Part shown: positions 1-64,000 of the stretch, piece after piece
Layout: each line of letters opens with the position of its first letter
Position numbering within the stretch: position 1 is the first letter of the stretch
Source of the DNA: Dehalococcoidia bacterium
GTDB lineage: Bacteria; Chloroflexota; Dehalococcoidia; Bin125
Assembly (NCBI GenBank): GCA_963663895.2
Contig: CAXXRD010000002.1
Span: 349,889-413,888 of the forward strand
Direction: 5' to 3'
Length of the DNA stretch: 64,000 nt
Program-made: the position numbers and the translations under genes
The notes under the pieces: generated by a model
What the model was told of the DNA's origin: nothing
Databases searched by the model: none
Seen by the model: only the letters and a program-made list of their open reading frames with translations

Positions 1-221
1 CCACGACCGCATGCGCCCAGCGCGAGACGCATCCAGCGGCGCGGGAAGGCGACCAGCAGGGCCGCCAGGGTCCCTATGTGGACCGCCGCATCAAAGGCCA
101 GCCCCGGATCGTCCCAGCCGAGGATCCAGCGAGCCAAGACGAGATGGCCGCTGCTCGATACCGGCAGGAACTCCGTCACGCCCTGCAGGACGCCGAGCAC
201 CACCGCTTCCAGAATCGACAT
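1..221 (-). CDS. uppP: undecaprenyl-diphosphate phosphatase (UppP/BacA), N-terminal part; the gene continues past the window start
   Basis: My own reverse-complement translation from the ATG (complement of 219-221) reads MSILEAVVLGVLQGVTEFLPVSSSGHLVLARWILGWDDPGLAFDAAVHIGTLAALLVAF... This carries the TEFLPVSSSGH signature of the UppP family. It is missing from the ORF track because there is no stop inside the window. Confidence 0.85.
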   Translation of the reverse strand, partial: MSILEAVVLGVLQGVTEFLPVSSSGHLVLARWILGWDDPGLAFDAAVHIGTLAALLVAFPRRWMRLALGACGR

Positions 222-292
222 CAGCCGCTCGTCCGATCCCTCCCTGGCACGGGCCGATGCTCCAGCGTAGAGCTATCGGGAGCAGGGGGCGG
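211..292. repeat. repeat copy A (uppP start codon plus upstream region)
   Basis: agaatcgacatcagccgctcgtccgatccctc...gatgctccagcgtagagctatcggg...cagggggc. The first 32 nt are identical to copy B. The first 11 nt are the reverse complement of ATGTCGATTCT, codons 1-4 of uppP. Confidence 0.8.
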
Positions 293-319
293 GAACAGAA
301 GAAGGGCCGTGGGCGGAGC

Positions 320-635
320 GAGGAACCGGGGATCGCCTTGGGGTCCCGCTGGACCGACGCCGAGCGTGGGGAACTTCAGGCCCCGTACGACGAGCATGGT
401 CGTCGGGCGGCTCTTCCGCGATCACCTCCGCCGGGCCGAGCTGCCGCCCGTCCGTTTTCATGACCTGCGCCACGGCGCAGCGACCTATCTGCTCTCGACG
501 GGCGTACCGATGGGGGCCGTGATGGACATCCTAGGCCACACGCAGATGTCGACGACGAGCGACCTCTACTCCCACGTGCTGCCGGAGATGAAGCGGGAAG
601 CCAGCGAGAAGATCGGGGCGGTGCTGTTCGGCTAG
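320..635 (+). pseudogene. tyrosine recombinase/integrase remnant (C-terminal catalytic part only; frameshifted and internally deleted)
   Basis: The C-terminus of ORF 78..635 reads LFRDHLRRAELPPVRFHDLRHGAATYLLSTGVPMGAVMDILGHTQMSTTSDLYSHV, which contains the HxLRH and LGH...Y catalytic motifs. An upstream ALGSRWTDAERGEL (L-R-W-x-D-like) string sits in a different frame (ORF 11..463) only about 30 codons away. The N-terminal roughly 200 aa are missing. Confidence 0.7.
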
Positions 636-891
636 AGCAGCGCGGGCTCGTTTCGCAACCGGACGGGCGAGACCCGGGCGCATCTCGACGAGGATGCACG
701 TCCTCATCGCCTCCAGGGATCACGCGGAGGCACCGCTGCTGAGAGCCGCGTGCTTAGGACTGTTCCCGCGACGGCGTCGGCCGACGGCCCTGCCCGGTCT
801 ACGGGCACTACAAGGCCGCGGCTTCTGCGGCGCTCGGTCCGACATCGATGCATCCTTGAGTCCCCGGGATCACCAGCAATATGAACGACCC

Positions 892-1113
892 TCAACGATA
901 CATATGTCCCACTCCGGATGGCGGGCGATCCGACAGGTCGCCCCAGCAGACCAGCTCGCCGTCCGCGCGCCGCACCTCGACGCAGGCACCCGCGCCGACC
1001 ACGCGGAAGATGAGGGCCTCGCTGAAAGGGGGGAACTCAAGCGTCGGCTGGACGAGGAGCCAGTGCAGTGCGCCCTCGTACAGATCGAAGGGGGAAACGC
1101 GCTGCATCGCCAC
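892..1113 (-). CDS. small hypothetical protein (73 aa), divergent from the SbcD-like gene
   Basis: ORF track. Third-codon positions are strongly G/C-biased by eye, as in real genes here. No recognisable motif. Confidence 0.3.
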   Translation of the reverse strand: MAMQRVSPFDLYEGALHWLLVQPTLEFPPFSEALIFRVVGAGACVEVRRADGELVCWGDLSDRPPSGVGHMYR

Positions 1114-1203
1114 TTTCTTCGTTACTTCATATTTCTTGCATTTGCGACATAGCTACCACAGAGTGGAGGAGGTCGCGGCGTACACAGGGAAACTGTTTAG
1201 GCA

Positions 1204-2343
1204 ATGGTATTCCGCTTCATCCATACCGCCGACTGGCAGATCGGCAAGGTTTTCCGCTTCGTCGATGATGTCGCGATGGGCGGGCTCCAGCTGGCGCGGC
1301 TGGAGGCGATCACGCACGTCGGCAACCTCGCCTCGGAACACGATGTGCGCCATGTGTTGGTCGCGGGTGATGTATACGACCACGGAACTCCCTCCACACA
1401 CTCGCGCAACCAAGTCGTCGAGAGAATGCGGGCTCACACCTCCGTACACTGGCACCTGTTGCCAGGGAATCATGATCCGTACCAGCCCAATGGACTCTGG
1501 GACCAGCTCCGAAGGCGTGGCTTGCCAGATAACATCCACGCGCATACCGAATCGGCCGCCACCATCATCGAGCAGGATGCCGCAGTCCTGCTCCCGGCAC
1601 CACTACAGCATCGTCGTACGCTCGCCGATCCCACCGCTTGGATGGACAACCATCTCAGCGAAGCTGGCTTGATCCGCATCGGCCTCGCACATGGCGCCGT
1701 CTACGGCTTCGATACTAACGAGAAACAGAGATCCAACCCAATCGACCCTGCGCGGCCACAGCTCGCTCGGCTTGACTACCTGGCCCTAGGCGATTGGCAT
1801 GGAGAACTTCAGATCAACGAGCGCTGTTGGTACAGCGGCACGCCGGAGACGGACTCGTTTCAGACGCGCGGCAAGGGCACAGTCCTGCTGGTCGAAATCG
1901 CCAGCCCGAACGAGTTGCCCCAAGTCACTCCGCTCTCGACAGGTCAGTACCATTGGGAATCGCTCGATGAGCGCGTGGAGGACCTAGAAGACGTAAATCT
2001 CCTTGACAACAAATTGCGGCACCTGAACGACGACCTCAACCACACGCTGGTCGATTTGAGGCTCTCCGGAGCGCTCTCACTGGCTGACCTGCTGCACTTC
2101 GAGGAACGGATCGTCGAAGGGGCGGCCGCAGCGCTATACCATCTCCGGGTCGACCGTAGGCAGCTATTTCCAGAACCCACCGACGACGATCTCGACAGTA
2201 TTGACCCGGGCGGGATTGTACGCGCCGCTGCTGACAGGCTTCGAGCTATCGTCGAGGCAGGGGGGAGCGACACCGACCTCGCTCGTGCCGCCCTTCACCG
2301 ACTCTACATCGAGCACAAAAAGCTCGAATCGAGGCTACGATGA
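1204..2343 (+). CDS. calcineurin-like metallophosphoesterase, SbcD/Mre11-like nuclease subunit
   Basis: MVFRFIHTADWQIGK (compare E. coli SbcD HTSDWHLG), VAGDVYDH, LPGNHDP, GLAHG and LGDWHG match metallophosphatase motifs I-V. Motif I reads D-W-Q instead of D-x-H. The ATGA overlap with the next gene suggests coupling. Confidence 0.85.
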   Translation: MVFRFIHTADWQIGKVFRFVDDVAMGGLQLARLEAITHVGNLASEHDVRHVLVAGDVYDHGTPSTHSRNQVVERMRAHTSVHWHLLPGNHDPYQPNGLWDQLRRRGLPDNIHAHTESAATIIEQDAAVLLPAPLQHRRTLADPTAWMDNHLSEAGLIRIGLAHGAVYGFDTNEKQRSNPIDPARPQLARLDYLALGDWHGELQINERCWYSGTPETDSFQTRGKGTVLLVEIASPNELPQVTPLSTGQYHWESLDERVEDLEDVNLLDNKLRHLNDDLNHTLVDLRLSGALSLADLLHFEERIVEGAAAALYHLRVDRRQLFPEPTDDDLDSIDPGGIVRAAADRLRAIVEAGGSDTDLARAALHRLYIEHKKLESRLR

Positions 2344-5036
2344 AGTTGCGCAAGCTCTCAGTCAACCAGTTCAAGCGCTTCACCGCCCCGACTCAGTTGG
2401 GCGAACTCGTCGACGGTCTCAATCTGGTCGTTGGGCCGAACGAGCTTGGCAAATCAACTCTGCTGGACGCGCTTCGAGCAGTGTTGTTCGAGCGATACAG
2501 CTCCAGAGCGCAGCCAATCATGGCATTGCAAAACGATCGCAGCGGCGCCGCGCCGGTCGTGGAACTAGTCTTCGAAGTCAGCGGCGCTGAATACACGTTG
2601 ACCAAGCGCTTCGTCAAGAGCCCCCATGCCCGGCTGCAATGTCCCGATGGAACACTGCTCGAAGCGGACGCTGCCGAAAACAAGCTGCGCAACCTTCTGG
2701 GTTTCGCCGAGGCCGGCAGCCGGGGAGCGACTTCTGAAACGCTTGGCATGTGGGGCGTCCTCTGGGTGCAGCAGGGACAGTCTTTCGGTAGACCGGCTCT
2801 ACCCGATTCGGCGCTGGCGAGCCTCAGCTCGGGGTTGGAGTCCGAAGTCCGAACGGTCCTTGGAGGCCGGCGTGGCAGAGAGTTGCCGCAGGTCCTTGAA
2901 CAGCGACGGGGCGAACTGGTAACGACGGCGCGGCGTCAACCACGCGGTGAACACAAAGACACGATTGACCGCATCAGTGAACTGGAACAACGTCTAAGCG
3001 ATCAACAGCAGCAACAGCAGCAGATGTCGGAAACGCTTGAGCAGTTGGCGGTGACGGAAGCACGGCTCAGGCGGCTGGAGGACGATAGTCAGGATCTAAT
3101 CGACCAGGAAGGACTTACGGAGGCCCAGGGCCAGCTTGACGAGGTGATGCGGCACGACCTGCAGCTCGAAGCGGCTCGCAGCGAACTGCAGAACCGGCAA
3201 GGGCAGCTTGAGCAAGCCCAACGCGCCCAATCCGAGCGCGCATCCCGGTGGGCAGAGCTTAAGACTGATCAGGAAGAGTTGAGGCAGCAGCGAGAGCGCC
3301 TGGAGGAACTGCAATTACGCGAGCGAGAATCGCTGGCCGGTCTAGACGAGCTTCGCCAGGCTGCGGCCAACGCCGAAGCAGCCCTTGAAGTAGCGATACA
3401 GTCAGAGGCAAGCTGGCGCGTTATCGTCGATCGCATTTCCCGATCCGCAGAGTTGAACGACTTGCTCCGCCGCCAGAAGGCTATCGAAGCTGCGCAGGAA
3501 CGACTCGCAGACGCCCAGCATCAGGCCGAGCAGATTCAGGTCACGGACGAATCCCTACAACGCATCCGCTCGGCCGCCGAGATCGCCGACCAGGCAAATG
3601 CCCGGCTTCGTGTAGCGGCGACTCGTATCGGCTTCGACATCCCCAGCGACCGTCTTGCCGGCATTGAGGCCGGCGGCGTTCCGCTGGCAGACCCGCCTAC
3701 GACGGTCGAGGCGGTCGAGCCAGTCGTGATTACCATCCCTGAGCGGGGACGGATTCTCATCGAACCGGCCGTCGCCGACCACGACCAGCTCTTGCGCGCA
3801 GAGCGGGAAGCGAAATTAGAGTTGCAAGCTGCGCTCAGTGACGTCGGTGCACAATCGCTTGCCGACGCACAGATCCTGCGCGATGGGCGGCGCGATCTCG
3901 AGGTCACCGCCAGCGCGGCGCGGCAGGAGCTTGAGCGGCTCGCGCCGTCTGGCGAGGCACCGACACTGCAGCCACGAATCGATGAGCTGCGCCAAGCGCT
4001 AGAGGCCCTGCCCACAGAAGAGGATACGGTTCAGATGCCGCAAAGGGATCACGCAGAGGCTGCCCTGGACTCGGCTCAGACAGAACTACAGAAGGCGAGG
4101 GACGAGGAACGGATCGCTCGTGAGGCTGTGGATGAGCGGGCACGAGCCACCTCAGGCCTCAGTGTGGAAGTGCGCACACTACAGAACACAGTGGGTAGTC
4201 AAACCGAGTTGGTTGAAAGGCGTGATGAAAGGCTCCGGAGCGATGCCGAAGCTGTGCCCGATCAACAACTTGCAGTGGTGTCTGACACAGCAGCACAGGC
4301 AGTGGCGGAACAGCAACAGGCTGTCTCCTCGCTGGAGGAGGACCGGCCGGCCAGCGCCAGGACGCAGTTGGAAGCTCGGATCTCACGACTACAGACGGCG
4401 ATTGGGCAGCGCGCAAGCTCAAAAGTTGACTTGAGAATCGAGAGCGTCCGCCTGCGTGAACGCATCGAAGTCCACGAGAGTGCCGGCATTGACGAAGCCA
4501 TCGAACATACCCAACACGAACTCGAACAAGCAACACGCCGACGCGACCGTTTTGAACGCGAACTCGAGGTCCTTGACCTCTTAGCCGACACACTTCGCGC
4601 GGCCGAGAGCGAAGCCAGAGAGCGCTACCTCGCGCCTGTCGTCAACCGCGTCCACCCTTACCTGCAGATGCTTTTCCCCAACGCTGAAATTAGCATGGAC
4701 GAGGACCTGAACATCACCGGCATGTCCCGCTTGGTTGGATACGAGGAGAGTTTCGATCATCTGAGCATGGGTACTCAAGAACAGATCGCCGTCCTTGTGC
4801 GCCTCGCCTTCGCCGAAATGCTAATTGACCGAGGAGCACCCGCCACCGTGATCCTGGACGATGCGCTCGTGTTCTCCGACGACCAGCGGATGGGGCTGAT
4901 GTTCGACATCCTCTCGCACGCCGCTCAGCGCGTACAGATCCTGGTTTTCACCTGTCGCGAGCAGCTCTTCGAGGGTCTCGGTGCGCACCAGCTACAGATC
5001 GCCTCGGTCGATGCCGAGTCTCTCCGCTCGGCCTAG
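2340..5036 (+). CDS. SbcC/Rad50/YhaN-like coiled-coil ABC-type ATPase (898 aa)
   Basis: N-terminal Walker A (LVVGPNELGKSTLLDAL). A long Q/E/R/L/A-rich coiled-coil middle. C-terminal signature LSMGTQEQ and Walker B/D-loop (TVILDDALVFSDD). No CxxC zinc hook is visible in the coiled coil. Confidence 0.85.
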   Translation: MKLRKLSVNQFKRFTAPTQLGELVDGLNLVVGPNELGKSTLLDALRAVLFERYSSRAQPIMALQNDRSGAAPVVELVFEVSGAEYTLTKRFVKSPHARLQCPDGTLLEADAAENKLRNLLGFAEAGSRGATSETLGMWGVLWVQQGQSFGRPALPDSALASLSSGLESEVRTVLGGRRGRELPQVLEQRRGELVTTARRQPRGEHKDTIDRISELEQRLSDQQQQQQQMSETLEQLAVTEARLRRLEDDSQDLIDQEGLTEAQGQLDEVMRHDLQLEAARSELQNRQGQLEQAQRAQSERASRWAELKTDQEELRQQRERLEELQLRERESLAGLDELRQAAANAEAALEVAIQSEASWRVIVDRISRSAELNDLLRRQKAIEAAQERLADAQHQAEQIQVTDESLQRIRSAAEIADQANARLRVAATRIGFDIPSDRLAGIEAGGVPLADPPTTVEAVEPVVITIPERGRILIEPAVADHDQLLRAEREAKLELQAALSDVGAQSLADAQILRDGRRDLEVTASAARQELERLAPSGEAPTLQPRIDELRQALEALPTEEDTVQMPQRDHAEAALDSAQTELQKARDEERIAREAVDERARATSGLSVEVRTLQNTVGSQTELVERRDERLRSDAEAVPDQQLAVVSDTAAQAVAEQQQAVSSLEEDRPASARTQLEARISRLQTAIGQRASSKVDLRIESVRLRERIEVHESAGIDEAIEHTQHELEQATRRRDRFERELEVLDLLADTLRAAESEARERYLAPVVNRVHPYLQMLFPNAEISMDEDLNITGMSRLVGYEESFDHLSMGTQEQIAVLVRLAFAEMLIDRGAPATVILDDALVFSDDQRMGLMFDILSHAAQRVQILVFTCREQLFEGLGAHQLQIASVDAESLRSA

Positions 5037-5475
5037 GCCTGTCTAAGCTGGCGGGCTTCCGAGGGCCCGCGGTCTGGGTAGCGCTGCTTCCGTCCCCACG
5101 GCCGGAGTCGGGTGTCGGTGACACACCTTGTCGCGCAGGGCTGCTCCGCCATACTGACGCAAGGATCAGTCGCGTCCTGAGACTAAATGCGGTGTAACAG
5201 GGTCGACAGCCTATTCAGCGCCACGATCGCCGTGCCCGCCGGACCGGCATAGCGTCCCCTCTCGGCCGTCTCGTTCAGATTAACGACGCCGCCACAGAAA
5301 ATGTTCCGCACGGAGTCCAAGTCTGGCAGCCCCAAGCGCGACGCCGCTCCGCAATGGTCCGCTCAGTGGACCACAGTGGACCGTGAGCCCTCCACCACAA
5401 CAGGGGTATATCCGGAAACCCCTGGTTTCGTAGGGAAATCCGCACAGGGGGCGCCGTGACGGTCCCTCGGACCGG

Positions 5476-5556
5476 AGAATCGACATCAGCCGCTCGTCCG
5501 ATCCCTCGCCTGCCCGGCTTGATGCTCCAGCGTAGAGCTATCGGGAACAGGGGGCT
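5476..5556. repeat. repeat copy B (same orientation as copy A)
   Basis: agaatcgacatcagccgctcgtccgatccctcgcctgcccggcttgatgctccagcgtagagctatcgggaacagggggctgga. It lies immediately upstream of the ABC ATPase start. Confidence 0.8.
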
Positions 5557-5562
5557 GGAGCT

Positions 5563-6501
5563 GTGGGCCCTTTTCCCTATGATCACTCCATGGACGCGCC
5601 AGTCATTGAGGTCCGGGGCCTGCGGAAGCGATACGGCGCGATCGAGGCGGTTCGCGGCGTCGATCTGCAGATCGAGCACGGGGAAGTCTTCGCGCTCCTT
5701 GGTCCGAACGGCGCGGGCAAGACGACGACCGTTGAGATCCTCGAAGGACATCGGGCGCGCTCCGGCGGCGAGGTGCGCGTGCTCGGCTACGACCCCGAGC
5801 GGAATCCGGTCGCGCTCAAGCAGCGCCTCGGCATCGTGCTGCAACGCACTGGCCTCGAGCCGTACTTGACCGTCGCGGAGACGATCGACATGTTTCGCGG
5901 CTACTACCCGCAGCCGCTGCCGCTCGACGACGTGCTCGCGGTCGTCGGGCTGGAGGAGCAGCGCGACCAGCGGGTGCGGCGGCTCTCGGGCGGACAGCAG
6001 CGGCGGCTCGATGTGGCCGTTGGCCTGGCCGGGGATCCGACGCTGCTCTTCCTCGACGAACCGACGACGGGCTTCGACCCGACGGCGCGGCGCGGCGCCT
6101 GGGCGATGATCCGCAACCTGCGCACGCTCGGGAAGACGGTCCTGCTGACGACGCACTACCTCGATGAAGCGGAGGCCCTCGCCGATCGCGTCGCGATCAT
6201 GGTGCGCGGCGCGATCGTGGCCGAGGGCACGCCGGCAGGGCTGGTCGCAGCGGACACAGGGACGGTCATCCGCTTCCGCCTCCCAGAGGGAGCGACGCTG
6301 CCCGAGGAATTCGGGCGCCACGAGACGACCGCAGGACACGTGGAGATCCGCACGCCGGATCCGACGCGCGTCCTGCACGCCCTCACAGACTGGGCAATCG
6401 CCGCGGGCATCGCGCTGGAAGGTCTCACGGTGCGCCGCAGCTCGCTCGAAGACGTGTTCCTGCGGCTGACGGGCGAAGAGGAGAGCAGGGACGCGTCGTG
6501 A
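5563..6501 (+). CDS. ABC transporter ATP-binding protein (ABC-2/DrrA-type exporter)
   Basis: LLGPNGAGKTT Walker A, LSGGQQRRL signature and LLFLDEPTTGFD Walker B. GTG start at 5563, with an alternative ATG at 5590 (MDAPVIEVRGL...). Confidence 0.9.
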   Translation: MGPFPYDHSMDAPVIEVRGLRKRYGAIEAVRGVDLQIEHGEVFALLGPNGAGKTTTVEILEGHRARSGGEVRVLGYDPERNPVALKQRLGIVLQRTGLEPYLTVAETIDMFRGYYPQPLPLDDVLAVVGLEEQRDQRVRRLSGGQQRRLDVAVGLAGDPTLLFLDEPTTGFDPTARRGAWAMIRNLRTLGKTVLLTTHYLDEAEALADRVAIMVRGAIVAEGTPAGLVAADTGTVIRFRLPEGATLPEEFGRHETTAGHVEIRTPDPTRVLHALTDWAIAAGIALEGLTVRRSSLEDVFLRLTGEEESRDAS

Positions 6502-7274
6502 GGGCGCTTGGACTCGCCCTGCGCCAGCTCAAATATGAGGAGCGATCCTTCCGGCGCAACCCAGCGGCGGCGTTCTTCACGCTCGCGTTCCCCCTCGTCT
6601 TCCTCGTCATCTTCACCGCCATCTTCGGGAACCGCGATACCGATCTCGGCGGCCGCGTGGTCAGCGGCGCCACTTTCTATGTGCCCGCGATCGTGGCGCT
6701 GACGGTGGTGAACTCGTGCTACACGTCGCTCGCGATGAGCTGGGTGTATAACCGCGACGCGGGCGTATTGAAGCGCATCCGCGGAACCCCCCTGCCGCCG
6801 TGGGCGTTCCTCTTCGGGCGCATCGCCTACGTCGTCCTCGTGATGCTGGCTCTGACGGTGATCGTGGTGGCGTTCGGGCGGATCGCCTACGGCGTCGCAC
6901 TGCCGGGGGCGACGCTGCCGGCGGTGCTCGTGACGCTGGCCGTGGGAGCGTTTGCCTTCTGTGCCCTGGGGCTGGCGATCGCGACGGTGATCCCCAACGC
7001 CGACGCCGGACCAGCCATCGTGAACGCGTCGATTCTTCCCCTGCTGTTCATCTCCGACGTCTTCATCCCTCCCGGTGTCGGCGCGCCCGCTTGGGTCGGA
7101 CACGTGAGCGCCGTCTTCCCCGTACGGCATCTCTCGGAAGCGCTGCAGACGGGCTTCAACCCCTTCGAGGCGGGCGCGGGTTTCGAGCCGGTGCATCTGG
7201 GCGTGCTCGCCGCCTGGGGAGTGGCCGGGTTGGTCGTTGCGCTGCGCTTCCCCTCGTGGGAGCCGCGTGCCTGA
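6498..7274 (+). CDS. ABC-2 type transporter permease
   Basis: GTGA start/stop overlap with the ATPase. A hydrophobic multi-TM protein of 258 aa, typical of ABC-2 permeases. Confidence 0.85.
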   Translation: MRALGLALRQLKYEERSFRRNPAAAFFTLAFPLVFLVIFTAIFGNRDTDLGGRVVSGATFYVPAIVALTVVNSCYTSLAMSWVYNRDAGVLKRIRGTPLPPWAFLFGRIAYVVLVMLALTVIVVAFGRIAYGVALPGATLPAVLVTLAVGAFAFCALGLAIATVIPNADAGPAIVNASILPLLFISDVFIPPGVGAPAWVGHVSAVFPVRHLSEALQTGFNPFEAGAGFEPVHLGVLAAWGVAGLVVALRFPSWEPRA

Positions 7275-7416
7275 ACCACCGGAATCCACGTGGCCGCCGT
7301 GTTTGCAACCGCGACCAAGGGTGGGATCAGCAGCGGACGACCACCACAGCCGGGACGAAGACATCGCGTGGCCGTCACACACGCCGAAGCGCGACCCGAT
7401 CCGCGTGCCGAGAGCG

Positions 7417-8655
7417 CTAGCGGCCCTCGCCGCGCTCGACCACCGGCTCGCCCCCCAACACCACCATGCGGATCCGCTCCGCCTCCTCCAAGATCCCGAT
7501 CTCCGCGACCGGATCTCCGTCAACCACGAGCAGATCCGCCAGCTTTCCCTCCTCCACCGTCCCGAGCGCATCGCCCATCCCCACGATCCCTGCGTTGGTC
7601 GCCGTTGACGCGACCAGCGCCCCCATCGCTCCCAGCACCCGCGCCTTGAACCGCAGCTCCCGCGCCTTCAGCGGCTGGTGCAGGCCGAGCAGATCCGACC
7701 CCGACCCGATCGCGACCCCAGCGTCCCGGGCGATCTCCAACGACGTGTAGGCCTCCGTCAGCGCCTCTTCGATCTTGCGCACGCTGTTCTCCGGCACCCC
7801 GTGCTCCCTCCCCTCCGCCGCGATCAGCTCGTACACCGCCAGCGTGGGCACCAAGTAGGTGCCGCTCGTCTGCAGGAGCGGCGCGGTCGCCTCATCCAAG
7901 AAATTTCCGTGCTCCAGCGTGCGCACCCCCGCCTCCACGCAATTGCGCATGCTCTGCGGCGTGTAGGTGTGCGCCATCACGTATTTCCCCGTCGCCTTTG
8001 CCTCCGCCACCGCCGCCCCCAGTTCCTCGACCGTGAACTGCGTCGACCACATGTCGTCCGTGGGCGACACCGCCCCCCCATTCGCCATCACCTTTACCTG
8101 GTCCGCCCCCCGTCGCAGCACCTCCCGCGCCGCCCACCGCACCCGCTCCGGCCCGTCCACCACCAGGGACGGACAGTACACGCCGGGGTTGTAGGGCGGC
8201 GCCCGCGTGTCGTTCTCGCGGCGGAAGTCTCCGTGGCCGCCCGTCTGCGAGATCCAGCTGTTGCAGATAAAGAGCCGCGGCGCCCGGATCAGGCCCCGCG
8301 CGGCCGCGTCTTTGTAGCCCCAGTCGAGCCCGCCCGCGTCGCGCACGCTCGTGAACCCCGCCGCCAGGGTCGCCTCGATGTTGCGCGTCACCCGCAGGGC
8401 GTACACCGCCGGCGCCTGCCGCTGCGCCGAGCTCACTTCGAAGTCGACAAGCGCCAAATGCGCATGCGCGTCGATCAGCCCCGGCATCAGCGTCCGCCCG
8501 GCACAGTCGACCACGCGATCCGCGCGCCTGCGCAGCGAGCCCGCCGCTCCAATCTTGGCGATCCGCCCGTTCTCCACCAGGACGGCCCGCTCGGGCTGCG
8601 GATCGCGTCCCGTGCAATCGAGCACCTGCGCGTGTTCGAAAAGGATGCTGCTCAT
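7417..8655 (-). CDS. amidohydrolase family metal-dependent hydrolase
   Basis: MSSILFEHAQVLDCTG...GRTLMPGLIDAHAHL, with the HxH metal motif. I trimmed the start to the internal ATG at 8655. The ORF-track N-terminal extension is Arg/Gly-rich read-through. Confidence 0.85.
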   Translation of the reverse strand: MSSILFEHAQVLDCTGRDPQPERAVLVENGRIAKIGAAGSLRRRADRVVDCAGRTLMPGLIDAHAHLALVDFEVSSAQRQAPAVYALRVTRNIEATLAAGFTSVRDAGGLDWGYKDAAARGLIRAPRLFICNSWISQTGGHGDFRRENDTRAPPYNPGVYCPSLVVDGPERVRWAAREVLRRGADQVKVMANGGAVSPTDDMWSTQFTVEELGAAVAEAKATGKYVMAHTYTPQSMRNCVEAGVRTLEHGNFLDEATAPLLQTSGTYLVPTLAVYELIAAEGREHGVPENSVRKIEEALTEAYTSLEIARDAGVAIGSGSDLLGLHQPLKARELRFKARVLGAMGALVASTATNAGIVGMGDALGTVEEGKLADLLVVDGDPVAEIGILEEAERIRMVVLGGEPVVERGEGR

Positions 8656-8902
8656 CGCGGCCCTGCCGGCGGATGCCTCCGCCGGATGCCGCAGTCTAGC
8701 TCTCCGGCTCCCGCAGCGCCGCCCGCGTCCCTCGGCACGGCGGCGATCCCCTGCCGCGCCGAGAGCTTGCGTCTCCTCGCTGGTCCGGTCCTCGCGGTAC
8801 CTGCGATCCTCCGGCCGGCCTCGTCCGCTTCCCCGGAGAGGACTAGGCTGCTCTCGGATCGACCCGCCGGTTCCCCAACGCCTGCAACCCTTGGAGATCC
8901 CC

Positions 8903-9427
8903 ATGCGCCCACCCTCACCGACGCACGCCATCGCGAACGGCTTCAGCCAGCTCGCTTACGTCGTCCCGGACATCGCCGCCTCCGAGCAGTTCTTCATCGA
9001 CACCTTGGGCGTCCCCGGCTTCTTCCGCATCGAAGACATCCCCGTCTACGACTCCACCTACCGCGGCGGGCCCGGCGACTACGGCATGCACCTCTCCCTC
9101 GGCTACGCCGGCGACACCCAGATCGAGCTCGTCCAGCCCCTCCGCGGCCGAAGCCTCTACCAAGAGTTCCTCGACGCCCACGGCCCCGGCCTTCAGCACC
9201 TCGGCTACCTCATCGAGGACGAGCCCGCCGCCATCGCCTACTTCGCCGCCCACCACATCCCCCTGATCCAAAGCGGGCGCCTCGGCACCAATCCCGGCAT
9301 GCGCTACGCCTACTTCGACACCACCCCCCAAATCGGCATCGTCACCGAAACCCTCCTCCTCGACGAGGAAACCCGAACGCTCTTCGCCCGCGTCAAGAAC
9401 GGCAAGCACGGCGTGTACCGCGCATAA
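8903..9427 (+). CDS. VOC (glyoxalase/bleomycin resistance/dioxygenase) family protein
   Basis: FSQLAYVVPDIAASEQFFIDTLGV...GLQHLGYLIED is a typical VOC fold pattern. Start trimmed to the ATG at 8903. Confidence 0.8.
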   Translation: MRPPSPTHAIANGFSQLAYVVPDIAASEQFFIDTLGVPGFFRIEDIPVYDSTYRGGPGDYGMHLSLGYAGDTQIELVQPLRGRSLYQEFLDAHGPGLQHLGYLIEDEPAAIAYFAAHHIPLIQSGRLGTNPGMRYAYFDTTPQIGIVTETLLLDEETRTLFARVKNGKHGVYRA

Positions 9428-9642
9428 GGGCCGTTGTCCCCGGCGACATGCTCTGGGTCGTGGCGCCGCGGGCCTAGAGGGTCGGAGGCTAGCGACCGCG
9501 CCCCAGGAACGCATGCACTTCGCTCACTGGAAAAGCATCGTCCTTCAGGACCTCCCGAGCGAGCGGGGTTGCCCTTCGGCAGGGCCGCCCGCAGTCCAAC
9601 GCGACACCGATGGACAGCCGCCACGCTGTAGGCGCGGCTCTT

Positions 9643-9697
9643 GCTTGCCCGGGCCGATGCTCCAGCGTAGAGATATCGGGGAGACGGGGCGGGAGCA
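9643..9697. repeat. repeat copy C (partial, core only)
   Basis: cttgcccgggccgatgctccagcgtagagatatcggggagacggggcgggagcag matches the right-hand roughly 50 nt of copies A and B. It lies about 120 nt upstream of the FeS/NrfD gene. Confidence 0.65.
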
Positions 9698-9818
9698 GCG
9701 CGCCGATCCGGTGCGGAGGCAAGAGACGCCGCCCTCGCCGGGGATGGCTGCTACGCTTTTGGTCGCCGACTGAAACCCTCCGGCCGAGGCACTCGGCCGG
9801 AGTTGCGAGGAATACGGA

Positions 9819-11348
9819 TTGGCTGCGACCGAGAGCCTCGCATCTGCCGCGAATCCCCCCACCTGGGTCAAGATCATCGACCAACAGCGCTGCATCGGCT
9901 GCCATGCGTGCAGCGTCGCCTGCAAGGCCGAGAACGATGTCCCCTTGGGCGTCCATCGCACCTTCGTGAAGGAGGTCGAGGTTGGACGGTTCCCCAGCGT
10001 AGCGCGCAGCTTCCAAGTCACCCGCTGCAACCAATGCGAGAACGCGCCCTGCACCAGCGTGTGCCCCACGCGGGCGATGTACCGCCGGCCCGACGGCATC
10101 GTCGACTTCGACCGGGCCATCTGCATCGGCTGCAAGGCCTGCCTGAACGCCTGCCCCTACGACGCGATCTACATCGATCCGGTATCGCGGAGCGCGGAGA
10201 AATGTAACTTCTGCGCGCACCGCATCGACCGCGGTCTCGAGCCCGCCTGCGTCTCCGTTTGCCCCACGGAGGCGATCATCGTGGGAGACCGGCGGCGCCC
10301 ATCCGCCGCCCTGAGCCGGTACCTCGGGGATCGCGACCTGCGCGTGCGCAAGCCGGAACGCGGCACGCATCCGAAGCTCTTCTATCACGGTGGGGACGGT
10401 CGCGGGCTCGACCCGCTGATCACGGATCTCACCCGCCCGCGCGCCGCGACCGAGCGGCCGATCGGCGCCACGGTCACGCAAGCGGCGGCGATCATGGGCG
10501 ACGGCGGCGCGCGCGCGGCGCCATGGGGCTGGCGGATCTCCGCCTACACCTGGACGAAAGCGGTGGCGGCGGGGCCGTTCCTGCTGTGGCCGTTCCTGGC
10601 GCTCGGCATGACGCTCGAACGGCAAGCGTGGACGCTCCCCCTGGCGGCGATCGCCGCCACGGGGCTCGCGCTCACGGTCGCGTTGCTGGTAGCGGATCTC
10701 ACGCACCCGAAGCGCTTCTACCGCATGCTGGTGCAGCCGCACTGGCGCTCGTGGCTCGTGCGGGGCGGGGTCGCGCTCCTGCTGGCCTCCGCGGGCGTCG
10801 GCCTATTCTTGATCGCCGGGCTGGTCAATTCCAGCGTATTCATCACGGCAGCGGGGTGGCTGCTGCTTCCACTGGCGCTGGGGCTCGCCGGCTACACCGC
10901 CTTCCTCTTCCGCGACAGCAAAGGGTGCCGGCTCTGGCAGAGCCCGCTGCTTCCCCTGCATCTCCTCGTGCAAGCAGCCGTGATCGGGGCCGGGGTCCTC
11001 GTGTTGGTAGAGAGCGCGGCGCAGCTTCCCTGGTCCGACCTGCGCGCGCTGGTGGGGATCTTGCTCGCCGGATCGCTCTTGCACACGGCCCTGATCGTCA
11101 GTGAGTTCGCGCTGTCCAACCACGAAGCCGAGAGCCGTGCGGCCCTGCAGGCGCTGCGGCGCGGGCGCTTGCGAGGCTGGCTGTGGCTGGGAGCGGGCGG
11201 CGTCGCGCTGGGGATCGGGCTCGCCGTCGTGAGTTTGTCGATGGCGGAGCCCGTCGCGGCGTACGTGGCGGCGGGTGTCGTGATCGCGGCGATCGGCGCC
11301 TACGAGCATGCGTACGTGCAGGCGGGGCAGTCCGTCCCGCTGGCTTGA
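9819..11348 (+). CDS. 4Fe-4S dicluster protein fused to an NrfD/PsrC-like integral membrane domain
   Basis: The N-terminus has four Cys clusters (CIGCHACSVACK, CNQCENAPC, CIGCKACLNACP, CNFCAHR...C..CP), like DMSO-reductase-family B subunits. The C-terminal roughly 300 aa are multi-TM. TTG start with GAGGA 7 nt upstream. Confidence 0.85.
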   Translation: MAATESLASAANPPTWVKIIDQQRCIGCHACSVACKAENDVPLGVHRTFVKEVEVGRFPSVARSFQVTRCNQCENAPCTSVCPTRAMYRRPDGIVDFDRAICIGCKACLNACPYDAIYIDPVSRSAEKCNFCAHRIDRGLEPACVSVCPTEAIIVGDRRRPSAALSRYLGDRDLRVRKPERGTHPKLFYHGGDGRGLDPLITDLTRPRAATERPIGATVTQAAAIMGDGGARAAPWGWRISAYTWTKAVAAGPFLLWPFLALGMTLERQAWTLPLAAIAATGLALTVALLVADLTHPKRFYRMLVQPHWRSWLVRGGVALLLASAGVGLFLIAGLVNSSVFITAAGWLLLPLALGLAGYTAFLFRDSKGCRLWQSPLLPLHLLVQAAVIGAGVLVLVESAAQLPWSDLRALVGILLAGSLLHTALIVSEFALSNHEAESRAALQALRRGRLRGWLWLGAGGVALGIGLAVVSLSMAEPVAAYVAAGVVIAAIGAYEHAYVQAGQSVPLA

Positions 11349-11372
11349 GCGATCCGATCGGAGAGCAAGACG

Positions 11373-14300
11373 ATGACCGGTGATCCCACTCCTCCGCCCC
11401 ATAGCGGCGTACTGCGCGCCGGACCGGAGCTCGCCGAGTGGAAGCACTGGACCGAATGGGACGCGCGCGCCTGGCCCGAGCGGAAAGAGCGCGCCTACCA
11501 GCTGGTGCCCACGGTCTGCTTCAACTGCGAAGCGGCTTGCGGATTGGTGGCGTTCGTCGACAAGTCGACGGGCGCGATCGCCAAGTTGGAGGGACACCCG
11601 CTGCACCCGGCGAGCCGCGGCCGCAACTGCGCCAAAGGGCCGGCCACGCTCGCCCAGGTGCAGAATCCGGATCGCATTCTCTATCCCCTGCGGCGCGTCG
11701 GGCCACGCGGATCGGGCCGCTGGGAGCGCGTCACGTGGGAGGCGGCCTTGGACGATCTGGCCGCGCGGATCCGGGAGGAGCTGCTGGCCGGCCGCCGCGA
11801 CCGGATCGTCTACCACGTCGGGCGGCCCGGAGAGGACCTCTACACGGAGCGGGTCCTGGCGACTTGGGGCGTCGACGGGCACAACTCGCACACGAACGTC
11901 TGCTCGGCCGCCGCCCGCGCCGGCTACGCCTTCTGGATGGGGATAGACCGCCCGATGCCCGATCACGAGCGGGCGCGCTTCTTGCTCATGCTCAGCTCGC
12001 ACCTGGAAGCGGGGCACTACTTCAACCCCCAGGCGCAGCGGATCATCGAGGCCCAGGCGAGTGGCCGGGCGAAGCTCTGCGTGATCGACACGCGCCTCTC
12101 CAACTCCGCCGCGAAGGCCGACTACTGGCTCGCACCCTGGCCGGGCACGGAAGCGGCGCTGCTGCTCGCGGTCGCGAGCTTTCTGATCCGGGAAGACCGG
12201 TGCGACTGGGAGTTCGTGCGCCGCTGGACGAACTGGCGCCAGCTGCTCGGGGAGCGCGGCTACCTGGCCACCCTCCGGAGGAACGGGCGGATCCGCATCA
12301 TCCCCGCGGCGGATGACTTCGACGCGTTCAAGTCGCTGCTGGCAGAGCTCTACGCGCCCTACACGTTCGCGGCCGCCGCCGAGGAGTGCGGGGTCGCAGA
12401 GGAAACGCTCCAGGCCGTCGCGCAGGAGGTGGCGGCAGCCGGCTCCGGGCTGGCGACGCACGTCTGGCGCAACGCCGCGGCGGGCAACCGCGGCGGCTGG
12501 ATGGTGGCCCGCTGCCTCTTTTTGCTGAACGTCCTCACCGGATCAGTGGGAAGCGAGGGCGGGACGCTGCCCAATCAGTGGACGAAGTTCGTGCCGCAGC
12601 CCCACAGCATGCCGGCTCCGGTGCAGACCTGGAACGAAACTCTGTGGCCCGCCGCTTGGCCGCTGGCGCACTTCGAGCTGAGCTTCCTGCTGCCTCATCT
12701 GCTGCGTTCCCAGGAGCAGCAGATCGGCGTCTATTTCACGCGCGTCTACAACCCCGTCTGGACGAACCCGGACGGATTCGCCTGGATCGACCTGCTCTCC
12801 GACGAGCGCCGCATCGGCCTGCACGCGGCGCTCACGCCGGTCTGGAGCGAGAGCGCGCAGTACGCCGATTACGTGTTGCCGATGGGACTCGGCCCCGAGC
12901 GACACGACCTGCACAGCTACGAGACGCATGCGGCGCAATGGATCGGCTTCCGCCAGCCGGTGCAGCGGGTCGTGCGCGCGGACCGCGGGGAGACCGTGGA
13001 CTCCACGCTGGGCAGCAATGCGGGGGAGGTGTGGGAGGAGAACGAGTTCTGGATCGAGCTTTCGTGGCGGATCGATCCCGACGGGGCGCTGGGCATCCGC
13101 CGCCACTTCGCGTCGCCCTACCGGCCCGGCGCTCGGATCACGATCGAGGAGTACTACCGCTGGATCTTCGAGCACTCCGTGCCCGGCTTGCCGGAAGCGG
13201 CCGCCGCGGCCGAGGCGTCACCGTTGCAGTTCATGCGGGAGCGGGGCGCCTTCGAAGTGACACGGGATGTGTATCGCTTGCACGAGCAGCCCGTGGATGC
13301 CGCGCTCGCCGCGGCGGCGACCAGGCATGATGGCGCGCTCTGGACGGAGCAGCCGCCGCCCAAAGTGAACTTCGCTCCCATCCCGGGTCCCTTCCGGGAC
13401 GCGGAGGGGCGTGTGCGGATCGGCATCGTGGATGAATCCGGCACTGCCGTGCAAGGCTTCCCCACGCCATCGGGCAAGCTCGAGTTCTTTTCATCGACGC
13501 TGAACGATTGGGGCTGGCCGGAGTGCGCGATTCCCTTCTACCCGCTCACCCCGAAGCAGCGAGAAGAGACGTCCGCGCTCGTGAGCCAAGTCCATCCTTC
13601 CCAGATCGACACCACGGCGAATGAATACGTCCTGCTTCCCACGTTCCGCCTCCCAACGCTGATCCACAGCCGCACGAATGGGGCGAAGTGGCTGCACGAA
13701 CTCGCCCACGTCAACCCCGTGTGGATCCACCCGCAGGACGCCGCGCGAGTGGGCGTGACGAGCGGCGAGCTGGTCCGGGTGGAAACCGCGATCGGATCGT
13801 TCGTCGACCGCTGCTGGGTGACGGAGGCGCTCCGTCCCGGGGTCGTCGCTTGCTCGCATCACTTGGGCCGCTGGCGCTTGCAGGAAGAGCATGGCAGCGA
13901 TCGCTGGAATTCGTCCTTGGTATCGATCGAGCAAGAGATCGATCAAGAGAAGGAGATCTGGCGGATGCGGCGCCGCCACGGCGCCGGCCCTTTCCAAGGC
14001 GACCGAGACTCCGCGCGGATCTGGTGGTCGGACGGCGGCGTGCACCAGAATCTCATCTTCCCCGTACAGCCCGATCCGATTAGCGGGCAACACTGCTGGC
14101 ATCAGAAGGTGCGGCTGCGGCGCGCGACGGAGGATGCGTACGGCGAGATTACGGTCGACCAAGCAGCGGCGCGGCGCGTCTATGAGGACTGGCGCGCCTT
14201 GACCCGCTTCCCGACCGCCCAGCGCGAGCGCCGACCCTACTGGCTCCTGCGGCCGCTCAAGCCGCATCCCGACGCCTACCGGCGGGACGCGGCACCGTAA
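11373..14300 (+). CDS. molybdopterin (bis-MGD) oxidoreductase catalytic subunit
   Basis: 975 aa. N-terminal CFNCEAACG...C FeS motif followed by a typical MopB-family sequence. No twin-arginine motif is visible in the first 45 residues. Confidence 0.9.
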   Translation: MTGDPTPPPHSGVLRAGPELAEWKHWTEWDARAWPERKERAYQLVPTVCFNCEAACGLVAFVDKSTGAIAKLEGHPLHPASRGRNCAKGPATLAQVQNPDRILYPLRRVGPRGSGRWERVTWEAALDDLAARIREELLAGRRDRIVYHVGRPGEDLYTERVLATWGVDGHNSHTNVCSAAARAGYAFWMGIDRPMPDHERARFLLMLSSHLEAGHYFNPQAQRIIEAQASGRAKLCVIDTRLSNSAAKADYWLAPWPGTEAALLLAVASFLIREDRCDWEFVRRWTNWRQLLGERGYLATLRRNGRIRIIPAADDFDAFKSLLAELYAPYTFAAAAEECGVAEETLQAVAQEVAAAGSGLATHVWRNAAAGNRGGWMVARCLFLLNVLTGSVGSEGGTLPNQWTKFVPQPHSMPAPVQTWNETLWPAAWPLAHFELSFLLPHLLRSQEQQIGVYFTRVYNPVWTNPDGFAWIDLLSDERRIGLHAALTPVWSESAQYADYVLPMGLGPERHDLHSYETHAAQWIGFRQPVQRVVRADRGETVDSTLGSNAGEVWEENEFWIELSWRIDPDGALGIRRHFASPYRPGARITIEEYYRWIFEHSVPGLPEAAAAAEASPLQFMRERGAFEVTRDVYRLHEQPVDAALAAAATRHDGALWTEQPPPKVNFAPIPGPFRDAEGRVRIGIVDESGTAVQGFPTPSGKLEFFSSTLNDWGWPECAIPFYPLTPKQREETSALVSQVHPSQIDTTANEYVLLPTFRLPTLIHSRTNGAKWLHELAHVNPVWIHPQDAARVGVTSGELVRVETAIGSFVDRCWVTEALRPGVVACSHHLGRWRLQEEHGSDRWNSSLVSIEQEIDQEKEIWRMRRRHGAGPFQGDRDSARIWWSDGGVHQNLIFPVQPDPISGQHCWHQKVRLRRATEDAYGEITVDQAAARRVYEDWRALTRFPTAQRERRPYWLLRPLKPHPDAYRRDAAP

Positions 14301-14381
14301 CGCCGGCGGATCGTCCGGCGCGGCCGGACGGCCGCGCTAGAATCGCTCAGGACAGCGAGAGGGCAGCAGAGGAGAGTCGCG

Positions 14382-15803
14382 ATGCTTCTCAAGCAATTCT
14401 ACCTCGGCTGCCTGGCGCAAGCCTCTTATCTCATCGGCGATCGGGAGCACGGCGCCGCCGTGGTCGTCGATCCGCGTCGCGATATCGACGAGTACGTCGA
14501 CGAGGCGGAGCGCCTCGGCTTACGGATCGAGCGCGTCATTCTGACGCACTTCCACGCCGATTTCGTGGCCGGGCACATTGAGCTTCGCGATCGCGTGGGG
14601 GCGCGGATCTGCCTGGGCGCCGGCGCCCAAGCGGACTACCCGTTCGATCCGCTCCACGACGGCGACGTAATCACGCTCGGGCGGGTGCGTCTCGAGATCC
14701 TCGCCACGCCGGGGCACACGCCCGAGGCGATCTGCATCTTGGTACGAGACCTCGGCGCACCCGAGGAGCCGGGAGCGCTGCTCACGGGGGACACGCTCTT
14801 CATCGGCGACGTCGGACGTCCCGATCTGATGGCGTCACCCGGCACCTCCGCCGTTGACTTGGCGGGGCAACTCTACGACTCGCTGCATGGCAAGCTGCTG
14901 TCTCTGCCCGATGAGACGATCGTGTATCCGGGACACGGCGCAGGGTCGCTTTGCGGCAAGAACATGAGCTCGGAAACGTCGTCACCCTTGGGCGTGCAGC
15001 GCCGCTACAACTATGCCCTTCAATCCATGAGCAAAGAGGCGTTTGTGGACCTGGTGACGGCCGACCAGCCGGAAGCGCCCGCCTACTTCGCTTACGACGC
15101 CGACTTCAACCGCCGCGAGCGGATACGGCTGGACGAGATCCTGCCGGCGGAGCTGCGGCCGCACGCGCTGGGCGCCGTGCTCCAAGCACAGCAGGACGGC
15201 GCCCAAATCATCGACGTACGGGATCCCGGAGAGTTCGCGGCGGCACACCTGGCGGGGGCGATCAATATCGGATTGGGCGGCCAATACGCCAGTTGGGCCG
15301 GGACCTTGCTGGATCGAGCGCGACCGATCGTCCTCATCTGCGAGCCAGACGCCGAAGTGGAAGCGGCGACGCGGATGGGGCGGGTCGGAATCGAGAACAT
15401 CGCCGGCTATCTCGCAGGCGGGATGGCGTCGGTGCGAGAGCGGCCCGATTTGCTTCGCAGCTTTCGCCGCTACGCTCCCCGGACGCTGCGGGAGCGGCTC
15501 CAGGACGCGGATGACCCGTACCTCCTGGACGTGCGGCGCGAAGGAGAGACCCGACTCGGCCGCATCGCCGGCAGCGCCAATGTGCCGCTCGGCCAGCTGG
15601 AGCAGCGGATCGAGGAGGTCCCCCGCGACCGCGAAGTCACGATCTACTGCGCCGGGGGGTATCGCTCGGCGATCGCGGCGGGCATTCTACAGGCGCACGG
15701 CTTCACGCAGCTGAGCGACCTCGCAGGCGGCTACAACGCCTGGGTGGCGAGCGGGTGCCCGGCGGAAGCTCCGCCCGAGCGTTCGCAGAGTCCGTCCGTC
15801 TGA
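14382..15803 (+). CDS. MBL-fold hydrolase (persulfide-dioxygenase-like) fused to rhodanese domains
   Basis: THFHADFVAGH metallo-beta-lactamase motif. A C-terminal rhodanese active-site loop (YCAGGYRS). Confidence 0.85.
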   Translation: MLLKQFYLGCLAQASYLIGDREHGAAVVVDPRRDIDEYVDEAERLGLRIERVILTHFHADFVAGHIELRDRVGARICLGAGAQADYPFDPLHDGDVITLGRVRLEILATPGHTPEAICILVRDLGAPEEPGALLTGDTLFIGDVGRPDLMASPGTSAVDLAGQLYDSLHGKLLSLPDETIVYPGHGAGSLCGKNMSSETSSPLGVQRRYNYALQSMSKEAFVDLVTADQPEAPAYFAYDADFNRRERIRLDEILPAELRPHALGAVLQAQQDGAQIIDVRDPGEFAAAHLAGAINIGLGGQYASWAGTLLDRARPIVLICEPDAEVEAATRMGRVGIENIAGYLAGGMASVRERPDLLRSFRRYAPRTLRERLQDADDPYLLDVRREGETRLGRIAGSANVPLGQLEQRIEEVPRDREVTIYCAGGYRSAIAAGILQAHGFTQLSDLAGGYNAWVASGCPAEAPPERSQSPSV

Positions 15804-15955
15804 CGGGGCGATCCCCGCACGCGACCGGACGCCGTCCCCAGCGGGGCAGCGCCGGCCCCAACAGCGCCGCGCCGCCAGGGCTCCGGGCAGACTCACGTGT
15901 GCAGCCGACGCGGTCGCGTGATGGCCGATGCGCCCTCCCGGCGCTTGGAGCGAAG

Positions 15956-16873
15956 CTAGCGTCGTACGGGGATCGTCTCCGCGAACGTCTCGAGCGCCGC
16001 ATCCAAAGCCGCGGCCTGCCCCTCGCCGTGGTAGATGTCGTAGGCGCCGCAGGGAACCAGCACGAGACTTTTCGGTTCGCGCGCCTTCTTGTAGGCGTCT
16101 TGGATGTGCTCAAGCAGGTGGATCACGTCCCAGCCGCCCGAGGTGACGATGCGAAGCGGGCGCGGAGCGATCTGATGGATCACGCTCTCCGGATTGAATT
16201 CGATCACCTTTTCGATCGACTCCAGCGCGATCTCCGGCTCCGAAATCAGGAGCGGCTTTCCGGTCCGCTCCGTGTAGTCCGTGAAGAAGCGCATCGTGCG
16301 TGCATCCATGGGGATGATGCCGGCGCTGCCCCCGCGCTGCGTGGGCGGCACGCGCTCGCTTTGGCCCGTCTCGTAGCGCCGCTTGCGATCGGCTTCAAGC
16401 CGATCTTGCAACTCCTCCCAACCGGCGCTGGTGAGCAGCGCTTGCATCCAGCGGCGCCCGTTCACGACCGGGACCTCCGCCACGACCGCCTTGACCCGGC
16501 GATCGACGGCGGCCGTCCAGATCACCACCGCGCCGCCAAAGCTGGCGCCCCAAATACCGATGCGATCCGGGTCCACCTCGGGCCGGTGCTGGAGATAGCT
16601 CACCGCGTTGCGAAAGTCCTCCACTTGGTTCAGCGGGAAGAGCTGCCCGCGCGGCTCGCCTTCGCTCGCGCCGAAAGTGCGGTAGTCGATCGCCAGCACG
16701 ACGTATCCCGCGCGGCGGAAGAACTCCGCCTCCGTCGCCAGTGACTGCTTGACGACCCCGAACCCGTGCCCGAGCACCAGTCCCGGCCGCCGCTCCTCGG
16801 GCGACAGGCCATCGGGGAGGCCCAGCTCTCCCGCCACCCGCACGCCGCCGCTCGGTACCCAAACGTTCTCCAT
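15956..16873 (-). CDS. alpha/beta hydrolase
   Basis: GIWGASFGG nucleophile elbow (GxSxG) and HGFG oxyanion region. Confidence 0.8.
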   Translation of the reverse strand: MENVWVPSGGVRVAGELGLPDGLSPEERRPGLVLGHGFGVVKQSLATEAEFFRRAGYVVLAIDYRTFGASEGEPRGQLFPLNQVEDFRNAVSYLQHRPEVDPDRIGIWGASFGGAVVIWTAAVDRRVKAVVAEVPVVNGRRWMQALLTSAGWEELQDRLEADRKRRYETGQSERVPPTQRGGSAGIIPMDARTMRFFTDYTERTGKPLLISEPEIALESIEKVIEFNPESVIHQIAPRPLRIVTSGGWDVIHLLEHIQDAYKKAREPKSLVLVPCGAYDIYHGEGQAAALDAALETFAETIPVRR

Positions 16874-16902
16874 GACGTATCGCCTCCGCTCTTCGGGTCA
16901 GT

Positions 16903-17859
16903 TCATCCGGTTCGCCACCACGCGGCAAGCTCCGGAGCCATGCGGTAGTAGGCCTGCGCGTCGCCGCCCGCGGACCAGGCGTAGGTGATCGGCCAGTTGC
17001 GCCGGGCAAAGCGACGGGTCACGAGTGCGCTGAAGGCGTCGAGATCGGCGCGGCAGTCGTCGTCCGAGCGTCCGACCTTCTCCACCAGCTCACTGAAGGG
17101 GACGTGCTCGCCCGCCCGCGCGGCGCACGACTCCAGCAGAGTCCTGACCGTGGCGCTCTGCAACTCGTCGCGCAGCCGCACCAGATCCTCTTGCGTCCAC
17201 CCGACGAGCGGATAGTCGCGCACGAGGTAGTCGATCGGGCTCCGCACCTCCCCTTGCACCATGGGCACGCAGTCCGCAGGGAACTCCTGCGTGAATTCGA
17301 AGCCGCGCGCCTTGAGCTCGACGATGAAGCGGTCCAGGTGCCGGCCCGCGTCAGGCAAGAAATCGTGCACGACCACGAGAGACCAGTCCAGCTGGCCGCA
17401 CAGATCCAGCCCGATCTCTACCCAGCCGCCATCCTGATGCTCCCAATCACGCGGAACGCAATTCCAGTTCACGCACGTGTAGCGACCGCCCAGCAGGTAG
17501 TCACGGGCCTCGGGGCTGAAGACCCGGTCGTCGAGGAAGCCGCCAGCCCCGAACGGCCGGAAATACCGGAGCGGGTGGCTGTAGCCGCCGATCACGTCCT
17601 GGGTACGGCCGATCTCGCGGGCCGGCGCCTCGGGATCCGTATCCTCACCCAAGGGAATCGAGTGGGTGTAGGTGTGGTTCCCGATCCAGTGGCCCTCGGC
17701 GTGCGCCCGCTCCATCAGCGCCCGGCCTGCGGGCGTCGCGGCTTTCTCGCCGATCACAAAGAACGTCGATTGCAGTCCATGCCGCGCCAGCGTCTCAAGC
17801 ACTCCCGGCGTGACGTCGGGATCCGGTCCGTTGTCGAGGCTCAATGTGACTTTCGGCAT
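16903..17859 (-). CDS. polysaccharide deacetylase (NodB homology) family protein with an extra C-terminal domain
   Basis: LDNGPDP...TFFVIG...GNHTYTHS NodB motifs. Confidence 0.8.
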   Translation of the reverse strand: MPKVTLSLDNGPDPDVTPGVLETLARHGLQSTFFVIGEKAATPAGRALMERAHAEGHWIGNHTYTHSIPLGEDTDPEAPAREIGRTQDVIGGYSHPLRYFRPFGAGGFLDDRVFSPEARDYLLGGRYTCVNWNCVPRDWEHQDGGWVEIGLDLCGQLDWSLVVVHDFLPDAGRHLDRFIVELKARGFEFTQEFPADCVPMVQGEVRSPIDYLVRDYPLVGWTQEDLVRLRDELQSATVRTLLESCAARAGEHVPFSELVEKVGRSDDDCRADLDAFSALVTRRFARRNWPITYAWSAGGDAQAYYRMAPELAAWWRTG

Positions 17860-17984
17860 CGCGCCCCCCTTGCGCCCATCAACGGGAAACGGGTGGATAC
17901 TACCGGGCCGTCGCCGTTCGCGTCGCCTGACCGCAGCAGCCGAGCGATGCTAGATTGCAGCGCGCGGGTTGGGGAAAGGACGGC

Positions 17985-18764
17985 ATGGGACTGCTCGACG
18001 GCAAGGTAGCGGTGATCACGGGGACCGCGACGGGGATCGGCGCCGCGACGGCGCAGCTGTTCGCGCGCGAAGGAGCGCGCGTCGCCCTGGGCGACATCCA
18101 AGACGCCGAGGCACAGGCCGTCGCGGACGGCATCGCCGGCGCCGGCGGCGACGTCCTATACCGGCACACCGACGTGCGCAGCAATGGGGACGTGCAGGCA
18201 CTCGTGAGCGCGGCGGTGGATCGCTGGGGCGGCCTCGACGTGCTGTTCAACAACGCTGGCATCTTCTGGCGGAACGCTTACGTGGCCGACATCAGCGATG
18301 AGGAGTACGACACCGTGCTCGACGTCAATCTGCGAGGGACTTTCCTCGGGATGCGGCACGCCATTCCCCGCATGATCGAGCGGGGAGGCGGCTCCATCAT
18401 CTCCGCCTCCTCACCGGCGGCGCTGCAGGGCTACAAGCTTGGCGGCGTCTATTGCGCGAGCAAAGCCGGCATCATCGGGCTCACGCGCGCCGCCGCCGTG
18501 GAGTACGCAGATAAGAACATCCGCGTCAACGCGCTCCTGCCCGGCGCCACGGCTACGCCGCAAGCCTTCGCGCATCCGTCGCTGCAGGCCCCGACCCGCG
18601 AGGAGCAATTGGCGCTCTTCGCCAAGGCGCAACCGATCCCCCGTCCCGGCATGCCCGAGGACATCGCCAAGAGCGCCCTGTGGCTCGCCAGCGATCTGTC
18701 CGACTGGATCACGGGACAGGCGATCATCGCCGACGGCGGCTTCATGGCCGACCCGGGGATCTGA
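17985..18764 (+). CDS. SDR family oxidoreductase
   Basis: VAVITGTATGIGAAT (TGxxxGxG), NNAG and YCASKAG (YxxxK). Start trimmed to the ATG at 17985, which has AAAGGA upstream. Confidence 0.85.
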   Translation: MGLLDGKVAVITGTATGIGAATAQLFAREGARVALGDIQDAEAQAVADGIAGAGGDVLYRHTDVRSNGDVQALVSAAVDRWGGLDVLFNNAGIFWRNAYVADISDEEYDTVLDVNLRGTFLGMRHAIPRMIERGGGSIISASSPAALQGYKLGGVYCASKAGIIGLTRAAAVEYADKNIRVNALLPGATATPQAFAHPSLQAPTREEQLALFAKAQPIPRPGMPEDIAKSALWLASDLSDWITGQAIIADGGFMADPGI

Positions 18765-18773
18765 CGCGCGCCC

Positions 18774-19694
18774 ATGAGCGAACCGCACGGCCCCTACCCG
18801 AGGGACATGGCGGGCTACGGAGCGAATCCTCCGCATCCGCAGTGGCCGGGCGACGCCAACCTGTGCCTCTCCATCGCCGTGAACTATGAAGCGGGGGCGG
18901 AGTACAGCGTCCTCCACGGCGACGCCCACTCGGAAAGCGTGCTGACCGACACCGGCTTTCCGGCCTACGAGGGCGCGCGGAACCTCATCGTTGAGAGCGC
19001 GTTCGAGTACGGCAGCCGTCGTGGCATCTGGCGCATCCTTCGCATCCTTGAGGAGCGCGGAATCACAGCCAGCGTCTGGGCGGTCGTGATGGCCCTTGAG
19101 CGCAATCCCGAAGCAGCGCGGGCGATGGTCGCGGCCGGCCACGAGATCGTCAGCCACGGCTGGCGCTGGATCGACTACCAGCACGTCCCCGAGCCGATCG
19201 AGCGGGAGCACATCCAGCGCGCGGTGGAAGGGATCGAGCGGATCGCGGGTGCACGCCCGCTGGGCTGGGTGACGGGGCGGCCGAGTCCCCACACGCGCCG
19301 CTTGCTGGTCGAAGCGGGCGGATTCCTCTACGACCGCGACTCCCTCGCCGACGAGCTGCCGTACTGGGTCGAGGTCGCGGGCAAGCCGCACCTCGTGATC
19401 CCGATGTCGTACGAGACCAACGACAACCGCTACAACGAGCACAGCGGCTTCGCCACCGCGGACGACTTCTTCACCTACCTGCGGGACGCTTTCGATGTGC
19501 TCTACCGCGAGGGGGAGCGCGGCCAGCCCAAGATGATGGCGCTGGCCTTGCACGATCGCATCGCCGGCCGCCCGGCTCGTGCGGCGGGCCTCGAGCGCTT
19601 CCTCGACTACGTCCTCGCTCACGACAAGGTCTGGATCGCGCGCGGCGTCGATATCGCGCGACACTGGATGCAGCAGTACCCATTCACGGGTTGA
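18774..19694 (+). CDS. polysaccharide deacetylase family protein, PuuE-allantoinase-like
   Basis: YPRDMAGYGANPPHPQWPGDANLCLSIAVNYEAGAE is the characteristic N-terminus of PuuE-like deacetylase-fold enzymes. Confidence 0.75.
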   Translation: MSEPHGPYPRDMAGYGANPPHPQWPGDANLCLSIAVNYEAGAEYSVLHGDAHSESVLTDTGFPAYEGARNLIVESAFEYGSRRGIWRILRILEERGITASVWAVVMALERNPEAARAMVAAGHEIVSHGWRWIDYQHVPEPIEREHIQRAVEGIERIAGARPLGWVTGRPSPHTRRLLVEAGGFLYDRDSLADELPYWVEVAGKPHLVIPMSYETNDNRYNEHSGFATADDFFTYLRDAFDVLYREGERGQPKMMALALHDRIAGRPARAAGLERFLDYVLAHDKVWIARGVDIARHWMQQYPFTG

Positions 19695-19730
19695 GGCAGC
19701 CACTGAGCCGCCGATGCGAGCGGTTCCGAG

Positions 19731-20675
19731 TCAGCGCATCGCGATCATGGCAATGCCGCCCAGCACCAACAGCGCGCCGATCAGCGCCCAGGGCGTCACG
19801 CGCTCCCGCAGGAAGATCGCTCCCAAGACGATGCCGAACACTGGCCCCGTGTTGAAGAGCACGGTGAACTCGCCCGCCCCGATCCGCTGCAGCGCGGTAA
19901 TGATGAGCAGGATCACCAACCCGGTGCCGAGGGCGCCGGAGAGCGCCAGCCAGATGAAGCTCCGTCGCGAGACCGCGCGCCGGCGCAGGGAAGAGCGAGA
20001 CTGCATGCCGACCAGCAAGGCGAGGACCGGGAGCACGACGGGCATGCGGACGACGCCGGCCGCGGCGGGGTCGAAGCCTTCGGCCGCGCTACGGAGCCAG
20101 ACCGAGACGCCGCCCCAGGCCATGCCCGTGACGACCGCCAGCACCAGTCCAGCGGCAAAGGCGTAGCGGAGCAGCACGCCGGGCGGCGCGACCGCCGGCG
20201 CGACGCGCATAGCGTCCTCCCCGTCGCCGGCATGCCGGCGCGGTTTGCCGTAGATCACGACGGTGTAAACCCCCGCCAGCACCACGACGGATCCGACCCC
20301 AACCAAAACGGTCAGCGTGTCCCCGATGAAGAGGAGGCCGAAGAGATAGGCAGTCAGGACGGCGGAGGCGGTGGCGGTGGTATACGTGCGTGTGAACCCG
20401 AAGAGCGGGATCGTGATGGCGTAGAGCGTTTCGGCGACCGCGGTGGAGAGAAAGCCCGCGCCGATCAGCTGGGCGACGTCGCCGGCGCTCATGCGCTCGA
20501 AGTCCCCTTCCACGCCGAGGGCGAAGACCGCGGCGATCAGAAAGATCCCCGCCCAGATCGCGCGCAGGCAGCTGATCGAGAACGGATCGACGAAGCGGGC
20601 CTGGTGCGCGATCACCGCACCCGATACGGCCCAGACTCCGGCCGCCGCGATCGCCGCTGCGAATCCCTCAACCAT
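19731..20675 (-). CDS. DMT (EamA-like) family transporter
   Basis: 314 aa, about 10 hydrophobic segments with a two-fold repeat architecture. Confidence 0.8.
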   Translation of the reverse strand: MVEGFAAAIAAAGVWAVSGAVIAHQARFVDPFSISCLRAIWAGIFLIAAVFALGVEGDFERMSAGDVAQLIGAGFLSTAVAETLYAITIPLFGFTRTYTTATASAVLTAYLFGLLFIGDTLTVLVGVGSVVVLAGVYTVVIYGKPRRHAGDGEDAMRVAPAVAPPGVLLRYAFAAGLVLAVVTGMAWGGVSVWLRSAAEGFDPAAAGVVRMPVVLPVLALLVGMQSRSSLRRRAVSRRSFIWLALSGALGTGLVILLIITALQRIGAGEFTVLFNTGPVFGIVLGAIFLRERVTPWALIGALLVLGGIAMIAMR

Positions 20676-20850
20676 GGCCGCTCCGCTCGTGGCCCGATCG
20701 CGCCCGCCAAGGGCGCTCGCAGACCGTCCGGCACGCGCTGTCGCCGGTCATCCTACGGGGCGGGCGGGGGCGGCACCGCTCCCACCGCTGCCCCAGCATG
20801 CCCCGAGTGCTAGCCTCTGCCCGCACGCCCTCGCAGGAACGGAGCCCACC

Positions 20851-21933
20851 ATGAAGCTTGGAGTGTTCTGCCTGCTCCCGCAGCGTGAGCAGTCCACGCC
20901 CCCGGAGCAAGTGTTCGCACAGACCGTCGAGCAGGTACAACTGGCCGAGGCGATCGGGCTCGACATCGCCTGGTTCGCGGAGCACCATTTCTCCAACTAC
21001 TGCCTGTGCGTGTCGCCGCTGGTGATGGCCGCCTACGTCGCCCCGATCACGAAGCGCATCCGGCTGGGCAGCGGGGTCGTGGTGCTGCCGCTGTACGACC
21101 CGGTGCGCCTAATCGAAGAGGTGGCCACCGTGGACGTGATGAGCGGGGGGCGCCTGGTGCTGGGCATCGGCAGCGGCTATCAGCCGTACGAGTTCGAGCG
21201 CTTCGGTCAAACGCTGGACGACTCGATCGATCGGTCGCTCGAGATCCTGGAGATGATGGAGCTGGCCTACGCGCAGGAGACCTTCTCCTACGCGGGGCAG
21301 TACTACCAGCAGCCGCCCACGGCGTTGGCGCTCAAGCCCGTGCAGCAGCCGATGCCCGAGATCTACGTGGCGGGGATGATGCGGGACGAGCGGATGCGCA
21401 AGCGCCTGGTGGAGAAGGGCTACGTCCCCCTGGCGCAACCGCGCTGGGGACCGCCCTCGATCATGGTGGAGACGCGGCGCGAGTTCGAGGCGATGCACCG
21501 CGCGCAGGGGAAGAGTGAATCCGACGTGCGGATGGCGGTGCTGCGCTGGCTGAACGTGACGGGGTCGCGCGAGGAGTCACTGGCGGCGGCCGACGCGCTG
21601 CGCTACACCTACCGGGTGGCGCTGGCCTGCCGGGGCGGCTACCAGCGGATGGACGGCGCGAGACACCGCGAGATCCCGGCCGAGGGGGAGCCCACGCTGG
21701 AGCAGATCGCGGAGTACGCCATGATCGGCGATGCCGAGAAGATCACCGACCAGATCGCCAATGAGGTCACGATGTACGGACCGACGCACATGTGCTTCTC
21801 GGTGGGGATGGGCGACCATGCCCGCTCGATGCGCAGCTTGGAGGTCCTGGGAGCCGAGATCATCCCGGCGCTGGAGCAGCGCCTCGGGCCGCTCGATGCG
21901 ATCGGAAGCTCGGGCAGCAACTCGGCGGGGTAG
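20851..21933 (+). CDS. LLM-class (luciferase-like) flavin-dependent oxidoreductase
   Basis: MKLGVFCLLP...AWFAEHHFSNY...GRLVLGIGSGY. Start trimmed to the ATG at 20851. Confidence 0.85.
   Translation: MKLGVFCLLPQREQSTPPEQVFAQTVEQVQLAEAIGLDIAWFAEHHFSNYCLCVSPLVMAAYVAPITKRIRLGSGVVVLPLYDPVRLIEEVATVDVMSGGRLVLGIGSGYQPYEFERFGQTLDDSIDRSLEILEMMELAYAQETFSYAGQYYQQPPTALALKPVQQPMPEIYVAGMMRDERMRKRLVEKGYVPLAQPRWGPPSIMVETRREFEAMHRAQGKSESDVRMAVLRWLNVTGSREESLAAADALRYTYRVALACRGGYQRMDGARHREIPAEGEPTLEQIAEYAMIGDAEKITDQIANEVTMYGPTHMCFSVGMGDHARSMRSLEVLGAEIIPALEQRLGPLDAIGSSGSNSAG
21725..21933. repeat. direct repeat R1 (3' end of the LLM gene)
   Basis: About 90 percent identical by eye (roughly 20 mismatches in 209 nt) to 22845-23053. 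Both copies end at the TAG stop. Confidence 0.85.
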
Positions 21934-21980
21934 GAGCCACGCGCGCCGACGAGCGGCGCGCGGATCCGGGCGATATTCGC

Positions 21981-22610
21981 CTAGCGTTTCCCACTCGCCG
22001 TCTTGGCGACCACCTGCACCCCCTGAATCACCCCTTCGACGGATCGCCGCACGCGCACGGCAGCCGCTTCACTGACCTCGCCCGCGCCTTCAATGGCGCC
22101 GGTCGCGGCAGCCGACGCGGCATCCTCCACGCTTATTCCCGTCCTTTTGGCAGCCTCGATCGCGCCTTCCACCGCTCCCACGGCCGCGGTCGTCACGTCG
22201 GCGCCGATCATGGCGGCTTCATGGACGGCCGCCCGGCTGGTCTTGCCGATCGCCTCCACCGACTCCGCTCCGACCTCGGAGGACCCTTCCACGGCGCCGA
22301 TCACCGCGCCCTTGGCGGCGTTGCCCACGGAGCTGCCGACCTGGGTCGCGGCCTCGACCGTCGCGGTGAGGGTGGTGGCCGCCGTCTGCGCCGCCTCGCC
22401 GCCGATGTCGCCCACGGCGTCAATCGCTCCCTTGACGGCTCCCACGCCCAGGTTGGCCGCCGCACCACCGGTCTCACCGGTCTCTTTCACCGTCGAGCGC
22501 ACGAAGCTGGCCACCTCACTCACAGCGGTGGTCGCTACCTCCCCCGTCCCCTTGATCATGCCGATGACGCTGCCTTTGACCCGATTCCCGATCTCGCGTT
22601 CGTCAACCAT
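21981..22610 (-). CDS. Ala/Gly/Val-rich repeat protein (209 aa), function unknown
   Basis: Recurrent units such as VGAVKGAIDAVGDIGGEA, KGAVIGAVEGSSEVGAES, VGAVEGAIEAAKRTG and TGAIEGAGEVSEAA. G/C-rich third positions on this strand. AAGGA-type RBS upstream. The plus-strand ORFs here are mirror artefacts. Confidence 0.65.
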   Translation of the reverse strand: MVDEREIGNRVKGSVIGMIKGTGEVATTAVSEVASFVRSTVKETGETGGAAANLGVGAVKGAIDAVGDIGGEAAQTAATTLTATVEAATQVGSSVGNAAKGAVIGAVEGSSEVGAESVEAIGKTSRAAVHEAAMIGADVTTAAVGAVEGAIEAAKRTGISVEDAASAAATGAIEGAGEVSEAAAVRVRRSVEGVIQGVQVVAKTASGKR

Positions 22611-22844
22611 CTCTATCGTCCTTTCAGAGGATTGCTTGCGGCAGCGAAATCATCGCCTTGAGGGCAGAGCACGCCGCCGGAGAGCCATCTCGTCCCACGA
22701 ACGGTCTGAATGCCTATGGTTTCAGACCGCTCCGGCAAGTGGGTCAAGTATAGGGCCCTGATTGTGCCCATGCGGGTCTGAGCAGACACGTCAGCCACGG
22801 CATAGCATTTTGCTTCCAGTGCGAATGAAACATAGACCAAGTCT

Positions 22845-23053
22845 TCGGCGACGCCGAGAAGATCACCGATCAGATCGCCAACGAGATCACGATGTACGGG
22901 CCGACGCACATGTGCTTCTCGGTGGGGATGGGCGACCACGCCCGCTCAATGCACAGCTTGGAGGCCCTGGGAGCCGAGAGCATCCCGGCGCTGGAGCAGC
23001 GTCTCGGGCCGCTGGACGCGGTTGGGAGCTCGGGCAGCGCCGCAGCGGGGTAG
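22845..23053 (+). pseudogene. orphan 3' fragment of an LLM-class oxidoreductase (direct repeat R2)
   Basis: Encodes ...GDAEKITDQIANEITMYGPTHMCFSVGMGDHARSMHSLEALGAESIPALEQRLGPLDAVGSSGSAAAG*, paralogous to the end of 20851..21933. In-frame stops lie immediately upstream. Confidence 0.75.
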
Positions 23054-23171
23054 CGGGAAGCTGGGCGTTATCGCACTGCACTCCTGCGGTTTATGGCCGA
23101 AGGCTGCCCTTCCAGGTCACGTTTGGGATTCAGGCCGTCGGTCAAGAACCATCTTCAACCGACCTCGCCCC

Positions 23172-23804
23172 TTACTCAACGGCCAGGCAGAAATAACGAA
23201 ACTCGCCGTACTGTCCCGGGAGCTGGGAGTAAGGAAGCCAGCGGCAGCGGTAGTCTCTAACCAAGCGCAGAGGTTGCCTCCTTCCCTTCGTCGTGCCGGG
23301 TCCGGCTTTCGGTCCCCAAGTTAACTCTCCAGACAGGAGACGGCCTTCGTGCAGGCGAAAGTCTGCATCGGCTGTGTTTTGTCTGCCTGGGTTCCAGTAG
23401 AGGGGATCGTTGGTCATGGCAACGACGTAGCCGCGGTTGGCATGGCCCAAGCGAACGATGCGCTCAACGCGTACCAGATCCTTAATGAAATCGTAGCGAG
23501 AGATATCGTATGCGGCCTGATCGGCAAGATCGAAGCGCTCCCCTTCCGAGATCACGTGCAGGACGCGTTTCCAGTACTTCAGCTCGAGGTAGCTCGTGAT
23601 CCCTGCCTCTTGGATCCAGAGGTCTGCATAAGTGCGTCGCTCCCCGGAGGGGAGCGGGTATTCAAGACGAACCTTGGCTTCCGGCGCATGCTGCTGCCAC
23701 TGCCAGGCGAACGCGAATTGGAAGTCCGCCTCGGAATGGAAGATGGGACGGTGGGAGGCGAGCTCGAAGAGGACTGCGGCTAAGTCACTCGGGCCGGTGT
23801 TCAT
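23172..23804 (-). CDS. hypothetical protein with a PD-(D/E)xK nuclease-like motif set
   Basis: SEADFQFAF ... RTYADLWIQ ... SYLELKYWK matches the E / D / ExK arrangement of restriction-endonuclease-fold proteins. The region is low in G+C. Confidence 0.6.
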   Translation of the reverse strand: MNTGPSDLAAVLFELASHRPIFHSEADFQFAFAWQWQQHAPEAKVRLEYPLPSGERRTYADLWIQEAGITSYLELKYWKRVLHVISEGERFDLADQAAYDISRYDFIKDLVRVERIVRLGHANRGYVVAMTNDPLYWNPGRQNTADADFRLHEGRLLSGELTWGPKAGPGTTKGRRQPLRLVRDYRCRWLPYSQLPGQYGEFRYFCLAVE

Positions 23805-24436
23805 CGCTATCCTTCGGCATCGAGCCGAAACGTCAGGTCGCTATTAGGAGGCTTCTTCCCTCTACCCCCTTCTCTTTGAGGAGGTCAGCGCTGCCTTCGG
23901 GTGTCGGGTACAGTTCTCTGATTATGACGAGAAGACCATAGAGGTCCTCGTACGTGAGGAAGTTTACCGCTCTGCGAGGTACCGAATCGCCTTCTCGTGC
24001 TTCTTGACCACGAATCGGCCGATTCTCTCGACCTGCTTCTGGCGAGGAGTTTTCGGAGTCCATCCCGGCTTGGCCTTTGCAGTGCGCGCGCGTCCTGCAG
24101 CGTCGGAAGTCTGAGAACTCACAAGACGGCCCTTCCCCTAAAGCGGCGGAATTCTAGCACGGAAATTGTGTATGCATTTTACGACACGACCTCCCAACCC
24201 CGCCGCCGCTTGTCGCACATCTGCCACGCTGATACGCGGTACACCAGCTCGATCACGTCAAGCGCATGGACATTGTGAAGGCCTTCGAACTCTCTGATCA
24301 GCGAGCGCGTTTCCGGTGAGTTGGCACCAAGGCCCCACGATTAACCGCTGCCGATGGGCGCGCGGACGGCTCCAGATGCTTGGGATGCGAGCTGGCGATG
24401 CCGCGCGTGCGAACCGCAATCACTTCGGTGTCGTAG

Positions 24437-24526
24437 TGGCGGAGGGGGAGGGATTCGAACCCCCGAGACGCCGAGGCGTCTAGCGGTTTTCAAGACCGCC
24501 GCAATCAGCCGCTCTGCCACCCCTCC
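24437..24526 (-). tRNA. tRNA-Ser: tRNA-Ser (anticodon UGA), CCA encoded
   Basis: The reverse complement GGAGGGGTGGCAGAGCGGCTGATTGCGGCGGTCTTGAAAACCGCTAGACGCCTCGGCGTCTCGGGGGTTCGAATCCCTCCCCCTCCGCCA folds as a cloverleaf. It has a 7-bp acceptor stem, a CUUGAAA anticodon loop, a long variable arm and a TTCGAAT T-loop. It is closely parallel to E. coli tRNA-Ser(UGA). Confidence 0.92.
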
Positions 24527-24540
24527 GTGCCTTCCGATAG
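24483..24540. repeat. direct repeat, left copy (tRNA-Ser nt 1-44 plus about 14 nt of 5' flank)
   Basis: The 45 nt gcggttttcaagaccgccgcaatcagccgctctgccacccctccg are identical to 26013-26057. The following roughly 14 nt are similar. Confidence 0.85.
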
Positions 24541-24633
24541 TAGTGCCCGCATGAGCGTCGTATTGTGTGTACTTGGCGATCCTGTGATCAGACGCCGCTA
24601 CGAAGACGATTTCGCTCACTAGGAGGGATTGCG

Positions 24634-26007
24634 ATGGCGGAAGAGCTCGTATTCGCAGTCGGTAAGGGCGGGGCTCAGCGAGCTCAAGCGATCAGCCTCG
24701 CGGAAGCCGGCCTTCGTGAGCGATCTGACTTGCAGGAATGGGTTCGCACGAATCCTGAAATCTTGGGGCCTGACATCCGCATCGTTACCTTTGAGTTCAG
24801 CGGCTGGCAGAGTCGTGTAGGTACCGCTTCAGACCGTCTCGACTTGTTAGGGATCGACGCGGATGGTCGACTGGTCGTTGCTGAATTGAAGCGCGGGCCG
24901 GCACCCGATACAACTGAGATGCAGGCGATCAAGTACGCCGCGTTCGCCTCACGTTTCACCTCCGAGCAACTTGCTGAAAGCCACGCGAATTACCTCACCA
25001 AGGTAGAGGGAACAGCGATAGCTGCCGACGACGCCCAAGCGTTGCTGGAAGAACACATTGAGGGTGCACTCGAACAAGACCTGCTCCGGCGACCACGAAT
25101 CATCTTGCTGGCAACGGCCTTCAGTCCGCAAGTCACTGCCAGCGCGGTATGGCTCACAGAAATGGGCGTGGATATCGAGTTGATCGAGTTCAGCGCCCAT
25201 CGCACAGAGCGTGACCTGATCCTAACTGTCACATCGGTATGGCCGGTGAGTGATGTCGAAGAGTTCACCGTAAGACCAGGACGGGACAAACAACGGGCAG
25301 CGGTCGAGCGATCTCAGGGACGGCGAGAGGCTAACGCGGTAACCACACTCATCGCTGAGCAGACGCTTCCGGATAGCGAACGACTGGAGCTTAGATGGAC
25401 AGCACTCCCGTTGCCGGTACGTGATGCAGTGCAGGAATGGATTCGCACCGATCGTCAACGAGGACGTGCTACTTGGCGGAACAAGCTCCGCAGGCCGTTG
25501 GTGTGGAAACCCGATGGTACTTTTTGGAGTCCCACAGGCCTCGCTAGACACATCATTAGCGAAGCATCTGGTGAGAAGTACCGATCAGCGTTGCCAGGGC
25601 CACGACTATGGATCACGGAGGATGGAACGAGTCTTGCCGAGTTGGCCGGCTTCGGACGGAACTGGCCTGAAATCCATCGTCTACTAGCACTCGTTCAGCC
25701 GGGAACGTGGACGACCTCCGGGGATCTGGCAGAGGTGATTGGCCGATCCGCCCGAGCCGTAGGTCGGCATGTGACAGAGTGCTGGAAGTGCCCGGCCGCC
25801 CACCGCGTACTGACCAGCGACGGCAAGATAGCCCACGACTTCCGATGGACCACCGACCTGGAGGACGTTCGCGATCCGCGCGAGGTGCTGGAAAGCGAAG
25901 GTGTGAAGTTCCAGGATGGCGTGGCGAACGCAGAGCAGCGTGTCACAGCCGATGACTTCGCGAGCCTTCGTGAACAGTCGGCAAGCGTGGCTGCTCATGG
26001 AGCGTGA
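24634..26007 (+). CDS. NucS/DUF91-like PD-(D/E)xK nuclease domain fused to a C-terminal MGMT/ATL-like DNA-binding domain
   Basis: AGGAGG lies 7 nt upstream of the ATG at 24634. The N-terminus has SDLQEWVRTNPEILG...DRLDLLGIDADGRLVVAELKRG...QAIKYAAF. The C-terminus has TWTTSGDLAEVIGRSARAVGRHV...CPAAHRVLTSDGKI...VLESEGVKF, which parallels the MGMT family (YGdlA...aaRAVG...PCHRVv..dG...L..EGV). Confidence 0.75.
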   Translation: MAEELVFAVGKGGAQRAQAISLAEAGLRERSDLQEWVRTNPEILGPDIRIVTFEFSGWQSRVGTASDRLDLLGIDADGRLVVAELKRGPAPDTTEMQAIKYAAFASRFTSEQLAESHANYLTKVEGTAIAADDAQALLEEHIEGALEQDLLRRPRIILLATAFSPQVTASAVWLTEMGVDIELIEFSAHRTERDLILTVTSVWPVSDVEEFTVRPGRDKQRAAVERSQGRREANAVTTLIAEQTLPDSERLELRWTALPLPVRDAVQEWIRTDRQRGRATWRNKLRRPLVWKPDGTFWSPTGLARHIISEASGEKYRSALPGPRLWITEDGTSLAELAGFGRNWPEIHRLLALVQPGTWTTSGDLAEVIGRSARAVGRHVTECWKCPAAHRVLTSDGKIAHDFRWTTDLEDVRDPREVLESEGVKFQDGVANAEQRVTADDFASLREQSASVAAHGA

Positions 26008-26012
26008 TTACC

Positions 26013-26071
26013 GCGGTTTTCAAGACCGCCGCAATCAGCCGCTCTGCCACCCCTCCGCGCTTCCATCGTAG
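26013..26071. repeat. direct repeat, right copy: orphan 5' half of tRNA-Ser
   Basis: See 24483-24540. It starts 6 nt after the stop codon of 24634..26007. Confidence 0.85.
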
Positions 26072-26136
26072 TCCCTCGTAACCCAACCCTTGCGCCACGT
26101 CTGGGGTAGAGTCATGCGGCGCCGAGCAGCGGGAGA

Positions 26137-27726
26137 ATGCGGTTCGTGGTCGATCTGCTCATCAGCAACGGCACCATCATCGACGGCAGCGGCGAGCCGG
26201 GATTCGCCGGCACGGTCATCGTCGACGGCGACACGCTGGCCGTACGCCGCGGCGGGGCCGCTGAGCTGCGCGCGGCGCGGTCGATCGACGCGAGGGGCCG
26301 CGTCGTCTGCCCCGGCTTCATCGACCTCCACTCGCACGCCGGGCTGACCATCCTCGGCGCCCCCGAGCATGAGCCCAAGGTGCGGCAGGGCGTCACGACC
26401 GAGCTGATCGGGGTCGACGGGATCTCGCACGCGCCGTTCAAGAGCGCGGCGGAGCGCGACCGCTTCATCTGGATGGACTGCGGTCTGAACAGCTATCCCC
26501 CGGCGCCGGCGGATTGGCTGACCGTCGCCGACCTCCTGCAGAAGCTCGACAACGCCGTCGCGGTCAACATGGCCTTCATCCTGGGCAACGCGCCGCTGCG
26601 CATCTGGGCGGTCGGGTGGGAAGAGCGGCCGGCAACGGAGCGGGAGATCGCGGAGATGCGTTCGGTGCTGCGCGAAGCGAACGAGGACGGCGCCTGGGCG
26701 CTCTCGTCGGGGCTCGATTATCCGCCGGGCTCGTACGCGGACAGCCAGGAGCTGGCGGCTTTGATGGCGGAGGCGGCTCCCTTCGGCGGCTTCTACCACA
26801 CACATACGCGCTCGCAGCTTCGCCGCCGGGGAGCGCTGCGGCCCTGGGAAGAGGCGCTTGACATCGGGCGCATGAGCGGGGGCGCCGTCCACTTCACGCA
26901 CTACTATCAGCCGCTCGGCAGTCCGGCCCCGGCCGAGGCGTATCTGGGCCTCGTCGATGCCGCTCGCACGGAGGGAGGCGATGTCACCTTCGATTGCTAC
27001 ACCTACCCGTACTCCTCCACGACCGCCACGATCTTGATCCCCAGCTGGGCCAAGAACGGCGGCCCCGAGCGCCTCATGGAGGCGCTGCGCAACCCCAACG
27101 AGCGCGCGCGGATCAAGGAGGCGCTGACCAGCAAGGACCGGGTATTGCGCTGGGAGGTCGGCTGGCTGACCTCGTTCCGCCGGCCGGAGAACGCTCCCTA
27201 CGACGGACGGCTCATCCCGGAGATCGCGGCGATGCGCCAGCAGGAGCCGGCCGAGGCGCTGCTGGACCTCCTCCTTGAGGAGGAGCTGCACGTGACTTGG
27301 GTCGGGGCCTGGGTGACCGAAGCCACGATCCCGCACTTCGTGGCCCATCCCCAAGGGATGATCGCCAGCGATGCGATCGTCTTCGGCGATCGGCCCAGCC
27401 CCCGAACCTACGGCTGTTTCCCCCTGGTACTGGGCCGCTTCGTCCGCGAGGAGGGCCATCTCTCCCTGCCGGAGGCCATCCGCAAGATGACCTCGACCCC
27501 CGCCCGGCGCCTGGGCCTCCGCGACCGCGGTCTCCTGCGCGACGGCTATAAGGCGGACATCGTGATCTTCGACCCGGAAGCGGTCGATGCGCGGGCAACC
27601 CGGCAGACGCCGCGCGCCTACCCGGCCGGGATCGACTACGTCATCGTCAACGGCCGGGTCGTCATTGAGCGCGGCACGCATACCGGCGCCCTGCCGGGAC
27701 GCGCGTTGCGCCGCGGTCGGGACTAG
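26137..27726 (+). CDS. N-acyl-D-amino-acid deacylase (D-aminoacylase) family amidohydrolase
   Basis: LLISNGTIIDGSG...VCPGFIDLHSHAG is the characteristic N-terminus. 529 aa. Confidence 0.85.
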   Translation: MRFVVDLLISNGTIIDGSGEPGFAGTVIVDGDTLAVRRGGAAELRAARSIDARGRVVCPGFIDLHSHAGLTILGAPEHEPKVRQGVTTELIGVDGISHAPFKSAAERDRFIWMDCGLNSYPPAPADWLTVADLLQKLDNAVAVNMAFILGNAPLRIWAVGWEERPATEREIAEMRSVLREANEDGAWALSSGLDYPPGSYADSQELAALMAEAAPFGGFYHTHTRSQLRRRGALRPWEEALDIGRMSGGAVHFTHYYQPLGSPAPAEAYLGLVDAARTEGGDVTFDCYTYPYSSTTATILIPSWAKNGGPERLMEALRNPNERARIKEALTSKDRVLRWEVGWLTSFRRPENAPYDGRLIPEIAAMRQQEPAEALLDLLLEEELHVTWVGAWVTEATIPHFVAHPQGMIASDAIVFGDRPSPRTYGCFPLVLGRFVREEGHLSLPEAIRKMTSTPARRLGLRDRGLLRDGYKADIVIFDPEAVDARATRQTPRAYPAGIDYVIVNGRVVIERGTHTGALPGRALRRGRD

Positions 27727-27865
27727 GTCGGCGCGAACCCCGCGGCTTTCCCTCGGTTGCGAGGGGAGTGCAGCACAGGGCACGGGTTCCCGGCGCCCGT
27801 TCCAGTGTCAGCGATTATGCATCCCCATCGTTGCCTCCGCGGCAGTGCCCGGCATGCGCCCTGGG

Positions 27866-28672
27866 TTACTCGCCGGTGAACTGCGGAGCGCGCTTCTCGA
27901 AGAAGGCGGACGCTCCCTCAAGATTGTCCCGGGTCATGGCCGTCTGCACGAGCGCTTCGGTTTCGAAATCGAGGGCGGTCTCCAGCGATGCCTCCAGGCC
28001 GCGATCGAGCATCGTTTTGTGCAGCTGCACTGCCAGCGGGGCGCGGCTGGCGATCCGCGCCGCCAGACGCCCCGCCTCTTCCCGCTCCGTGCCGGGCTCC
28101 ACCACCCGGTTGACGAGGCCGATGCGGTGCGCCTCCTCGGCATCGATGAACTCTCCCGTGTAGGCCAGCTCGCGGGCCTTGGCCAGTCCGATCTGGCGCG
28201 GCAAGAAATAGGTACCGCCGTTGGTGATCGTCACGCCGATGTTGACCTCGGGGAATCCGAACCGAGCATCGCGCCCCGCCACCACCAGATCGCAGGCCGC
28301 CACGGTCTCGCAGCCGGCGCCGAGCGCATAGCCCTGCACGGCCGCGATCACGGGACAATGCAGCCGCCGGATCCAACGGGCGCTGTCCTGCAAGGCCTGC
28401 TGCCAGCGGCGCAGCTGCGCTCCGCTCAGAGTGCCCGACGCGATCCCTTCGTTATGACTGCGGATCTCCTCCACATCATGTCCGGCGAGAAATGCCCGGC
28501 CTTCCCCTGCCAGCACCACGCAGCGCACGTCGCGATCGGCATCCACCTCGGCCAAGAGCTCGCACATGCGGCTCCAGCTCTCCACGGTCATCGCGTTAAG
28601 GCGCTCGGGACGGTTGAAGATCAGCCAGGCCAAGTGTCCTTCCCGGCGGATGAGGATGCGCTCTTCATTCAT
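27866..28672 (-). CDS. enoyl-CoA hydratase/isomerase (crotonase) family protein
   Basis: MNEERILIRREGHLAWLIFNRPERLNAMT...GEGRAFLAGHD. Start trimmed to the ATG at 28672. Confidence 0.85.
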   Translation of the reverse strand: MNEERILIRREGHLAWLIFNRPERLNAMTVESWSRMCELLAEVDADRDVRCVVLAGEGRAFLAGHDVEEIRSHNEGIASGTLSGAQLRRWQQALQDSARWIRRLHCPVIAAVQGYALGAGCETVAACDLVVAGRDARFGFPEVNIGVTITNGGTYFLPRQIGLAKARELAYTGEFIDAEEAHRIGLVNRVVEPGTEREEAGRLAARIASRAPLAVQLHKTMLDRGLEASLETALDFETEALVQTAMTRDNLEGASAFFEKRAPQFTGE

Positions 28673-28783
28673 GCGGATGCTCCCTCTCTCTCCATCTCGG
28701 CGGTGAGCACGGTGCAGGCTTGCGCTCTCACTGGGCGGCGGAAAGCCTGCTCGCGCTTGAATCTCTCCCAAGAGGTACGAAGT

Positions 28784-29263
28784 CTAGGTCACGCGCACCA
28801 CGCACCCACCGGTGAGCGCCTCGAGATCAGACGGAGTGAGCCGGAAGACGGCGTGGGACGTACCAGCGGCCGCCCAGATCTCGTCGTATCGCCGGAGGTC
28901 CTCGTCGATGAAGACATCCATGGGCGACGCATGCCCAACCGGGGGCACGCCGCCGATGCTGAAGCCGGTTCGCGCTCGCACGAATTCCGCCGTCGCCAGC
29001 GTGATCCGTTCCCCGACCAGAGCGGAGACGGCCTCGCTGTTCACGCGATTGGTCCCGCTCGCGATCACCAAGAGGGGTGCATCCGATTGCCGGCGATGGA
29101 AGACGAGTGATTTAGCGATCTGCGACACCTCGCAGCCGATTGCGCTCGCTGCCTCCGCAGCCGTCCGAGTGCTCGCCGGCAGCTCCCGGACTTCCAGTTC
29201 CATTCCGGCGGCGGCGATCACGTCCTGGACGCGCTGGGCCCTGACACTCAGCTTCCCCATCAT
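28784..29263 (-). CDS. YbaK/EbsC-type aminoacyl-tRNA editing (deacylase) domain protein
   Basis: ...TAAEAASAIGCEVSQIAKSLVF...GFSIGGVPPVGH is a typical YbaK/ProX-like sequence. Confidence 0.8.
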   Translation of the reverse strand: MMGKLSVRAQRVQDVIAAAGMELEVRELPASTRTAAEAASAIGCEVSQIAKSLVFHRRQSDAPLLVIASGTNRVNSEAVSALVGERITLATAEFVRARTGFSIGGVPPVGHASPMDVFIDEDLRRYDEIWAAAGTSHAVFRLTPSDLEALTGGCVVRVT

Positions 29264-29454
29264 CGATCTCGTTTCGTCCTCGGACCGGCCAGGATGGAAG
29301 GCCCCGCGCTTGCGCGGTTTCCCCTCGGCAGGATCGCCATGTTAGTCTCCGTTGGTGGGCTGCGCGCCCCGCGGAATGGGCGCGCTTCCTCACAGTTTCC
29401 AGCGATTCGCGTTTCCGGATACTCGCGGAGCGCGGCGTTTCCGGAGGAGGTACG

Positions 29455-30819
29455 ATGCGCGAGTCAGACTATCACCACGAGACCTCTCGGCTGAGAGACT
29501 GGCGGCTCGGCTTGAGCCGGCCCGCCCTGCTGTTGATCGCGGCGTTGGCGATGGTCGCGCTGGTCGCCGCGGCCTGTGGCGACGACGAGGAGACCGCGCC
29601 TGCGGCGCCCGAAGCACCCAGCGCCCAGACCCTGGATACGGGAGACGCCGCGCCGGTCAGCGCGGGCCCGCTACGCATCGGCTTCCTAGCGGACTTCTCG
29701 GGGCCGATCGCGGAGTTCGGGCCGCCTATCCAGACCGGCGTCGATCTGGCGATCAAGCACATCAATGCCGGCGGCGGCGTCCTGGGTCAGGACGTGATCC
29801 TGGCGGCCACGGGCGACACCATGTTGGATCCGGTGCAGGGCGCGGAGGAAGCCCGCCGGCTGATTGATATCGAAGGCGTCCACGCCATCGTCGGGCCGCT
29901 CGCCAGCGACGTAACCGTGCCGGTGGGCGAGAGCGTCATCGGCCCCGCCGGGATTCCCACGATCTCGCCATCCGCGACGGCGCCGGCGATCACGGTAGTG
30001 AACGACAACGGCTTCCTTTTCCGCAGCACCACCTCGGACGCGGCGCAGGGGCCTGTCCTCGCGCAGCTGGCGACGGACGAAGGCTTCGACAACGTCGGCG
30101 TGCTCTTCGTCAACGATCCGTACGGCCAAGGGCTTTCCGAAGCTTTTGTCGAGGCCTTTGAGGGCAGGGCAACCGCCGCATCCTACGAGGGTGAGCAGGC
30201 GACCTACCTGGCTGAGCTGCAAGCGGCCGCGGCCAACGGCGCCCGCGTGCTCGTCGCAATCGGATTCCCAACCGAAGCGATGGTCTACGTCCGGGAGGCG
30301 CTGGAGAACGATCTATTCGACCAGTTCCTCTTCGTCGACGGGACCCGCAGCCCGGAACTCATCGACGCGATCGGGGCCGAGTTCCTCAACGGCTCCAAGG
30401 GCACCGCGCCCGTCGGCGGTCCCGGCACAGCGAGTCGTCAGGCGTGGGAAGCCGCCTACATCGCCGAATACGGCGACGACGTGTTCTCGAGAGTGCCCTT
30501 CCTCGCCGAGGCGTACGACGCGGCGATCTGCCTCGCACTGGCCGCCGAAGCCGCCGGCTCGACCGACGGCGTGGCCATCCGCGACGCCTTGCCGCAGGTC
30601 TGCGGCGGCGGCGGCGAAGTCGCAACGGCCGGCGCCGAAGGCGTGGCCGCCGCGCTGGCCGCCGTGCGCGCCGGCAACACCATCAATTACGAGGGCGCCG
30701 CCACCAGCGTCGACTGGGACGCCAACGGCGACGTGCTCACCGGCTTCATCGGTATCTGGCAATACCAGGACGGCACGATCGTCGACATTGAGGAGGTTCC
30801 GTTCGACCTGTCGAACTGA
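29455..30819 (+). CDS. ABC transporter substrate-binding lipoprotein (branched-chain amino acid/LivK-like)
   Basis: GGAGGAGG RBS. Signal peptide with a lipobox (LVAAAC). Periplasmic-binding-protein type I-like sequence (LRIGFLADFSGP...). Confidence 0.85.
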   Translation: MRESDYHHETSRLRDWRLGLSRPALLLIAALAMVALVAAACGDDEETAPAAPEAPSAQTLDTGDAAPVSAGPLRIGFLADFSGPIAEFGPPIQTGVDLAIKHINAGGGVLGQDVILAATGDTMLDPVQGAEEARRLIDIEGVHAIVGPLASDVTVPVGESVIGPAGIPTISPSATAPAITVVNDNGFLFRSTTSDAAQGPVLAQLATDEGFDNVGVLFVNDPYGQGLSEAFVEAFEGRATAASYEGEQATYLAELQAAAANGARVLVAIGFPTEAMVYVREALENDLFDQFLFVDGTRSPELIDAIGAEFLNGSKGTAPVGGPGTASRQAWEAAYIAEYGDDVFSRVPFLAEAYDAAICLALAAEAAGSTDGVAIRDALPQVCGGGGEVATAGAEGVAAALAAVRAGNTINYEGAATSVDWDANGDVLTGFIGIWQYQDGTIVDIEEVPFDLSN

Positions 30820-30839
30820 CCTCCACAATGTGTAACGCG

Positions 30840-30873
30840 AAGCGAGCGGCTCGGATGAGCCGCTCGCTTTATT
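30840..30873 (+). terminator. rho-independent terminator between convergent genes
   Basis: A perfect 13-bp stem (aagcgagcggctc / gagccgctcgctt) with a GGAT loop, followed by TTTATT. Confidence 0.75.
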
Positions 30874-30898
30874 CCCCTCACCGGTCCTCAACGCATCG

Positions 30899-32005
30899 TC
30901 ACGCCTCATGTGAGGAGCGGGACCCGGGACCGGAGAAGCGAGACCACAGGCTTGGCCAACGTCCTCCATCAGAGCCAGCGTCGGTGACGAAGCGACTAAC
31001 ACGCCGCCGCTCGGGCAAGATTCCTTGCGGCCGCGCGACCACGAAAACGACGATTAACAGTCCGATCACTAGCTGCCGAATCATGAACACTCGGTTGCCC
31101 AAGGAGTCCGGCAAATCCTCTTGAATCAAGGGGGTCCCGAACCAGAAGAAGCCCACCAAGAGCGCGCCCAAGAGCGCGCCGCGGTTATTGCCGCTGCCGC
31201 CCACCATCAGCATCGCCCAGACGAGGAACGTGCCCAGCAGGTCACTGAATGAGGTCGGCGCGATCGCGCCGAAGCGGTGCGCGAAGATCGCCCCGCCGAG
31301 CCCCATGATCATCCCGCCCAGCACAAAACTCTGCATGCGGAAGCTGACCGTGTTCTTGCCCGCCGCTTTGGCCGTGTCCTCGTTCTCGCGGATCGCGCGC
31401 AGTACCCGACCCCAGGGTGAGGCCGTCGTTCGCTGCAAGACCAGATACACAACCAGCAGCATCACCAATGCGATGCCCAAGAGCACCCAGCGGTAGTCTT
31501 CCCCGCTCGCAAGCTCATCCAAGAAGCGAGGGATCCCACTCAAGCCGCTGGAGCGATTGACTAGTCCTTCGATCGAATTGGCGATACTGCGCAGGATGGC
31601 GGCTATGCCGATCGTCGCGATCGCGAGGAAGTCGTGACGGAGGCGCAGCGTCGGCAAGCCGACGATCAGCGCCAGCGCCCCCGCCGCCCCCATGCCCGCC
31701 AACCAGCCAATGGGAACGGGCAAACCGAAGCCGCCGGCATAGTCGAGAACCCCCGTCACCTCGGCACCGGACGTGGTGACCGTGACGGCCTCCGGGTGGG
31801 GAAGGGTCAGCAGGGCACTGGTATAGGCGCCCACCATGAAGAACGCCACGACGCCGAAATTGAATACGCCCGTGTAGCCCCATTGAAGGTTGAGCCCCAG
31901 CGCTACGATGCCGAAGATGGCGACCGTCGTCAGGAAGCCCACCGTCCAATTGACGGCGCCGCCGAAAGTCACCAGTACGATCAGGTCGATGGCGAAGAGA
32001 TCCAC
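30899..32005 (-). CDS. livM: branched-chain amino acid ABC transporter permease (LivM-like)
   Basis: Multi-TM, 368 aa. It sits in an operon with LivH/G/F-like genes. Confidence 0.8.
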   Translation of the reverse strand: MDLFAIDLIVLVTFGGAVNWTVGFLTTVAIFGIVALGLNLQWGYTGVFNFGVVAFFMVGAYTSALLTLPHPEAVTVTTSGAEVTGVLDYAGGFGLPVPIGWLAGMGAAGALALIVGLPTLRLRHDFLAIATIGIAAILRSIANSIEGLVNRSSGLSGIPRFLDELASGEDYRWVLLGIALVMLLVVYLVLQRTTASPWGRVLRAIRENEDTAKAAGKNTVSFRMQSFVLGGMIMGLGGAIFAHRFGAIAPTSFSDLLGTFLVWAMLMVGGSGNNRGALLGALLVGFFWFGTPLIQEDLPDSLGNRVFMIRQLVIGLLIVVFVVARPQGILPERRRVSRFVTDAGSDGGRWPSLWSRFSGPGSRSSHEA

Positions 32006-32014
32006 AGGGGTCCT

Positions 32015-32902
32015 CTAGATCGTCGAGCCGAACAGCCCCCGTGGGCGCAGCAGCAACATCAGGATCAAAATCAGGAAGGGCACGGCAGGCTTCAGCCCCG
32101 TGTTGATCCACTCCGTCGAGACCTCCTGCGAGATCCCAACCACCATGCCCCCCACGAGCGCGCCCCAGGGATTGCCGATCCCGCCCAGGATCACGGCGGC
32201 GAACATCGGCAGGATCAGGTGGAAGCCGGCACTGAAGCGCAGCTGCGCTTGGATCCCCAGCATGATTCCCGCCACCGCGATGAGACAGCCGGCGATCACC
32301 CAGGTCCAGCGACGGATCTGCTCCGTTTCGATCCCCGCGACCTCGGCTAAGTCGGGGTTGTCCGCGGTGGCGCGCATCGCCTTGCCCAGTTTGGTGCGAT
32401 ACAGCAGCAGATAGACGACGACCACGAGCAGCAAGGTGAGCCCGAAAATGAAGAACTGGTCCGGTTTGACCTTGAGATCCCAGAAGATGGTCGTGGCCTC
32501 GTTGATGCCGGACTGGTAGCGGAAGGCAGTGGGACCCCAGATCAGCTGCACGATCGCGCGCAAGCCGATGCCGATCCCCAGGCTTGCGACGGCCATCGTG
32601 ATGAAACCGCCGCCGCGAGCGCGCAAGCGGCGGAAGACGAGCCAATCCAAGCCCAGTACGACCAGTGCGACCCCGGCCATGGCGACCAGCGCGGCCGGGA
32701 TCATCCCCCAGCCGAAGGAGAGCGGACCGATCGCCCCCCCGTGGAGCCCCGCATCGACGACCACCGCGAACGCCAGGAACATCCCCAACGTCATCAGGTC
32801 GCCGTGGGCGAAGTTGGCGAACTTCAGCACGCCGTAGCTCAGGGTCAGCCCGATCGCCCCCAGCCCGATGATCGAGCCGGAGACGATGCCAACGATGACC
32901 AA
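32015..32902 (-). CDS. livH: branched-chain amino acid ABC transporter permease (LivH-like)
   Basis: 295 aa, multi-TM, with a typical LivH N-terminus (GLGAIGLTLSYGVLKFANFAHGD). Confidence 0.8.
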   Translation of the reverse strand: MVIVGIVSGSIIGLGAIGLTLSYGVLKFANFAHGDLMTLGMFLAFAVVVDAGLHGGAIGPLSFGWGMIPAALVAMAGVALVVLGLDWLVFRRLRARGGGFITMAVASLGIGIGLRAIVQLIWGPTAFRYQSGINEATTIFWDLKVKPDQFFIFGLTLLLVVVVYLLLYRTKLGKAMRATADNPDLAEVAGIETEQIRRWTWVIAGCLIAVAGIMLGIQAQLRFSAGFHLILPMFAAVILGGIGNPWGALVGGMVVGISQEVSTEWINTGLKPAVPFLILILMLLLRPRGLFGSTI

Positions 32903-32926
32903 CTGTGCGATATCCGTGGCGTGCTC

Positions 32927-33646
32927 CTATGCGGATGCGGTCTCTTGACCCAAGAAGAGCCGTCCCACATCCGGATTCGCCAATAGCTGCTCCCCGGGCT
33001 GCTCCAGCGCATTGCGGCCCGCCACCAGCACGTAGCCGCGATCGGAGAGGCGCAGCGCTTCCTTGGCGTTCTGCTCCACCATCAGGATCGCGACGCCCTG
33101 CGCATTGATGGCGCGGATCCGCTCAAAGATTTGGCCGCGCATGCGCGGCGAGAGGCTCGCGGTCGGCTCGTCCAGGCAGAGCAGGACGGGGTCTAGCATC
33201 AAGGCGCGCCCGATCGCGAGCATCTGTCGCTGCCCACCGGAAAGGTTGGCGGCGCGCTCGGCGGGACGGTGCTCGAGATCCGGGAAGAGGCGCAGGATCT
33301 CAGCGAGCCGCGCGGCCGTGCCGTGCCGGCGGCGATAGCCGCCCAGCTGGAGATTCTCGCGCACGTTCAGGGAAGGGAAGATGTTGGACGTCTGGGGAAC
33401 AAGCGCCGCGCCGGCCGCGACCATCTTGGGCGCCGAGGCGCGCGTGACATCGCTGCCCTGAAAGGTAATCCGTCCCCTGGAGGGGCGCAGCAGGCCGAAG
33501 ATGGTCTTGAGCAGGGTCGATTTGCCGGCACCGTTGGGTCCGATAATGGTGACGACCTCCGCATCGCCCACGCGGAGTGAGACGTCGTGGATGATCTCGG
33601 CGGCGCCGTAGCCAGCGCTGATCCCGTGCGCTTCCAACAGCGTCAC
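32927..33646 (-). CDS. livF: branched-chain amino acid ABC transporter ATP-binding protein (LivF-like)
   Basis: GPNGAGKSTLLK, LSGGQRQML and LLCLDEPTASL motifs. ATGA-type overlap with the upstream ATPase gene. Confidence 0.85.
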   Translation of the reverse strand: MTLLEAHGISAGYGAAEIIHDVSLRVGDAEVVTIIGPNGAGKSTLLKTIFGLLRPSRGRITFQGSDVTRASAPKMVAAGAALVPQTSNIFPSLNVRENLQLGGYRRRHGTAARLAEILRLFPDLEHRPAERAANLSGGQRQMLAIGRALMLDPVLLCLDEPTASLSPRMRGQIFERIRAINAQGVAILMVEQNAKEALRLSDRGYVLVAGRNALEQPGEQLLANPDVGRLFLGQETASA

Positions 33647-34404
33647 CGGTACTGACTCCCGAGGTAGGCATCCTGCACCGCTGGGTCCGCCATCACGGCG
33701 CTCGGCGCGCCTTCGGTCAGCACGCGCCCAGCGGACATCACCACCACCGTGTCCGCCAGCCGCATCACCACCTCCATATTGTGCTCGATGATCAAGAACG
33801 TCACCGACAGCTCCCGCTGCAGCCGGCGGATGTGATCGACCAATTGCAGCGCGAGTGTCGGGTTGACGCCGGCGGCCGGCTCGTCGAGCAGGACCAGCTT
33901 GGGGCGGGCGATCAGCGCCCGCGCCAGCTCCAGCAGCTTTTTCTGGCCGCCGGAGAGGTTGCCGGCGCGCTCGTGCGCCAACGCGTCGAGGGTCACGAGA
34001 CGCAGCATCTCGTGGGCGCGCGCCTCATGGGCGCGCTCCTCACAGGCGACCCGTTTGGCACGGAAGAGCGGCTCCCACGGCCGCTCACCCCGCTGCGCGC
34101 CGGCACCGAGCATGCAGTTCTCCAGCACGGTCATCGAACTCAACTCTTGCGGGATTTGGAAGGTCCGCACCAGACCACGGCGCACGATCGCGGGCGGAGA
34201 GAGACGGGCGATGGGCTCTCCCGCGAACTCGATCGTACCGCCGTCGAGACGCAGGAAGCCGCTGATGCAATTGAAGCAGGTGGTCTTCCCGGCGCCGTTA
34301 GGGCCGATCAGCGCCGTGATCGTCCCTTCCTCGATCGCGAACGTCGCGCCGTCGACGGCCGGGTTGCCGCCGAATCGCTTCACGAGATTCGTGACCCGGA
34401 GCAT
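33643..34404 (-). CDS. livG: branched-chain amino acid ABC transporter ATP-binding protein (LivG-like)
   Basis: MLRVTNLVKRFGG...GPNGAGKTT...LSGGQKKLLELA...LVLLDEPAAG. The start could instead be the upstream codon at 34455. Confidence 0.85.
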   Translation of the reverse strand: MLRVTNLVKRFGGNPAVDGATFAIEEGTITALIGPNGAGKTTCFNCISGFLRLDGGTIEFAGEPIARLSPPAIVRRGLVRTFQIPQELSSMTVLENCMLGAGAQRGERPWEPLFRAKRVACEERAHEARAHEMLRLVTLDALAHERAGNLSGGQKKLLELARALIARPKLVLLDEPAAGVNPTLALQLVDHIRRLQRELSVTFLIIEHNMEVVMRLADTVVVMSAGRVLTEGAPSAVMADPAVQDAYLGSQYR

Positions 34405-34718
34405 CCCGTCTATACTGGCCCTCCGCCCCAAGCGCCCGGAAGAGGCCGTCTCCAACGCCGTGTCATGGTAGCCTGCCGCCGCTCACGCCTGGGACGAGTA
34501 ACGCCAGCGATGCGCATCGCGCAAGCGTGGCCGGTATGGTGGGAGCCAGCAAGGCGATCGTGCGGTATTCTCCTGTTCTAGCGGCCCGTTCTCTCGCCAG
34601 AGGGGCCGCTGGGTTGCTCGGGGGCGTGCTGCCTGTTTAACTGTTCCCGGCTTAGCCGCCGCCCGAACGGCGAGAATAAACTTTCGCTTGGTCCAGCGAC
34701 GTTCGAGAGGACAATCCT

Positions 34719-36506
34719 ATGAGTGAAGCCCTCCAGTCCCCGATGAAAGTCGATCCCGTCACCTTTGAATTGGTGCGTAATTCGCTGAAGGCAGCCTGCG
34801 CGGAGATGGCGCTGGTCGTCTCCAAAACCGCGTATTCGGTGGCGATCAACGAGGGCAAGGACTTCGCCGGCACGATCAGCGACGCCAAAGGCAGTCTGGT
34901 GACCCAGAGCGACTACGACCTGCCGGCGTTCGTGGGGCTGAGCATGTACTCGACCAAGGAGGTCGTGAAGCAGATCGGCCTCGAGAACATGGAGCCAGAC
35001 GATATCTACTGGATCAACGATCCGTATGTCGCCAGCACGCACTGCAACGACATGCACTTCGTACGGCCGGTGTTCTATGAAGGCCGGGTGGCGGCCTTCG
35101 TGGAATCGACCGCCCACTGGAGCGACGTGGGGGGAGCGGTGCCGGGTTCGCTGAATTCCCGTGCGGTGACCCACTACGACGAGGGAGTGCGACTGCCGGC
35201 GGTGCGCGTCTACCGCAAAGGCGAGCTGCAGCGGGACGTGGTCTCGCTGGTGATGACCAACGTGCGCGATTCCTGGGAGCGGATGGGCGATCTGAACGCG
35301 CAGTGCTCGGCGCTGCGCACGGGGGACTCCCGCTTGCAGGAGATGTTCCGCAAGCATGGGCTACAGACGGTGTGGGACTGCATGGATGAGCTGCAGGACT
35401 ACTCGGAGCGGATGATCCGCTCCGCGCTCCGCTCCATTCCCGACGGCACCTACCAGACCGAGGACTACAACGACCAAGTCTTCGAGAGCGGCAATCCGGC
35501 CGCGTTCCGGGTCACGCTCACGATCGAAGGGGACCACGCCACTTTCGACCTGTCCGACAGCGACGAAACGGTGCCGGGCAGCATTAACACGACAATCGTC
35601 TCGACCACCTCGTCCCTGTTCAACTCGTTGGGGGCGATCCTGCCGCCGATGCCGATGAACGCGGGGGTGATGCGGGCAATCGAAATCAAGACGCGGCGGG
35701 GGTCGATCTGCCACGCGCTGCCGCCGACCGCGGTGTCGCTGCAGGCGTCGAGCATGGAGATCCTGGTGGGCTGCGGCGTGCAGGTCTTGAGTCAGGCGCT
35801 ACCGGAACGGGGCGCGGGCACCTGCTCCACCATCCTTAATACCGTCTTCACCGGGATCGACGAGCGCGAGACGTTCGGAGACGAGCCGTTCCTGGAGTAC
35901 GTCTGGGCGGTCGGAGGCATGGGGGGGACGAAATACAAGGATGGGCCGAGCGTCGTGGGGACCGCGTTCACGGCCACGATCCAGAACATCCCGGCCGAGT
36001 TGCAGGAGCGCCGCTACCCGCTGTTCTGGCGGCGCTATCAGATCAAGCCGAACACCGGCGGGCCGGGCAAGCGGCGGGGCGGATTGGGGCTGGACCAGCT
36101 CTGCGAGTTCCCCTTCGTCGGGGGGCAGTTGACGAATTTCGGCAATCGTGCCGAGATGGGGCCGCCGGGATGCTTTGGCGGAGAGCGGGGGGCAACGGCA
36201 GGCCTGGTGATGAACGAGAGAACAGAGAACGAGCGCCGGGTGGGATTGGTGGCGGTGAACGTGCCGGTCAGTGTCGGCGAGACGCTGCACTACTGGTCGG
36301 CAGGGGGAGGCGGGTATGGCGATCCGCTCGATCGCTCGATCGAGGATGTGGTTGAAGATGTGCAGGACGACTTGCTCAGCATCGCCAATGCGCGAGAGCA
36401 GTACGGGGTAGTCATGAGCGAGCGCGATCGGCGGACACTGGACTACGCGGTGGACGTGGCCGCTACCGACGCTTTGCGCAAAGAGAGGCGCGCCAAGCGC
36501 GCTTAG
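34719..36506 (+). CDS. hydantoinase B/oxoprolinase family protein (HyuB-like), with no adjacent HyuA
   Basis: VDPVTFELVRNSL...INDPYVASTHCNDMHFVRPVF. 595 aa. Confidence 0.9.
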   Translation: MSEALQSPMKVDPVTFELVRNSLKAACAEMALVVSKTAYSVAINEGKDFAGTISDAKGSLVTQSDYDLPAFVGLSMYSTKEVVKQIGLENMEPDDIYWINDPYVASTHCNDMHFVRPVFYEGRVAAFVESTAHWSDVGGAVPGSLNSRAVTHYDEGVRLPAVRVYRKGELQRDVVSLVMTNVRDSWERMGDLNAQCSALRTGDSRLQEMFRKHGLQTVWDCMDELQDYSERMIRSALRSIPDGTYQTEDYNDQVFESGNPAAFRVTLTIEGDHATFDLSDSDETVPGSINTTIVSTTSSLFNSLGAILPPMPMNAGVMRAIEIKTRRGSICHALPPTAVSLQASSMEILVGCGVQVLSQALPERGAGTCSTILNTVFTGIDERETFGDEPFLEYVWAVGGMGGTKYKDGPSVVGTAFTATIQNIPAELQERRYPLFWRRYQIKPNTGGPGKRRGGLGLDQLCEFPFVGGQLTNFGNRAEMGPPGCFGGERGATAGLVMNERTENERRVGLVAVNVPVSVGETLHYWSAGGGGYGDPLDRSIEDVVEDVQDDLLSIANAREQYGVVMSERDRRTLDYAVDVAATDALRKERRAKRA

Positions 36507-36633
36507 CGCTTAGGAACGTCACGAGCGTAGTTTCACTACTCATCGGACTATCAAGTCTGAAGTGGAATTCCACGATCTCCTCGTGCAACCGAGCGGTGCC
36601 CTTGGGGCGGTTGACCGCGACAAGAGCACCCAA

Positions 36634-37455
36634 TCACACAGGAGTGGCTTGCCGCCACATCGACTCGATGTCGCCTTCTATCTGGCGGAATTCATCCGTC
36701 GGGAGCATCCGTAAGCAAGTTAAGCTCGATCCGAAATCCTTGAGAGAAGCATCGACGTGGTACACCGCACCATCGACGAAGAGGAGGCGGAGGTGAGGGA
36801 GTTCGCTCCCGATGCGGCACTCGCTATCCCCGTCCCAGCTCGCTCGCCAATCAGCCCAAGCTTCGGTTACCCCTTGACTTACCCTTGGGTGGTCCGAGCT
36901 GAGGAAGCGCCGCGAGACTCCACTGGGCGCGGCCGCCGCGAGCGTGAAGGTGTCATCGTTCGTGTATTGGTCAATGATAACGAGCGAGTCTTGGGCAGGT
37001 CCGATTAGTTGACGCAGCCTGATGGCACCCTCGAATCGCCGTCCGGCACTGACGTAGGTCGGCCCCGGGCGAAGTTCCTCGGGCGAGAACAGTGCCTCTG
37101 GAGTCTCCGCGCTGTCCTCGCGGGTTCCGCCCAACTCGCAAGCGAGCAGCTTCAGTTCGCGGCAGCCGACAGCGGCTCGTACCAATTCCACGCGAATCTG
37201 ATCGAGGGGTTCCGTTCCGCTCACAGCGGGCCACAGCACCACCTCGACCTGTCGAGGAGCTTCATGTCGGAGTTGTGCGTCGATCTGAGCGAGGAGCGTA
37301 GTCCATCGACGATGCCAGGACGCGATTGCCTCAGCATCTCCTTCGCTGATTAGACGCAGCCCATCGCGACGAAGGTCGGCAAGGCGAGCCACCTGGCCAT
37401 GCAAGCGTTCAATCGGATGTGATGCATCGTCGAGTCGGGCACATTCACTGGCCAC
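36634..37455 (-). CDS. hypothetical partner protein (273 aa) with a degenerate HKD/PLD-like string near the C-terminus
   Basis: The GTG start overlaps the upstream gene's stop by 11 nt (GTGGCCAGTGA). The C-terminus reads PHLRLLFVDGAVYHVDASLKDFG, which resembles HxKx4Dx6GSxN with K replaced by R. Confidence 0.7.
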   Translation of the reverse strand: MASECARLDDASHPIERLHGQVARLADLRRDGLRLISEGDAEAIASWHRRWTTLLAQIDAQLRHEAPRQVEVVLWPAVSGTEPLDQIRVELVRAAVGCRELKLLACELGGTREDSAETPEALFSPEELRPGPTYVSAGRRFEGAIRLRQLIGPAQDSLVIIDQYTNDDTFTLAAAAPSGVSRRFLSSDHPRVSQGVTEAWADWRASWDGDSECRIGSELPHLRLLFVDGAVYHVDASLKDFGSSLTCLRMLPTDEFRQIEGDIESMWRQATPV

Positions 37456-40400
37456 GGTGCCTTAGCCCGAATACTCTCTCGTCACGCTCCCTCGCTGCGG
37501 CGCGGTCGCGTAAGTCGCTGAACACTTGTACGCCCGCGTCGATGATCGCGCCGCGGCGTTGATCGTCCCCGCGGTCGAGTTGTGAGAAGGCATCGACTGT
37601 CTTTTGCCAGTGGTGACTCTCTTCGCCCCACCAGGAACTCTCTGAGAAGCTCGTGGTGCCGACGATCTTCTCCAGATCCCATCCGCGGTCGAGAGCGAGT
37701 AACGCCCGTTCCATCCAATCTTCGCTCGGTCCGCGCCGCAGACATACCCACTGGAGTTCGTCGAGGTCAGCTCGATCCAGCAGCGCCTCCGCTGTGGCCA
37801 AGTCCGCCCCCACGAGTTCCGTGACGACATCTTGGAGAGGGAAGGAGGGAGCGTCGGCGGGAATTGCATCGATCAACTCCCGCCGAACGTGAGGCGGTAA
37901 CCCACCGATTTCCTCTACGAGTGTGTGCGGGAGTGACCAGTGGTCAATAGAGTCACGCTTTAGTCGCGTAAACCAAGCACGAAGCCAGTCGGCGAAGAGT
38001 TCAGGATCACTCTTGAGAATTTCTGAGTACCAGTAGTCGTCCGGTGGGCTGGCGATAATTGCCTCGCGCCAGCGAACTTGTCCTGCTTCGGAGAGGTCGG
38101 ACAACTGCGTCTTCCCCGGCCCATGCGCGATCGCTACGGCTGCGTCGCGTGCAACGATCGGGTCGGAAGCATCCAACAAGCGCTCGACGGTCTCAGTGTC
38201 GACTTGACCTCCGACGACCAACCACTCAATCAAGTTCCGGTGGTCCCTACTTAGCCTCGCAATCCCTTTCGCCCTGAGTTCCTCGCCGACGGGACGCGTG
38301 AGGATCACCTGCAAGGCTACCCACGAGTAGGAATCACCCCCGAGCAACTCGGCCAGCGCAGCCTGCCATCCCTCGGCATCAATCTCGACGGACCGTTGCA
38401 GAAACGGCAGCAGCAGATCAGCGGCCGCGCGACGCCGCACCAGTACATCAGTCCAGGTAAGCGGCTCGGCATTCGACTCAGCGAGGAGTTGCGCTAGACG
38501 CGGCGTGAAGCGCGGGTATGAGATTCCGGCGGCGGTGGCCTCCAAGTCCGACCCGTGTAGAAGCTCGACTTGGTCATCGAGCGATCGCGACTTCGCATCT
38601 TTGGCCAACGCGACGACTGCCGCATCAGCCCTCCGCTCCCAGTCGCTGTGGTCGACCTTGGTACCTGCCCAGTGCTCAGGAAAGAGGGTTTCGAATTCAG
38701 GGGGAATCTCGACTACAAGATCGACCTTCGCACCGTACGAGCGGAGCTTTCTGAGCGCACCTGGGCGGTCGGCGAGAATGCTCGTCAGCCGCTCGATTAC
38801 ACGCCGCGCGACGCCGCGAATCGCGTGAACATCGGCCTCGACTGATGCCCTGCCGAGGCCCAGCGTGCGCGGATAGACCCACGAGTGCATCTCGTCGATC
38901 AGTGGTCCGACGGGCCCGTCCTTCACCCGCGCAACGATTTCAAGGACTCGATCCCAGAGAGGGTCGAGCGCGGTCACTACTGCAGGCGGCAGAGGTGCCT
39001 CTCCGATAGTCAACTTGTTGCCGAGCCCGGGGTCCTGAGTTATTACGCGTATCTGGGGTTGCATCGCATGCGTCAGAGCACGGATCCCGACCCCTATGTC
39101 TCCGTCCGCGCGGAGCCAACGGTCAACGGCCTCGACAGCAGCCTTTCTGACCTCGACTGGGTGGTCGGACGCCGCGATGTGATCACCAATGACTCGGAGC
39201 GGGTGATCCGGAGCGCTGTTCTCGGGACGATCGTCACCGACGGCTGCGTCCAATAGCAAAGGAAGCGTGGCGTTGGGGTCTACTTCCGCGCGGTGCGCTT
39301 CCCGGACGATTTCGTCTCGGAATTGCGGCCAAAGCTTGATGGCGTCCTGGAGTTCATTTGCCCCAAGAAGGGCAAACGCGATGGCTGACTCAGAGTCGCG
39401 GTCATCGACGAGGCTGCGTACAAACTCGCGATCGAACTCGGCGCCGCGGTGAATCGCGCCGAGCAACGGGGCCGCAGCGCTCCGATCGTCGTCCAAGTGC
39501 TGAAGCGAGGCACGCAGGTCGAGAGACCCTGGTTTCGGCAGATAGATATCCCGTACGAGGGCGTATCGAAGATCCACCGGCTGGACGCGCAGGCGGATAA
39601 CACGGCCGGCCTCCGGTGTCTCATCTAGGGTTCCGCCTGACGCAAGCCCTCGAATCAGATCCGCAACCGTGGGCTGATTGAGACCGAGCGCCTGACCGAC
39701 CTGCTCAAGCGTGGCTCCGTACTTTCCGGACAGGGCAAGGAATCCGAGTACATATCGACTTTCAGCACCGATCGACCTTGCATACCAGCCAACGATGTCA
39801 CGAAGGAGCACGTCTCCGGCCGCGACATCTCGCAGATCGCCCGTCAGCGACGCGTGGGCGAGCGTGACTGCGAGTCCCACGCGGCCGTGTGCCTGATTCA
39901 CGAGATGGGCTTGAAGTTCGACCGGGGCCACGATCCCCATTTCCTTAATGACGTCGAGAATCTGATCACGTTCAAGTTCCCCGATCTCGAACTGCGAAGC
40001 ACCCGAGAGCGCTCCAGAAACCTCGTCGACGCTTCCCGGCCAGGTCACGGCCGCGATCTTGAAGCTGGCGCTCATCTGGGACCGCAGTTGCCGGAGCCTG
40101 CTCAGCCGATCTCCCTGCAAATGAGCATCGTCAACCACGATCCTCTGCGGCTGCATGTCGCGGATGGCGTTTTCAAGCTGGCTGACATTCCAGCCATCGT
40201 CGAAGAGTCCCCAGTCATCCTCCATCAACTGCTGAAGCAGGAATGTCTTGCCGATCCCAGGCTTTCCGACGACGACGATATCGCTTTCGATGGCTTTCAG
40301 TTGCTCGAACTCTCGGTCTCTTCCGATGAGGGGAATCTCTGGCATAGGGCGACGGGTGACAGGGAGCCGAGACAGCGCGCGGGCCTCACCGGGAACTCCG

Positions 40401-40828
40401 AGAAGTTCTTGCCGCCATGCCGCGTTCCGGTAGAGCCGCCCGATGAAGTCGGCACGATCATGGACAGCGGCGAGGCGGACGCCGAATTGATCGCGCAGGA
40501 GATGGTCTAGCTTGAGTCGACGGCGTCCACTGATCGGTCTTGTGGTCGCGAACACAATCGCGCGGCGCTCACCCCCGGCATCGACATGACTATTGACGTT
40601 GCGCTCGAGATTGCCGCGCGCGTCTTCTTGGACACTGGCTACAAGGAAGAACGGGGTACCGTCAGACAGCTCTCCGATTCCGTCCATGCCTGCATCGTTC
40701 CCGCCCTCGACTGGACGGAGCGACGGGTAGTCCTCACGCAGTAGATCGACTGCACAGCGCTCGAATGTCGGGCCGTCGAGCGGTCGAGCGGTTGCGTCCC
40801 GAATCGCGAGATACAGGGGATCTGGCAT
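37445..40828 (-). CDS. 1127-aa protein: Mrr/restriction-endonuclease-like N-terminal domain, P-loop STAND/AAA-type NTPase, long alpha-helical C-terminal region
   Basis: The N-terminus (FERCAVDLLREDYPSLRPVEGGNDAGMDGIG...FFLVASVQED...RAIVFATTRPIS) parallels the Mrr_cat layout. Walker A is VVVGKPGIGKTFLLQQL and Walker B is QRIVVDDAHL. The remaining roughly 700 aa are Leu/Ala/Asp/Arg-rich and helical-looking. Confidence 0.85.
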   Translation of the reverse strand: MPDPLYLAIRDATARPLDGPTFERCAVDLLREDYPSLRPVEGGNDAGMDGIGELSDGTPFFLVASVQEDARGNLERNVNSHVDAGGERRAIVFATTRPISGRRRLKLDHLLRDQFGVRLAAVHDRADFIGRLYRNAAWRQELLGVPGEARALSRLPVTRRPMPEIPLIGRDREFEQLKAIESDIVVVGKPGIGKTFLLQQLMEDDWGLFDDGWNVSQLENAIRDMQPQRIVVDDAHLQGDRLSRLRQLRSQMSASFKIAAVTWPGSVDEVSGALSGASQFEIGELERDQILDVIKEMGIVAPVELQAHLVNQAHGRVGLAVTLAHASLTGDLRDVAAGDVLLRDIVGWYARSIGAESRYVLGFLALSGKYGATLEQVGQALGLNQPTVADLIRGLASGGTLDETPEAGRVIRLRVQPVDLRYALVRDIYLPKPGSLDLRASLQHLDDDRSAAAPLLGAIHRGAEFDREFVRSLVDDRDSESAIAFALLGANELQDAIKLWPQFRDEIVREAHRAEVDPNATLPLLLDAAVGDDRPENSAPDHPLRVIGDHIAASDHPVEVRKAAVEAVDRWLRADGDIGVGIRALTHAMQPQIRVITQDPGLGNKLTIGEAPLPPAVVTALDPLWDRVLEIVARVKDGPVGPLIDEMHSWVYPRTLGLGRASVEADVHAIRGVARRVIERLTSILADRPGALRKLRSYGAKVDLVVEIPPEFETLFPEHWAGTKVDHSDWERRADAAVVALAKDAKSRSLDDQVELLHGSDLEATAAGISYPRFTPRLAQLLAESNAEPLTWTDVLVRRRAAADLLLPFLQRSVEIDAEGWQAALAELLGGDSYSWVALQVILTRPVGEELRAKGIARLSRDHRNLIEWLVVGGQVDTETVERLLDASDPIVARDAAVAIAHGPGKTQLSDLSEAGQVRWREAIIASPPDDYWYSEILKSDPELFADWLRAWFTRLKRDSIDHWSLPHTLVEEIGGLPPHVRRELIDAIPADAPSFPLQDVVTELVGADLATAEALLDRADLDELQWVCLRRGPSEDWMERALLALDRGWDLEKIVGTTSFSESSWWGEESHHWQKTVDAFSQLDRGDDQRRGAIIDAGVQVFSDLRDRAAARERDERVFGLRHRGQ

Positions 40829-41029
40829 GTAAACGCTCCGCAGAGTGGCCTACGCTCAGTCTAATATGGCCGTGCCTCCCCCAAGAGGGACGATCGGCAG
40901 TTTCAGGCCGAAAAGGGACCGCGGCCGCTGCCATGCGCGAGATGCCATTCCCGAGAGCCTCCTACTTCATGGCCGGCATACGTAGTGGCTACAGGTCTGG
41001 GGCGACAACCTCCGTAGGTGTAGTGAGCT

Positions 41030-41128
41030 TCACGTTCGAGGTGGGCCGAGGCCGTTCATGCGTTCCGGCCGGTTGAGCATGATGCGGGCGACGCGGTCCG
41101 CTCGCTCGTAGGTGATCGTTTCCGGCAT
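41030..41128 (-). pseudogene. 5' remnant (32 codons) of an enoyl-CoA hydratase/crotonase gene
   Basis: My own translation is MPETITYERADRVARIMLNRPERMNGLGPPRT*, carrying the canonical crotonase N-terminal (..I.LNRPE..NA) pattern. GAGGAGG RBS. The ATG lies 11 nt after the hyuB stop. The reading frame collapses where the lower-G+C insertion begins. Confidence 0.6.
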
Positions 41129-41139
41129 GTCCAGCCTCC

Positions 41140-42927
41140 TCAGCTGCCAGCGCGGGCGGCCTGAAGCTCGGCGCGGAGGGCAGCAGTCGCTCCGGCGTCG
41201 ATCTCATAAGAAAGGCAGCGGCGATCCAGCTCACGCACCACCACGCCGTAGTCGGCGCGCGCACCTTCGATCGAGACGTACTCGTCGATCACATCGTTGA
41301 GTACGCGCTCCGGGTCACGTTCCAAGGGATCGCCGTAGCCGCCGCCGCCCGCGGACCAGAAGGAGAGCAGGTCCCCCACTGCGACGGGCACAAGGACCGA
41401 GAATACCGGCAGGGATTGCTCGCGCTCGGTGTCGGGATTCAGCGCCATGCCCGCCGTTCGCCCCACTCGGCCGTCGAAGACGCCGGGAGGGCCGAAGCGC
41501 TCGCGGTTGCCGAATGTGGAGAGCGTGCCCGCCACGTAGGGGAAGGTGACGAGCTGGTGAACGGCCATGCCCCCGCGCGAGCGGCCTGGTCCGCCCGAGT
41601 TCTGCAAGAGCTGGTAGCGCTGATAGAGGAGGGGGAAGCGTCTCTCCTGGAGCTCGGCGGGGACGTTGACGATCGTGGAGGCGTACGGCGATCCGACGAC
41701 GTTGGCGCCGTCTTTGGCGCGCGAGCCGCCCATGCCGCCGGGCGACCAGATGTAACAGATATAGGTGGTGGCGAAGCCATCGCGCGTGTCCCAGCCGTGG
41801 TAGGTGGTGTTGAGGATCGTCGAGGCAACGCCAGCGCCGCGCGCCGGCAGCGCCGCGCTCATCGCCAGGGTGACGGCGCCGATCACCGCCTCCATGCTGC
41901 TTGCGGCGGTCGCGGAGATCGCGGACGGGGACTGCGCGTGGCAGATGGAGCCGGGCGTCGTGCGGATCGTCATCGCCCGCAGGATGCCGGCGTTCATGGG
42001 CATGGTAGGGAGGATCGATCCGACCGCGATGAAGACAGCGGAGGTCGTGGCGGCGATCGTGGAGTTGACGCCAGAGCCGGCGGCGCCGTCGCTGGCGGTC
42101 AGGTCGACGTCGGCGTGATCGCCGTCGATGGTGAGACGCAGCCGTATGGCGACCGGATCGCCGGTTGCCACGTCTTCGTCGACCCAGTCTTCCGCCTCGT
42201 AGACGCCGTCTGGAAGGGCGCGCAGATTCTCTCGCATCATGCGCTCGGACTGGTTCTGAATCTCCGCCATGCCCGCCAGGACGGCGGCGAGGCCGTGCTT
42301 CTCCGCGAGCTCGCGGATGCGCCGGTCGCCAAGCCGGACCGCAGAGGTCTGCGCGTTGAGATCGCCCATGCGTTCCCAAGACTCACGCATGTTGTGGAGC
42401 AGGAGGGCAACGACGTCGCGGTTGAGCTCCCCCGCGCGCCAGATCGTGATCGCTGGGATGCGCACGCCTTCCTCGTAGTGGGAGCGGGCGCTGACGTTGA
42501 TCGACCCAGGTGCGATGCCGCCTACGTCCGACCAGTGCGCTGTGGAGGACACGAAGGCGATGATCTGATCCTCGTAAAAAACGGGACGGACGAAGTGGAT
42601 GTCATTGCAGTGGGTGCTGGCGACGTAGGGGTCGTTGATCATGTAGATGTCGTCGGGCCGCATATTGGCGACGCCGATGCTGCGCAGCACCTCGGGCACG
42701 GCCACCATGGTGATGCCGACGAAGGCCGGGAGATCCGTCTCCCCCTGCGCCACCAAGAAGCCGTGGCGGTCGTAGATAGCCCCGGCGAAGTCCCGTCCCT
42801 CGGCCACGGCGATGGAGTAGGCGCTCTTCGCCACGAGCAGGGCCATCTCGTTGCAGACGGCGCGCAAGCCCGTGGAGACGAGCTCATAGAGAACGGGGTC
42901 AATGGACGGGGGGAGACGCTCGTTCAT
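41140..42927 (-). CDS. hydantoinase B/oxoprolinase family protein (HyuB-like), with no adjacent HyuA
   Basis: IDPVLYELVSTGL...INDPYVASTHCNDIHFVRPVF. 595 aa, a clear paralog of 34719..36506. Confidence 0.9.
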   Translation of the reverse strand: MNERLPPSIDPVLYELVSTGLRAVCNEMALLVAKSAYSIAVAEGRDFAGAIYDRHGFLVAQGETDLPAFVGITMVAVPEVLRSIGVANMRPDDIYMINDPYVASTHCNDIHFVRPVFYEDQIIAFVSSTAHWSDVGGIAPGSINVSARSHYEEGVRIPAITIWRAGELNRDVVALLLHNMRESWERMGDLNAQTSAVRLGDRRIRELAEKHGLAAVLAGMAEIQNQSERMMRENLRALPDGVYEAEDWVDEDVATGDPVAIRLRLTIDGDHADVDLTASDGAAGSGVNSTIAATTSAVFIAVGSILPTMPMNAGILRAMTIRTTPGSICHAQSPSAISATAASSMEAVIGAVTLAMSAALPARGAGVASTILNTTYHGWDTRDGFATTYICYIWSPGGMGGSRAKDGANVVGSPYASTIVNVPAELQERRFPLLYQRYQLLQNSGGPGRSRGGMAVHQLVTFPYVAGTLSTFGNRERFGPPGVFDGRVGRTAGMALNPDTEREQSLPVFSVLVPVAVGDLLSFWSAGGGGYGDPLERDPERVLNDVIDEYVSIEGARADYGVVVRELDRRCLSYEIDAGATAALRAELQAARAGS

Positions 42928-42980
42928 GGATTCGCTTCAACTCGTTTCAGTCCAGCATGCGGCAGGCTAGCGGGTTCGCG

Positions 42981-43919
42981 CTATGCGAGCAGAGCGGCGA
43001 CGCGGGCGACGGCGGCAGGCTGGTGCTCGGAGGCCCAGAGGGTCGAAACCGTGAGCGTGACGCCCGCCGCTTGCCACGCCTCGATCTTGTCGCGCATCTG
43101 CGAGCGCGAGCCGAAGATCCCGACATCTTCCGCCATGCGCTCACTGATGGCCGCTTCCACCGCCGTGTGGTCGCCGGCGGCGAGCGCGGCCTGCGCACGC
43201 TGCACTTCCTCCCCATAGCCAGCTTCCGTGAAGAAGGCCGTATAGTTGGGGAGCGGCATGTGGAGCGCGAGAAAGCGCCGGACGAAGGCCAGGCCTTCCT
43301 CGCGCTCCTCGTTGATCCAGATCGGCGCGATGTTGGCGAAGGTGCATTGCGCCCGCTTCGCCTCGGGAATCTCTTGCTGCAGGGCCGCGACGTGGGAGAG
43401 GGGGATGTTGGCACCGAGGGCGCCTTCCGCGATCTCGCCGGCAAGCCGGGTCATCTTGCGCCGCAGGGCCGCAATCCATATCGGGGGAAGGGGCTGGCCG
43501 CGGGCCGCGGCCCGCAGCTGCTGAACGTAGTCGCGGACATGCCCCAAGGGCTTCTCCCAGGTGATCCCGAAGGGCTCCAGGATCGCCGCGTGGCCCGTGC
43601 CGAGGCCGAGCCGGAAGCGGCCACCGCTGACCTCATGGTTGAAGGAGGCAGCGCCCGCCAAGTCGGCGGGATGGCGCATGTAGGTGATGCTGATGCCGCT
43701 GCCGACGGTGATCTCATTGGTGGCCTGGAGAATGGCGGAGCAGAGGCTGAGCGCGTCGTATACCTCCGAGATGGCTCCAACCCAGTCTCCCTTGGGAACC
43801 GCCCAGTCGTAGGGGCAGAGGATGTGATCGAATCCCTGACGATCGAGCTGCTGCGCGAGCTCAATGGCCGCGCGGCGCTCGCCCGGCTGAGCAGCCACCA
43901 TGATGCCCGGTTTCGCCAT
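42981..43919 (-). CDS. LLM-class flavin/F420-dependent oxidoreductase
   Basis: GGRFRLGLGTGH and overall LLM-like sequence. Start trimmed to the ATG at 43919 (MAKPGIMVAA...). Confidence 0.8.
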   Translation of the reverse strand: MAKPGIMVAAQPGERRAAIELAQQLDRQGFDHILCPYDWAVPKGDWVGAISEVYDALSLCSAILQATNEITVGSGISITYMRHPADLAGAASFNHEVSGGRFRLGLGTGHAAILEPFGITWEKPLGHVRDYVQQLRAAARGQPLPPIWIAALRRKMTRLAGEIAEGALGANIPLSHVAALQQEIPEAKRAQCTFANIAPIWINEEREEGLAFVRRFLALHMPLPNYTAFFTEAGYGEEVQRAQAALAAGDHTAVEAAISERMAEDVGIFGSRSQMRDKIEAWQAAGVTLTVSTLWASEHQPAAVARVAALLA

Positions 43920-43980
43920 CGTTGCCCTCCCCACTCTGGCCGCTACGATACTGCGCGACGCAAGCGATGGGAGGAAGGGT

Positions 43981-44838
43981 ATGCCAGCACCAGCGCCGCC
44001 CGGAGCGCGACTCCGAGCGCTCATGGATCGGGGGACGGTCGTCGCGCCGTTCGTATGGGACGGCGGACAGGCCGCGTACGCCGCCGCGGCCGGGCATGCG
44101 GCGGTCTACATGACCGGATTCGGCACGGCGGCGGCGCACGGGGTGCCGGATATCGGGCTGCTGGGGATGGGCGAAATGGTCGCGAACGCCCGGCGGATCG
44201 CAGCGGCGGTCGACGTGCCCGTGATCGCGGACGCGGATACCGGCTACGGCAACGCGGCCAACGTCACGCGGACCGTCGAAAGCTATGAGGCGGCGGGAGT
44301 GGCGGCGCTGCACATTGAGGATCAGGTTTGGCCCAAGCGCTGCGGTTTCATGGCCGGCAAGGAGGTCATCCCGATCGAGGAAGCGGTGCAGAAAGTGCGG
44401 GCCGCGTGTACCGCCCGCCGCGACGGGTCGCTGGTGGTGATCGCCAGGACGGATGCGCTGGCACCGCAGGGCTGGGACGAGGTCGATCGACGGATCCACG
44501 CCTTCGCGGAGGCCGGAGCGGACCTGGTGTTCGTCGACGGGCTCAAGACACGGGATGACATCGAGCGGGTGGCGGCGATGGCGCCGGATCTGCCGCGCCT
44601 GCTGAATAGCGGGCTGTTGCAGGCGGAAGAGGCGGCAGCCTTGGGCTACCGGCTGGTGCTTGCCCTCGACACGATCCATGCCTTATTCGGCGCGATCCGC
44701 GACATCTACGAGGAGCTGGCGCGGCGCGGCCGCCTTGACGCGGCCGGGCGAGAGATGCCGGACGTGGAAGCGATCGCACGCGTCCTCGGGGTCGAGCGCT
44801 ACCGAGCGGCGGAAGCGGCGGCGGAGACGGCGCGCTAG
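43981..44838 (+). CDS. isocitrate lyase/PEP mutase family protein
   Basis: VIADADTGYGNA and LHIEDQVWPKRCG signature strings. Start trimmed to the ATG at 43981, which has GGGAGGAAGG upstream. Confidence 0.85.
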   Translation: MPAPAPPGARLRALMDRGTVVAPFVWDGGQAAYAAAAGHAAVYMTGFGTAAAHGVPDIGLLGMGEMVANARRIAAAVDVPVIADADTGYGNAANVTRTVESYEAAGVAALHIEDQVWPKRCGFMAGKEVIPIEEAVQKVRAACTARRDGSLVVIARTDALAPQGWDEVDRRIHAFAEAGADLVFVDGLKTRDDIERVAAMAPDLPRLLNSGLLQAEEAAALGYRLVLALDTIHALFGAIRDIYEELARRGRLDAAGREMPDVEAIARVLGVERYRAAEAAAETAR

Positions 44839-45473
44839 GAGGCGGCGCCGATCTCCTGCAGGTAGGCGATCACTTCGGCTTCGTCGACGACATCTCCGTA
44901 TTTGGCGTTCATGTCGAAGAGGTTGGCCTCGTGGGGCCGCTCATCGCGATCGCCGACGGCCTCGCGCACGATGACGGGGCGGAAGCCGCTGGAGACGGTA
45001 TCGATGCAGGTGGCGCGGATGCAGCCGCTGGTCGTCAGGCCGGCAATGATCAGCGTATCGATACCAAGTGCGGTGAGGGTGGCCGCCAAGCTGGTGCCGA
45101 AGAAGGCGCTGGGATATTGCTTGGAGATGACGAGCTCGTCGTCGCGCGGATCGAGTCCCTCGGGCCAAGCGCCCAGCGCCGATCCCTCTTCGAAGATTCG
45201 CAGTGTGGGCACTTTCTTGACGAAGATGCCCCCATCGGCGGCGCCTTTCATGTAACGCACATTGGTGAAGGCGATGAAGACGCCGGCCCGCCGTGCGGCC
45301 GCGAGCACGCGCTTGGCGGACTCCAGCGTGTCCTCGACGCCCGCGTAGAGCGGCGAGGCGTTGTCGAAATAGGCCTCCACCATATCGACCACGAGGAGAG
45401 CGGGGCGGTCACCGAAGCCGAGGCGCTGATTGTACCCGGCGCCGGCGTAATCCTGGTCGAGATCTTGTGTCAT
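44835..45473 (-). CDS. isochorismatase-family cysteine hydrolase
   Basis: PALLVVDMVEAYF and GLTTSGCIRATCID (nucleophile Cys). Start trimmed to the ATG at 45473. Confidence 0.85.
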   Translation of the reverse strand: MTQDLDQDYAGAGYNQRLGFGDRPALLVVDMVEAYFDNASPLYAGVEDTLESAKRVLAAARRAGVFIAFTNVRYMKGAADGGIFVKKVPTLRIFEEGSALGAWPEGLDPRDDELVISKQYPSAFFGTSLAATLTALGIDTLIIAGLTTSGCIRATCIDTVSSGFRPVIVREAVGDRDERPHEANLFDMNAKYGDVVDEAEVIAYLQEIGAAS

Positions 45474-45499
45474 GACGCGTCGTCCTCCGTGATTCCAGG

Positions 45500-47392
45500 C
45501 TAGCCGACGCCAGCCGATTGCCTGGAGGAGAGCCAGCGCGGCACCTGCGGCTCCGCCGGCGGATCGAGCATGGTTTCCGCTTTGCAGCGGGCCTTGAGCT
45601 CTTCGATCGATCCTCCGAAGTCGAACAACTGGGGCGCGGGGCGTTCGGCGGTGATCTTCTCCCGGAGATCGGTGGTGGCCGCCTGGTCGACGGTGCCGTC
45701 GTCGTTTATCACGACGCCGTAGCGCTTGGCGCCCTCGACGGAGACGAGTCCGCGGGCAACGTCGGCGGCGACAAGGTCGGCGTCGCGCTGGAGGGGGTCG
45801 CCCCAACCGCCGCCGCCCCAGGTGTTGAAGTAGAGAATATCGCCTTCCTCAACCATGATGCGGTCGCACTTGGAGGGCAGGTACTCCCGGGAGCCGTCGG
45901 TGCGCACGAGCAGCTTGGTGCTGCGGCCTCCGGGAAGACCCCCGTTCACGCCCCAGGGGTAGGTGAGCCAGCGGTCGTCGTGAATGGAGATTTCGCCGGG
46001 CTCGAGGAACCGATAGCCGATGGAGATCCCGTTCCCGCCCCGATGCAGGCCGGGGCCGCCGGAGTCGGTCACCGTCTCGTAGGTGTCGATCCGGAGAGGG
46101 AAGTAGCTTTCCAGGAACTCGTTGGGAACATTGGTGAAGGAGGGCCAGAGCGAGTGGCCATCGGGGCCGTCACCCATGGGGCGGCCGGGGATGCCCCCGA
46201 AGCCGATCTGGTAGAGCTGGTACCACTCGCCATTCCTGTCATAGCCGGAGTACATGAAATGCGGGCTGTCGGAGAAGCCGGCGGCACAGAGCAGGTCGGG
46301 GGCCCCTTGTCCGAAGAGGCCGCTGATGATGTCGAACACGCGGCCGAGGGTATGGGTGCGGCAGGAGAGCGCGCCGGGGCGCCGCGGCTTGAGCAGGGAG
46401 CCTTTGGGAATGCGTACTTCCATGAGGTCATAGAAGCCGTCGTTGAAGAGGATCTGGGGGTCGAAGACCATGATCATGAAGACGCCGCAGAACATCTTGA
46501 ACATGGCCTCGCTGAGATAGAAGTTGATGGAGCCGATCGACTGCGGATCGGTCTCCGCGAAGTCGAAGATGACCTTGTCGCCCTCGCGCCACATGGCGCA
46601 GTGGAGCTTGTAAGGGCCCATGCCCAAGCCGTCGTCGCAGACGTAGTCCTCAAAGGTGCGCTTCTCTTCGGGGATCATGGTGCGGATCAGCTCCCGCATC
46701 GCGCGACGGTTGCGATCCAGCAGCTCCTCCAGCGCGGAGTAGTAGACATCGTCGCCGAAGCGCTCGGCGAGCTCGATCGTGCGCCGCCCGGCCAGGCGGC
46801 AGGCGGCGAGGATGGCGTTGAGGTCGCTGCGGTTCCACTGTGGGAGACGGCAGTTGCGCAGGATCAGATCGAGGATGTCCTCCTGCAGCACGCCGCGCTT
46901 ATAGATCTTGACGGGCGGGATGATGACGCCCTCTTCGAAGATCTGGCGGGCGTCGGTGGGGAGACTTCCGGGCACTTTGCCGCCGACATCCGTGACGTGC
47001 CCGAACATCGCCACCCAGCTGATCATGCGACCGTCTTTGTAGATGGGCATGAGGACCAGCCAGTCGTTGCCGTGGCTGATGGCGGCGTCGCAGCTGTAGG
47101 GATCGGAGGTGAGGAAGACGTCTCCCTCTTCGATCAGGCCGTCATAGGCCTGGAGGAAGCCGTGGATGAAGGAGCCGAACTGGCCGACGACCATCTTGCC
47201 GTCCAGGTTGGCGATCATGGGAAACTCGTCGTGCTGCTCGCGGATGCCCGGAGACATGGCGGTGCGGAAGAGCACGGCATCCATCTCAAAGCGGGCGTTG
47301 CGCAGGGCGTTCTCAATGATATCCAGGGTGACGGGATCCACCGTGACTCCCTGGAAGGGCGTTGTGTTGGTTTGCTGAATGGTGGCCGGCAT
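45500..47392 (-). CDS. hyuB: hydantoinase B/oxoprolinase family protein (HyuB)
   Basis: VDPVTLDIIENALRNARFEMD...; 630 aa, immediately downstream of HyuA. Confidence 0.9.
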   Translation of the reverse strand: MPATIQQTNTTPFQGVTVDPVTLDIIENALRNARFEMDAVLFRTAMSPGIREQHDEFPMIANLDGKMVVGQFGSFIHGFLQAYDGLIEEGDVFLTSDPYSCDAAISHGNDWLVLMPIYKDGRMISWVAMFGHVTDVGGKVPGSLPTDARQIFEEGVIIPPVKIYKRGVLQEDILDLILRNCRLPQWNRSDLNAILAACRLAGRRTIELAERFGDDVYYSALEELLDRNRRAMRELIRTMIPEEKRTFEDYVCDDGLGMGPYKLHCAMWREGDKVIFDFAETDPQSIGSINFYLSEAMFKMFCGVFMIMVFDPQILFNDGFYDLMEVRIPKGSLLKPRRPGALSCRTHTLGRVFDIISGLFGQGAPDLLCAAGFSDSPHFMYSGYDRNGEWYQLYQIGFGGIPGRPMGDGPDGHSLWPSFTNVPNEFLESYFPLRIDTYETVTDSGGPGLHRGGNGISIGYRFLEPGEISIHDDRWLTYPWGVNGGLPGGRSTKLLVRTDGSREYLPSKCDRIMVEEGDILYFNTWGGGGWGDPLQRDADLVAADVARGLVSVEGAKRYGVVINDDGTVDQAATTDLREKITAERPAPQLFDFGGSIEELKARCKAETMLDPPAEPQVPRWLSSRQSAGVG

Positions 47393-47403
47393 CGCTGCCC
47401 TCT

Positions 47404-49461
47404 CTAGCTCGTGTGGGGCCGGATGAGGATGTTGCCCAGCGCGTCTATCTCGCCGGTGTGGCCGGGCAGGATGAGGCTGGTGGCATCCATCTCTGTCACG
47501 ATCGCGGGACCGGAGATGCGATGTCCCGCGCGCAGGGCGGCACGGTCGTAGATGGTGGCTTGACGCTGCTCTTGGTCCACGTAGATCGCTTGGGTACCGA
47601 TGGCGGCGGCGGCCGGATCGGAGCCGCTGGTTCCCAGCGTCTCCGCAGCGAGGGTGGTGGCTTGACCATGCACGACCGCGCGCAGATTCACCACCTCTCG
47701 ATCGGCGTCGAGGGCGAAGGTGAAGAGCTGCGTGTGGATCTGGTCGAACTGGGCGCCAGCGGCTTCGAGGCCGCCACTGGTGAAGCCGTCGAGCGCCACG
47801 TCGACGGTGAGGAGCAGGCCTTGGCCGTGGTAGCGGAGATCGATCTGACAGGTGGTGGTCTGGTCGGATCGGGGAACGCCCTCGGCGTCGAGCGCCGCAG
47901 CAGCGGTTTCCTGCAGCTCCTTGAGGATGCCCCCCACTTCGGCGGAGCTGGTCTCGGGGAAGCGCCGAATGAACGTGCGGGAGGCCTCGTTGCGCAAGCG
48001 GGTCGTGGCGTCGCCATAGGCACAGAGCACGCCCGGCCCGGGCGGAATGATCACCGGCCAGGAATTCATGAGGCGGCCGAGTGCGTTGGCATGCATGGGT
48101 CCAGCGCCGCCGAAGGCGACGAGGGCGAAGTCGCGGGGGTCGTAGCCTTGTTCGACGGATACGAGGCGGAGAGCGCCGAACATATTCTCGTTGACGATAT
48201 CGATGATGCCGGCCGCAGCACGCTCCAGAGAGAGGTCGAGAGCGTCCGCGACGGTCTGGACGGCGGCGGCGGCCTTGGCGCGATCGATGGCAAGCTCCCC
48301 GCCGAGACGGGCAGAGGCAGGGAGGTAACCGAGCACGACGTTGGCGTCGGTGACGGTGGGGCTGGTTCCGCCCTTGTTGTAGGCGGCGGGACCAGGGTCG
48401 GCGCCAGCGCTCTGGGGCCCCACCCGCAGGGCCTTGGTGAGCTCGGGAACGTGGGCGATGGAGCCGCCTCCCGCCCCAACGGTGCGCACGTCCAGGGACG
48501 AGGCGCGCACGGTCACGTCGCCGACGGTAGTCTCGCGGCGGGTACGGGCGCGGCCGTCTTGCACGAGGCAGACATCGGTGGAAGTGCCGCCCATGTCGAA
48601 GGTAAGCAGATTGCGGTAACCGGCCTGCTGGGCGATCCAGATGGCGCCAGCGACCCCACCGGCCGGCCCACTCATGAGCAGGTTGACGGGCGTGGCGCGA
48701 GCGGCTTCGGCGGAGGCAAGCCCCCCGTCGGAGCGGAGCAGGTGGAGGTTGTGGTCGCCCAAGCGGTCGCGAAGATCGCCTTGCAGCGCCGTCACGTAAC
48801 CGGCGACGACGGGACGGACGTACGAGTTGGCGACGGTGGTAATGGTGCGCTCGTACTCCTGCATCTCCGGGATCACTTCGGAGGAGAGGGAAACGGGCAC
48901 GCCGGGCATCTCCTCTTCGGCGATCGCCTGAACGCGACGCTCATGCCGACCGTCGGCGTAAGCATTGACCAGAGAGACGGTAAGCGCCTCGACGCCACGC
49001 GCTTTGAGCTGACGAAGCTTGGCGCGGAGGTCGTCCTCGTCCAAGGGCTCGACGACATCGCCGCGGGCGCTGAGGCGCTCCTTCGCTTCGATCGTCAACT
49101 CGAGCGGAGCCAGCGGCGCACTCTTGTTGTAGATCACCCAGGCGCCGAGACCGCCGGGGACGAAGGAGCGGGCCACTTGCAGCACCTGTCCGTAACCCTG
49201 TGTGGTTACGAGGCCGACGCGGGCGCCACTGCCGGTGAGGATGGCGTTGGTCGCGACGGTGGTGCCGTGCATGACTTGGCCGATTGCCCGTGGCGCGATG
49301 CCGGCTTGCTGGCAAACTTTCTCCAACCCTTGTAGGACGCCAGCGGAGAGGTCCGCGGGAGTGGAGGGAACCTTCGCGATGTGCCGGGCACCGCTGTCTT
49401 CGTCAATGAGAAGAAGGTCCGTGAAGGTTCCACCCACGTCGACACCGACTCGGAAGGCCAT
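47404..49461 (-). CDS. hyuA: hydantoinase A/oxoprolinase family protein (HyuA)
   Basis: MAFRVGVDVGGTFTDLLLID is the typical HyuA/ASKHA N-terminus. 685 aa. Confidence 0.9.
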   Translation of the reverse strand: MAFRVGVDVGGTFTDLLLIDEDSGARHIAKVPSTPADLSAGVLQGLEKVCQQAGIAPRAIGQVMHGTTVATNAILTGSGARVGLVTTQGYGQVLQVARSFVPGGLGAWVIYNKSAPLAPLELTIEAKERLSARGDVVEPLDEDDLRAKLRQLKARGVEALTVSLVNAYADGRHERRVQAIAEEEMPGVPVSLSSEVIPEMQEYERTITTVANSYVRPVVAGYVTALQGDLRDRLGDHNLHLLRSDGGLASAEAARATPVNLLMSGPAGGVAGAIWIAQQAGYRNLLTFDMGGTSTDVCLVQDGRARTRRETTVGDVTVRASSLDVRTVGAGGGSIAHVPELTKALRVGPQSAGADPGPAAYNKGGTSPTVTDANVVLGYLPASARLGGELAIDRAKAAAAVQTVADALDLSLERAAAGIIDIVNENMFGALRLVSVEQGYDPRDFALVAFGGAGPMHANALGRLMNSWPVIIPPGPGVLCAYGDATTRLRNEASRTFIRRFPETSSAEVGGILKELQETAAAALDAEGVPRSDQTTTCQIDLRYHGQGLLLTVDVALDGFTSGGLEAAGAQFDQIHTQLFTFALDADREVVNLRAVVHGQATTLAAETLGTSGSDPAAAAIGTQAIYVDQEQRQATIYDRAALRAGHRISGPAIVTEMDATSLILPGHTGEIDALGNILIRPHTS

Positions 49462-49623
49462 GCGTCTCTCCTCTCTGGGACGAATGGGAATCTAGCTTGC
49501 TACGGCCGTGTGTCAACAGAGGCGTGTCCCAACAGACTCGCGTGCGCCGCGGCTTGACTGCCGTGGATGCCTCGCTAGCCTCCGCGGGTCGAGCATGGAA
49601 GCGCCGGATGGGAGGAGCGAGCT

Positions 49624-50436
49624 GTGCGACTCGAGGGACGGGTAGCGTTTATCACGGGCGCGGCCAGCGGCTTTGGCCGGGCGATGGCGGAGCGGTTCGC
49701 GGAGGAGGGGGCGGAGGTAGCGATCGCGGACATCGACATGACATGGCTGGCGGAGACGGCGCAGCGAGTGCAAGAGCGCGGCCGGGAGGCGCTGATGGTG
49801 CGCTGTGACGTCAGCAAGCGAGCGGAGATTCAGGCCGGCGTCGAGGCGACGGTCGAGCGCTTCGGCAAGCTGACGACGATGGTCGCGAACGCGGGAACGG
49901 TGGAGCGCGCCGGCTTCTTGGACCTGACGGATGAGGAGTGGGATCGCGTGCAAGCCGTCGACCTGCGGGGGGTCTTCGTCTGCAACCAGATCGCGGCGCG
50001 GCAGATGATCGCGCAAGGGGAAGGCGGCCAGATCATCAACACCGGCAGCCAACTGGGTGAAGTGGGAGCACCGCTGGCGCCATCCTATACCGCGGCCAAG
50101 GCGGGGGTGAAGAATCTGACCAAGTCGGCGGCGGTGGCGCTGGCGGCGCACGGGATTCGGGTCAATTGCATCGGACCGGGGCCGGTGCCAACGCGGATCG
50201 CGAGCGGTCTGCTGGGCATCCCCGAGGTGCGCGACCATTTCGAGCGGCACGTGCCGCTGGGACACCTGGGCGAGCCGCTGGATATCGCCAATGCGGCGGT
50301 GTTCCTGGCGTCCGACGAGAGTAGCTGGGTGACGGGAGAGACGATCATGGTCGACGGGGGATACCTGTTGAACAGCTTTCGCGCCCCGGAGGTGGATGAA
50401 GCGCTGCGGCGGGCGCAGGCGGGTGCAGGCCGCTAG
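49624..50436 (+). CDS. SDR family oxidoreductase
   Basis: VAFITGAASGFGRA, NAG and YTAAKAG motifs. GTG start. Confidence 0.85.
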   Translation: MRLEGRVAFITGAASGFGRAMAERFAEEGAEVAIADIDMTWLAETAQRVQERGREALMVRCDVSKRAEIQAGVEATVERFGKLTTMVANAGTVERAGFLDLTDEEWDRVQAVDLRGVFVCNQIAARQMIAQGEGGQIINTGSQLGEVGAPLAPSYTAAKAGVKNLTKSAAVALAAHGIRVNCIGPGPVPTRIASGLLGIPEVRDHFERHVPLGHLGEPLDIANAAVFLASDESSWVTGETIMVDGGYLLNSFRAPEVDEALRRAQAGAGR

Positions 50437-50438
50437 CG

Positions 50439-51221
50439 ATGGGCATGCTGGACGGCAAGGTGGCGGTGATCACGGGCGGAGCCTCCGGGATCGGCGCGGA
50501 GAGCGTGCGGCTATTCGCGCGGGAAGGGGCCAGGGTGATGGTGGGGGATATCGACGAGGCGGGGGGCGAGGCGAGCGCGGCGGCAGCGCGCGCGGACGGT
50601 GGGGAGGCGCTGTTCCAAGGGGCCGACGTGTCGCAGGCGACGGCGGTGCGGGAGCTGGTCGCAGCGGCGGTCGAGCGCTGGGGCGGGCTGGACGTGATGT
50701 TCAGCAACGCGGGCGTGTTTTACCGAACGGGCGGTCTGGCCGACTGCAGCGAGGAAGAGTTCGATAAGACGATCGCGACCAACCTGCGGGGCACGTTCCT
50801 GTGCCTGCGGGCGGCGATCTCGCACATGATCGAGCGGGGCGGAGGGTCGATCATCGTGACCTCGTCGATCGCGGCGGAGTTCGGGTTGCCGCTTTCAGCG
50901 GCGTACGCGGCGAGCAAGGCCGGGATCGGAGGATTGGTGCGGGTCGCGGCGGTGGAGTACGGCCAGCACAAGATTCGCGTGAATGCGATCCAGCCGGGGC
51001 TGATCGTGACGCCGCAGTCGCTGGCCGACCCGCGTTTGCAGGCCGAGACGCAGGCAGCGCAAGTCGCGCTGTTCGCCGCGGCGCAACCGATCCCGCGGGC
51101 GGGGGAGCCGCTGGATATCGCGCGCACGGCGGTCTGGCTGGCAAGCGACCTCTCGACGTTCGTGACGGGGCAGGAGATCGTGGTGGATGGAGGGTTCTTG
51201 CCGAACCCGGGATTGGGCTAG
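50439..51221 (+). CDS. SDR family oxidoreductase
   Basis: VAVITGGASGIGAE, SNAG and YAASKAG. Similar to 17985..18764. Confidence 0.85.
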   Translation: MGMLDGKVAVITGGASGIGAESVRLFAREGARVMVGDIDEAGGEASAAAARADGGEALFQGADVSQATAVRELVAAAVERWGGLDVMFSNAGVFYRTGGLADCSEEEFDKTIATNLRGTFLCLRAAISHMIERGGGSIIVTSSIAAEFGLPLSAAYAASKAGIGGLVRVAAVEYGQHKIRVNAIQPGLIVTPQSLADPRLQAETQAAQVALFAAAQPIPRAGEPLDIARTAVWLASDLSTFVTGQEIVVDGGFLPNPGLG

Positions 51222-51289
51222 GCGAGTACCGCTCCCTCGTTGTCCCGCGCGGAGGAGCAGGCGCGAGCCACGTCCCCACGCGGAAAACG

Positions 51290-52579
51290 CTAGTGCGCGT
51301 GCCACAGCGCCGCCCAGACATTGCGTCCGGTGATGCGCTGTCCGGAGAGGAGGATCCCGGCCCGGAATACGCGGGATGCGACCCAAAGCAAGAGCAGCGC
51401 CGTTCCCGCAGTGATCCCCAAAGCGAGGGCGATCTCGCCCCCGGACATGTCGCTCCCCGCGCCGAGCCTAACCATCAGCGTCGTCGGCGCCGTAAAGGGG
51501 AAGTAAGTGAGGATCTGGGCGACCGCTCCGTCCGGTTGCGAGATGAACAGCCCCGCCAGCCAGATCGGCAGGGCGGTCAGCAAGCTCAACAGCCCGGTGT
51601 ATTTCTGAGCATCCGCCGACGAAGAGACGACGCTGGCGATGAACAGCGCCAGGACGGAAAATAGAAAGTACCCGAGGACGAAGCTCAGCGATACGGTCGT
51701 CAGCAACCCCGCCGAGATCGTCAACTCCCCGCCATTCGGGATCCGGTCGAAGATCGCCGGCATAGCGAACGTCGCCACGGCGATCCAGACCGCGATCTGA
51801 ATCAGTCCGGCCAAGCCCAACGCCAGGAGCTTGCCGGACATGATCGAGAGCGCCGCCGCCGCGGTGACCAGCATCTCAATCATGCGGGTCTCTTTCTCTT
51901 CGGCGAGACTCCTCATCAAGGAGCCGCTGCCGGAGAGGACGCCGATCAGCAGCAGCGCGGCGAAGAGCATGGGGACGAGGAGCTCCCCGATCTCTTGCGC
52001 TAACGGGATCGCCTCCGCGACGGCCCCATCGGCGCCGATCTCGAAATTCCGATAGTCCGCAGGGTGGAGTGCGCGCGCCAAAATGTTGGGCTCCACCTGC
52101 CCGGCGATCAATTCGCCGGTCAGGAAGCTTCTGAAAGCGAACTCGGCGGCGGCGTTGCCCCAGAACCGTCCCTGGCTCTCGCCGGAGGCCCGGTAGTGAT
52201 CCACGACGCCGGACTCGATGTAACCGCTGGGAAGCAGGAAGAAAGCGTCGATCGCGCCTTGCCGAACCGCCTCGACGCCCGCGGCAAGATTGCCGTACTG
52301 CCTCGGGGCGTCCTGCAGCCCCCGGCCCGGCAAAACGCCTGCCGGATCGGCATACCCGATCCGCTCCCGCAGCGCCCCCGTCACGACACGCACGCCCTCA
52401 GAATCGTCACCCTCAACCAGATCCACGACGACCGGGGTGATCGGGATGGCGATCAACAGCAGGACGGGGATCAGCACCGTAAAAAACGCGAAGCCGAGGC
52501 CGCGTATCTGGCGCCGGAACTCTTCGGCGAAGATGACGCGCAACTCAGGAGATGGACCGCGCACGGGACACCTCCTCAA
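51290..52579 (-). CDS. ABC-2 type transporter permease (NatB-like)
   Basis: One N-terminal TM, a large loop, then a C-terminal multi-TM bundle. The start is uncertain: 52579, GTG at 52564 and TTG at 52543 are all possible. Confidence 0.8.
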   Translation of the reverse strand: MRRCPVRGPSPELRVIFAEEFRRQIRGLGFAFFTVLIPVLLLIAIPITPVVVDLVEGDDSEGVRVVTGALRERIGYADPAGVLPGRGLQDAPRQYGNLAAGVEAVRQGAIDAFFLLPSGYIESGVVDHYRASGESQGRFWGNAAAEFAFRSFLTGELIAGQVEPNILARALHPADYRNFEIGADGAVAEAIPLAQEIGELLVPMLFAALLLIGVLSGSGSLMRSLAEEKETRMIEMLVTAAAALSIMSGKLLALGLAGLIQIAVWIAVATFAMPAIFDRIPNGGELTISAGLLTTVSLSFVLGYFLFSVLALFIASVVSSSADAQKYTGLLSLLTALPIWLAGLFISQPDGAVAQILTYFPFTAPTTLMVRLGAGSDMSGGEIALALGITAGTALLLLWVASRVFRAGILLSGQRITGRNVWAALWHAH

Positions 52580-53474
52580 TGAATATGTCGTTCAACGACG
52601 GCAGCGCCAGCTCAAAGCGCTCAATGTTGATCCCGGCATCGAGATAGGCGCGGAGAACCGCCTCCGCGGTACCGTCATCCTCAAGCGCATACTCCGTCAT
52701 CCCGCTGCGCGGGACCGCCGTGCGACCGGCGGCGAGACTCTCGGGGACGCGCGGGGCCTGTACGAGCACAGCGTTCACGCCCCGTTGCCGCTTGATCTCC
52801 GCCAATTCTCCGAACAACAGCAGGCGTCCGTCCGCAATCAGCGCGACACGATCGCAGAGCTCCTCGACGTCCGACATGATGTGCGTGCTGAACATGATGG
52901 TGGCGCCGGCGCGTTGCCGCTCGTACAGCATCTCCTTCATCCGTTCGACGTTCAGCGGGTCCAAGCCCGAGAACGGTTCGTCCAGAACAATGATCTCCGG
53001 GTCGTGGATGATGGCGGTGGCGAACTGCACGAGCTGCGTCATCCCACGCGAGAGCGCTTCGACCTTCTTCTTGCAGTGCTCGTCCAGGCTCAGCCGCTGC
53101 AGCAGCGCGATCGCGCGGTCCTCGGCCTCCGCGACGGTCAGCCCCTTGAGACGGCCCAAATAGCGGAGAGCGTCCAGCACCCGGAGCTTGCGCGGCAGCC
53201 CGCGCTCTTCCGGCAGGTAACCCACAGCCCGCAACACGCTCCGGTCGGGGGGCGCGCCCAGGATGCCGATAGAGCCGGCATCGGGCCGGATGATGCCGAG
53301 AGCCATGCGGATCGTCGTGGTTTTGCCCGACCCGTTGGGGCCCAGGAACCCGAACATCTCACCGCGCCGGACATCAAAGGAGACGCCGTCGACAACGGTG
53401 CGCCGACCAAAGGTCTTGGTCAGATCCTTGACCCGCAGGACGGTCTCGGACGCAGGATGGGAGGAGCCGGTCAT
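52545..53474 (-). CDS. ABC transporter ATP-binding protein
   Basis: LRVKDLTKTFG...GPNGSGKTTT...LSRGMTQ...IVLDEPFSGLD. Start trimmed to the ATG at 53474. Confidence 0.9.
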   Translation of the reverse strand: MTGSSHPASETVLRVKDLTKTFGRRTVVDGVSFDVRRGEMFGFLGPNGSGKTTTIRMALGIIRPDAGSIGILGAPPDRSVLRAVGYLPEERGLPRKLRVLDALRYLGRLKGLTVAEAEDRAIALLQRLSLDEHCKKKVEALSRGMTQLVQFATAIIHDPEIIVLDEPFSGLDPLNVERMKEMLYERQRAGATIMFSTHIMSDVEELCDRVALIADGRLLLFGELAEIKRQRGVNAVLVQAPRVPESLAAGRTAVPRSGMTEYALEDDGTAEAVLRAYLDAGINIERFELALPSLNDIFIEEVSRARSIS

Positions 53475-53566
53475 CCCCAGAGTCACACTCCCTCTTCCCT
53501 CAATCCTACCGCGAGGGCAGCGAACCAGGAGGCGCTGGGCTCCTAGGGAAACAGTGCAGCGGGCGC

Positions 53567-54028
53567 TTAGCCGGGAGGGAACTGCGTCTTGACCCAACCA
53601 TCGTGGTAGGGGGTCATGAAGGCGGGGTTGACCTTGACGTGGGCGAATTTCCATTCGCCGTCCTGCTTGACGTAGCGGTCCTCATAGGTGGCGGCGACGA
53701 ACATGGGAACGCCGTCGATCGTGGCGGTCTCCCAGATGTACCACGTGCCGGTGGCTTCGGTGAGGGAGACGAAGTCGATCATGTGGCCGCACATGTAGTG
53801 GAGAGCGAAGGTGAATTGGCCGGAGACTTCGGTGAAGAAGTCCTTGATCTGCTGCCGGCCTTCGAAGCGGCCGAGGGGGCCCATCTCCCAGACGGCGTCC
53901 TCGGTGAACATGGGGGCGAGCGCTTCCGGATCGTAATTGTTATCGCAGTGTGCGGCGTAGACGTTCTTGAGCCGCCGAATCGCTTCGATCTCCTCGAGCC
54001 GAAGGATGCGTTCCTCGAGCGTGGGCAT
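53567..54028 (-). CDS. NTF2-like (SnoaL-like) family protein
   Basis: MPTLEERILRLEEIEAIRRLKNVYAAHCDNNYDPEALAPMFTEDAVWE is a typical SnoaL_4-type N-terminus. Confidence 0.75.
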   Translation of the reverse strand: MPTLEERILRLEEIEAIRRLKNVYAAHCDNNYDPEALAPMFTEDAVWEMGPLGRFEGRQQIKDFFTEVSGQFTFALHYMCGHMIDFVSLTEATGTWYIWETATIDGVPMFVAATYEDRYVKQDGEWKFAHVKVNPAFMTPYHDGWVKTQFPPG

Positions 54029-54196
54029 GAGCGGAGCCTCCTCGCCGAATGTTCGCCGATACGCCAAGAAGCCGCAGGCTAGCGAGCGGAAGGGGGATCG
54101 ACAACGCGTCCGGGCCCGTGTGGGCGGAGGCCGACTATGGCATACTCACGCGGCGCGCGGGCAGGCAGCGGCGAGCAGCGAGGGAGAGGCACGGCG

Positions 54197-55303
54197 ATGG
54201 AGCTCGGCTACTTTGCGATGCCGCTGCATCCGCCGGAGGCGGATTTCGGCCAGACGATCCGGCACGACATGGATCAGATCGTGCTGCTGGACCGGCTGGG
54301 CTATGCGGAGGCCTGGATCGGGGAGCACTTCACGAGCGCGTGGGAGAACATCCCGGCGCCGGAGCTGTTCATCGCGGAGGCCCTGGCGCGGACGGAGCAG
54401 ATCAAGTTGGGGACGGGGGTGACCTGCCTGCCGAACCACAACCCGTTCCATATCGCACACCGGATCGCGCAGCTGGATCACCAAGCGCGAGGACGCTTCC
54501 GCTGGGGGATCGGTTCGGGAGCGACGCCGCTGGACTTCGACGTGTTCGGAGTCGACGACGAGGAGGGCGAGCACCGGCCCCTGACGCTGGAGACGCTGGA
54601 GATGGTGCTGAAGATCTGGGACGGGCTGCCCCCGGGGACCTACGCGAACAAGTTCTGGCGCTTCACGATGCCGGAGCCGATGGAAGAGCTGGGGTTCTGG
54701 GTGCACCTGAAGCCGTACCAGCAGCCGCACCCGCCAATCGCCGTGGCGGGGCTGACGCTGGGATCGGAGACGCTGAAGCTGGCAGGCGAGCGGGGCTGGA
54801 TTCCGATGAGCATCAATTACGTGCCGCCCTGGGTGCTGAAGACGCACTGGGAGGCCGTGGAAGAGGGCGCAGCACGGGGCGGACGGACGGTGAGCCGGGC
54901 GGACTGGCGAATCGCGCGGGAGGTGTTTGTGGCGCCGACGTCGGAGGAGGCGCGGGCGGAGGCGGTGCAGGGAACGCTGGCGCGGGACTTCCTGGGCTAC
55001 TTCCGGCCGATCTTGGCGAAGTACGGTTTTTTGGAGATCGTGAAGCACGATCCGGCGATGGCGGATGACGAGGTGACGGCGGAGTACATGGTGGATTCGC
55101 GGTACTTGGTGGGGAGTCCGGAGGAGGTCGCCGGGCGGATCCGGAAGCTGTACGACGAAGTGGGCGGGTTCGGGGTGCTGCTGGCAATGGCGCACGAGTG
55201 GGAGCCCCGGGAGAAATGGGAGCGGTCGATGCGGCTGCTGGCCGAAGAGGTGATGCCGATGGTGGCGGATTTGGCGCCGGAGCCGCTGGCGGCGCCTTCG
55301 TAA
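54197..55303 (+). CDS. LLM-class flavin-dependent monooxygenase (LimB-like subgroup)
   Basis: MELGYFAMPLHPP...AWIGEHFTSAWENIP...GRFRWGIGSG. Start trimmed to the ATG at 54197. Confidence 0.85.
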   Translation: MELGYFAMPLHPPEADFGQTIRHDMDQIVLLDRLGYAEAWIGEHFTSAWENIPAPELFIAEALARTEQIKLGTGVTCLPNHNPFHIAHRIAQLDHQARGRFRWGIGSGATPLDFDVFGVDDEEGEHRPLTLETLEMVLKIWDGLPPGTYANKFWRFTMPEPMEELGFWVHLKPYQQPHPPIAVAGLTLGSETLKLAGERGWIPMSINYVPPWVLKTHWEAVEEGAARGGRTVSRADWRIAREVFVAPTSEEARAEAVQGTLARDFLGYFRPILAKYGFLEIVKHDPAMADDEVTAEYMVDSRYLVGSPEEVAGRIRKLYDEVGGFGVLLAMAHEWEPREKWERSMRLLAEEVMPMVADLAPEPLAAPS

Positions 55304-55326
55304 GCGCGCAGGGAAAGGAGCAGGGC

Positions 55327-56409
55327 ATGCGATTGGGCTACTTCATGCAGCCCCTGCATCCACCGGGAGCGGACGTCACCCAGACGTTGCAGGACGACAT
55401 GGCGCAGATCGTGGCGCTGGATCGCTTGGGGTTCGAGGAGGCGTGGATCGGGGAGCATTTGACGCTGGAGTGGGAGAACATCACGTCGCCGGAGATCTTC
55501 ATCGGGATGGCGCTGGCGAAGACGGAGCGGATCAAGCTGGGGACGGGTGTGAGCTGTCTCCCCAATCATCACCCGTTCTTCTTGGCGCACCGGATCGCGA
55601 TGCTGGATCATCTGGCGCAGGGGCGCTTCCAGTGGGGAGTGGGACCGGGATCGACGCCGGGAGACATGGATGCGTTCCAAGTGGACTGGGGCGCGGGGGA
55701 GCACTACAAGCTGGCGCGGGCGACGGTGGAGGCGGTGCTGGATCTGTGGTCGGGAGCGGAGCCGGGCTACTACGGGAACCGCTGGTTCCGGTACAGGGTG
55801 CCGGAGCCGATGGCGGAGGTGGCGTCGCACGTCTATCTGAAACCGTACCAGCAGCCGCACCCGCCGATCGCGGTGGCGGGACTATCGCCGGAGTCGCCGT
55901 CGCTGACCTGGGCGGGGGAGCGGGGCTGGTCGCCGATGAGCATCCAGTACTCCTGTCCGCGGGTGCTGCGGGGACACTGGGCATCGGTGGAGGCGGGCGC
56001 GCGCGCGGCGGGGCGGGTGGCGGCGCGATCGGAGTGGCGGGTGTGCCGCGAGGTGTTGGTGGCGGAGACGAGCGCGGAGGCGCGCCGCCTGGCGCTGGAG
56101 GGGGTGCTGCGGCGCGACTACGAAGACTACAACCTGGTGATCATGAAGCAGTTCGACGCGTTGGGGTTGTTCAAGGACGACCCAGAGCTGCCGGACTCGG
56201 CGGTGACGCCGGAGTTCTTGGCCGACAACATGTGGATCGTCGGGTCGGTGGAGGAGGTGACGGAGAAAATCCGGGCGCTGCACGAGACGGTGGGGGGATT
56301 CGGCGTGCTGCTGGTGCTGGCGCACGAGTGGCAGCCGCGAGAGGCGTGGGAGCGGTCGATGCGGTTGCTGGCCGAAGAGGTGATGCCGCGTTTGCGCGAT
56401 CTGAGCTAA
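55327..56409 (+). CDS. LLM-class flavin-dependent monooxygenase, tandem paralog
   Basis: MRLGYFMQPLHPP...AWIGEHLTLEWENIT...GRFQWGVGPG. Start trimmed to the ATG at 55327. Confidence 0.85.
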   Translation: MRLGYFMQPLHPPGADVTQTLQDDMAQIVALDRLGFEEAWIGEHLTLEWENITSPEIFIGMALAKTERIKLGTGVSCLPNHHPFFLAHRIAMLDHLAQGRFQWGVGPGSTPGDMDAFQVDWGAGEHYKLARATVEAVLDLWSGAEPGYYGNRWFRYRVPEPMAEVASHVYLKPYQQPHPPIAVAGLSPESPSLTWAGERGWSPMSIQYSCPRVLRGHWASVEAGARAAGRVAARSEWRVCREVLVAETSAEARRLALEGVLRRDYEDYNLVIMKQFDALGLFKDDPELPDSAVTPEFLADNMWIVGSVEEVTEKIRALHETVGGFGVLLVLAHEWQPREAWERSMRLLAEEVMPRLRDLS

Positions 56410-56451
56410 GCGTCGAGACGGAGACGCACAGGGACACACAGGAGGACGGTC

Positions 56452-56820
56452 ATGCCACTGACGGAGCCGCAGCAACATCACAAGGCCTACGAGCGGGCGT
56501 TCAACGCGGGGAACGCGGACGGGATCCTGGCGCTGTTCGAAGAGAACGGACTGCAGGCGGCGGGAGAGTCGCAGCGGCGGGGAGCGGAGTTCCGGGCGCG
56601 GCTGGAGGATCAGTTCGCGCGGGGGGCGTCGGTGACGGTGAATACGACGCGGGTGTTGGAGGCGAACGGGATCGCGCTGACCCATTCGGCCTGGGAGCTG
56701 CGGACGAAGGACGACGCGGGGGCGGCGCTGACGCTGACGGGGCACGGGGCGGAGGTGCTGCGGCAACAGAGCGACGGGAGCTGGCTGCTCGTCATCGACG
56801 ACGCCACCGGACCTGTGTGA
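56452..56820 (+). CDS. NTF2-like (ketosteroid isomerase/DUF4440-like) protein
   Basis: 122 aa with AYERAFNAGNADGILALFEENG...SWLLVIDD, a typical SnoaL/DUF4440 pattern. Confidence 0.7.
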   Translation: MPLTEPQQHHKAYERAFNAGNADGILALFEENGLQAAGESQRRGAEFRARLEDQFARGASVTVNTTRVLEANGIALTHSAWELRTKDDAGAALTLTGHGAEVLRQQSDGSWLLVIDDATGPV

Positions 56821-57063
56821 CGCCGCTCGAGGGATAGCTCCCCGCCAGCGCGGGGACGCCGGCGGGCGAAGCGGCCGGCGTGTCTATGAACGCGGGTCTT
56901 TTCGCCGTGGCGTGGTGGCGGTCGCTGATGCGGAAGTGGCTTCCCAGCATCCATCGGGCGCTCGTCCCGGAGGGCGATCTCCGGAGCGCTCGCGACTGGT
57001 GACTGGAGTACAAGCCTTTGGAAGCGACGCCGGCTCGCTCTTGTGCATGCCCTTGTGCACGAG

Positions 57064-57079
57064 TAGAACAAGTATTCTA
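57064..57079. promoter_or_regulatory. possible Cheo-type (GAAC-N4-GTTC-like) LexA/SOS box upstream of recQ
   Basis: tAGAACaagtATTCTa is a near-palindrome with one mismatch to GAAC-N4-GTTC. It sits in the only AT-rich stretch, 12 nt upstream of the recQ GTG. Confidence 0.3.
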
Positions 57080-57090
57080 AACTGCGGGGC

Positions 57091-59147
<2,057 letters not shown>

Positions 59148-59151
<4 letters not shown>

Positions 59152-59834
59152 CCGCCGCTGCCGTATTCATAACTCCGTAGCTCATAGCAGGCCCAGCAGT
59201 GGGGTTTGCCTTCCAGGGTCATGCCCCGCACGACCCGGCGGCCGCAGCCGTCGCAGTTTTCGAGATCATCCGTGATGAGACTCAAGACCAAGAGGTCGTT
59301 GAGCTGGCCATCCACGTCCATGGCATGACCGCGCCGGATGACCTCCTGCTCGAAACCCAGCCGGCGAAAGAGGGTGGCCGCGGCCCCCTGATCGACGGTC
59401 ATTTGGGCGACGAGCTTCCGTACGCCCGCCTCAAGGGCCGCATCGAAGACGATCTGGAGGAGGGCGGCGCCGAGGCCGCCGCCGCGCATGGACGGGTCGA
59501 CGAGGACGCGGATCTCCCCCACGTGGGCGGTCCAGCGGAGGCGGCCGCGATCGACCGTAGCGTAGCCGATGATCTCGTCCTGGAAGAGCGCGGTGATGGC
59601 GGCAGCGCTTCCCCGCGCCACGTTCGCGAGCCAATCATCGACATCGCCGGGATCGGTGATGTCGCGCCGCAGGAAGCGGAGGTCGTGCGCGGGCAGTCGC
59701 CGGGCGAAGCGGAGAATCGCATCCCCGTCGGCGCTGCCGAGCGGACGCAAGATGACTTGGCGGTTCGCGAAGACGACCGAGCCGCTCGGACGGCGGATGA
59801 TGATCGGTGGCGTGGACTTGACGGCTTCGGGCAC
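59148..59834 (-). CDS. GNAT family N-acetyltransferase with a C-terminal Cys4 zinc-ribbon-like tail
   Basis: VDPSMRGGGLGAALL (Q/RxxGxG/A acetyl-CoA motif). The C-terminus has CDGCGRR...CWAC. Confidence 0.8.
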
Positions 59835-59972
59835 GGCGACAGGCCCTAAACGCTACGGAACCTCAACGGAGTCGCAGGATAGAGGAAAAACCCCCGATCT
59901 TGTCGATTATGTCGAATTTCTCTTCCGCGGTGCCCGCTTGCCGCCTCCCATCGTGTCTCGCGATCTTCGCCG

Positions 59973-60974
59973 CTAGCGATCGGCGGGATGCAGAACCAGC
60001 GCCGGGGCGATGCCGCTCCGCACGACGGTGTCCGTGACGCTGCCGGCGACGATCTCGGTCATGGGGCGCCGCGAGTGCGTCGCCATCGCCACGAGATCGG
60101 CTTGGACGTCGCCCAGATAGTCCGTGATGAGCTGCGCGGGCTCGTCTCCATGGAGCACCGTGGCCTGGGCGTTGTCGGGGAAGCCTTCGAGGTCGGCATC
60201 CAGTTCCAGGTGCGCCGTTTGGCCGACGCGTTCGACGGCCTGCGTGCGCGGCTCAATGACGTGATCATGTCCCACGTCCGAGCGGAAGTCCCGACGCTCG
60301 TCGTCAAGGGTCTGCCGGAATCCCGGCACGGCGCCGGCGCGACGGTGACGCAGCACCGTCGCTTTGATCTTGCTGTCGTCCAGAACGCGGATCAGGTGCG
60401 TCTCCGCGTCCGTGGCCTGGGCCAGCTGCCGCGCGGCGGGGAGGATGGAGCGGGAGAAGTGGCTGCCGTCGATGCAGACGACCATGGTCGGCCGATCTCC
60501 CCGAGGCCAAGCGGCCGCGTCATGGGAAGCGGACGGGTGGAAGAGGATGACGGGCGCCACACCGCTGCGAACGACGCCGTGAGCCACGCCCCCGAAGAGC
60601 AGCTCGCCGATCGGACGCCGCGAGTGGGTCGCCATGGCGATAAAGTCGACCCCTTCAGCACGCGCGGCGGCGACGATCATGCGCGAGGGATCGTCCGCAT
60701 CCGGTACCAGGGAAGTGCCGCCGTTGGGGAAGTCCCTGAGCTCGGCTGCGAGCTCGTCGTGGATTTGATCGCGCGTGCGGGTGGTGACGTCAGGGTCGCG
60801 CGGCTCGGGCCCCATGAACGCCAGCCCGGCTGCAGCCGGGATCGCATAGGGCGCCGGCTCCAGTCCTCGCAAGAGGACGGCCTCGAAATCCCCCCGCTTC
60901 GCGATCCCACGCGCGATCGGCAGGATGGAGCGGGAGAGCCCGGAGCCATCAAGGCAAACCAGCATGCGTTTCAT
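59973..60974 (-). CDS. tandem universal stress protein (two UspA domains)
   Basis: Two copies of the ...ATHSRRP..E...GSV...VVR....PVL... pattern. Confidence 0.85.
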   Translation of the reverse strand: MKRMLVCLDGSGLSRSILPIARGIAKRGDFEAVLLRGLEPAPYAIPAAAGLAFMGPEPRDPDVTTRTRDQIHDELAAELRDFPNGGTSLVPDADDPSRMIVAAARAEGVDFIAMATHSRRPIGELLFGGVAHGVVRSGVAPVILFHPSASHDAAAWPRGDRPTMVVCIDGSHFSRSILPAARQLAQATDAETHLIRVLDDSKIKATVLRHRRAGAVPGFRQTLDDERRDFRSDVGHDHVIEPRTQAVERVGQTAHLELDADLEGFPDNAQATVLHGDEPAQLITDYLGDVQADLVAMATHSRRPMTEIVAGSVTDTVVRSGIAPALVLHPADR

Positions 60975-61274
60975 GACGTTCCCTCCTTCGCTACGCGCAC
61001 CCCATCAGGGCTGCAGGTTCGCACATCCGCAAGCTCCGCGTCGCCGCCGAAGCCAGTGAGTGAACCCGCAGCGGGGCCGCTTCCTCGTTCCACGACGGTA
61101 TGGGCCGCCGCTGCATTGAAAGGTGGAGTGGTTGATTCATCCCTGCGTCATCCTTGAGGGTCGCCTACTGGATCCAGCGTATTCTGGGCGTCCCGGCTGT
61201 CAAGATTGTGATGGGAGAGACTAGCTGCGGACCGGCTTCTGCTTGCGCTGCCGGACTGCGAGCCGGGGCAAGCC

Positions 61275-62303
61275 TTAGAGGTCTTTGCGCCAGTCGCCGG
61301 CGGGGACGAGGGCGCGGGCGGCGGGGAGGACCTCGGCACCGAACCGCTCGATCTGGTCGCGGAGCTCGTCCGGGTCGCCGCGGGGGCATTCGAAGAAGCA
61401 GACGAAGTGGGCGTAGCCGTTGGCAGCGAAGGCGGCGATATCGTCGAGGACCTGCTCGGGAGAGCCGACGCCGAGGCGGCGGCCGGGCTCTTGGGCGTCG
61501 GGATGGGCAGCGTCGAGAAGGCGGATGGAGACCGTGGCCTGCATGGCGAACTCCGCCGGATCACGGCCAGCGCGATCGAGCTCGCGTCGGGCCTCGTCTT
61601 GGAGGTATTGGTAGCGGCCGGGCGTAGCGTTGACGTCGAGGAAGGTCATGTAGAGGCCGTCACAGCAGCGGGCGGCGCGGCGGGCGCCGGCAGGGACGAC
61701 GCCACCGAAGACGATGGGCGGATGGGGTTTTTGCAAGGGCTTGGGATCCATGGAGAGGTTAGTGAAATCGTAGTGATCGCCGTGGAACTCGACGACGTCG
61801 TGGGTCCAGCAGCGCTTGTAGATCTCGATGCACTCTTCCGTAATGGCGCCGCGCTGCTCGAAGGGGCGGCCGACGACATCGAACTCCTCGCGCATCCAGC
61901 CGGCGCCGACGCCGAGGATGAGGCGTCCGCCGGAGAGGATGTCGAGGGTGGCGAACTGGCGAGCGTCGCTGAGGGGCGGACGATACGGGGCGATGAGAAC
62001 GGAGGTGGCGAGCTTGAGACGTTGGGTGCTGGCGGCGACGGCCGCCATGGTGACGGCGGCGTCCATCATCGTGTGCCGGGGGCGGTAGGCGCGGGTACCG
62101 GAGATGTTGGCTTTGTGGCTGCTCTTGGATTCGATGGGCATGAAGAGATGATCGGCGAACCACATGGAGTCGAAACCGAGCTCCTCGCAGCGCCGGGCGT
62201 TGTCGATGGTGCGCATCTGCTCGGGCGGGAGATCGTGCATGAGGTGGTTGAGCGCGTCGCGGTGATGGAGACCGTGAGTATCGGCGTAGAGGCCAATGCG
62301 CAT
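61275..62303 (-). CDS. LLM-class F420/flavin-dependent oxidoreductase
   Basis: GFDSMWFADHLF...GGRLILGVGAGW. Confidence 0.85.
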   Translation of the reverse strand: MRIGLYADTHGLHHRDALNHLMHDLPPEQMRTIDNARRCEELGFDSMWFADHLFMPIESKSSHKANISGTRAYRPRHTMMDAAVTMAAVAASTQRLKLATSVLIAPYRPPLSDARQFATLDILSGGRLILGVGAGWMREEFDVVGRPFEQRGAITEECIEIYKRCWTHDVVEFHGDHYDFTNLSMDPKPLQKPHPPIVFGGVVPAGARRAARCCDGLYMTFLDVNATPGRYQYLQDEARRELDRAGRDPAEFAMQATVSIRLLDAAHPDAQEPGRRLGVGSPEQVLDDIAAFAANGYAHFVCFFECPRGDPDELRDQIERFGAEVLPAARALVPAGDWRKDL

Positions 62304-62436
62304 CTTGATTCGTCCTGTCCGTGCGGCGCCCGGTTCACGCGGCAGCGCCGGGTCGGTTGACGGCCTGCAAGGTGGAGACCATCCTAGCGCCCGCCACAGG
62401 GCGCAGGCGGACTGCGCGCCGGCAGAGGGAGCTGTG

Positions 62437-62868
62437 ATGGTCCAGATCTATGACGAGTTGCCGTTGGGTTCGGTCGATTTCTCGAAGCTGGAGGGGGATA
62501 CATACAAGTTCGTGAGCCGGTTCGGGACGGGACGGCTGTACCCGATCGTGAACTCCAACGACTGCTGGTCGTGCTACGAGGAGTTCCGCAAGGAGGACGG
62601 CGCCTTCGAGTGGCCGGCCTGGTATCCGGAGATGCACTACGTGGTGCGGGGAACGGCGCACATCGAGTATTCCCTGCCGCCGTTGCATACCACCGTGCAG
62701 ACGGCGGACGTGAAGCCGGGGGACGTCTACCTGATGCCAAAGGGGTCGTACTTTCATTGGGAGGTGACGAGCGATGAGCCCTTCGGGCACGTGGTGACGG
62801 CGAGCCCGAGTCCGTTCACGGACGGGGACGTGTACCAGCTGCGCTACGAGCCGCCGGGGGTCGAGTAG
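62437..62868 (+). CDS. cupin domain protein
   Basis: MHYVVRGTAHIEY...VKPGDVYLMPKGSYFHWEV is a cupin beta-barrel motif pair. Start trimmed to the ATG at 62437. Confidence 0.7.
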   Translation: MVQIYDELPLGSVDFSKLEGDTYKFVSRFGTGRLYPIVNSNDCWSCYEEFRKEDGAFEWPAWYPEMHYVVRGTAHIEYSLPPLHTTVQTADVKPGDVYLMPKGSYFHWEVTSDEPFGHVVTASPSPFTDGDVYQLRYEPPGVE

Positions 62869-62886
62869 GCGGGAGGAGGCAGGCCG

Positions 62887-64000
62887 ATGCACGAGCCGAT
62901 GCAAGCGCGGACGGAGGCCGGGAGGCGCTATGTGGCGCTGATGGAGGAGCACGCGGCCGATTTCGCGCAGCGGGCCGCGCAGCACGATCGGGAGGGGAGC
63001 TTCCCGCTGGAGAACTTCGAGGCGCTGCAGCGGAGCAAAGCGATGGCGGCGATGGTGCCGAAGGAGTTCGGGGGGCTGGGGGTGGAGCGCGTGTTCGACA
63101 TGGTGACGGGGATATCGCGGCTGGGGCGGGGGGACGGATCGACGGCGATCGCGGCGAACATGCACATATCGGGCGGGCTGATCGTGCGGATGGATCGGGA
63201 GGCGGCGCGCCGGCGGGGCGATACGGCGACGGTGGAGGCGCTGGAGGAGCTGCTGCGGGAGATCGGGTCGGGAAGCGTCACGTTCTCCTTGCTGGGGACG
63301 GAGTCGGGGACCGATCAGCTGCACCCGCAAGTGACGGCGACGCGGACCAAGGGCGGGTACCTGATCAATGGCCGGAAGATCTTCGGGACCGGGTCGCCGG
63401 CGGCGAATCGGTTCTTCACGTTCCTGGGAGTGCAGTCGCCGGAAGGGGAGCAGCAGATCGCGGGAGTGATCTTGCCGCGGGGACTGGAGGGGATGGAGAT
63501 CCAGGACAACTGGGACGCGCTGGGGATGCGGGCGTCCGGGAGCAACGATGTCGTGTTCCGGGATTGCTTCGTTTCGGACACGCAGTTCGCGGGGGCGCTG
63601 CGGTTGATCTGGGGGGAGTGGAGTCCGCCCTGGTTCCACTTGATCATCCCGGCCAACTTGGGGCTGGCGGCGGTATTCTTCGGGATCGCGGAGGCGGCGC
63701 GGGACCACGTGGTGGCGCAGGTGATGACGCGGACGAAGAAGCCCAGCGGCCGGACGCTGGCCCAGCGGCCGACGATCCAGCATTGGATCGCGGAGATCGA
63801 GATCGCACGGATCACGGCGCAGTCGATGCTGGAGGCGTGCGCGGAGCGCGTGGATGCGTTTTACGCGGCCAATCCGCCGGGAACGGACGTGCCGTTCGAT
63901 GACCTTCATCAGCTCAACAAGCTGTTTCAGGTGACGAAGAACGTCGTGACGAGCCGGGCGGTCACGGTGGTGGACAAGGCGATGACGGCGTCCGGGGGAT
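62887..64000 (+). CDS. acyl-CoA dehydrogenase family protein (partial; runs off the window end)
   Basis: My own translation from the ATG at 62887 (GGGAGGAGG upstream) is MHEPMQARTEAGRRYVALMEEHAADFAQRAAQHDREGSFPLENFEALQ...INGRKIFGTGSP...DNWDALGMRASGSNDVVF... It is not in the ORF track because there is no stop in the window. Confidence 0.85.
   Translation, partial: MHEPMQARTEAGRRYVALMEEHAADFAQRAAQHDREGSFPLENFEALQRSKAMAAMVPKEFGGLGVERVFDMVTGISRLGRGDGSTAIAANMHISGGLIVRMDREAARRRGDTATVEALEELLREIGSGSVTFSLLGTESGTDQLHPQVTATRTKGGYLINGRKIFGTGSPAANRFFTFLGVQSPEGEQQIAGVILPRGLEGMEIQDNWDALGMRASGSNDVVFRDCFVSDTQFAGALRLIWGEWSPPWFHLIIPANLGLAAVFFGIAEAARDHVVAQVMTRTKKPSGRTLAQRPTIQHWIAEIEIARITAQSMLEACAERVDAFYAANPPGTDVPFDDLHQLNKLFQVTKNVVTSRAVTVVDKAMTASGG

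Follow-up and report, generated by a model that had tools for sequence, protein, structure and literature searches.

Structure of the islet between uppP and the ABC exporter

The DNA analysed here, referred to as the window, is a 64,000-nt stretch from a Dehalococcoidia bacterium (CAXXRD010000002.1:349889-413888), and coordinates are counted from its start. An islet of 5.3 kb separates the 5' part of uppP from an ABC-2 type exporter, the native divergent neighbor of uppP (Table 1). The complete uppP gene, encoding 269 aa, is found in a relative, L001 (9088-9897). A tRNA scan of window positions 1-12000 detected no tRNA gene, and an Rfam search of the same interval gave no match at E <= 1.

Table 1. 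Features of the uppP islet and its flanks.
Feature	Position	Strand	Remarks
uppP, 5' part (undecaprenyl-diphosphatase, BacA family)	3..221	-	Pfam BacA, E 2.1e-21; the window starts within the gene
Repeat copy A (attL-like)	211..294	+	11 nt of the uppP start and 73 nt upstream
Tyrosine-integrase remnant	303..635	+	C-terminal 106 residues; first ~279 codons missing
Unassigned island DNA	636..1128		Includes ORF 892-1113(-), 73 aa
Two-gene cassette with its own upstream region	1129..5066	+	Lower G+C
SbcD-like metallophosphoesterase	1204-2343	+	Pfam Metallophos
Rad50/SMC-like ATPase	2340-5036	+	Pfam SMC_N
Spacer between cassette and lipoprotein stub	5067..5214		No similarity to compared loci
Lipoprotein gene stub	5215..5249	-	MPVRRARRSWR, then stop; 11 codons
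Conserved upstream region, read as right arm	5250..5445		AGTGGACC twice and a GGGG...CCCC hairpin
Repeat copy B (attR-like)	5476..5559	+	Runs on into the native ABC-exporter upstream region
ABC-2 type exporter, flanking	5590..7274	+	Pfam ABC_tran, ABC2_membrane
Exporter ATPase	5590-6501	+
Exporter permease	6498-7274	+
Third, partial repeat copy (copy C; right ~51 nt)	9646..9699	+	Between a glyoxalase gene and an FeS/NrfD gene

The islet is bordered by direct repeats that hold target sequence, beginning 11 nt inside uppP. The two 84-nt copies are identical at 75 positions (89%), with no difference over the first 32 nt and the first mismatch at repeat position 33. Nucleotides 1-11 (AGAATCGACAT) match, in reverse complement, ATGTCGATTCT, with which the uppP ORF begins. 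A 25-nt core of the repeat occurred three times in the window, compared with 0.00 expected from shuffled sequences. Copy B carries the uppP start and thereby explains a spurious ORF on the minus strand (5280..5486) that begins with MSIL and has no Pfam family. Copy A abuts the integrase at codon ~280 with no arm between them. Repeat positions 12-84 showed no significant similarity to either element arm, and the idea that they derive from one of the arms by divergence was dropped.

The integrase remnant matched Pfam Phage_integrase (PF00589) with an E value of 4.7e-12 and 46.5 bits (gathering cut-off, 27.1), the match spanning only profile positions 104-170 of 172, and it retains the HDLRH motif and the LYSH tyrosine. 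By tblastn, nt 303-632 correspond to residues 280-385 of a 385-aa integrase in a single continuous frame from nt 303, and a second integrase fragment (LGSRWTD) suspected in another frame was therefore discarded. The remnant showed 65% identity to residues 280-385 of the intact integrase P0122 (BLASTP) and 83% nucleotide identity to L005 10946-11158. Because only these residues are retained, the islet is a remnant and not an active member of its family, and it is unable to mobilize itself. In its intact form, the integrase is ~385 aa long, with Phage_int_SAM_3 and Phage_integrase domains. In a Dehalococcoidia MAG, P0122, which shows 80% identity over the conserved C-terminus, is located next to a tRNA-like 3' fragment, and the family members L005 and L009 lie at tRNA-type sites. 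GTGGACC-type sites are located upstream of the integrase gene in L005 and L016. No relatives of the integrase were found in IMG/VR.

At the opposite end, the right arm carries its AGTGGACC sites at 5365-5372 and 5375-5382. It shows 72.8% identity to L009 7692-7901, a stretch whose end lies 4 nt away from tRNA-Pro, and 74% identity to L005 18643-18734. The adjacent lipoprotein stub is homologous in its start to lipoproteins of L009 (MPVRRARRSW..., with a lipobox) and L005 (MPGRRARRSW...) and to the cytochrome-c lipoprotein of L016. The interval 5446-5475 was considered as a relic of a tRNA-Pro 3' end and rejected, its local alignment score being no better than that of shuffled sequence. For the DNA at 636-1128, no Pfam, PADLOC or NCBIfam family and no similarity to the compared loci were found.

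The G+C content over positions ~1000-5000 was 0.57-0.67, mostly ~0.60, versus 0.66-0.75 in the flanks, indicating a composition unlike that of the host for the cassette; the integrase end of the islet is host-like (0.68). Across exactly 1129-5066, the cassette is 87.6-87.8% identical in nucleotides to L002, L003 and L004, whose flanks are unrelated. This homology reaches no further than ~75 nt ahead of the first gene and 0-30 nt past the stop codon, and no terminal repeats were found on the cassette. Related copies are flanked by transposases and other integrases, and ~898-aa homologues (80-88% identity) form more than 120 clusters; the foreign cassette is intact and is also present in other mobile contexts.

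The nearest relatives of the cargo are SbcCD/Mre11-Rad50 and the YhaO-YhaN (SbcF-SbcE) pair of Bacillus subtilis. They too have a metallophosphoesterase gene ahead of one for a long coiled-coil ABC ATPase, and the cargo shows remote sequence matches to SbcD and Rad50 structures in the PDB (E 1e-6 and 5e-9, respectively). Unlike SbcCD, the cassette lies on mobile DNA and scores far below the NCBIfam cut-offs (TIGR00619, 51 bits vs 77.65 for the SbcD-like protein; Rad50, 51.4 bits vs 700 for the ATPase). Read by eye, the ATPase has no CxxC hook, and the SbcD-like protein has DWQ in place of the DWH motif of SbcD. The two proteins are no more than remote relatives of SbcCD. The pair constitutes no PADLOC system: the SbcD-like protein had no hit, and the ATPase gave only partial matches to LmuB (the best, E 1e-10) and N-terminal GajA-type matches. 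DNA-end processing and defense are candidate functions.

Copy C, which is kept in L001 and L015, lies inside a ~310-nt segment in place of which L017 has ~55 unrelated nt. In the 64-kb window, nhmmer detected the three repeat copies and no weaker ones. Beyond the window, a single further copy of the 51-nt sub-motif was found in the GTDB species-representative genomes (596 Gb), at L009 3973-4046, and none in the JGI metagenomes; most hits from pattern scans of genome and metagenome contigs were chance matches to coding sequence in unrelated phyla, L009 alone being real. Copy C and the L009 copy end near the same right boundary (positions 81-86), which hints at a discrete unit. A hairpin predicted in the sub-motif received no backing from compensatory changes (0 of 17 predicted pairs changed on both sides; unfavorable covariation term), and the sub-motif had no Rfam match. 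A right-arm end suspected to the left of the L009 copy was dropped as not significant.

Much of this structure had been described in an earlier sequence-only reading, which placed repeats of about 81 bp at 211-292 and 5476-5556, 2-3 nt short of their actual length. Its account of the 32 identical nucleotides, the complement of the uppP start, the integrase remnant just inside copy A, the cargo of lower G+C and the false MSIL ORF agreed with our results.

State of the uppP site in related genomes

In two metagenome relatives, L001 (98.5% identical) and L015 (97.7%), uppP and the ABC exporter are directly divergent without an islet, and the spacer of ~103 nt contains the 84-nt sequence once. In the alignment, window 1-294 corresponds to L001 9677-9970 and window 5476-16501 to L001 9887-20912, both window copies collapsing onto one copy; the same was observed for L015. 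The islet is a presence/absence polymorphism with breakpoints exactly at the direct repeats. A scan of the L001 uppP-ABC spacer for sigma-70 promoters and terminators found none. In runs X2 and X3, the flank and the islet were covered at a ratio of 1:1 with no joint skipping 5265 nt, at a depth of 6-7x and with contigs that drop rare variants.

L017 and L018, from a ~93-96% lineage, retain copy A together with the truncated integrase of the window, which is fused there to the region upstream of the ABC exporter. They align to window 1-624 and then from 5566/5569 onward, and the edges of the deletion in the window read GGTGC/TGT on one side and GGAGC/TGT on the other. Both contain the window's junction between copy A and the integrase (GGGA/ACAGAAG). 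Copy A and its counterparts in L017 and L018 have CTGGCACGGG in common, and these counterparts are nearly identical to the single copy of L001 save for one 3-nt cluster. The single copies of L001 and L015 are mosaics of A-type and B-type variants, copy B sharing variants with that of L015 over positions 33-84. The view that they are simple excision products, A on the left and B on the right, was dropped since the variant pattern did not fit, and gene conversion or strain polymorphism must therefore be invoked. Because L017 and L018 have the same copy A/integrase junction as the window, the islet-free sites of L001 and L015 are probably secondary losses and not the pre-integration state.

In the sister species L016, an integrase of the same family (residues 1-66 and 189-385 present) keeps its N-terminus and an upstream arm with four GTCTGGYT repeats and a GTGGACC site, and this arm joins uppP directly after the ATG. 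The L016 junction, AGAATCGACAT/CCATCC..., runs into these arm repeats with no counterpart of repeat positions 12-84 at the left junction, so attachment-site homology over the whole 84 nt is putative. At its far end, the L016 insert bears a gene for a cytochrome-c lipoprotein together with the conserved upstream region. In L016, L017 and L018, the uppP start is the common target of one integrase family, of which remnants are present there; a single old event or repeated events could account for this. No element was found that was intact and had both its junctions at uppP.

These comparisons support site-specific integration at the uppP 5' end, as the sequence-only reading had proposed, by islet-free relatives and by integrase remnants in three lineages, and the empty site that it predicted exists in L001 and L015 with one repeat copy. 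Its picture of uppP directly divergent from the exporter is borne out by the arrangement in these two relatives, but as the state before integration it probably was not, these sites being likely secondary losses. The intact element with the same att core that it anticipated was not found; the nearest intact integrase and the nearest relative of the right arm are at tRNA-type sites. Its worry that the repeat is a common intergenic element was eased, not removed, by the rarity of further copies in the GTDB species genomes and the JGI metagenomes.

Origin of the islet and alternative explanations

The islet is very probably the decayed remnant of a tyrosine-integrase integrative element. Recombination of such an element with the chromosome would have taken place at the uppP start codon or beside it, through a putative core within AGAATCGACAT or the 32-nt identical block. 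Insertion would have set it between uppP and the divergent ABC exporter and left the 84-nt start and upstream sequence in duplicate, one for each gene, both of which would thereby keep their native upstream region. Later, the integrase would have lost its upstream arm and first ~279 codons, the far-end lipoprotein gene would have shrunk to 11 codons, and the intact SbcD/Rad50-like cassette of lower G+C would have come to fill the interior. Homologous recombination between the two repeats, within their 32-nt identical block, best accounts for why some ~98%-identical strains have the islet and others lack it. As to positions 12-84, a look-alike carried by the element and a later copy from the right junction are about equally probable.

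Some observations count against this reading. The nearest intact integrase is at a tRNA-type site, and the remnant is without its N-terminal part, which in tyrosine integrases is expected to set target choice. Furthermore, no less than 1 kb is absent precisely where the repeat ends, so that a carried look-alike would need a coincidence or the trimming of a longer homology. Other points on this side are that no intact element was seen with both junctions at uppP, the L016 left junction, the mosaic single copies of L001 and L015, the common right boundary of copy C and the L009 copy, and the read depth, which in the two usable runs (X2 and X3, only 6-7x) revealed no islet-free allele.

It is conceivable, at somewhat less than an even chance, that the repeat arose in two steps. 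Integration as in L016, by way of only a short core at the start of uppP, would have cut uppP from its native upstream region, and an illegitimate event would then have swapped the left arm and codons 1-279 for a native 73-nt upstream copy, yielding the 84-nt repeat and restoring the upstream region of uppP. Either a template switch or recombination with an islet-free chromosome, anchored in the core, could have brought this about. The L016 junction, which goes straight to arm repeats, argues for this course, as do the abutment of copy A on codon ~280, the dissimilarity of positions 12-84 to both arms, and the near identity of copy A in L017 and L018 to the L001 single copy, as expected for a within-genome duplicate. 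However, an extra rare event is needed, the partial copies with a similar right boundary (copy C and L009) are left unexplained, and two further small inserts in the window have target repeats that are likewise long and diverged (209 nt and 48 nt) and fit carried look-alikes.

We consider it improbable that the islet entered, and leaves, without any site-specific integration, purely by homologous recombination between two copies of a 51-84-nt sequence that would be a promoter module or dispersed intergenic repeat, with the integrase fragment as unrelated passenger debris. Such a course is consistent with the third copy, which lies in the same orientation ahead of a different operon, with the copy in a different genome (L009), and with a presence/absence polymorphism in strains having no working integrase, but it does not accord with the remnants of one integrase family at the uppP junction in three lineages, with L016 having no copy of the motif, with the scarcity of copies in the databases and the lack of weaker ones in the window, or with a repeat that begins exactly inside the uppP coding sequence. 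Least probable of all, to a degree that makes it very hard to accept, is that the islet is ancestral chromosome, the repeats having been made by local duplication and the interval deleted in L001 and L015. The copy A/integrase junction in common with L017 and L018 does point to an old structure, and L001 and L015 probably did lose the interval. This origin is nevertheless largely refuted by the integrase fragment and an arm in common with elements at tRNA genes, and by a cassette ~9 points lower in G+C and 88% identical to copies in unrelated contexts.

Beyond the reading of the islet as a decayed integrative element, a more elaborate scenario appears doubtful as a whole. A Chloroflexota integrase family that normally uses tRNA genes would have adopted the uppP start-codon region as a second site, and the regulation of both uppP and the ABC exporter would be preserved by a portable 84-nt copy of their shared divergent upstream region, supplied by the element or by later selection acting on it. 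The sense strand of the uppP start, GTCGATTCT, resembles a tRNA T-loop (TTCGATTC-like). If the scenario were true, uppP would be a long-lived landing pad whose cargo is swapped (the cytochrome-c lipoprotein in L016, the SbcCD-like cassette here) and lost through the repeats, and the 51-nt sub-motif at two other places would be a scar or module of the integrase family.

Relation to known islands

Tyrosine integrases insert genomic islands and prophages at tRNA and tmRNA genes (P4-like and lambda-like), and sublocation classes for such insertions are reportedly due to Williams in 2002. The islet resembles these islands in its integrase domain pair, target direct repeats, arms with short repeated sites, an integrase gene next to one junction, and relatives (L005 and L009) at tRNA-type sites. 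Unlike them, it targets a protein-coding gene, at the start codon and 5' end, its repeat covers the gene upstream region and not a tRNA 3' end, and of its integrase no more than a 106-codon stump is left. Some elements bring a replacement for the end of the protein-coding gene that they target, among them phage 21 and e14 at icd and Streptococcus pyogenes prophages at gene 5' ends. A long, slightly diverged duplicate of the target end that keeps the gene intact is common to these elements and the islet, and 84 nt at 89% identity fits this pattern; unlike theirs, the duplicate here is mostly upstream non-coding sequence common to two divergent genes, and its element-borne origin is putative.

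Within the Chloroflexota, the ssrA-specific islands of Dehalococcoides are formed by the serine recombinase DsiB at the tmRNA gene with a 20-bp repeat (PMC3146451). The islet is like them in its target direct repeats, variable cargo and several states of decay across strains, and differs in its tyrosine integrase, 84-nt repeat and uppP target.

The islet is a real but fairly ordinary genomic island, and the findings do not overturn current understanding. They offer a clear natural decay series at one site in an uncultured Chloroflexota lineage, the states being integrase with arm (L016), truncated integrase with cargo (the window), integrase stump alone (L017 and L018) and an islet-free site (L001 and L015). 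They also suggest that the start codon of a protein gene can be an attachment site for a family otherwise at tRNA genes, and that an islet with no working integrase still comes and goes among nearly identical strains. The uppP site can hold a widely circulating SbcD/Rad50-like cassette. For annotation, the pairing of uppP with the ABC exporter, which is like that of bacitracin-resistance genes, is split in the window strain.

A polymorphic islet at the uppP start

L001, a metagenome scaffold, was reached by an exact protein match to the ABC ATPase of the window, and in it uppP (9088-9897, minus strand) and the ABC exporter genes (10001 onward) are directly divergent. By blastn, window 1-294 aligned with L001 9677-9970 and window 5476-16501 with L001 9887-20912 (98.5% identity). 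Because both alignments overlap on L001, copies A and B of the window map to a single L001 copy. A second relative, L015 (97.7% identical), showed the same arrangement. The islet, 5,265 bp in size, is an insertion/deletion polymorphism with the repeats as its boundaries, and the insertion proposed in the sequence-only reading gained support from the single repeat copy between the divergent genes of both relatives. Two sequencing runs gave usable data, both shallow, and their read depth was equal in flank and islet (5.8 vs 5.7 and 7.3 vs 7.35); neither run contained an islet-skipping joint, and no loss was visible at that shallow depth.

Copies A and B were identical at 75 of 84 positions, with mismatches beginning at repeat position 33, and the BacA/UppP gene begins with the reverse complement of repeat nt 1-11 (AGAATCGACAT). 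The direct repeat containing the uppP start, as read from the sequence alone, was thereby confirmed, as were the ORF starting MSIL that arises from copy B, the integrase remnant just inside copy A, and the lower G+C of the cargo (about 0.60 at ~1000-5000 vs 0.66-0.75 outside). The 25-nt repeat core occurred three times in the 64-kb window and not once in 100 shuffles; in copy C the similarity was limited to the right ~51 nt of the repeat. The MSIL ORF matched no Pfam family, and neither a tRNA gene nor an Rfam match was found in window 1-12000.

Coordinates of the islet, its repeats and related features (window positions unless another locus is named)
Feature	Position	Strand	Description
BacA/UppP gene	3-221	minus	
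Repeat copy A	211-294		direct repeat, 84 nt
Tyrosine integrase remnant	303-635		last 106 residues; Pfam PF00589, E 4.7e-12, profile positions 104-170/172
DNA without assigned family	636-1128		
Two-gene cassette	1129-5066		SbcD-like metallophosphoesterase (379 aa) and Rad50/SMC-like ATPase (898 aa)
SbcD-like gene	1204-2343		
Rad50/SMC-like ATPase gene	2340-5036		
Lipoprotein stub	5215-5249	minus	11 codons, MPVRRARRSWR, then stop
Conserved region	5250-5445		two occurrences of AGTGGACC
MSIL ORF	5280..5486	minus	
Repeat copy B	5476-5559		direct repeat, 84 nt
Copy C	~9646-9699		
Lipoprotein-start module	5215-5445		
Lipoprotein-start module, L009	7692-7805		
Lipoprotein-start module, L005	18643-18734		
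Lipoprotein-start module, L016	~7150-7250	reverse	

Integrase remnant, conserved arm and cassette

The integrase remnant aligned with residues 280-385 of P0122, an intact 385-aa integrase in L005, a locus in a Dehalococcoidia MAG. It begins at most 9 nt past copy A, which means that ~279 codons are missing along with the upstream arm. At the other end of the islet, the conserved region showed 72.8% identity to positions 7692-7901 of L009, where its neighbours on the two sides are a full lipoprotein gene and tRNA-Pro(GGG), and part of it was also present in L005 and in the sister-species locus L016. A module composed of the upstream region, a signal peptide (MPxRRxRRxW) and a lipobox was found joined to unrelated mature proteins, namely a cytochrome c (L016), a ~770-aa protein (L009) and a 188-aa protein (L005), and lay at an element end in three of the four loci.

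The cassette shared 87.6-87.8% nucleotide identity with copies at three other loci (L002, L003 and L004), which adjoin transposases, toxin-antitoxin genes and other integrases, and the homology stopped sharply at both edges. Relatives of the ATPase formed more than 120 protein clusters at 80-88% identity, almost all of 895-899 aa. Since both ORFs equal their homologues in length, the cargo looks intact. The two proteins were no more than remotely related to solved SbcD and Rad50 structures and scored under the curated family cut-offs for both. PADLOC matched no system to the pair; the ATPase alone gave partial LmuB/GajA-type matches. The motif HTSDWHLG of Escherichia coli SbcD reads HTADWQIG in the window's SbcD-like protein, indicating that the first metal-binding histidine is replaced by glutamine. 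The 898-aa ATPase carries no CxxC zinc hook. Counterparts of the pair, at 80-88% identity, occur very widely.

The uppP start in other lineages and the history of the site

A search with UppP gave two clusters of close relatives. Chloroflexota and Dehalococcoidia MAGs are the names that the sources give for related proteins and contigs. In one lineage (L017/L018, with three further similar contigs), flanks were about 92-96% identical to the window, and uppP was followed by an A-type copy and then by the window's junction GGGA/ACAGAAG into the same integrase stump. From the stump the sequence passes directly into the ABC upstream region, and the window edges at that point read GGTGC/TGT and GGAGC/TGT. 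This state corresponds to a deletion at microhomology that removes window 625 to ~5561, copy B included. In L018, the catalytic tyrosine of the stump was replaced.

The sister species, L016, had a UppP 89% identical to that of the window. Directly after the ATG of its uppP stood four GTCTGGYT repeats and a GTGGACC/GTGGCC site, followed by integrase residues 1-66 and 189-385 (77.6% nucleotide identity to the window's remnant); the layout of this left arm was that of the L005 stretch running from a tRNA-like 3' fragment to the intact integrase. The next gene after the integrase was an opposite-strand cytochrome-c lipoprotein gene preceded by the conserved upstream region, and then came an amidohydrolase gene. 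Neither ABC genes nor the 51-nt sub-motif (the right part of the repeat) were found at the L016 locus. Within L016 1-9000, the ABC exporter genes and the Mo-oxidoreductase operon were missing, and the cytochrome-c lipoprotein, an AAA_15/SMC_N ATPase and an IS1595 transposase were present instead. The structures in L016, L017/L018 and the window indicate that the uppP start of three lineages holds one and the same integrase family, whose state of decay differs from lineage to lineage. The closest intact integrase stands at the head of an island (L005 9720-21158) beside the tRNA-like 3' fragment; the cargo of this island (a SHOCT protein, a 1224-aa PIN-TPR-GreABC protein, a DUF4268 protein and a UvrD-like helicase) resembles a set of defence genes.

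Because the copy A/integrase junction is common to the window and L017/L018, this structure either arose before the two separated or was exchanged between them. Given that the window is closer to L001 and L015 than to L017, the simplest account of the islet-free state in L001 and L015 is a later loss, probably via recombination between copies A and B. Thus, the direct divergence of uppP and the exporter, which the sequence-only reading placed before integration, does exist in these relatives, but most simply as the product of that loss. At positions 33-39 the single copies of L001 and L015 have the B-type variant, and the crossover is accordingly placed within the 32-nt identical block. With AA at 71-72 and C at 43, the right part of copy B agrees with the L015 copy, and copy A shares CTGGCACGGG with L017/L018; these variants would fit copy B as the resident sequence and copy A as an older or foreign version. 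The single copy in L001, however, is a mosaic of variants, and copy B differs from it at 6 of 52 nt, within the top 0.8% of windows over the 11-kb flank; an explanation of this has to call on gene conversion or on repeated visits to the site. Copy A and the integrase stump (211-624) differ by 4-6% between the window and L017/L018, compared with ~5-17% at third codon positions of the flanking genes. This divergence is below expectation for a dead gene and could reflect constraint on the upstream region or more recent exchange.

Copy C was kept in L001 and L015. It lies in the ~310-nt glyoxalase-FeS spacer (window 9429-9740), in place of which L017 has ~55 unrelated nt; the L017 spacer (reverse complement 14076-14123) starts TAAGAATCGACG and thus holds the uppP-start 9-mer AGAATCGAC. 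A further motif copy, spanning repeat positions ~10-84, was found in the MAG that also holds L005, between convergent genes, with the conserved arm and tRNA-Pro 3.65 kb away. No other true copy came up when 596 Gb of species-representative genomes and the JGI metagenomes were scanned for the pattern, so the 51-nt motif is not a common repeat in public data. The motif showed no covariation, Rfam match or sigma-70 promoter consensus.

Entry mechanism and origin of repeat positions 12-84

The islet is best read as the product of integrase-mediated entry at the uppP start, with later decay and turnover of the cargo; RecA-type recombination through the repeats probably governs its presence or absence today. 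The islet would work like tRNA-targeting tyrosine-integrase islands, although its target is the 5' end of a protein gene and it is a remnant. It differs from the Dehalococcoides ssrA islands, whose recombinase is of the serine type and whose repeat is 20 bp long (PMC3146451). No description of uppP as an attachment site was found in the literature searched, which was covered in part.

Positions 12-84 of copy A may be a look-alike of the uppP upstream region brought by the element, analogous to elements that bear a replacement gene end; two other small inserts in the window likewise have diverged target repeats, of 209 and 48 nt. Alternatively, they may be native upstream sequence copied in later, displacing the arm and the integrase N-terminus, which agrees with the absence of such sequence from the L016 junction and with copy A directly abutting integrase codon ~280. 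Positions 12-84 showed no similarity to either arm. With both origins, the divergent genes keep native upstream sequence, uppP 73 nt and the ABC exporter its whole spacer.

The 209-nt direct repeat (21725-21933 and 22845-23053, 90% identical) surrounds a small insert of ~0.9 kb. The 48-nt direct repeat (24483-24530 and 26013-26060, 98% identical) is the 5' half of a tRNA-Ser gene (24437-24526, minus strand) and encloses ~1.5 kb lying 5' of the tRNA. This arrangement matches that of the uppP islet, with the insert upstream of its target and the repeat over the 5' end of the gene.

Follow-up and report, generated by a model that had tools for sequence, protein, structure and literature searches.

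In the window, the stretch of 64,000 nucleotides of DNA analysed here, one gene on the plus strand (24634..26007) encodes a protein of 457 aa that joins a NucS-like nuclease to an alkyltransferase-like (ATL) domain. We consider it somewhat probable that the product of this gene is a type IV-like, modification-dependent restriction endonuclease of the Madara/PDC-S11 clade that acts alone as a single polypeptide, with the ATL domain presumably serving as its base reader. In all likelihood the ATL fusion is a variant, as yet uncharacterised, of those restriction enzymes whose target is foreign DNA bearing chemical modifications.

The open reading frame is uninterrupted and complete (457 aa plus stop). 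It is preceded by a Shine-Dalgarno-like GGAGGG (24622..24627, + strand), read from the sequence, 7 nt before the ATG. The starts of homologues coincide with the Met encoded by the ATG at 24634, which makes a longer GTG start at 24565 unnecessary. A scan of positions 24300-26200 found neither a promoter nor a terminator. The AF2 model of the whole protein (pLDDT 86.8) comprises three domains, the nuclease, a middle domain and the ATL-like domain, and the protein closes with a C-terminal helix. The original prediction described two domains; both calls were correct, but the middle domain (aa 242-340) was overlooked.

The nuclease domain

The N-terminal domain (aa 1-240; 24634..25353, + strand) is a predicted PD-(D/E)xK nuclease with a NucS-like catalytic core. 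The codons of its candidate catalytic residues lie at 24841-24843 (D70), 24883-24885 (E84), 24889-24891 (K86), 24922-24924 (Q97) and 24934-24936 (Y101). Across 70 homologues, E54, D70, E84, K86 and Q97 are invariant and Y101 is nearly so. No mutated catalytic residue was found in the window protein, where D70, E84, K86 and Q97 are all present. Using the AF2 model as a query, Foldseek ranked EndoMS/NucS first (5gke, E 1.5e-04, probability 1.00; 2vld, also probability 1.00), followed by SduA of Shedu and HamA of Hachiman, with Card1 and Can2 also among the structural neighbours. The first of these matches and the invariance of the motif bear out the NucS/DUF91-like nuclease originally called from its D...ExK...QxxxY pattern.

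The protein shares that motif and the catalytic-domain fold with NucS/EndoMS, but it lacks the N-terminal DNA-binding and dimerisation domain of NucS. The NCBIfam NucS model NF003270 matched aa 30-103 (E 5e-07) with 29 bits against a cut-off of 216, the match being confined to model positions 130-196, and Pfam NucS_C gave E 0.14 and 12.6 bits against a cut-off of 24. A bona fide NucS orthologue was rejected because the score lies far below the family cut-off and the NucS N-terminal domain is missing.

Five PADLOC PDC-S11 models matched the nuclease domain; PDC-S11 aligned with aa 7-244 at E 2e-50, covering model positions 4-235 of 347. A Klebsiella plasmid protein, WP_001240354, whose gene is divergent from the adjoining brxABC, is a full-length PDC-S11 (E 5.8e-114, aligned over 1-338 of 347). 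BLASTP aligned aa 26-228 of the window protein with it at 34% identity (E 2e-34), and in the alignment to this protein D63 of Madara pairs with D70. Madara is the new name that a 2026 preprint gives to the PADLOC candidate PDC-S11; it restricts T4 whose DNA contains glucosyl-hmC, leaves T4(C) unaffected, and loses its defence with the D63A substitution (bioRxiv 10.64898/2026.09.05.749240). Judged by these profile and pairwise matches, the nuclease domain is a member of the experimentally validated defence family PDC-S11/Madara.

Madara and the window protein are both single-gene systems with a homologous N-terminal NucS-like PD-(D/E)xK domain, in which D63 corresponds to D70 and the ExK is kept. 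They differ in that the C-terminal 'EVE-like' domain of Madara is absent from the window protein, which has the middle and ATL domains instead. Furthermore, proteins of the window type occur in Chloroflexota and Actinomycetota rather than in Enterobacteriaceae, with no BREX nearby.

The ATL-like and middle domains

The ATL-like domain, a predicted non-catalytic MGMT fold, spans aa 347-424 (25672..25905, + strand). Pfam PF01035 (MGMT DNA-binding domain) matched this region with E 2e-07 and 31.2 bits, the curated cut-off being 27, and Foldseek with the AF2 model returned OGT structures at probability 1.00 (rmsd ~3.5 Å over ~86 columns), in agreement with the MGMT/ATL-like domain proposed originally. 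A profile of the domain ranked Atl1 of S. pombe (3gva, E 2.6e-06) and the V. parahaemolyticus ATL (2kif, 1.5e-05) above every true MGMT, and TIGR00589 (ogt) scored the window protein at 15.4 bits against 46.4.

In the segment C386-P-A-A389-H-R-V, A389 (25798-25800) occupies the alkyl-acceptor position, pairing with Trp56 of Atl1 and thus with the Cys position of MGMT; R391 is a further key residue. Among 61 homologues this column holds Ala in 45, Gly in 10, Val and Pro in two each, and Thr and Arg in one each, and never Cys or Trp. The suggestion that the nucleophilic Cys is out of register, as in ATL proteins, therefore stands. An active MGMT was rejected, as the acceptor column lacks Cys in 61/61 homologues and the score of the ogt model falls short of its cut-off. 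The 'displaced' Cys itself, C386 (25789-25791), is explained by a feature missed at that stage: it belongs to a conserved H-x3-C-x2(4)-C motif, with H379 (25768-25770) and C383 (25780-25782), which is invariant in the ATL domain, as is H348. On these alignments, the C-terminal domain is a catalytically dead, ATL-type MGMT fold, a version of the module with which cells ordinarily locate alkylated guanine.

At the flipping-Tyr position (Y25 of Atl1), 59 of the 61 homologues have Tyr, while the window protein has Ser362 (25717-25719). The Arg-finger position (R39 of Atl1) is Arg in 22/61 and Gln in 33/61; in the window protein it is Arg374 (25753-25755). The window protein also carries an extra Thr at 406, a one-codon insertion absent in 59/61 homologues, and the change P409L. 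Given Ser362, Thr406 and P409L, the base reader of this copy may be weakened.

ATLs, which act as independent proteins of ~110 aa, pass lesions on to NER. Atl1, E. coli YbaZ and the V. parahaemolyticus ATL resemble the window domain in the MGMT C-terminal fold, the helix-turn-helix, the missing acceptor Cys, and Tyr and Arg-finger positions that can be aligned with it. In contrast to them, the window domain sits inside a nuclease fusion, and the nuclease-fused homologues have Ala or Gly in place of Trp at the acceptor position, add the invariant H-x3-C-x2(4)-C motif and H348, and mostly replace the Arg by Gln. Counted by eye, the loop leading to the active site appears ~2 residues shorter than that of human MGMT. 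To our knowledge, nothing but O6-alkylguanines and their close analogues has been identified as a ligand of ATL domains; these are lesions and not known phage modifications.

Between these two domains lies a well-folded middle domain of ~100 aa (aa 242-340; 25357..25653, + strand), rich in invariant Trp residues (W269, W281, W291, W326). Modelled alone, it reached a pLDDT of 90.9 and a pTM of 0.83. A search with eight members found no match in Pfam at E values up to 10, PF18755 (RAMA) included, and a fold search of BFVD gave none either. The single PDB fold match was weak, to the MPND RAMA-DNA complex (7ydw_B; TM 0.53/0.58, probability 0.80, E 0.31), and the RAMA of CcrM was absent from the fold matches. 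Comparison with the Pfam-verified RAMA of a homologue, P0264, gave an hhalign probability below 1%, and 90 of 2000 shuffles attained the real score; sequence kinship of the middle domain to Pfam RAMA or to other C-terminal modules is accordingly unsupported. Its identification with the C-terminal domain of Madara/PDC-S11 was also rejected, since the PDC-S11 models stop at about position 235 in ten homologues consisting of the nuclease with the middle or another domain, and BLASTP found no similarity between the C-termini of the window protein and WP_001240354. The modelled fold may resemble that of RAMA, which would hint at non-specific binding of dsDNA.

Family architectures and probable acquisition of the gene

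A profile search with the nuclease domain retrieved 4331 clusters at 50% identity. We counted architectures in 102 representatives of at least 300 aa from this search: the nuclease was followed by the middle domain in 51, by other domains in 37, by the middle and ATL domains in 12, and directly by ATL in two. The middle domain is the commonest partner of the nuclease, present in 63/102 representatives. Elsewhere in the family, Pfam RAMA, DUF4268, DUF5655 or a second copy of the middle domain fills the third slot. The position following the nuclease is interchangeable, accepting ATL, RAMA, DUF4268, DUF5655 and others. Modification-dependent restriction enzymes typically show shuffling of this kind.

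The exact architecture of the window protein is common in databases, with 481 matches labelled 'MGMT family protein' or 'Atl1', and the ATL-fused form occurs in hundreds of genomes of Actinomycetota and Chloroflexota. Relatives turned up on 357 plasmid records, of which 155 were conjugative. No plasmid, phage or viral contig was found to carry the ATL-fused form, and a PHROGs search gave no match. The ATL-fused homologues are patchily distributed, without synteny. No conserved operon partner or defence island surrounds them in five gene-called loci, and the genes examined stand singly among metabolic and housekeeping genes. Neither in the window nor in the five homologue loci was a methyltransferase called directly beside the gene.

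In the window, a tRNA-Ser gene (anticodon UGA; ARAGORN; 24437..24526, minus strand) lies 107 nt upstream of the nuclease gene in divergent orientation. A repeat search identified a 48-nt direct repeat whose left copy (24483..24530) consists of the 5' half of this tRNA-Ser plus 4 nt upstream, and whose right copy (26013..26060, 98% identical), 5 nt past the stop codon, is an orphan tRNA-Ser 5'-half fragment. The two copies flank a 1.53-kb single-gene cassette, in which no integrase remains. The arrangement of tRNA-Ser repeats is identical in a related genome, L004, and a BLAST comparison with the L001 copy of the tRNA-Ser fragment lengthened the similarity to ~63 nt. Among ATL-fused genes, adjacency to a tRNA was seen only in the window lineage and at one Streptomyces locus.

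The cassette falls in a low-GC tract (22650..26010; ~58-62% against ~69% in the flanks) that also contains a 210-aa ORF, a 76-aa ORF and the tRNA-Ser. The GC3 of the ATL-nuclease gene is 0.60, against 0.80-0.90 in the in-frame neighbouring genes, and in 25 of 29 loci the homologue has a lower GC content than its flanks. The neighbour of 210 aa is unlikely to be a functional partner, being missing from the 90%-identical locus of L004. Taking together the low GC3, the tRNA-Ser repeats, the GC of homologues, the lack of conserved neighbours and the plasmid-borne relatives, the gene looks horizontally acquired.

Proposed function and alternatives

The restriction reading is favoured because the PDC-S11 match (E 2e-50) is far stronger than the sub-threshold match to NucS, because a full-length PDC-S11 encoded next to brxABC aligns with the window protein and brings D63 onto D70, and because the nuclease motif is invariant in the 70 homologues. 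The restriction of modified T4 by Madara (10.64898/2026.09.05.749240), the shuffling of the reader slot among family members and the apparent horizontal acquisition of the gene argue in the same direction. So does END-Mag, a tested precedent of the same logic, in which a NucS-like PD-DExK nuclease is combined with an inactivated EndoIII/Ogg1 and phages with modified G are restricted (PMC12191111). Compared by description, both designs join a nuclease to a dead, base-flipping DNA-repair domain as a sensor of modified bases, the sensor fold being an HhH-GPD glycosylase in END-Mag and MGMT/ATL in the window protein. Other modular modification-dependent enzymes fuse PUA, EVE, SRA, wH or DUF3427 readers to PD-(D/E)xK or HNH nucleases (PMC6765204, PMC11037411), and like them the window protein unites reader and nuclease in one stand-alone polypeptide without a methyltransferase partner. 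A type IV hallmark is thus present, namely a nuclease with a putative modified-base reader and no cognate methyltransferase.

The middle domain would hold duplex DNA non-specifically, while the ATL-like domain, unable to repair without an acceptor Cys, would scan the duplex through its helix-turn-helix. By analogy with ATL biochemistry, a non-canonical purine may then be flipped into its pocket, where the domain would stay bound. Bound protomers would finally pair two NucS-like PD-(D/E)xK domains (D70/E84/K86) and cut the modified foreign DNA, a step suggested by the Madara D63A result and by NucS. From these precedents we infer the ligand, dimerisation, cleavage and phage restriction of the window protein.

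Some observations count against restriction: the known ATL ligands are lesions, the Arg-finger position departs from the canonical ATL in having Arg in only 22/61 homologues, and the window copy has Ser for a near-invariant Tyr besides Thr406 and P409L. The ATL-fused genes stand outside recognisable defence islands and were not found on plasmids, phages or viral contigs, and the evidence on Madara comes from a preprint.

Three other explanations were weighed. Many Actinomycetota depend on NucS in place of MutS/L, and AGT-EndoV and ATL-EndoV fusions exist. A DNA-repair enzyme can be imagined along the lines of the AGT-EndoV fusions and of the hand-off from ATL to NER: its ATL domain would find host O6-alkylguanine, and the fused nuclease would nick nearby so that excision begins without UvrABC. 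The occurrence of the fused form in Actinomycetota and Chloroflexota, the housekeeping surroundings without defence neighbours, the catalytic fold of the repair nuclease NucS/EndoMS and the genuine repair ATLs (Atl1, vpAtl) that are the best solved relatives of the ATL profile all suit such an enzyme. We nevertheless judge it unlikely, since the nuclease is far nearer to the defence family PDC-S11 than to NucS, whose model matches only at 130-196 and whose N-terminal domain is missing, and since the reader slots of paralogues are filled by unrelated modules such as RAMA and DUF4268. The patchy distribution, lack of synteny, atypical GC and tRNA-flanked cassette also speak against it, as does the cleavage of both strands by NucS-type nucleases, which would be hazardous at chromosomal lesions.

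A quite improbable alternative is an abortive-infection or toxic effector, an indiscriminate nuclease unleashed by damaged or modified DNA, or by products of phage-induced DNA breakdown, to kill or arrest the infected cell instead of cutting phage DNA selectively. It would agree with the structural neighbours SduA, HamA, Card1 and Can2, but there is no conserved adjoining partner, antitoxin or signalling gene, and cleavage is more likely to be local when the nuclease is tethered to a base reader that sits on DNA. Very improbably, in our view, the reader domain is decaying in this genome, and the gene is intact but functionally compromised, a remnant cargo of a degraded tRNA-Ser island. The cassette without an integrase and the three changes at conserved ATL positions (Y362S, the insertion at 406, P409L) would fit such decay, as would the synonymous to non-synonymous codon differences from the 90%-identical L004 (32:19 in the nuclease, 11:11 in the middle domain and 13:16 in ATL), although these crude counts are small and without statistics. 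However, the reading frame is intact with every nuclease residue present, and the changes could equally mean a shift in specificity.

Modification-dependent restriction is therefore the reading that we retain. The type IV-like or damage-triggered nuclease suggested in the original prediction now has the best support, through the kinship with PDC-S11/Madara, and we still infer rather than observe it. The claim of an undescribed combination holds for the ATL fusion, of which the literature searched yielded no description; nor did that literature list an MGMT/ATL fold as a restriction reader domain or contain anything relevant linking alkyltransferase-like/MGMT domains to defence, NucS or type IV restriction. 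It has to be trimmed in other respects, as the nuclease family was already a listed defence candidate and has been experimentally tested, the architecture is common in databases, and END-Mag provides a precedent for a dead repair-type reader with a NucS-like nuclease.

A more specific, tentative proposal, which we find possible but doubtful, is that the ATL-like domain reads phage DNA hypermodification, as the first MGMT fold known to do so, trapping a flipped non-canonical purine and licensing the fused nuclease, with H348, H379, C383 and C386 creating a novel structural metal site that gives the pocket a different shape. Candidate targets would be 2-aminoadenine (Z), 7-deazaguanine derivatives and O6/N2-substituted guanines of actinophage or Chloroflexota-phage genomes.

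The modification-dependent restriction enzymes characterised so far mostly recognise modified cytosines or 6mA via PUA/EVE, SRA, winged-helix or DUF3427 domains, and readers of modified purines, such as the END nucleases, are only beginning to emerge. O6-substituted and 2-amino purines already have a non-catalytic trap in the base-flipping ATL domain, whose presence on a validated defence nuclease scaffold extends the theme of inactivated DNA-repair domains becoming immune sensors. The Madara/PDC-S11 nuclease appears as a broad modular platform with many interchangeable C-terminal modules across its clusters. The ATL fusion offers a concrete, testable path to the ligand behind the orphan annotation 'MGMT family protein', and ATL-nucleases could supply enzymes that cleave DNA at alkylated or otherwise modified purines. 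If true, the reading of phage hypermodification would define a purine-directed family of type IV restriction enzymes and a new class of reagents.

Domain architecture of the protein

The gene at 24634-26007 on the forward strand is an intact open reading frame of 457 aa. It is preceded by a GGAGGG motif 7 nt 5' of the ATG, and the start Met is common to the protein and its homologues. Modelled at full length with AlphaFold2, the protein reached a mean pLDDT of 86.8. When the N-terminus of the model was compared with the PDB using Foldseek, the best structural match was EndoMS/NucS (5gke, E 1.5e-04, probability 1.00), followed by the defence nucleases SduA, HamA, Card1 and Can2. E54, D67, D70, E84, K86 and Q97 do not vary across 70 aligned homologues, and Y101 hardly varies. 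The D...ExK...QxxxY motif that the original prediction had read in the N-terminal domain is therefore real and conserved, with no loss of catalytic residues.

The original prediction had also proposed a layout of only two domains, a nuclease and an alkyltransferase-like (ATL-like) domain. Both are present, but the structure models reveal a further compact domain in the middle (aa 242-340) that had been overlooked. Modelled separately, it reached a pLDDT of 90.9 and a pTM of 0.83, and it contains the invariant residues W269, R276, W281, W291 and W326. Eight members gave no Pfam match for this domain at E up to 10. Its sole structural neighbour was the DNA-bound RAMA domain of MPND (7ydw_B, TM 0.53/0.58, probability 0.80, E 0.31), while comparing its sequence with that of a Pfam-verified RAMA domain gave no significant similarity. 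Domains of the RAMA type bind to the backbone of duplex DNA with no sequence specificity; their structure is conserved, their sequence poorly so (PMC9963953). Judging from the modelled fold, the middle domain is possibly RAMA-like.

The C-terminal ATL-like domain

The predicted MGMT/ATL-like domain was borne out by Pfam, by a dedicated profile and by Foldseek. PF01035, the MGMT DNA-binding domain, matched aa 347-424 (E 2e-07) with 31.2 bits, above the gathering score of 27. When 20 homologous C-terminal domains were combined into a profile, S. pombe Atl1 (3gva, E 2.6e-06) and the V. parahaemolyticus ATL (2kif, 1.5e-05) ranked above every catalytic MGMT, and the C-terminus resembled archaeal OGT structures in the PDB (probability 1.00, rmsd ~3.5 Å, ~86 columns).

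In the profile alignment, the family motif C-P-[NA]-A-[YH]-R-V pairs with H-V-P-W-H-R-V of Atl1, which places A389 at the position held by Cys in MGMT and Trp in Atl1. Among 61 full-length homologues this column contains Ala (45), Gly (10), Val (2), Pro (2), Thr (1) or Arg (1), and neither Cys nor Trp in any of the 61. Alkyl acceptance in the MGMT manner is therefore ruled out for this domain, which by the acceptor-Cys criterion is ATL-like in sequence, in agreement with the earlier remark that its cysteine lies out of register.

That cysteine is C386 (25789-25791), invariant in 61/61 homologues, which together with C383 (25780-25782; 60/61) and H379 (25768-25770; 59/61) forms a family-specific motif. 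H348 (25675-25677, all on the forward strand), in the first helix, is invariant in the 20-sequence domain alignment. None of these four residues is present in the Atl1 or MGMT sequences of the profile alignment. Their conservation suggests a putative structural metal site, which may replace the Asn-hinge loop. The family also differs from canonical ATLs at the Arg-finger position, where Gln (33 of 61 homologues) outnumbers Arg (22) and Met occurs in three.

A nuclease chassis with exchangeable readers

PADLOC matched aa 7-244 to PDC-S11, a candidate single-gene defence system (E 2e-50), with the match limited to model positions 4-235 of 347. PDC-S11 was renamed Madara in a September 2026 bioRxiv preprint, which describes an N-terminal NucS-like PD-(D/E)xK nuclease, a linker and a C-terminal EVE-like domain; the E. 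coli ECOR34 gene, divergent and adjoining BREX, restricts wild-type T4 (glucosyl-hmC) and other Tevenvirinae, not T4(C), and defence is lost upon D63A substitution (10.64898/2026.09.05.749240). An independent link between the window protein and this family came from tblastn, by which we found N-domain relatives in 357 plasmid records (Klebsiella 222, Escherichia 41), 155 of them conjugative. On the Klebsiella plasmid NZ_CP070438.1, a gene at 5935-6933, divergent beside brxA/B/C, gave a full-length match to PDC-S11 (E 5.8e-114, model positions 1-338 of 347). Its product is 34% identical to aa 26-228 of the window protein (E 2e-34), with D63 pairing with D70, while the C-terminal parts of the two proteins are unrelated. 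The plasmid is conjugative and of the IncFII type, and this gene, annotated merely as 'hypothetical protein', lies there between copies of IS1 and IS26.

A search of 1.84 billion cluster representatives with the N-domain profile returned 4331 clusters (E up to 1e-3), of which 717 remained at the stricter limit of 1e-30. Our own domain profiles served to classify the window protein together with 101 hits that were 300 aa or longer. The nuclease was followed by the middle domain in 51 of 102, by some other C-terminal module in 37, by the middle and ATL domains in 12 and by the ATL domain in two; Pfam confirmed DNA_binding_1 in 13/102. The non-ATL remainders form several unrelated clusters, placed directly after the nuclease or after the middle domain. 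The third slot is occupied by DUF4268 in P0125, by DUF5655 in P0139, by a true RAMA domain, recognised by Pfam, in P0264 (aa 332-421, E 1.4e-11) and by a second, tandem middle domain in P0156; in these four cluster representatives the PDC-S11 match is confined to the nuclease domain. In another, P0123, the ATL domain is joined straight to the nuclease without a middle domain. Such varied modules behind one nuclease indicate a single chassis with a swappable DNA/base-reader slot, the hallmark layout of modification-dependent restriction enzymes, and the ATL domain is one among its interchangeable readers.

The three-domain architecture is common, as most of the 481 hits of a whole-protein search are ~450 aa long and carry PF01035; ~345-aa forms without the ATL domain were also found. 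The hosts of the longer forms are Chloroflexota (Dehalococcoidia, Tepidiformaceae) and Actinomycetota, including Brachybacterium, Actinotalea, Microbacterium, Aquihabitans, Actinoplanes, Blastococcus, Streptomyces and Serinicoccus, and databases name the homologues 'MGMT family protein' or 'alkylated DNA nucleotide flippase Atl1'. In the literature library searched, no paper connected NucS, type IV restriction or defence with alkyltransferase-like domains. The combination had been thought undescribed, a claim now limited to its ATL/MGMT-fold reader; on the Madara/PDC-S11 chassis, modular modification-dependent restriction enzymes made of a single protein are a known kind.

Genomic context and proposed function

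The window gene has a GC content of 59.2% and a GC3 of 0.60, against 0.80-0.90 for in-frame neighbours, and lies in a low-GC tract (~22650-26010). A 48-nt direct repeat brackets it, the left copy (24483-24530) comprising the 5' half of tRNA-Ser(UGA) (24437-24526, minus strand) plus 4 nt, and the right copy (26013-26060), 98% identical, starting five bases past the stop codon. These repeats delimit a 1.53-kb single-gene cassette, inside which no integrase was found. The tRNA portion used is the 5' half with a few upstream bases, not the usual 3' part. The closest genome, a Dehalococcoidia MAG (L004, 90% amino-acid identity), has the gene bracketed alike (9853-9904 and 11377-11428). In a Streptomyces genome, a 36%-identity homologue directly follows tRNA-Ser(GGA) (9800-9887), flanked by a hairpin-containing ~50-nt direct repeat (9908-9957 and 11492-11540, spacing 1584 nt). 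This arrangement hints at movement of the gene as a minimal cassette flanked by repeats. L004 also carries a second cassette across the tRNA, bracketed by the tRNA 3' part (8280-8346, 9807-9873), the two spacings being nearly equal (1527 and 1524 nt).

ATL-fused genes have a GC content below that of their flanks in 25/29 loci (mean 3.4 points lower), and at the loci examined each stands by itself among unrelated genes of metabolism, no partner being conserved. Such a context marks an accessory gene that moves horizontally, not a core repair function, and differs from the classic defence island made up of several systems.

The surroundings of tRNA-Ser are a hot spot of rearrangement. A 209-nt direct repeat (21725-21933 and 22845-23053, 90% identical) copies the 3' end of a long ORF ending at 21933, taken from its sequence to be a luciferase-like monooxygenase. 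Between the repeats lies an Ala-rich 209-aa ORF (21981-22610, minus strand), which in L004 is placed instead between tRNA-Ser and a tRNA 3' fragment. The low-GC tract of the nuclease gene also holds a 210-aa ORF (23172-23804, minus strand) whose family is conserved but hypothetical; of its 180 homologues, one follows a GmrSD_N gene ~1.5 kb downstream. The ORF is missing from the syntenic L004 locus and had no match in Pfam, NCBIfam, PADLOC, PHROGs or PDB; a D...E-L-K pattern seen by eye (YADLWI...YLELKYWK) suggests that it may be another PD-(D/E)xK nuclease.

For ligand, oligomerisation and cleavage, which we infer from ATL biochemistry, Madara genetics and NucS, the observed parts would act as follows: the middle domain would provide non-specific duplex affinity, the ATL domain would scan, flip and trap a non-canonical purine, and bound protomers would pair their NucS-like domains and then cut. 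Atl1 ligands are O6-alkylguanines and also 2,6-diaminopurine and 2-aminopurine. A tested precedent for such nuclease and inactivated-reader logic is END-Mag, a NucS-like PD-DExK nuclease with an inactivated EndoIII/Ogg1 domain that restricts phages with modified G (PMC12191111).

The main alternative, a repair nuclease working at O6-alkylG, would match both the housekeeping genes around these loci and the sole known ligands of ATLs, but appears unlikely given its poor fit with the nuclease family affiliation, the module swapping and the patchy, atypical-GC distribution, and a double-strand cutter would be hazardous at chromosomal lesions. An abortive or non-specific response, left possible by the Madara authors (10.64898/2026.09.05.749240), seems quite improbable.

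The window copy alone carries Ser362 (25717-25719, TAC to TCC) at the flipping-Tyr position, which is Tyr in 59/61 homologues, an additional Thr406 (25849-25851) from a duplicated ACC codon, missing from 59/61, and P409L (25858-25860) at an otherwise conserved position, all on the forward strand. Compared with L004, the small, crude counts of synonymous to non-synonymous codon differences are 13:16 in the ATL domain, 11:11 in the middle domain and 32:19 in the nuclease domain, so that the non-synonymous share is higher in the first two. Both observations would accord with a decaying reader, weakened or retuned, a reading that we regard as very doubtful and that is compatible with the others.

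The interpretation of the protein as a modular single-protein modification-dependent restriction enzyme, with an ATL/MGMT-fold reader on the Madara/PDC-S11 chassis, is probably largely right. The finding points to a purine-directed reader, and an orphan, widespread 'MGMT family protein' architecture becomes directly testable.

Follow-up and report, generated by a model that had tools for sequence, protein, structure and literature searches.

Two overlapping genes lie on the reverse strand of a 64,000-nt stretch of Dehalococcoidia DNA (the window; all positions are its own). The larger is an intact, full-length ORF of 1127 aa, exactly where the initial annotation had placed it, with a GGAG about 8 nt 5′ of its start; the smaller, whose ORF overlaps the end of the larger by 11 nt, encodes a partner of 273 aa. 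The public call for the partner is 202 aa, but the long ORF is the right one, because its N-terminus is conserved. The features are as follows.

36507-41045, no strand: horizontally acquired segment with both genes (G+C, GC3, border remnant)
36634-37455 (-): partner gene, 273 aa, GTG start
36637-37071 (-): partner PLD-fold domain, aa 129-273 (model, Foldseek, PADLOC)
37132-37416 (-): partner N-terminal three-helix bundle, aa 14-108 (model)
37445-40828 (-): Avs-like STAND NTPase gene, 1127-aa ORF, ATG start, stop codon 37445-37447
37448-39538 (-): C-terminal all-alpha solenoid, presumed sensor, aa 431-1127 (model)
39539-40333 (-): STAND module, aa 166-430 (secondary structure of the model, profile and Foldseek matches)
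40121-40144 (-): Walker B RIVVDDAH, aa 229-236 (checked by translation)
40244-40267 (-): Walker A GKPGIGKT, aa 188-195 (checked by translation)
40394-40828 (-): N-terminal Mrr_cat-like (PD-(D/E)xK-fold) domain, aa 1-145
41030-41128 (-): remnant resembling an enoyl-CoA hydratase gene, 32 codons (translation, tblastn)

The pair is surrounded by metabolic genes, not by a large defence island, and the segment that carries it was horizontally acquired. The lower G+C noted at the outset is real (0.614, versus 0.655 and 0.667 in the flanks), and GC3 is 0.67 and 0.64 in the two genes versus 0.81-0.88 in neighbouring host genes. The upstream edge, at about 41045, is marked by the remnant, which reads MPETITYERADRVARIMLNRPERMNGLGPPRT followed by a stop and has its own GGAGG. 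On its own the peptide is shorter than Pfam can assign; tblastn aligns it with the beginning of the ECH_1 gene at 27866-28771 (40% identity over 25 aa, E 0.004), and in sequence it looks like the N-terminal part of an enoyl-CoA hydratase. Thus the claim that the insertion had destroyed a metabolic gene stands in that a truncated hydratase is present, but what is left of it is small, and the hydantoinase-B paralogs on both sides are intact. No flanking repeats, tRNA or integrase were found around the segment.

Architecture of the 1127-aa protein

The AlphaFold model (pLDDT 88.2, pTM 0.73) begins with an alpha/beta head resembling Mrr, continues with a STAND module of NBD, helical domain and winged helix, and ends in an alpha-solenoid of about 700 aa. 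Its best PDB match in Foldseek is EcAvs4 bound to phage portal (8dgf, E 2.7e-10), followed by CED-4, NLRP, NRC3, Apaf-1, the Avs5 filament and NLRC4, each with a probability of 1.00. Model and matches together support the three-part layout of effector, STAND NTPase and helical sensor first proposed from the letters of the sequence. Over the whole chain the TM-score to Avs4 is only 0.22, and therefore the likeness is one of domains and domain order, not of rigid superposition. Within the STAND module, a P-loop NBD (aa 166-300) is followed by a helical domain (aa 301-355) carrying a GxGLA (GxP-like) motif and by a winged-helix domain (aa 356-430). Both Walker motifs are intact, as had been stated, and invariant or nearly so across the family: among 83 homologs G188, G191, G193, K194, T195 and D233 never vary, and conservation of D234 and H236 is at least 90%. 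The solenoid, which the model draws as all-alpha save for one beta-hairpin at aa 592-612, has no TPR, HEAT or ARM matches in Pfam and evolves fastest, with a mean pairwise identity of 0.39-0.43 versus about 0.56 in the other domains.

No Pfam, NCBIfam or PADLOC model matches the 1127-aa query at threshold. Matches to AAA_16, AAA_22, nSTAND3 (18.5 bits against a cut-off of 27.2) and NACHT (16.2 against 26.7) are all sub-threshold, the NCBIfam search gave zero matches, and no AVAST model in PADLOC matches at E<=1. From its modelled structure, the gene appears to encode a bacterial protein, so far uncharacterised, that is related to the NLR/Avs immune receptors. That newness is judged by Pfam, NCBIfam and PADLOC; a 2026 survey has catalogued 589 STAND clades. 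On this measure the description of the whole module as "undescribed" may fit the STAND protein, but it does not wholly fit the partner, half of which matches a catalogued defence candidate (below).

We give next to no credence to the notion that this is a regulatory or housekeeping STAND protein of the MalT, AfsR or LuxR type, controlling the adjacent hydantoinase and CoA-metabolism genes. The location between hydantoinase-B genes could be read that way, as could the ArsR/MarR-like winged-helix signal that profiles detect at aa 357-429. In the model, however, this signal is the standard STAND winged-helix domain; Pfam found neither a LuxR nor a SARP nor any further output HTH in the query, as the initial annotation had said. 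Moreover, no metabolic genes are common to the homolog neighbourhoods, and foreign GC3 beside a truncated host gene means that the insertion is recent.

A non-canonical nuclease-like head and its partner

The N-terminal strings on which a Mrr_cat/restriction-endonuclease assignment had been based are present in the protein, and the assignment holds up at family level: Pfam Mrr_cat (PF04471) matches 13 of 19 family N-domains, and of 10 scanned one by one, 2 exceed the gathering score, their matches extending at most over profile positions 4-107 of 115. The query N-domain itself scores 13.7 bits. An hhalign comparison with a Mrr-like consensus (E 1.2e-4), a PADLOC Aga_REase match (E 9e-4), BFVD "Restriction endonuclease" matches over about 131 columns, and the alpha-beta-beta-alpha-beta-alpha-beta order of the model all point the same way, and the head is, to judge from these comparisons, homologous to Mrr_cat. 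Its putative effector site is another matter. Among 101 aligned members, E23, D45, D49, D56, S/T65, D69, N73, R89 and T95 are conserved, so that E23, the Glu of alpha1, and the aspartates of DxGxDG are kept, but the canonical (E/Q)xK is absent from all 101. The consensus there is LVAT(T/V)x(K/E/Q/R)D, and the window protein reads A-S-V-Q-E-D; the missing catalytic lysine spotted earlier as Q-E-D is thus a family-wide trait, and nuclease activity of the head is for this reason unproven and the nuclease step uncertain.

The partner is modelled (pLDDT 86.5) as a three-helix bundle followed by a PLD-fold domain. Foldseek matches it to the C-domains of TrmBL2 and TrmB and to MITD1, NucT, FAM83, Zucchini and PLD3; the MITD1 match (2ymb), over 262 columns, takes in the bundle. 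PLDc_2 matches weakly in 3 of 25 partner homologs, and two PADLOC PDC-S05 HMMs match the PLD-fold half (E 1.3e-11 and 1.5e-10). The variant motif reads H221-x-R223-x4-D228-x6-D235-A-S237-x-K239, with R223 and D228 invariant and H221, S237 and K239 conserved in at least 90%. At 8 homolog loci and at L062 the gene follows the STAND gene immediately on its 3′ side, and the overlapping, co-oriented arrangement is kept across partner identities from 40% to 100%. It is limited to the clade of at least 53% identity, being missing at every locus of 50% identity or less and also at the closer loci L013 and L029, while at L007, L008 and L011 it is in fragments beside an intact STAND gene. By this distribution the partner is an accessory of one sub-clade only.

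These data bear on a reading that we take seriously while thinking it unlikely, namely that the two genes form a two-component system in which the Mrr-like head has no catalytic activity and serves as an adaptor or as a platform for oligomerisation, and the true effector, a nuclease or phosphodiesterase, is the PLD-fold partner, which would presumably form a homodimer as Nuc, NucT and Zucchini do and be recruited through its three-helix bundle. The family-wide loss of (E/Q)xK, the confidently predicted PLD fold, which matches NucT and Zucchini among others, the near-complete HKD-like constellation (H221, R223, D228, S237, K239) and the persistent gene overlap are all consistent with it; furthermore, a related PDC-S05 protein is reported to be protective alone, and KpAvs2 requires an accessory protein bound near its nuclease domain. 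Yet the partner is absent or decayed beside intact STAND genes and therefore cannot be the universal effector. Its top structural neighbours, TrmBL2, TrmB, MITD1 and FAM83, are non-catalytic PLD folds, and the strong conservation of polar residues in the head (those above from E23 to R89, S/T65 included) argues for a working site.

Family and genomic neighbourhoods

Clustering at 50% identity divides the family into at least 282 clusters, nearly all of about 1.1 kaa and mostly from Dehalococcoidia (Chloroflexota), with several paralogs per genome and frequent fragmentation; homologs L016, L022, L023, L028, L029 and L032, for example, are split into shorter ORFs. This fragmentation, and the serine at position 65 of the window protein where the other 100 of 101 aligned members have T, might suggest that the copy in the window is decaying and no longer functional. 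We consider that very improbable: both window ORFs are intact at full length, every invariant motif residue is present, S for T is conservative, and the apparent fragmentation of homologs may partly be long-read assembly error.

Defence genes or mobile elements are present in 9 of the 9 homolog neighbourhoods with gene annotation, in keeping with the defence context foreseen for this gene. They comprise a Septu-like AAA_21+HNH pair with a transposase; DruA/DUF87 (Druantia-like); Dcm and Vsr with prophage remnants; type I R-M with SIR2; type III-like R-M with a TerB/BrxCD-like set and UvrD; type I R-M and TIR, with CBASS CD-NTase/Cap15 directly upstream; type III R-M with HepT/MNT (toxin-antitoxin) and IS elements; and an ICE with SIR2. 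Among 120 neighbour ORFs of 21 further loci, methylases, ResIII, UvrD, DEAD, integrases and IS elements recur; the defence enrichment is judged from the 9 annotated loci and these aggregate counts, uncorrected for background. Homologs within an ICE, in prophage remnants and beside IS elements, and the recurrence of Replic_Relax, integrase and IstB among neighbours, could instead indicate a role in mobile-element maintenance or exclusion (addiction, or conflict between elements) and not dedicated anti-phage immunity. Such a role seems improbable, since defence genes are often carried on mobile elements, most of what lies immediately beside the homologs is genuine anti-phage machinery, no mobile-element gene is common to all loci, and the window copy has none nearby.

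Predicted function and comparison with known systems

The reading we favour is that the 1127-aa protein is probably a single-chain antiviral STAND (Avs/NLR-like) pattern-recognition receptor on a small acquired island. By analogy with Avs3, Avs4 and KpAvs2, its fast-evolving solenoid would bind a phage protein; binding would relieve autoinhibition of the NBD-HD-WHD switch, allowing NTP to bind and oligomers to form, and oligomerisation would cluster the Mrr-like domains into a cell-killing or DNA-degrading effector, resulting in abortive infection. The translationally coupled partner may be an accessory confined to its clade, in the manner of the Avap proteins of KpAvs2, either modulating the receptor or supplying a second phosphodiesterase activity.

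EcAvs4 (8dgf) shares the order of Mrr-type head, STAND NTPase and long alpha-helical sensor, and is likewise a single-gene system in defence islands. It differs in having no detectable sequence homology (8dgf is also missed by PDB sequence and profile searches), in being some 400 aa longer, and in that here the head lacks (E/Q)xK and one sub-clade has a PLD-fold partner. Against Mrr_cat, the FE...LL helix, DxGxDG strand, ATT strand and alpha/beta order are alike, whereas A-T-(T/V)-x-(K/E/Q/R)-D replaces (E/Q)xK and D56, D69, N73 and R89 are extra conserved residues. With the NLR/AP-ATPases (Apaf-1, CED-4, NRC3, NLRC4, bNACHT) the protein has in common the NBD-HD-WHD switch with its Walker A, DD Walker B and GxP-like motifs; its effector and sensor domains, by contrast, are different from theirs, and neither a NACHT nor an NB-ARC Pfam model matches the query at threshold. 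The PDC-S05 match of the partner covers only the C-terminal ~120 residues of 285- and 306-position profiles, and PDC-S05 is defined as a single-gene candidate while the partner shares an operon with a STAND receptor. In a preprint (10.1101/2024.09.26.614923), E. coli carrying one PDC-S05 representative is reported to be protected from T7, T5 and T4; the tested protein is described with a RhuM-type domain that is not seen in the partner.

The KpAvs2 operon (Avap1/Avap2) likewise combines a Mrr-family head, a STAND NTPase and a long sensor with accessories, found in only a minority of homologs, that bind the receptor or assist it, and it provides a precedent both for clade-restricted Avs accessory proteins and for Mrr-type Avs effectors (PMC11564622). 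On the other side, the Avs2 head is reported as an active nuclease, no Avs2 sequence similarity was detected in the window protein, and the accessories there are radical-SAM and DUF6375 proteins, as opposed to a three-helix bundle with a PLD fold. On this reading the gene is one more example of a familiar class of phage-defence protein, set apart by the unusual nuclease-like head and by the PLD-fold partner of one sub-clade.

The gene pair and its insertion site

Both genes picked out in the initial annotation, the STAND gene and its partner, are present on the reverse strand and overlap by 11 nt. They stand among the following features:

34719 to 36506, forward strand: hydantoinase-B/oxoprolinase paralog, standing alone
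36634 to 37455, reverse strand: partner gene, 273 aa, GTG start, overlapping the last 11 nt of the STAND gene
37445 to 40828, reverse strand: STAND gene, 1127 aa, ATG start, GGAG about 8 nt 5′
41030 to 41128, reverse strand: enoyl-CoA hydratase-like remnant, 32 codons (MPETITYERADRVARIMLNRPERMNGLGPPRT, then stop), with its own GGAGG
41140 to 42927, reverse strand: hydantoinase-B/oxoprolinase paralog, standing alone
42981 to 44024: luciferase-like monooxygenase, near the hydantoinase-B paralogs
43900 to 44838: PEP-mutase/ICL-like protein, near the same paralogs
44835 to 45806: isochorismatase, near the same paralogs
45500 to 47392, reverse strand: hydantoinase-B/oxoprolinase paralog with a HyuA-like partner adjoining
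47404 to 49461, reverse strand: HyuA-like gene adjoining the preceding paralog

The pair is compositionally foreign. As had been claimed from the sequence, the inserted segment is lower in G+C, at 0.614 for the two genes versus 0.655 and 0.667 for the flanks, and GC3 is likewise low (0.67 and 0.64 in the two genes, versus 0.81 to 0.88 in the neighboring host genes). The further claim, of a metabolic gene destroyed by the insertion, is supported by a short remnant. This lies directly past the stop codon that ends the upstream hydantoinase-B gene and, over 25 aa, is 40% identical (E 0.004) to the beginning of the ECH_1 gene (27866 to 28771). Pfam ECH_1 does not match the 32-residue peptide, which is too short, and the far side of the island shows no C-terminal remainder of an enoyl-CoA hydratase. 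The remnant resembles an enoyl-CoA hydratase N-terminus cut off by the insertion. HyuA was also considered as the destroyed gene, and no HyuA remnant is present. At the island borders there are no flanking repeats, target-site duplication, tRNA, or integrase; promoter and terminator scans gave nothing informative; and a search for recorded contigs encoding the window protein (P0001) or the protein P0107 found none. The two hydantoinase-B genes on either side are intact paralogs, and their identity of 56%, with no long repeats in common, rules out a recent inverted duplication. As a side observation, three such paralogs lie inside 13 kb, and only one of them has an adjacent HyuA-like gene.

Architecture and family of the STAND protein

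Translation confirms that the Walker A (GKPGIGKT, aa 188 to 195) and Walker B (RIVVDDAH, aa 229 to 236) motifs are intact, as first read, and both fit the STAND P-loop pattern (Walker A GxxxxGK[ST], Walker B hhhhDD). An alignment of 83 family sequences shows no variation at G188, G191, G193, K194, T195, and D233, and at least 90% conservation at D234 and H236. Profile libraries give only faint signals for the same region: the Pfam P-loop matches, at about aa 166 to 235 (AAA_22, AAA_16, nSTAND3, and NACHT), are all below threshold, and no curated STAND model reaches its cutoff (AAA_16, 23.6 versus 32.6; nSTAND3, 18.5 versus 27.2; NACHT, 16.2 versus 26.7). Farther along the chain, there is a weak Pfam MarR_2 signal at aa 359 to 406, with ArsR/MarR-type winged-helix matches at aa 359 to 426. 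NCBIfam returned nothing, and PADLOC v2 returned no AVAST/Avs model at E ≤ 1 and one weak match, to an Argonaute-associated REase (aa 21 to 130, E 9e-4). Sequence and profile searches of the PDB with full-length and N-domain alignments found generic P-loops, an ArsR winged helix, or noise.

An AlphaFold2 model built with 83 homologs is confident (pLDDT 88.2, pTM 0.73) and divides the protein as follows:

aa 1 to 145: alpha/beta head
aa 166 to 300: P-loop nucleotide-binding domain (NBD)
aa 301 to 355: helical domain (HD) with a G315xxGLA, GxP-like motif
aa 356 to 430: winged helix (WHD)
aa 431 to the C-terminus, about 700 aa: all-alpha solenoid with a single beta-hairpin at 592 to 612

The secondary structure of the model has the NBD-HD-WHD switch of the STAND superfamily. 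When Foldseek was run against the PDB, the best match was EcAvs4 with a phage portal (8dgf, E 2.7e-10), followed by CED-4, NLRP proteins, NRC3, Apaf-1, the Avs5 filament, and NLRC4; all the listed STAND matches have a probability of 1.00, with E from 2.7e-10 to 1.7e-3. Global TM-scores are low (0.14 to 0.22), as expected of a multidomain switch protein, which means that the similarity is one of domains and their order and not of a rigid body. Model and matches together bear out the proposed layout of effector, NTPase, and helical sensor, that is, the tripartite plan of Avs proteins, in which an N-terminal effector and a STAND NTPase precede a C-terminal sensor no shorter than 400 aa. The C-terminal part diverges faster (mean pairwise identity 0.39 to 0.43 versus about 0.56 elsewhere), as would be expected of a presumed ligand sensor. 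A regulatory STAND protein of the MalT/AfsR/LuxR type, a kind of homology that the initial annotation had named as a refutation, is unlikely, for Pfam shows no LuxR/GerE HTH or SARP output domain, and the nine annotated homolog neighborhoods have no metabolic operon in common.

The family is large and unannotated, without an above-threshold match in Pfam, NCBIfam, or PADLOC. A word-indexed search found 169 relatives, nearly all of 1100 to 1170 aa and aligning end to end at 37% to 79% identity, none of them with a name beyond “hypothetical.” When only the N-terminal 150 aa served as query in an exhaustive HMM search, 988 cluster representatives came up at E ≤ 1e-3, 282 of them at E ≤ 1e-30, which puts the family at no fewer than 282 clusters at 50% identity; since the best 150 of these matches are almost all proteins of about 1.1 kaa or obvious fragments, the head is locked to this one architecture. 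In a genome scan, the family is overwhelmingly found in MAGs of Dehalococcoidia/Chloroflexota, including Tepidiformaceae at 75% identity, with sporadic copies in bins labeled Binatia, Hyphomicrobiales, Bryobacterales, and Thermoanaerobaculia. PHROGs gave no matches, and BFVD held no phage-encoded full-length relatives. Two diverged paralogs occur in each of three cases, OZ253575.1 (loci L005 and L023), CAXXYI01 (L010 and L021), and a 4.17-Mb contig (proteins P0065 and P0074), an arrangement reminiscent of NLR repertoire expansion. At the MAG loci L016, L022, L023, L028, L029, and L032, the gene (about 10001 to 13400 in each) is split into shorter ORFs of 483 to 803 aa, or none; the splitting could reflect pseudogenization or long-read frameshift errors. 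Multiple paralogs and broken copies are typical of defense genes. For the window copy, with its 1127-aa ORF, a dead relic is an unlikely description.

Neighborhoods of the homologs

Nine homolog neighborhoods with precomputed gene calls were read, and defense or mobile-element (MGE) genes lie within 10 kb at all 9, as a raw count uncorrected for background. This is the context that the initial annotation had asked of the homologs.

Genes near the STAND homolog at the nine annotated loci
L001: AAA_21/AAA_15 with HNH (Septu-like); DDE transposase
L003: DruA with a DUF87 giant ATPase
L004: Dcm methylase, DUF4928, and Vsr; SPP1-type portal and SU10 adaptor remnants
L056: type I R-M (HsdR/S/M), SIR2_2, HicB
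L057: ResIII with N6_N4 methylase; TerB_N/TerB_C, BrxC/D-like ATPase, and DEAD helicase; UvrD
L058: type I R-M, HepT/MNT, TIR_2; CBASS CD-NTase and Cap15 directly upstream
L059: IS21/IS110, UvrD, type III-like R-M, HepT/MNT
L060: within a conjugative element, adjoining a 1192-aa SIR2 protein
L061: SPP1-type portal and SU10 adaptor remnants; SocA_Panacea

At 21 further loci, greedy longest-ORF calling gave 120 neighbor ORFs at distances of up to about 4 kb from the gene; the PADLOC and Pfam scans of these ORFs are aggregate family counts and not per-locus results. Pfam found N6_N4_Mtase, UvrD-helicase, DEAD, ResIII, and Replic_Relax (3 each) and IstB, phage integrase, IS110 transposase, and HTH_3 (2 each), alongside ordinary transport and metabolic genes. 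PADLOC found type III methylases, GajB-like helicases, DRT-type RT-helicase, and mad2, again 3 each. Mobile-element genes recur in both samples; a role of the STAND gene in MGE maintenance is nonetheless unlikely.

Several of these loci deserve separate mention. At L058, in a Dehalococcoidia chromosome, a CBASS CD-NTase and Cap15 transmembrane effector (8147 to 9613) lie 390 nt upstream of a STAND-plus-partner pair and are co-oriented with it, and the flank holds type I R-M with an embedded TIR and HepT/MNT genes. In a clade at about 41% identity, a 219-aa Trans_reg_C (OmpR-type winged-helix) gene lies 3′ of the STAND gene and is co-oriented with it (L004, 11446 to 12105; L061, 13445 to 14104; possibly L023, 12374 to 13033). 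It sits in a prophage-like remnant (portal, adaptor, LysM) and may be a different accessory or merely prophage cargo. Two proteins without a Pfam match, of 1669 aa (L059, 4834 to 9843, reverse strand) and 779 aa (L001, 4187 to 6526, forward strand), stand near family genes in defense- and IS-rich islands and are possible further uncharacterized defense genes.

The reading that we find the more convincing is that the STAND protein is an Avs-type pattern-recognition receptor, and we regard this as probable. By analogy with Avs3, Avs4, and KpAvs2 (PMC11564622, PMC13581612), the solenoid would bind a phage protein, the STAND switch would exchange nucleotide and oligomerize, and the clustered Mrr-like heads would carry out an abortive-infection response.

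The head, the partner, and known Avs systems

That the N-terminus is of Mrr_cat type, as first proposed, is best seen in the family. Pfam Mrr_cat (PF04471) matches 13 of 19 family N-domains. When 10 N-domains were scanned individually, 2 came out above the gathering score of 21 bits (at 27.1 and 21.3), in matches that extend up to profile positions 4 to 107 of 115; the score of the window protein by itself is just 13.7 bits and covers the first third of that profile. The fold is supported by BFVD “Restriction endonuclease” models, which align over about 131 columns, so that the head is both homologous to PF04471 and of restriction-endonuclease fold. An hhalign comparison of the N-domain profile with an Mrr-like consensus gave E 1.2e-4, with pairings FE/FE, LL/LL, DAGMDG/DGGIDI, and the VVFATT strand with ILVTTS, and is supportive only, the consensus having been written by hand; the same profile against an AF1548 fragment (1y88) gave nothing.

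The missing catalytic lysine of the initial annotation proved right, and general. No (E/Q)xK occurs in any of 101 aligned family members, and the catalytic D...(D/E/Q)xK constellation is absent, with no conserved acidic-x-Lys on strand 3. The segment at that position reads L-V-A-T-(T/V)-x-(K/E/Q/R)-D, all 101 members fitting A-T/S-(T/V)-x-(K/E/Q/R)-D, and the equivalent of the lysine is variable (K in 34, E in 30, Q in 16, and R in 10 of the 101). D49 is invariant and E23 is present, and E23, D45, G47, D49, G50, D56, D69, N73, G86, R89, and T95 are all invariant or nearly so; T65 is found in 100 of 101, the window protein being the sole Ser (codon 65, 40634 to 40636). Such conservation of polar residues argues for a working polar site, though not the textbook one, and DNA cleavage by the head is putative.

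The partner is best described from its 33 homologs, which are 40% to 70% identical. They keep the N-terminal 70 residues missing from the public 202-aa call (P0121), with L25, G32, W47, W51, and P67 invariant in the omitted part, and because of this conservation the 273-aa GTG-start form is probably the correct one. In its model (pLDDT 86.5), a three-helix bundle (aa 14 to 108) is joined by a disordered linker to an alpha/beta domain (aa 133 to 269) of PLD fold, which Foldseek matches at probability 1.00 to TrmBL2/TrmB C-domains, MITD1, NucT, FAM83 DUF1669, Zucchini, and PLD1/3; the MITD1 match spans 262 columns and hence includes the helical part. The domain carries a variant HKD-type signature, H221-x-R223-x4-D228-x6-D235-A-S237-x-K239, which differs from the canonical HxK(x)4D(x)6GSxN by K to R and N to K and in which H, R, D, S, and K are conserved (R223 and D228 invariant; H221, S237, and K239 in at least 90%). 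Pfam PLDc_2 matches weakly (E 0.076), in 3 of 25 homologs. PADLOC matches the partner to PDC-S05, a candidate defense system, at E 1.3e-11 over profile positions 156 to 277 of 285 only. As to the initial annotation's proposal of an undescribed module, the STAND protein drew no AVAST call and no NCBIfam match, and the partner resembles part of a candidate already cataloged. In E. coli, a representative of PDC-S05 reportedly lowered the plating of T7, T5, and T4 (preprint 10.1101/2024.09.26.614923).

The partner lies immediately 3′ of the STAND gene, overlapping it or a few nucleotides away, at L001/L005, L006, L009, L010, L012, L017, L020, L021, and L062. At L007, L008, and L011 it is reduced to fragments, and it is absent from L013, L029, and all examined loci at 50% identity or less, which makes it a clade-specific, dispensable accessory. 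This distribution bears on the main rival to the receptor reading, namely a catalytically dead head with the PLD-fold partner as effector. In the clade of the window this could hold, but it fails for the family majority, which has no partner, and we consider it doubtful. Still more tentative, and improbable, is a reading in which the head of the whole family is no longer a canonical PD-(D/E)xK nuclease and has become either a re-wired active site (E23/D49/D69/N73/R89) whose chemistry or substrate differs or a pure assembly platform, the receptor of the partner-bearing clade working as a sensor-plus-helper pair that recruits a PDC-S05-related PLD-fold HxR enzyme as a trans-acting effector. If true, this effector logic would be the first of its kind to be described among Avs proteins.

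In bacteria, Avs/NLR-like receptors correspond to the innate immune sensors of eukaryotes, and each new family may recognize a different conserved phage protein. To our knowledge, phage defense in Chloroflexota/Dehalococcoidia is almost unstudied experimentally. Among known systems, the receptors of the Avs4 and Avs2 type are built like the STAND protein, which by that analogy would work like them. It differs from Avs4 in that no sequence homology of NTPase or sensor was detected (8dgf was not retrieved by phmmer or profile searches of the PDB), from the named Avs families in that sequence-level membership failed where testable, with no PADLOC AVAST match, and from Mrr in that the head fails the catalytic-motif test. 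The nearest precedent for the partner is found with KpAvs2, an Avs that has an Mrr-type head and is accompanied by accessory proteins; these partners, Avap1 and Avap2, occur in about 5% of homologs, and Avap2 binds near the KpAvs2 nuclease domain (PMC11564622). Lee et al. (Nature 2026) sorted STAND proteins from NCBI nr into 589 clades, 198 of them defense-associated, with at least 90 prevalent sensor types and 684 sensor clusters (PMC13581612), and since nr includes MCY4528783.1, and so at least one member of the family, the family may already be present, unnamed, among those clades. It is thus an addition to a well-populated class that brings no new principle and would not surprise a specialist. 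What is unusual in it is the apparently re-wired head, which with its replaced (E/Q)xK and invariant other polar residues offers a handle on STAND effector diversification, and the PDC-S05-related PLD-fold accessory, whose sub-clade offers one on how accessory proteins plug into STAND effectors.
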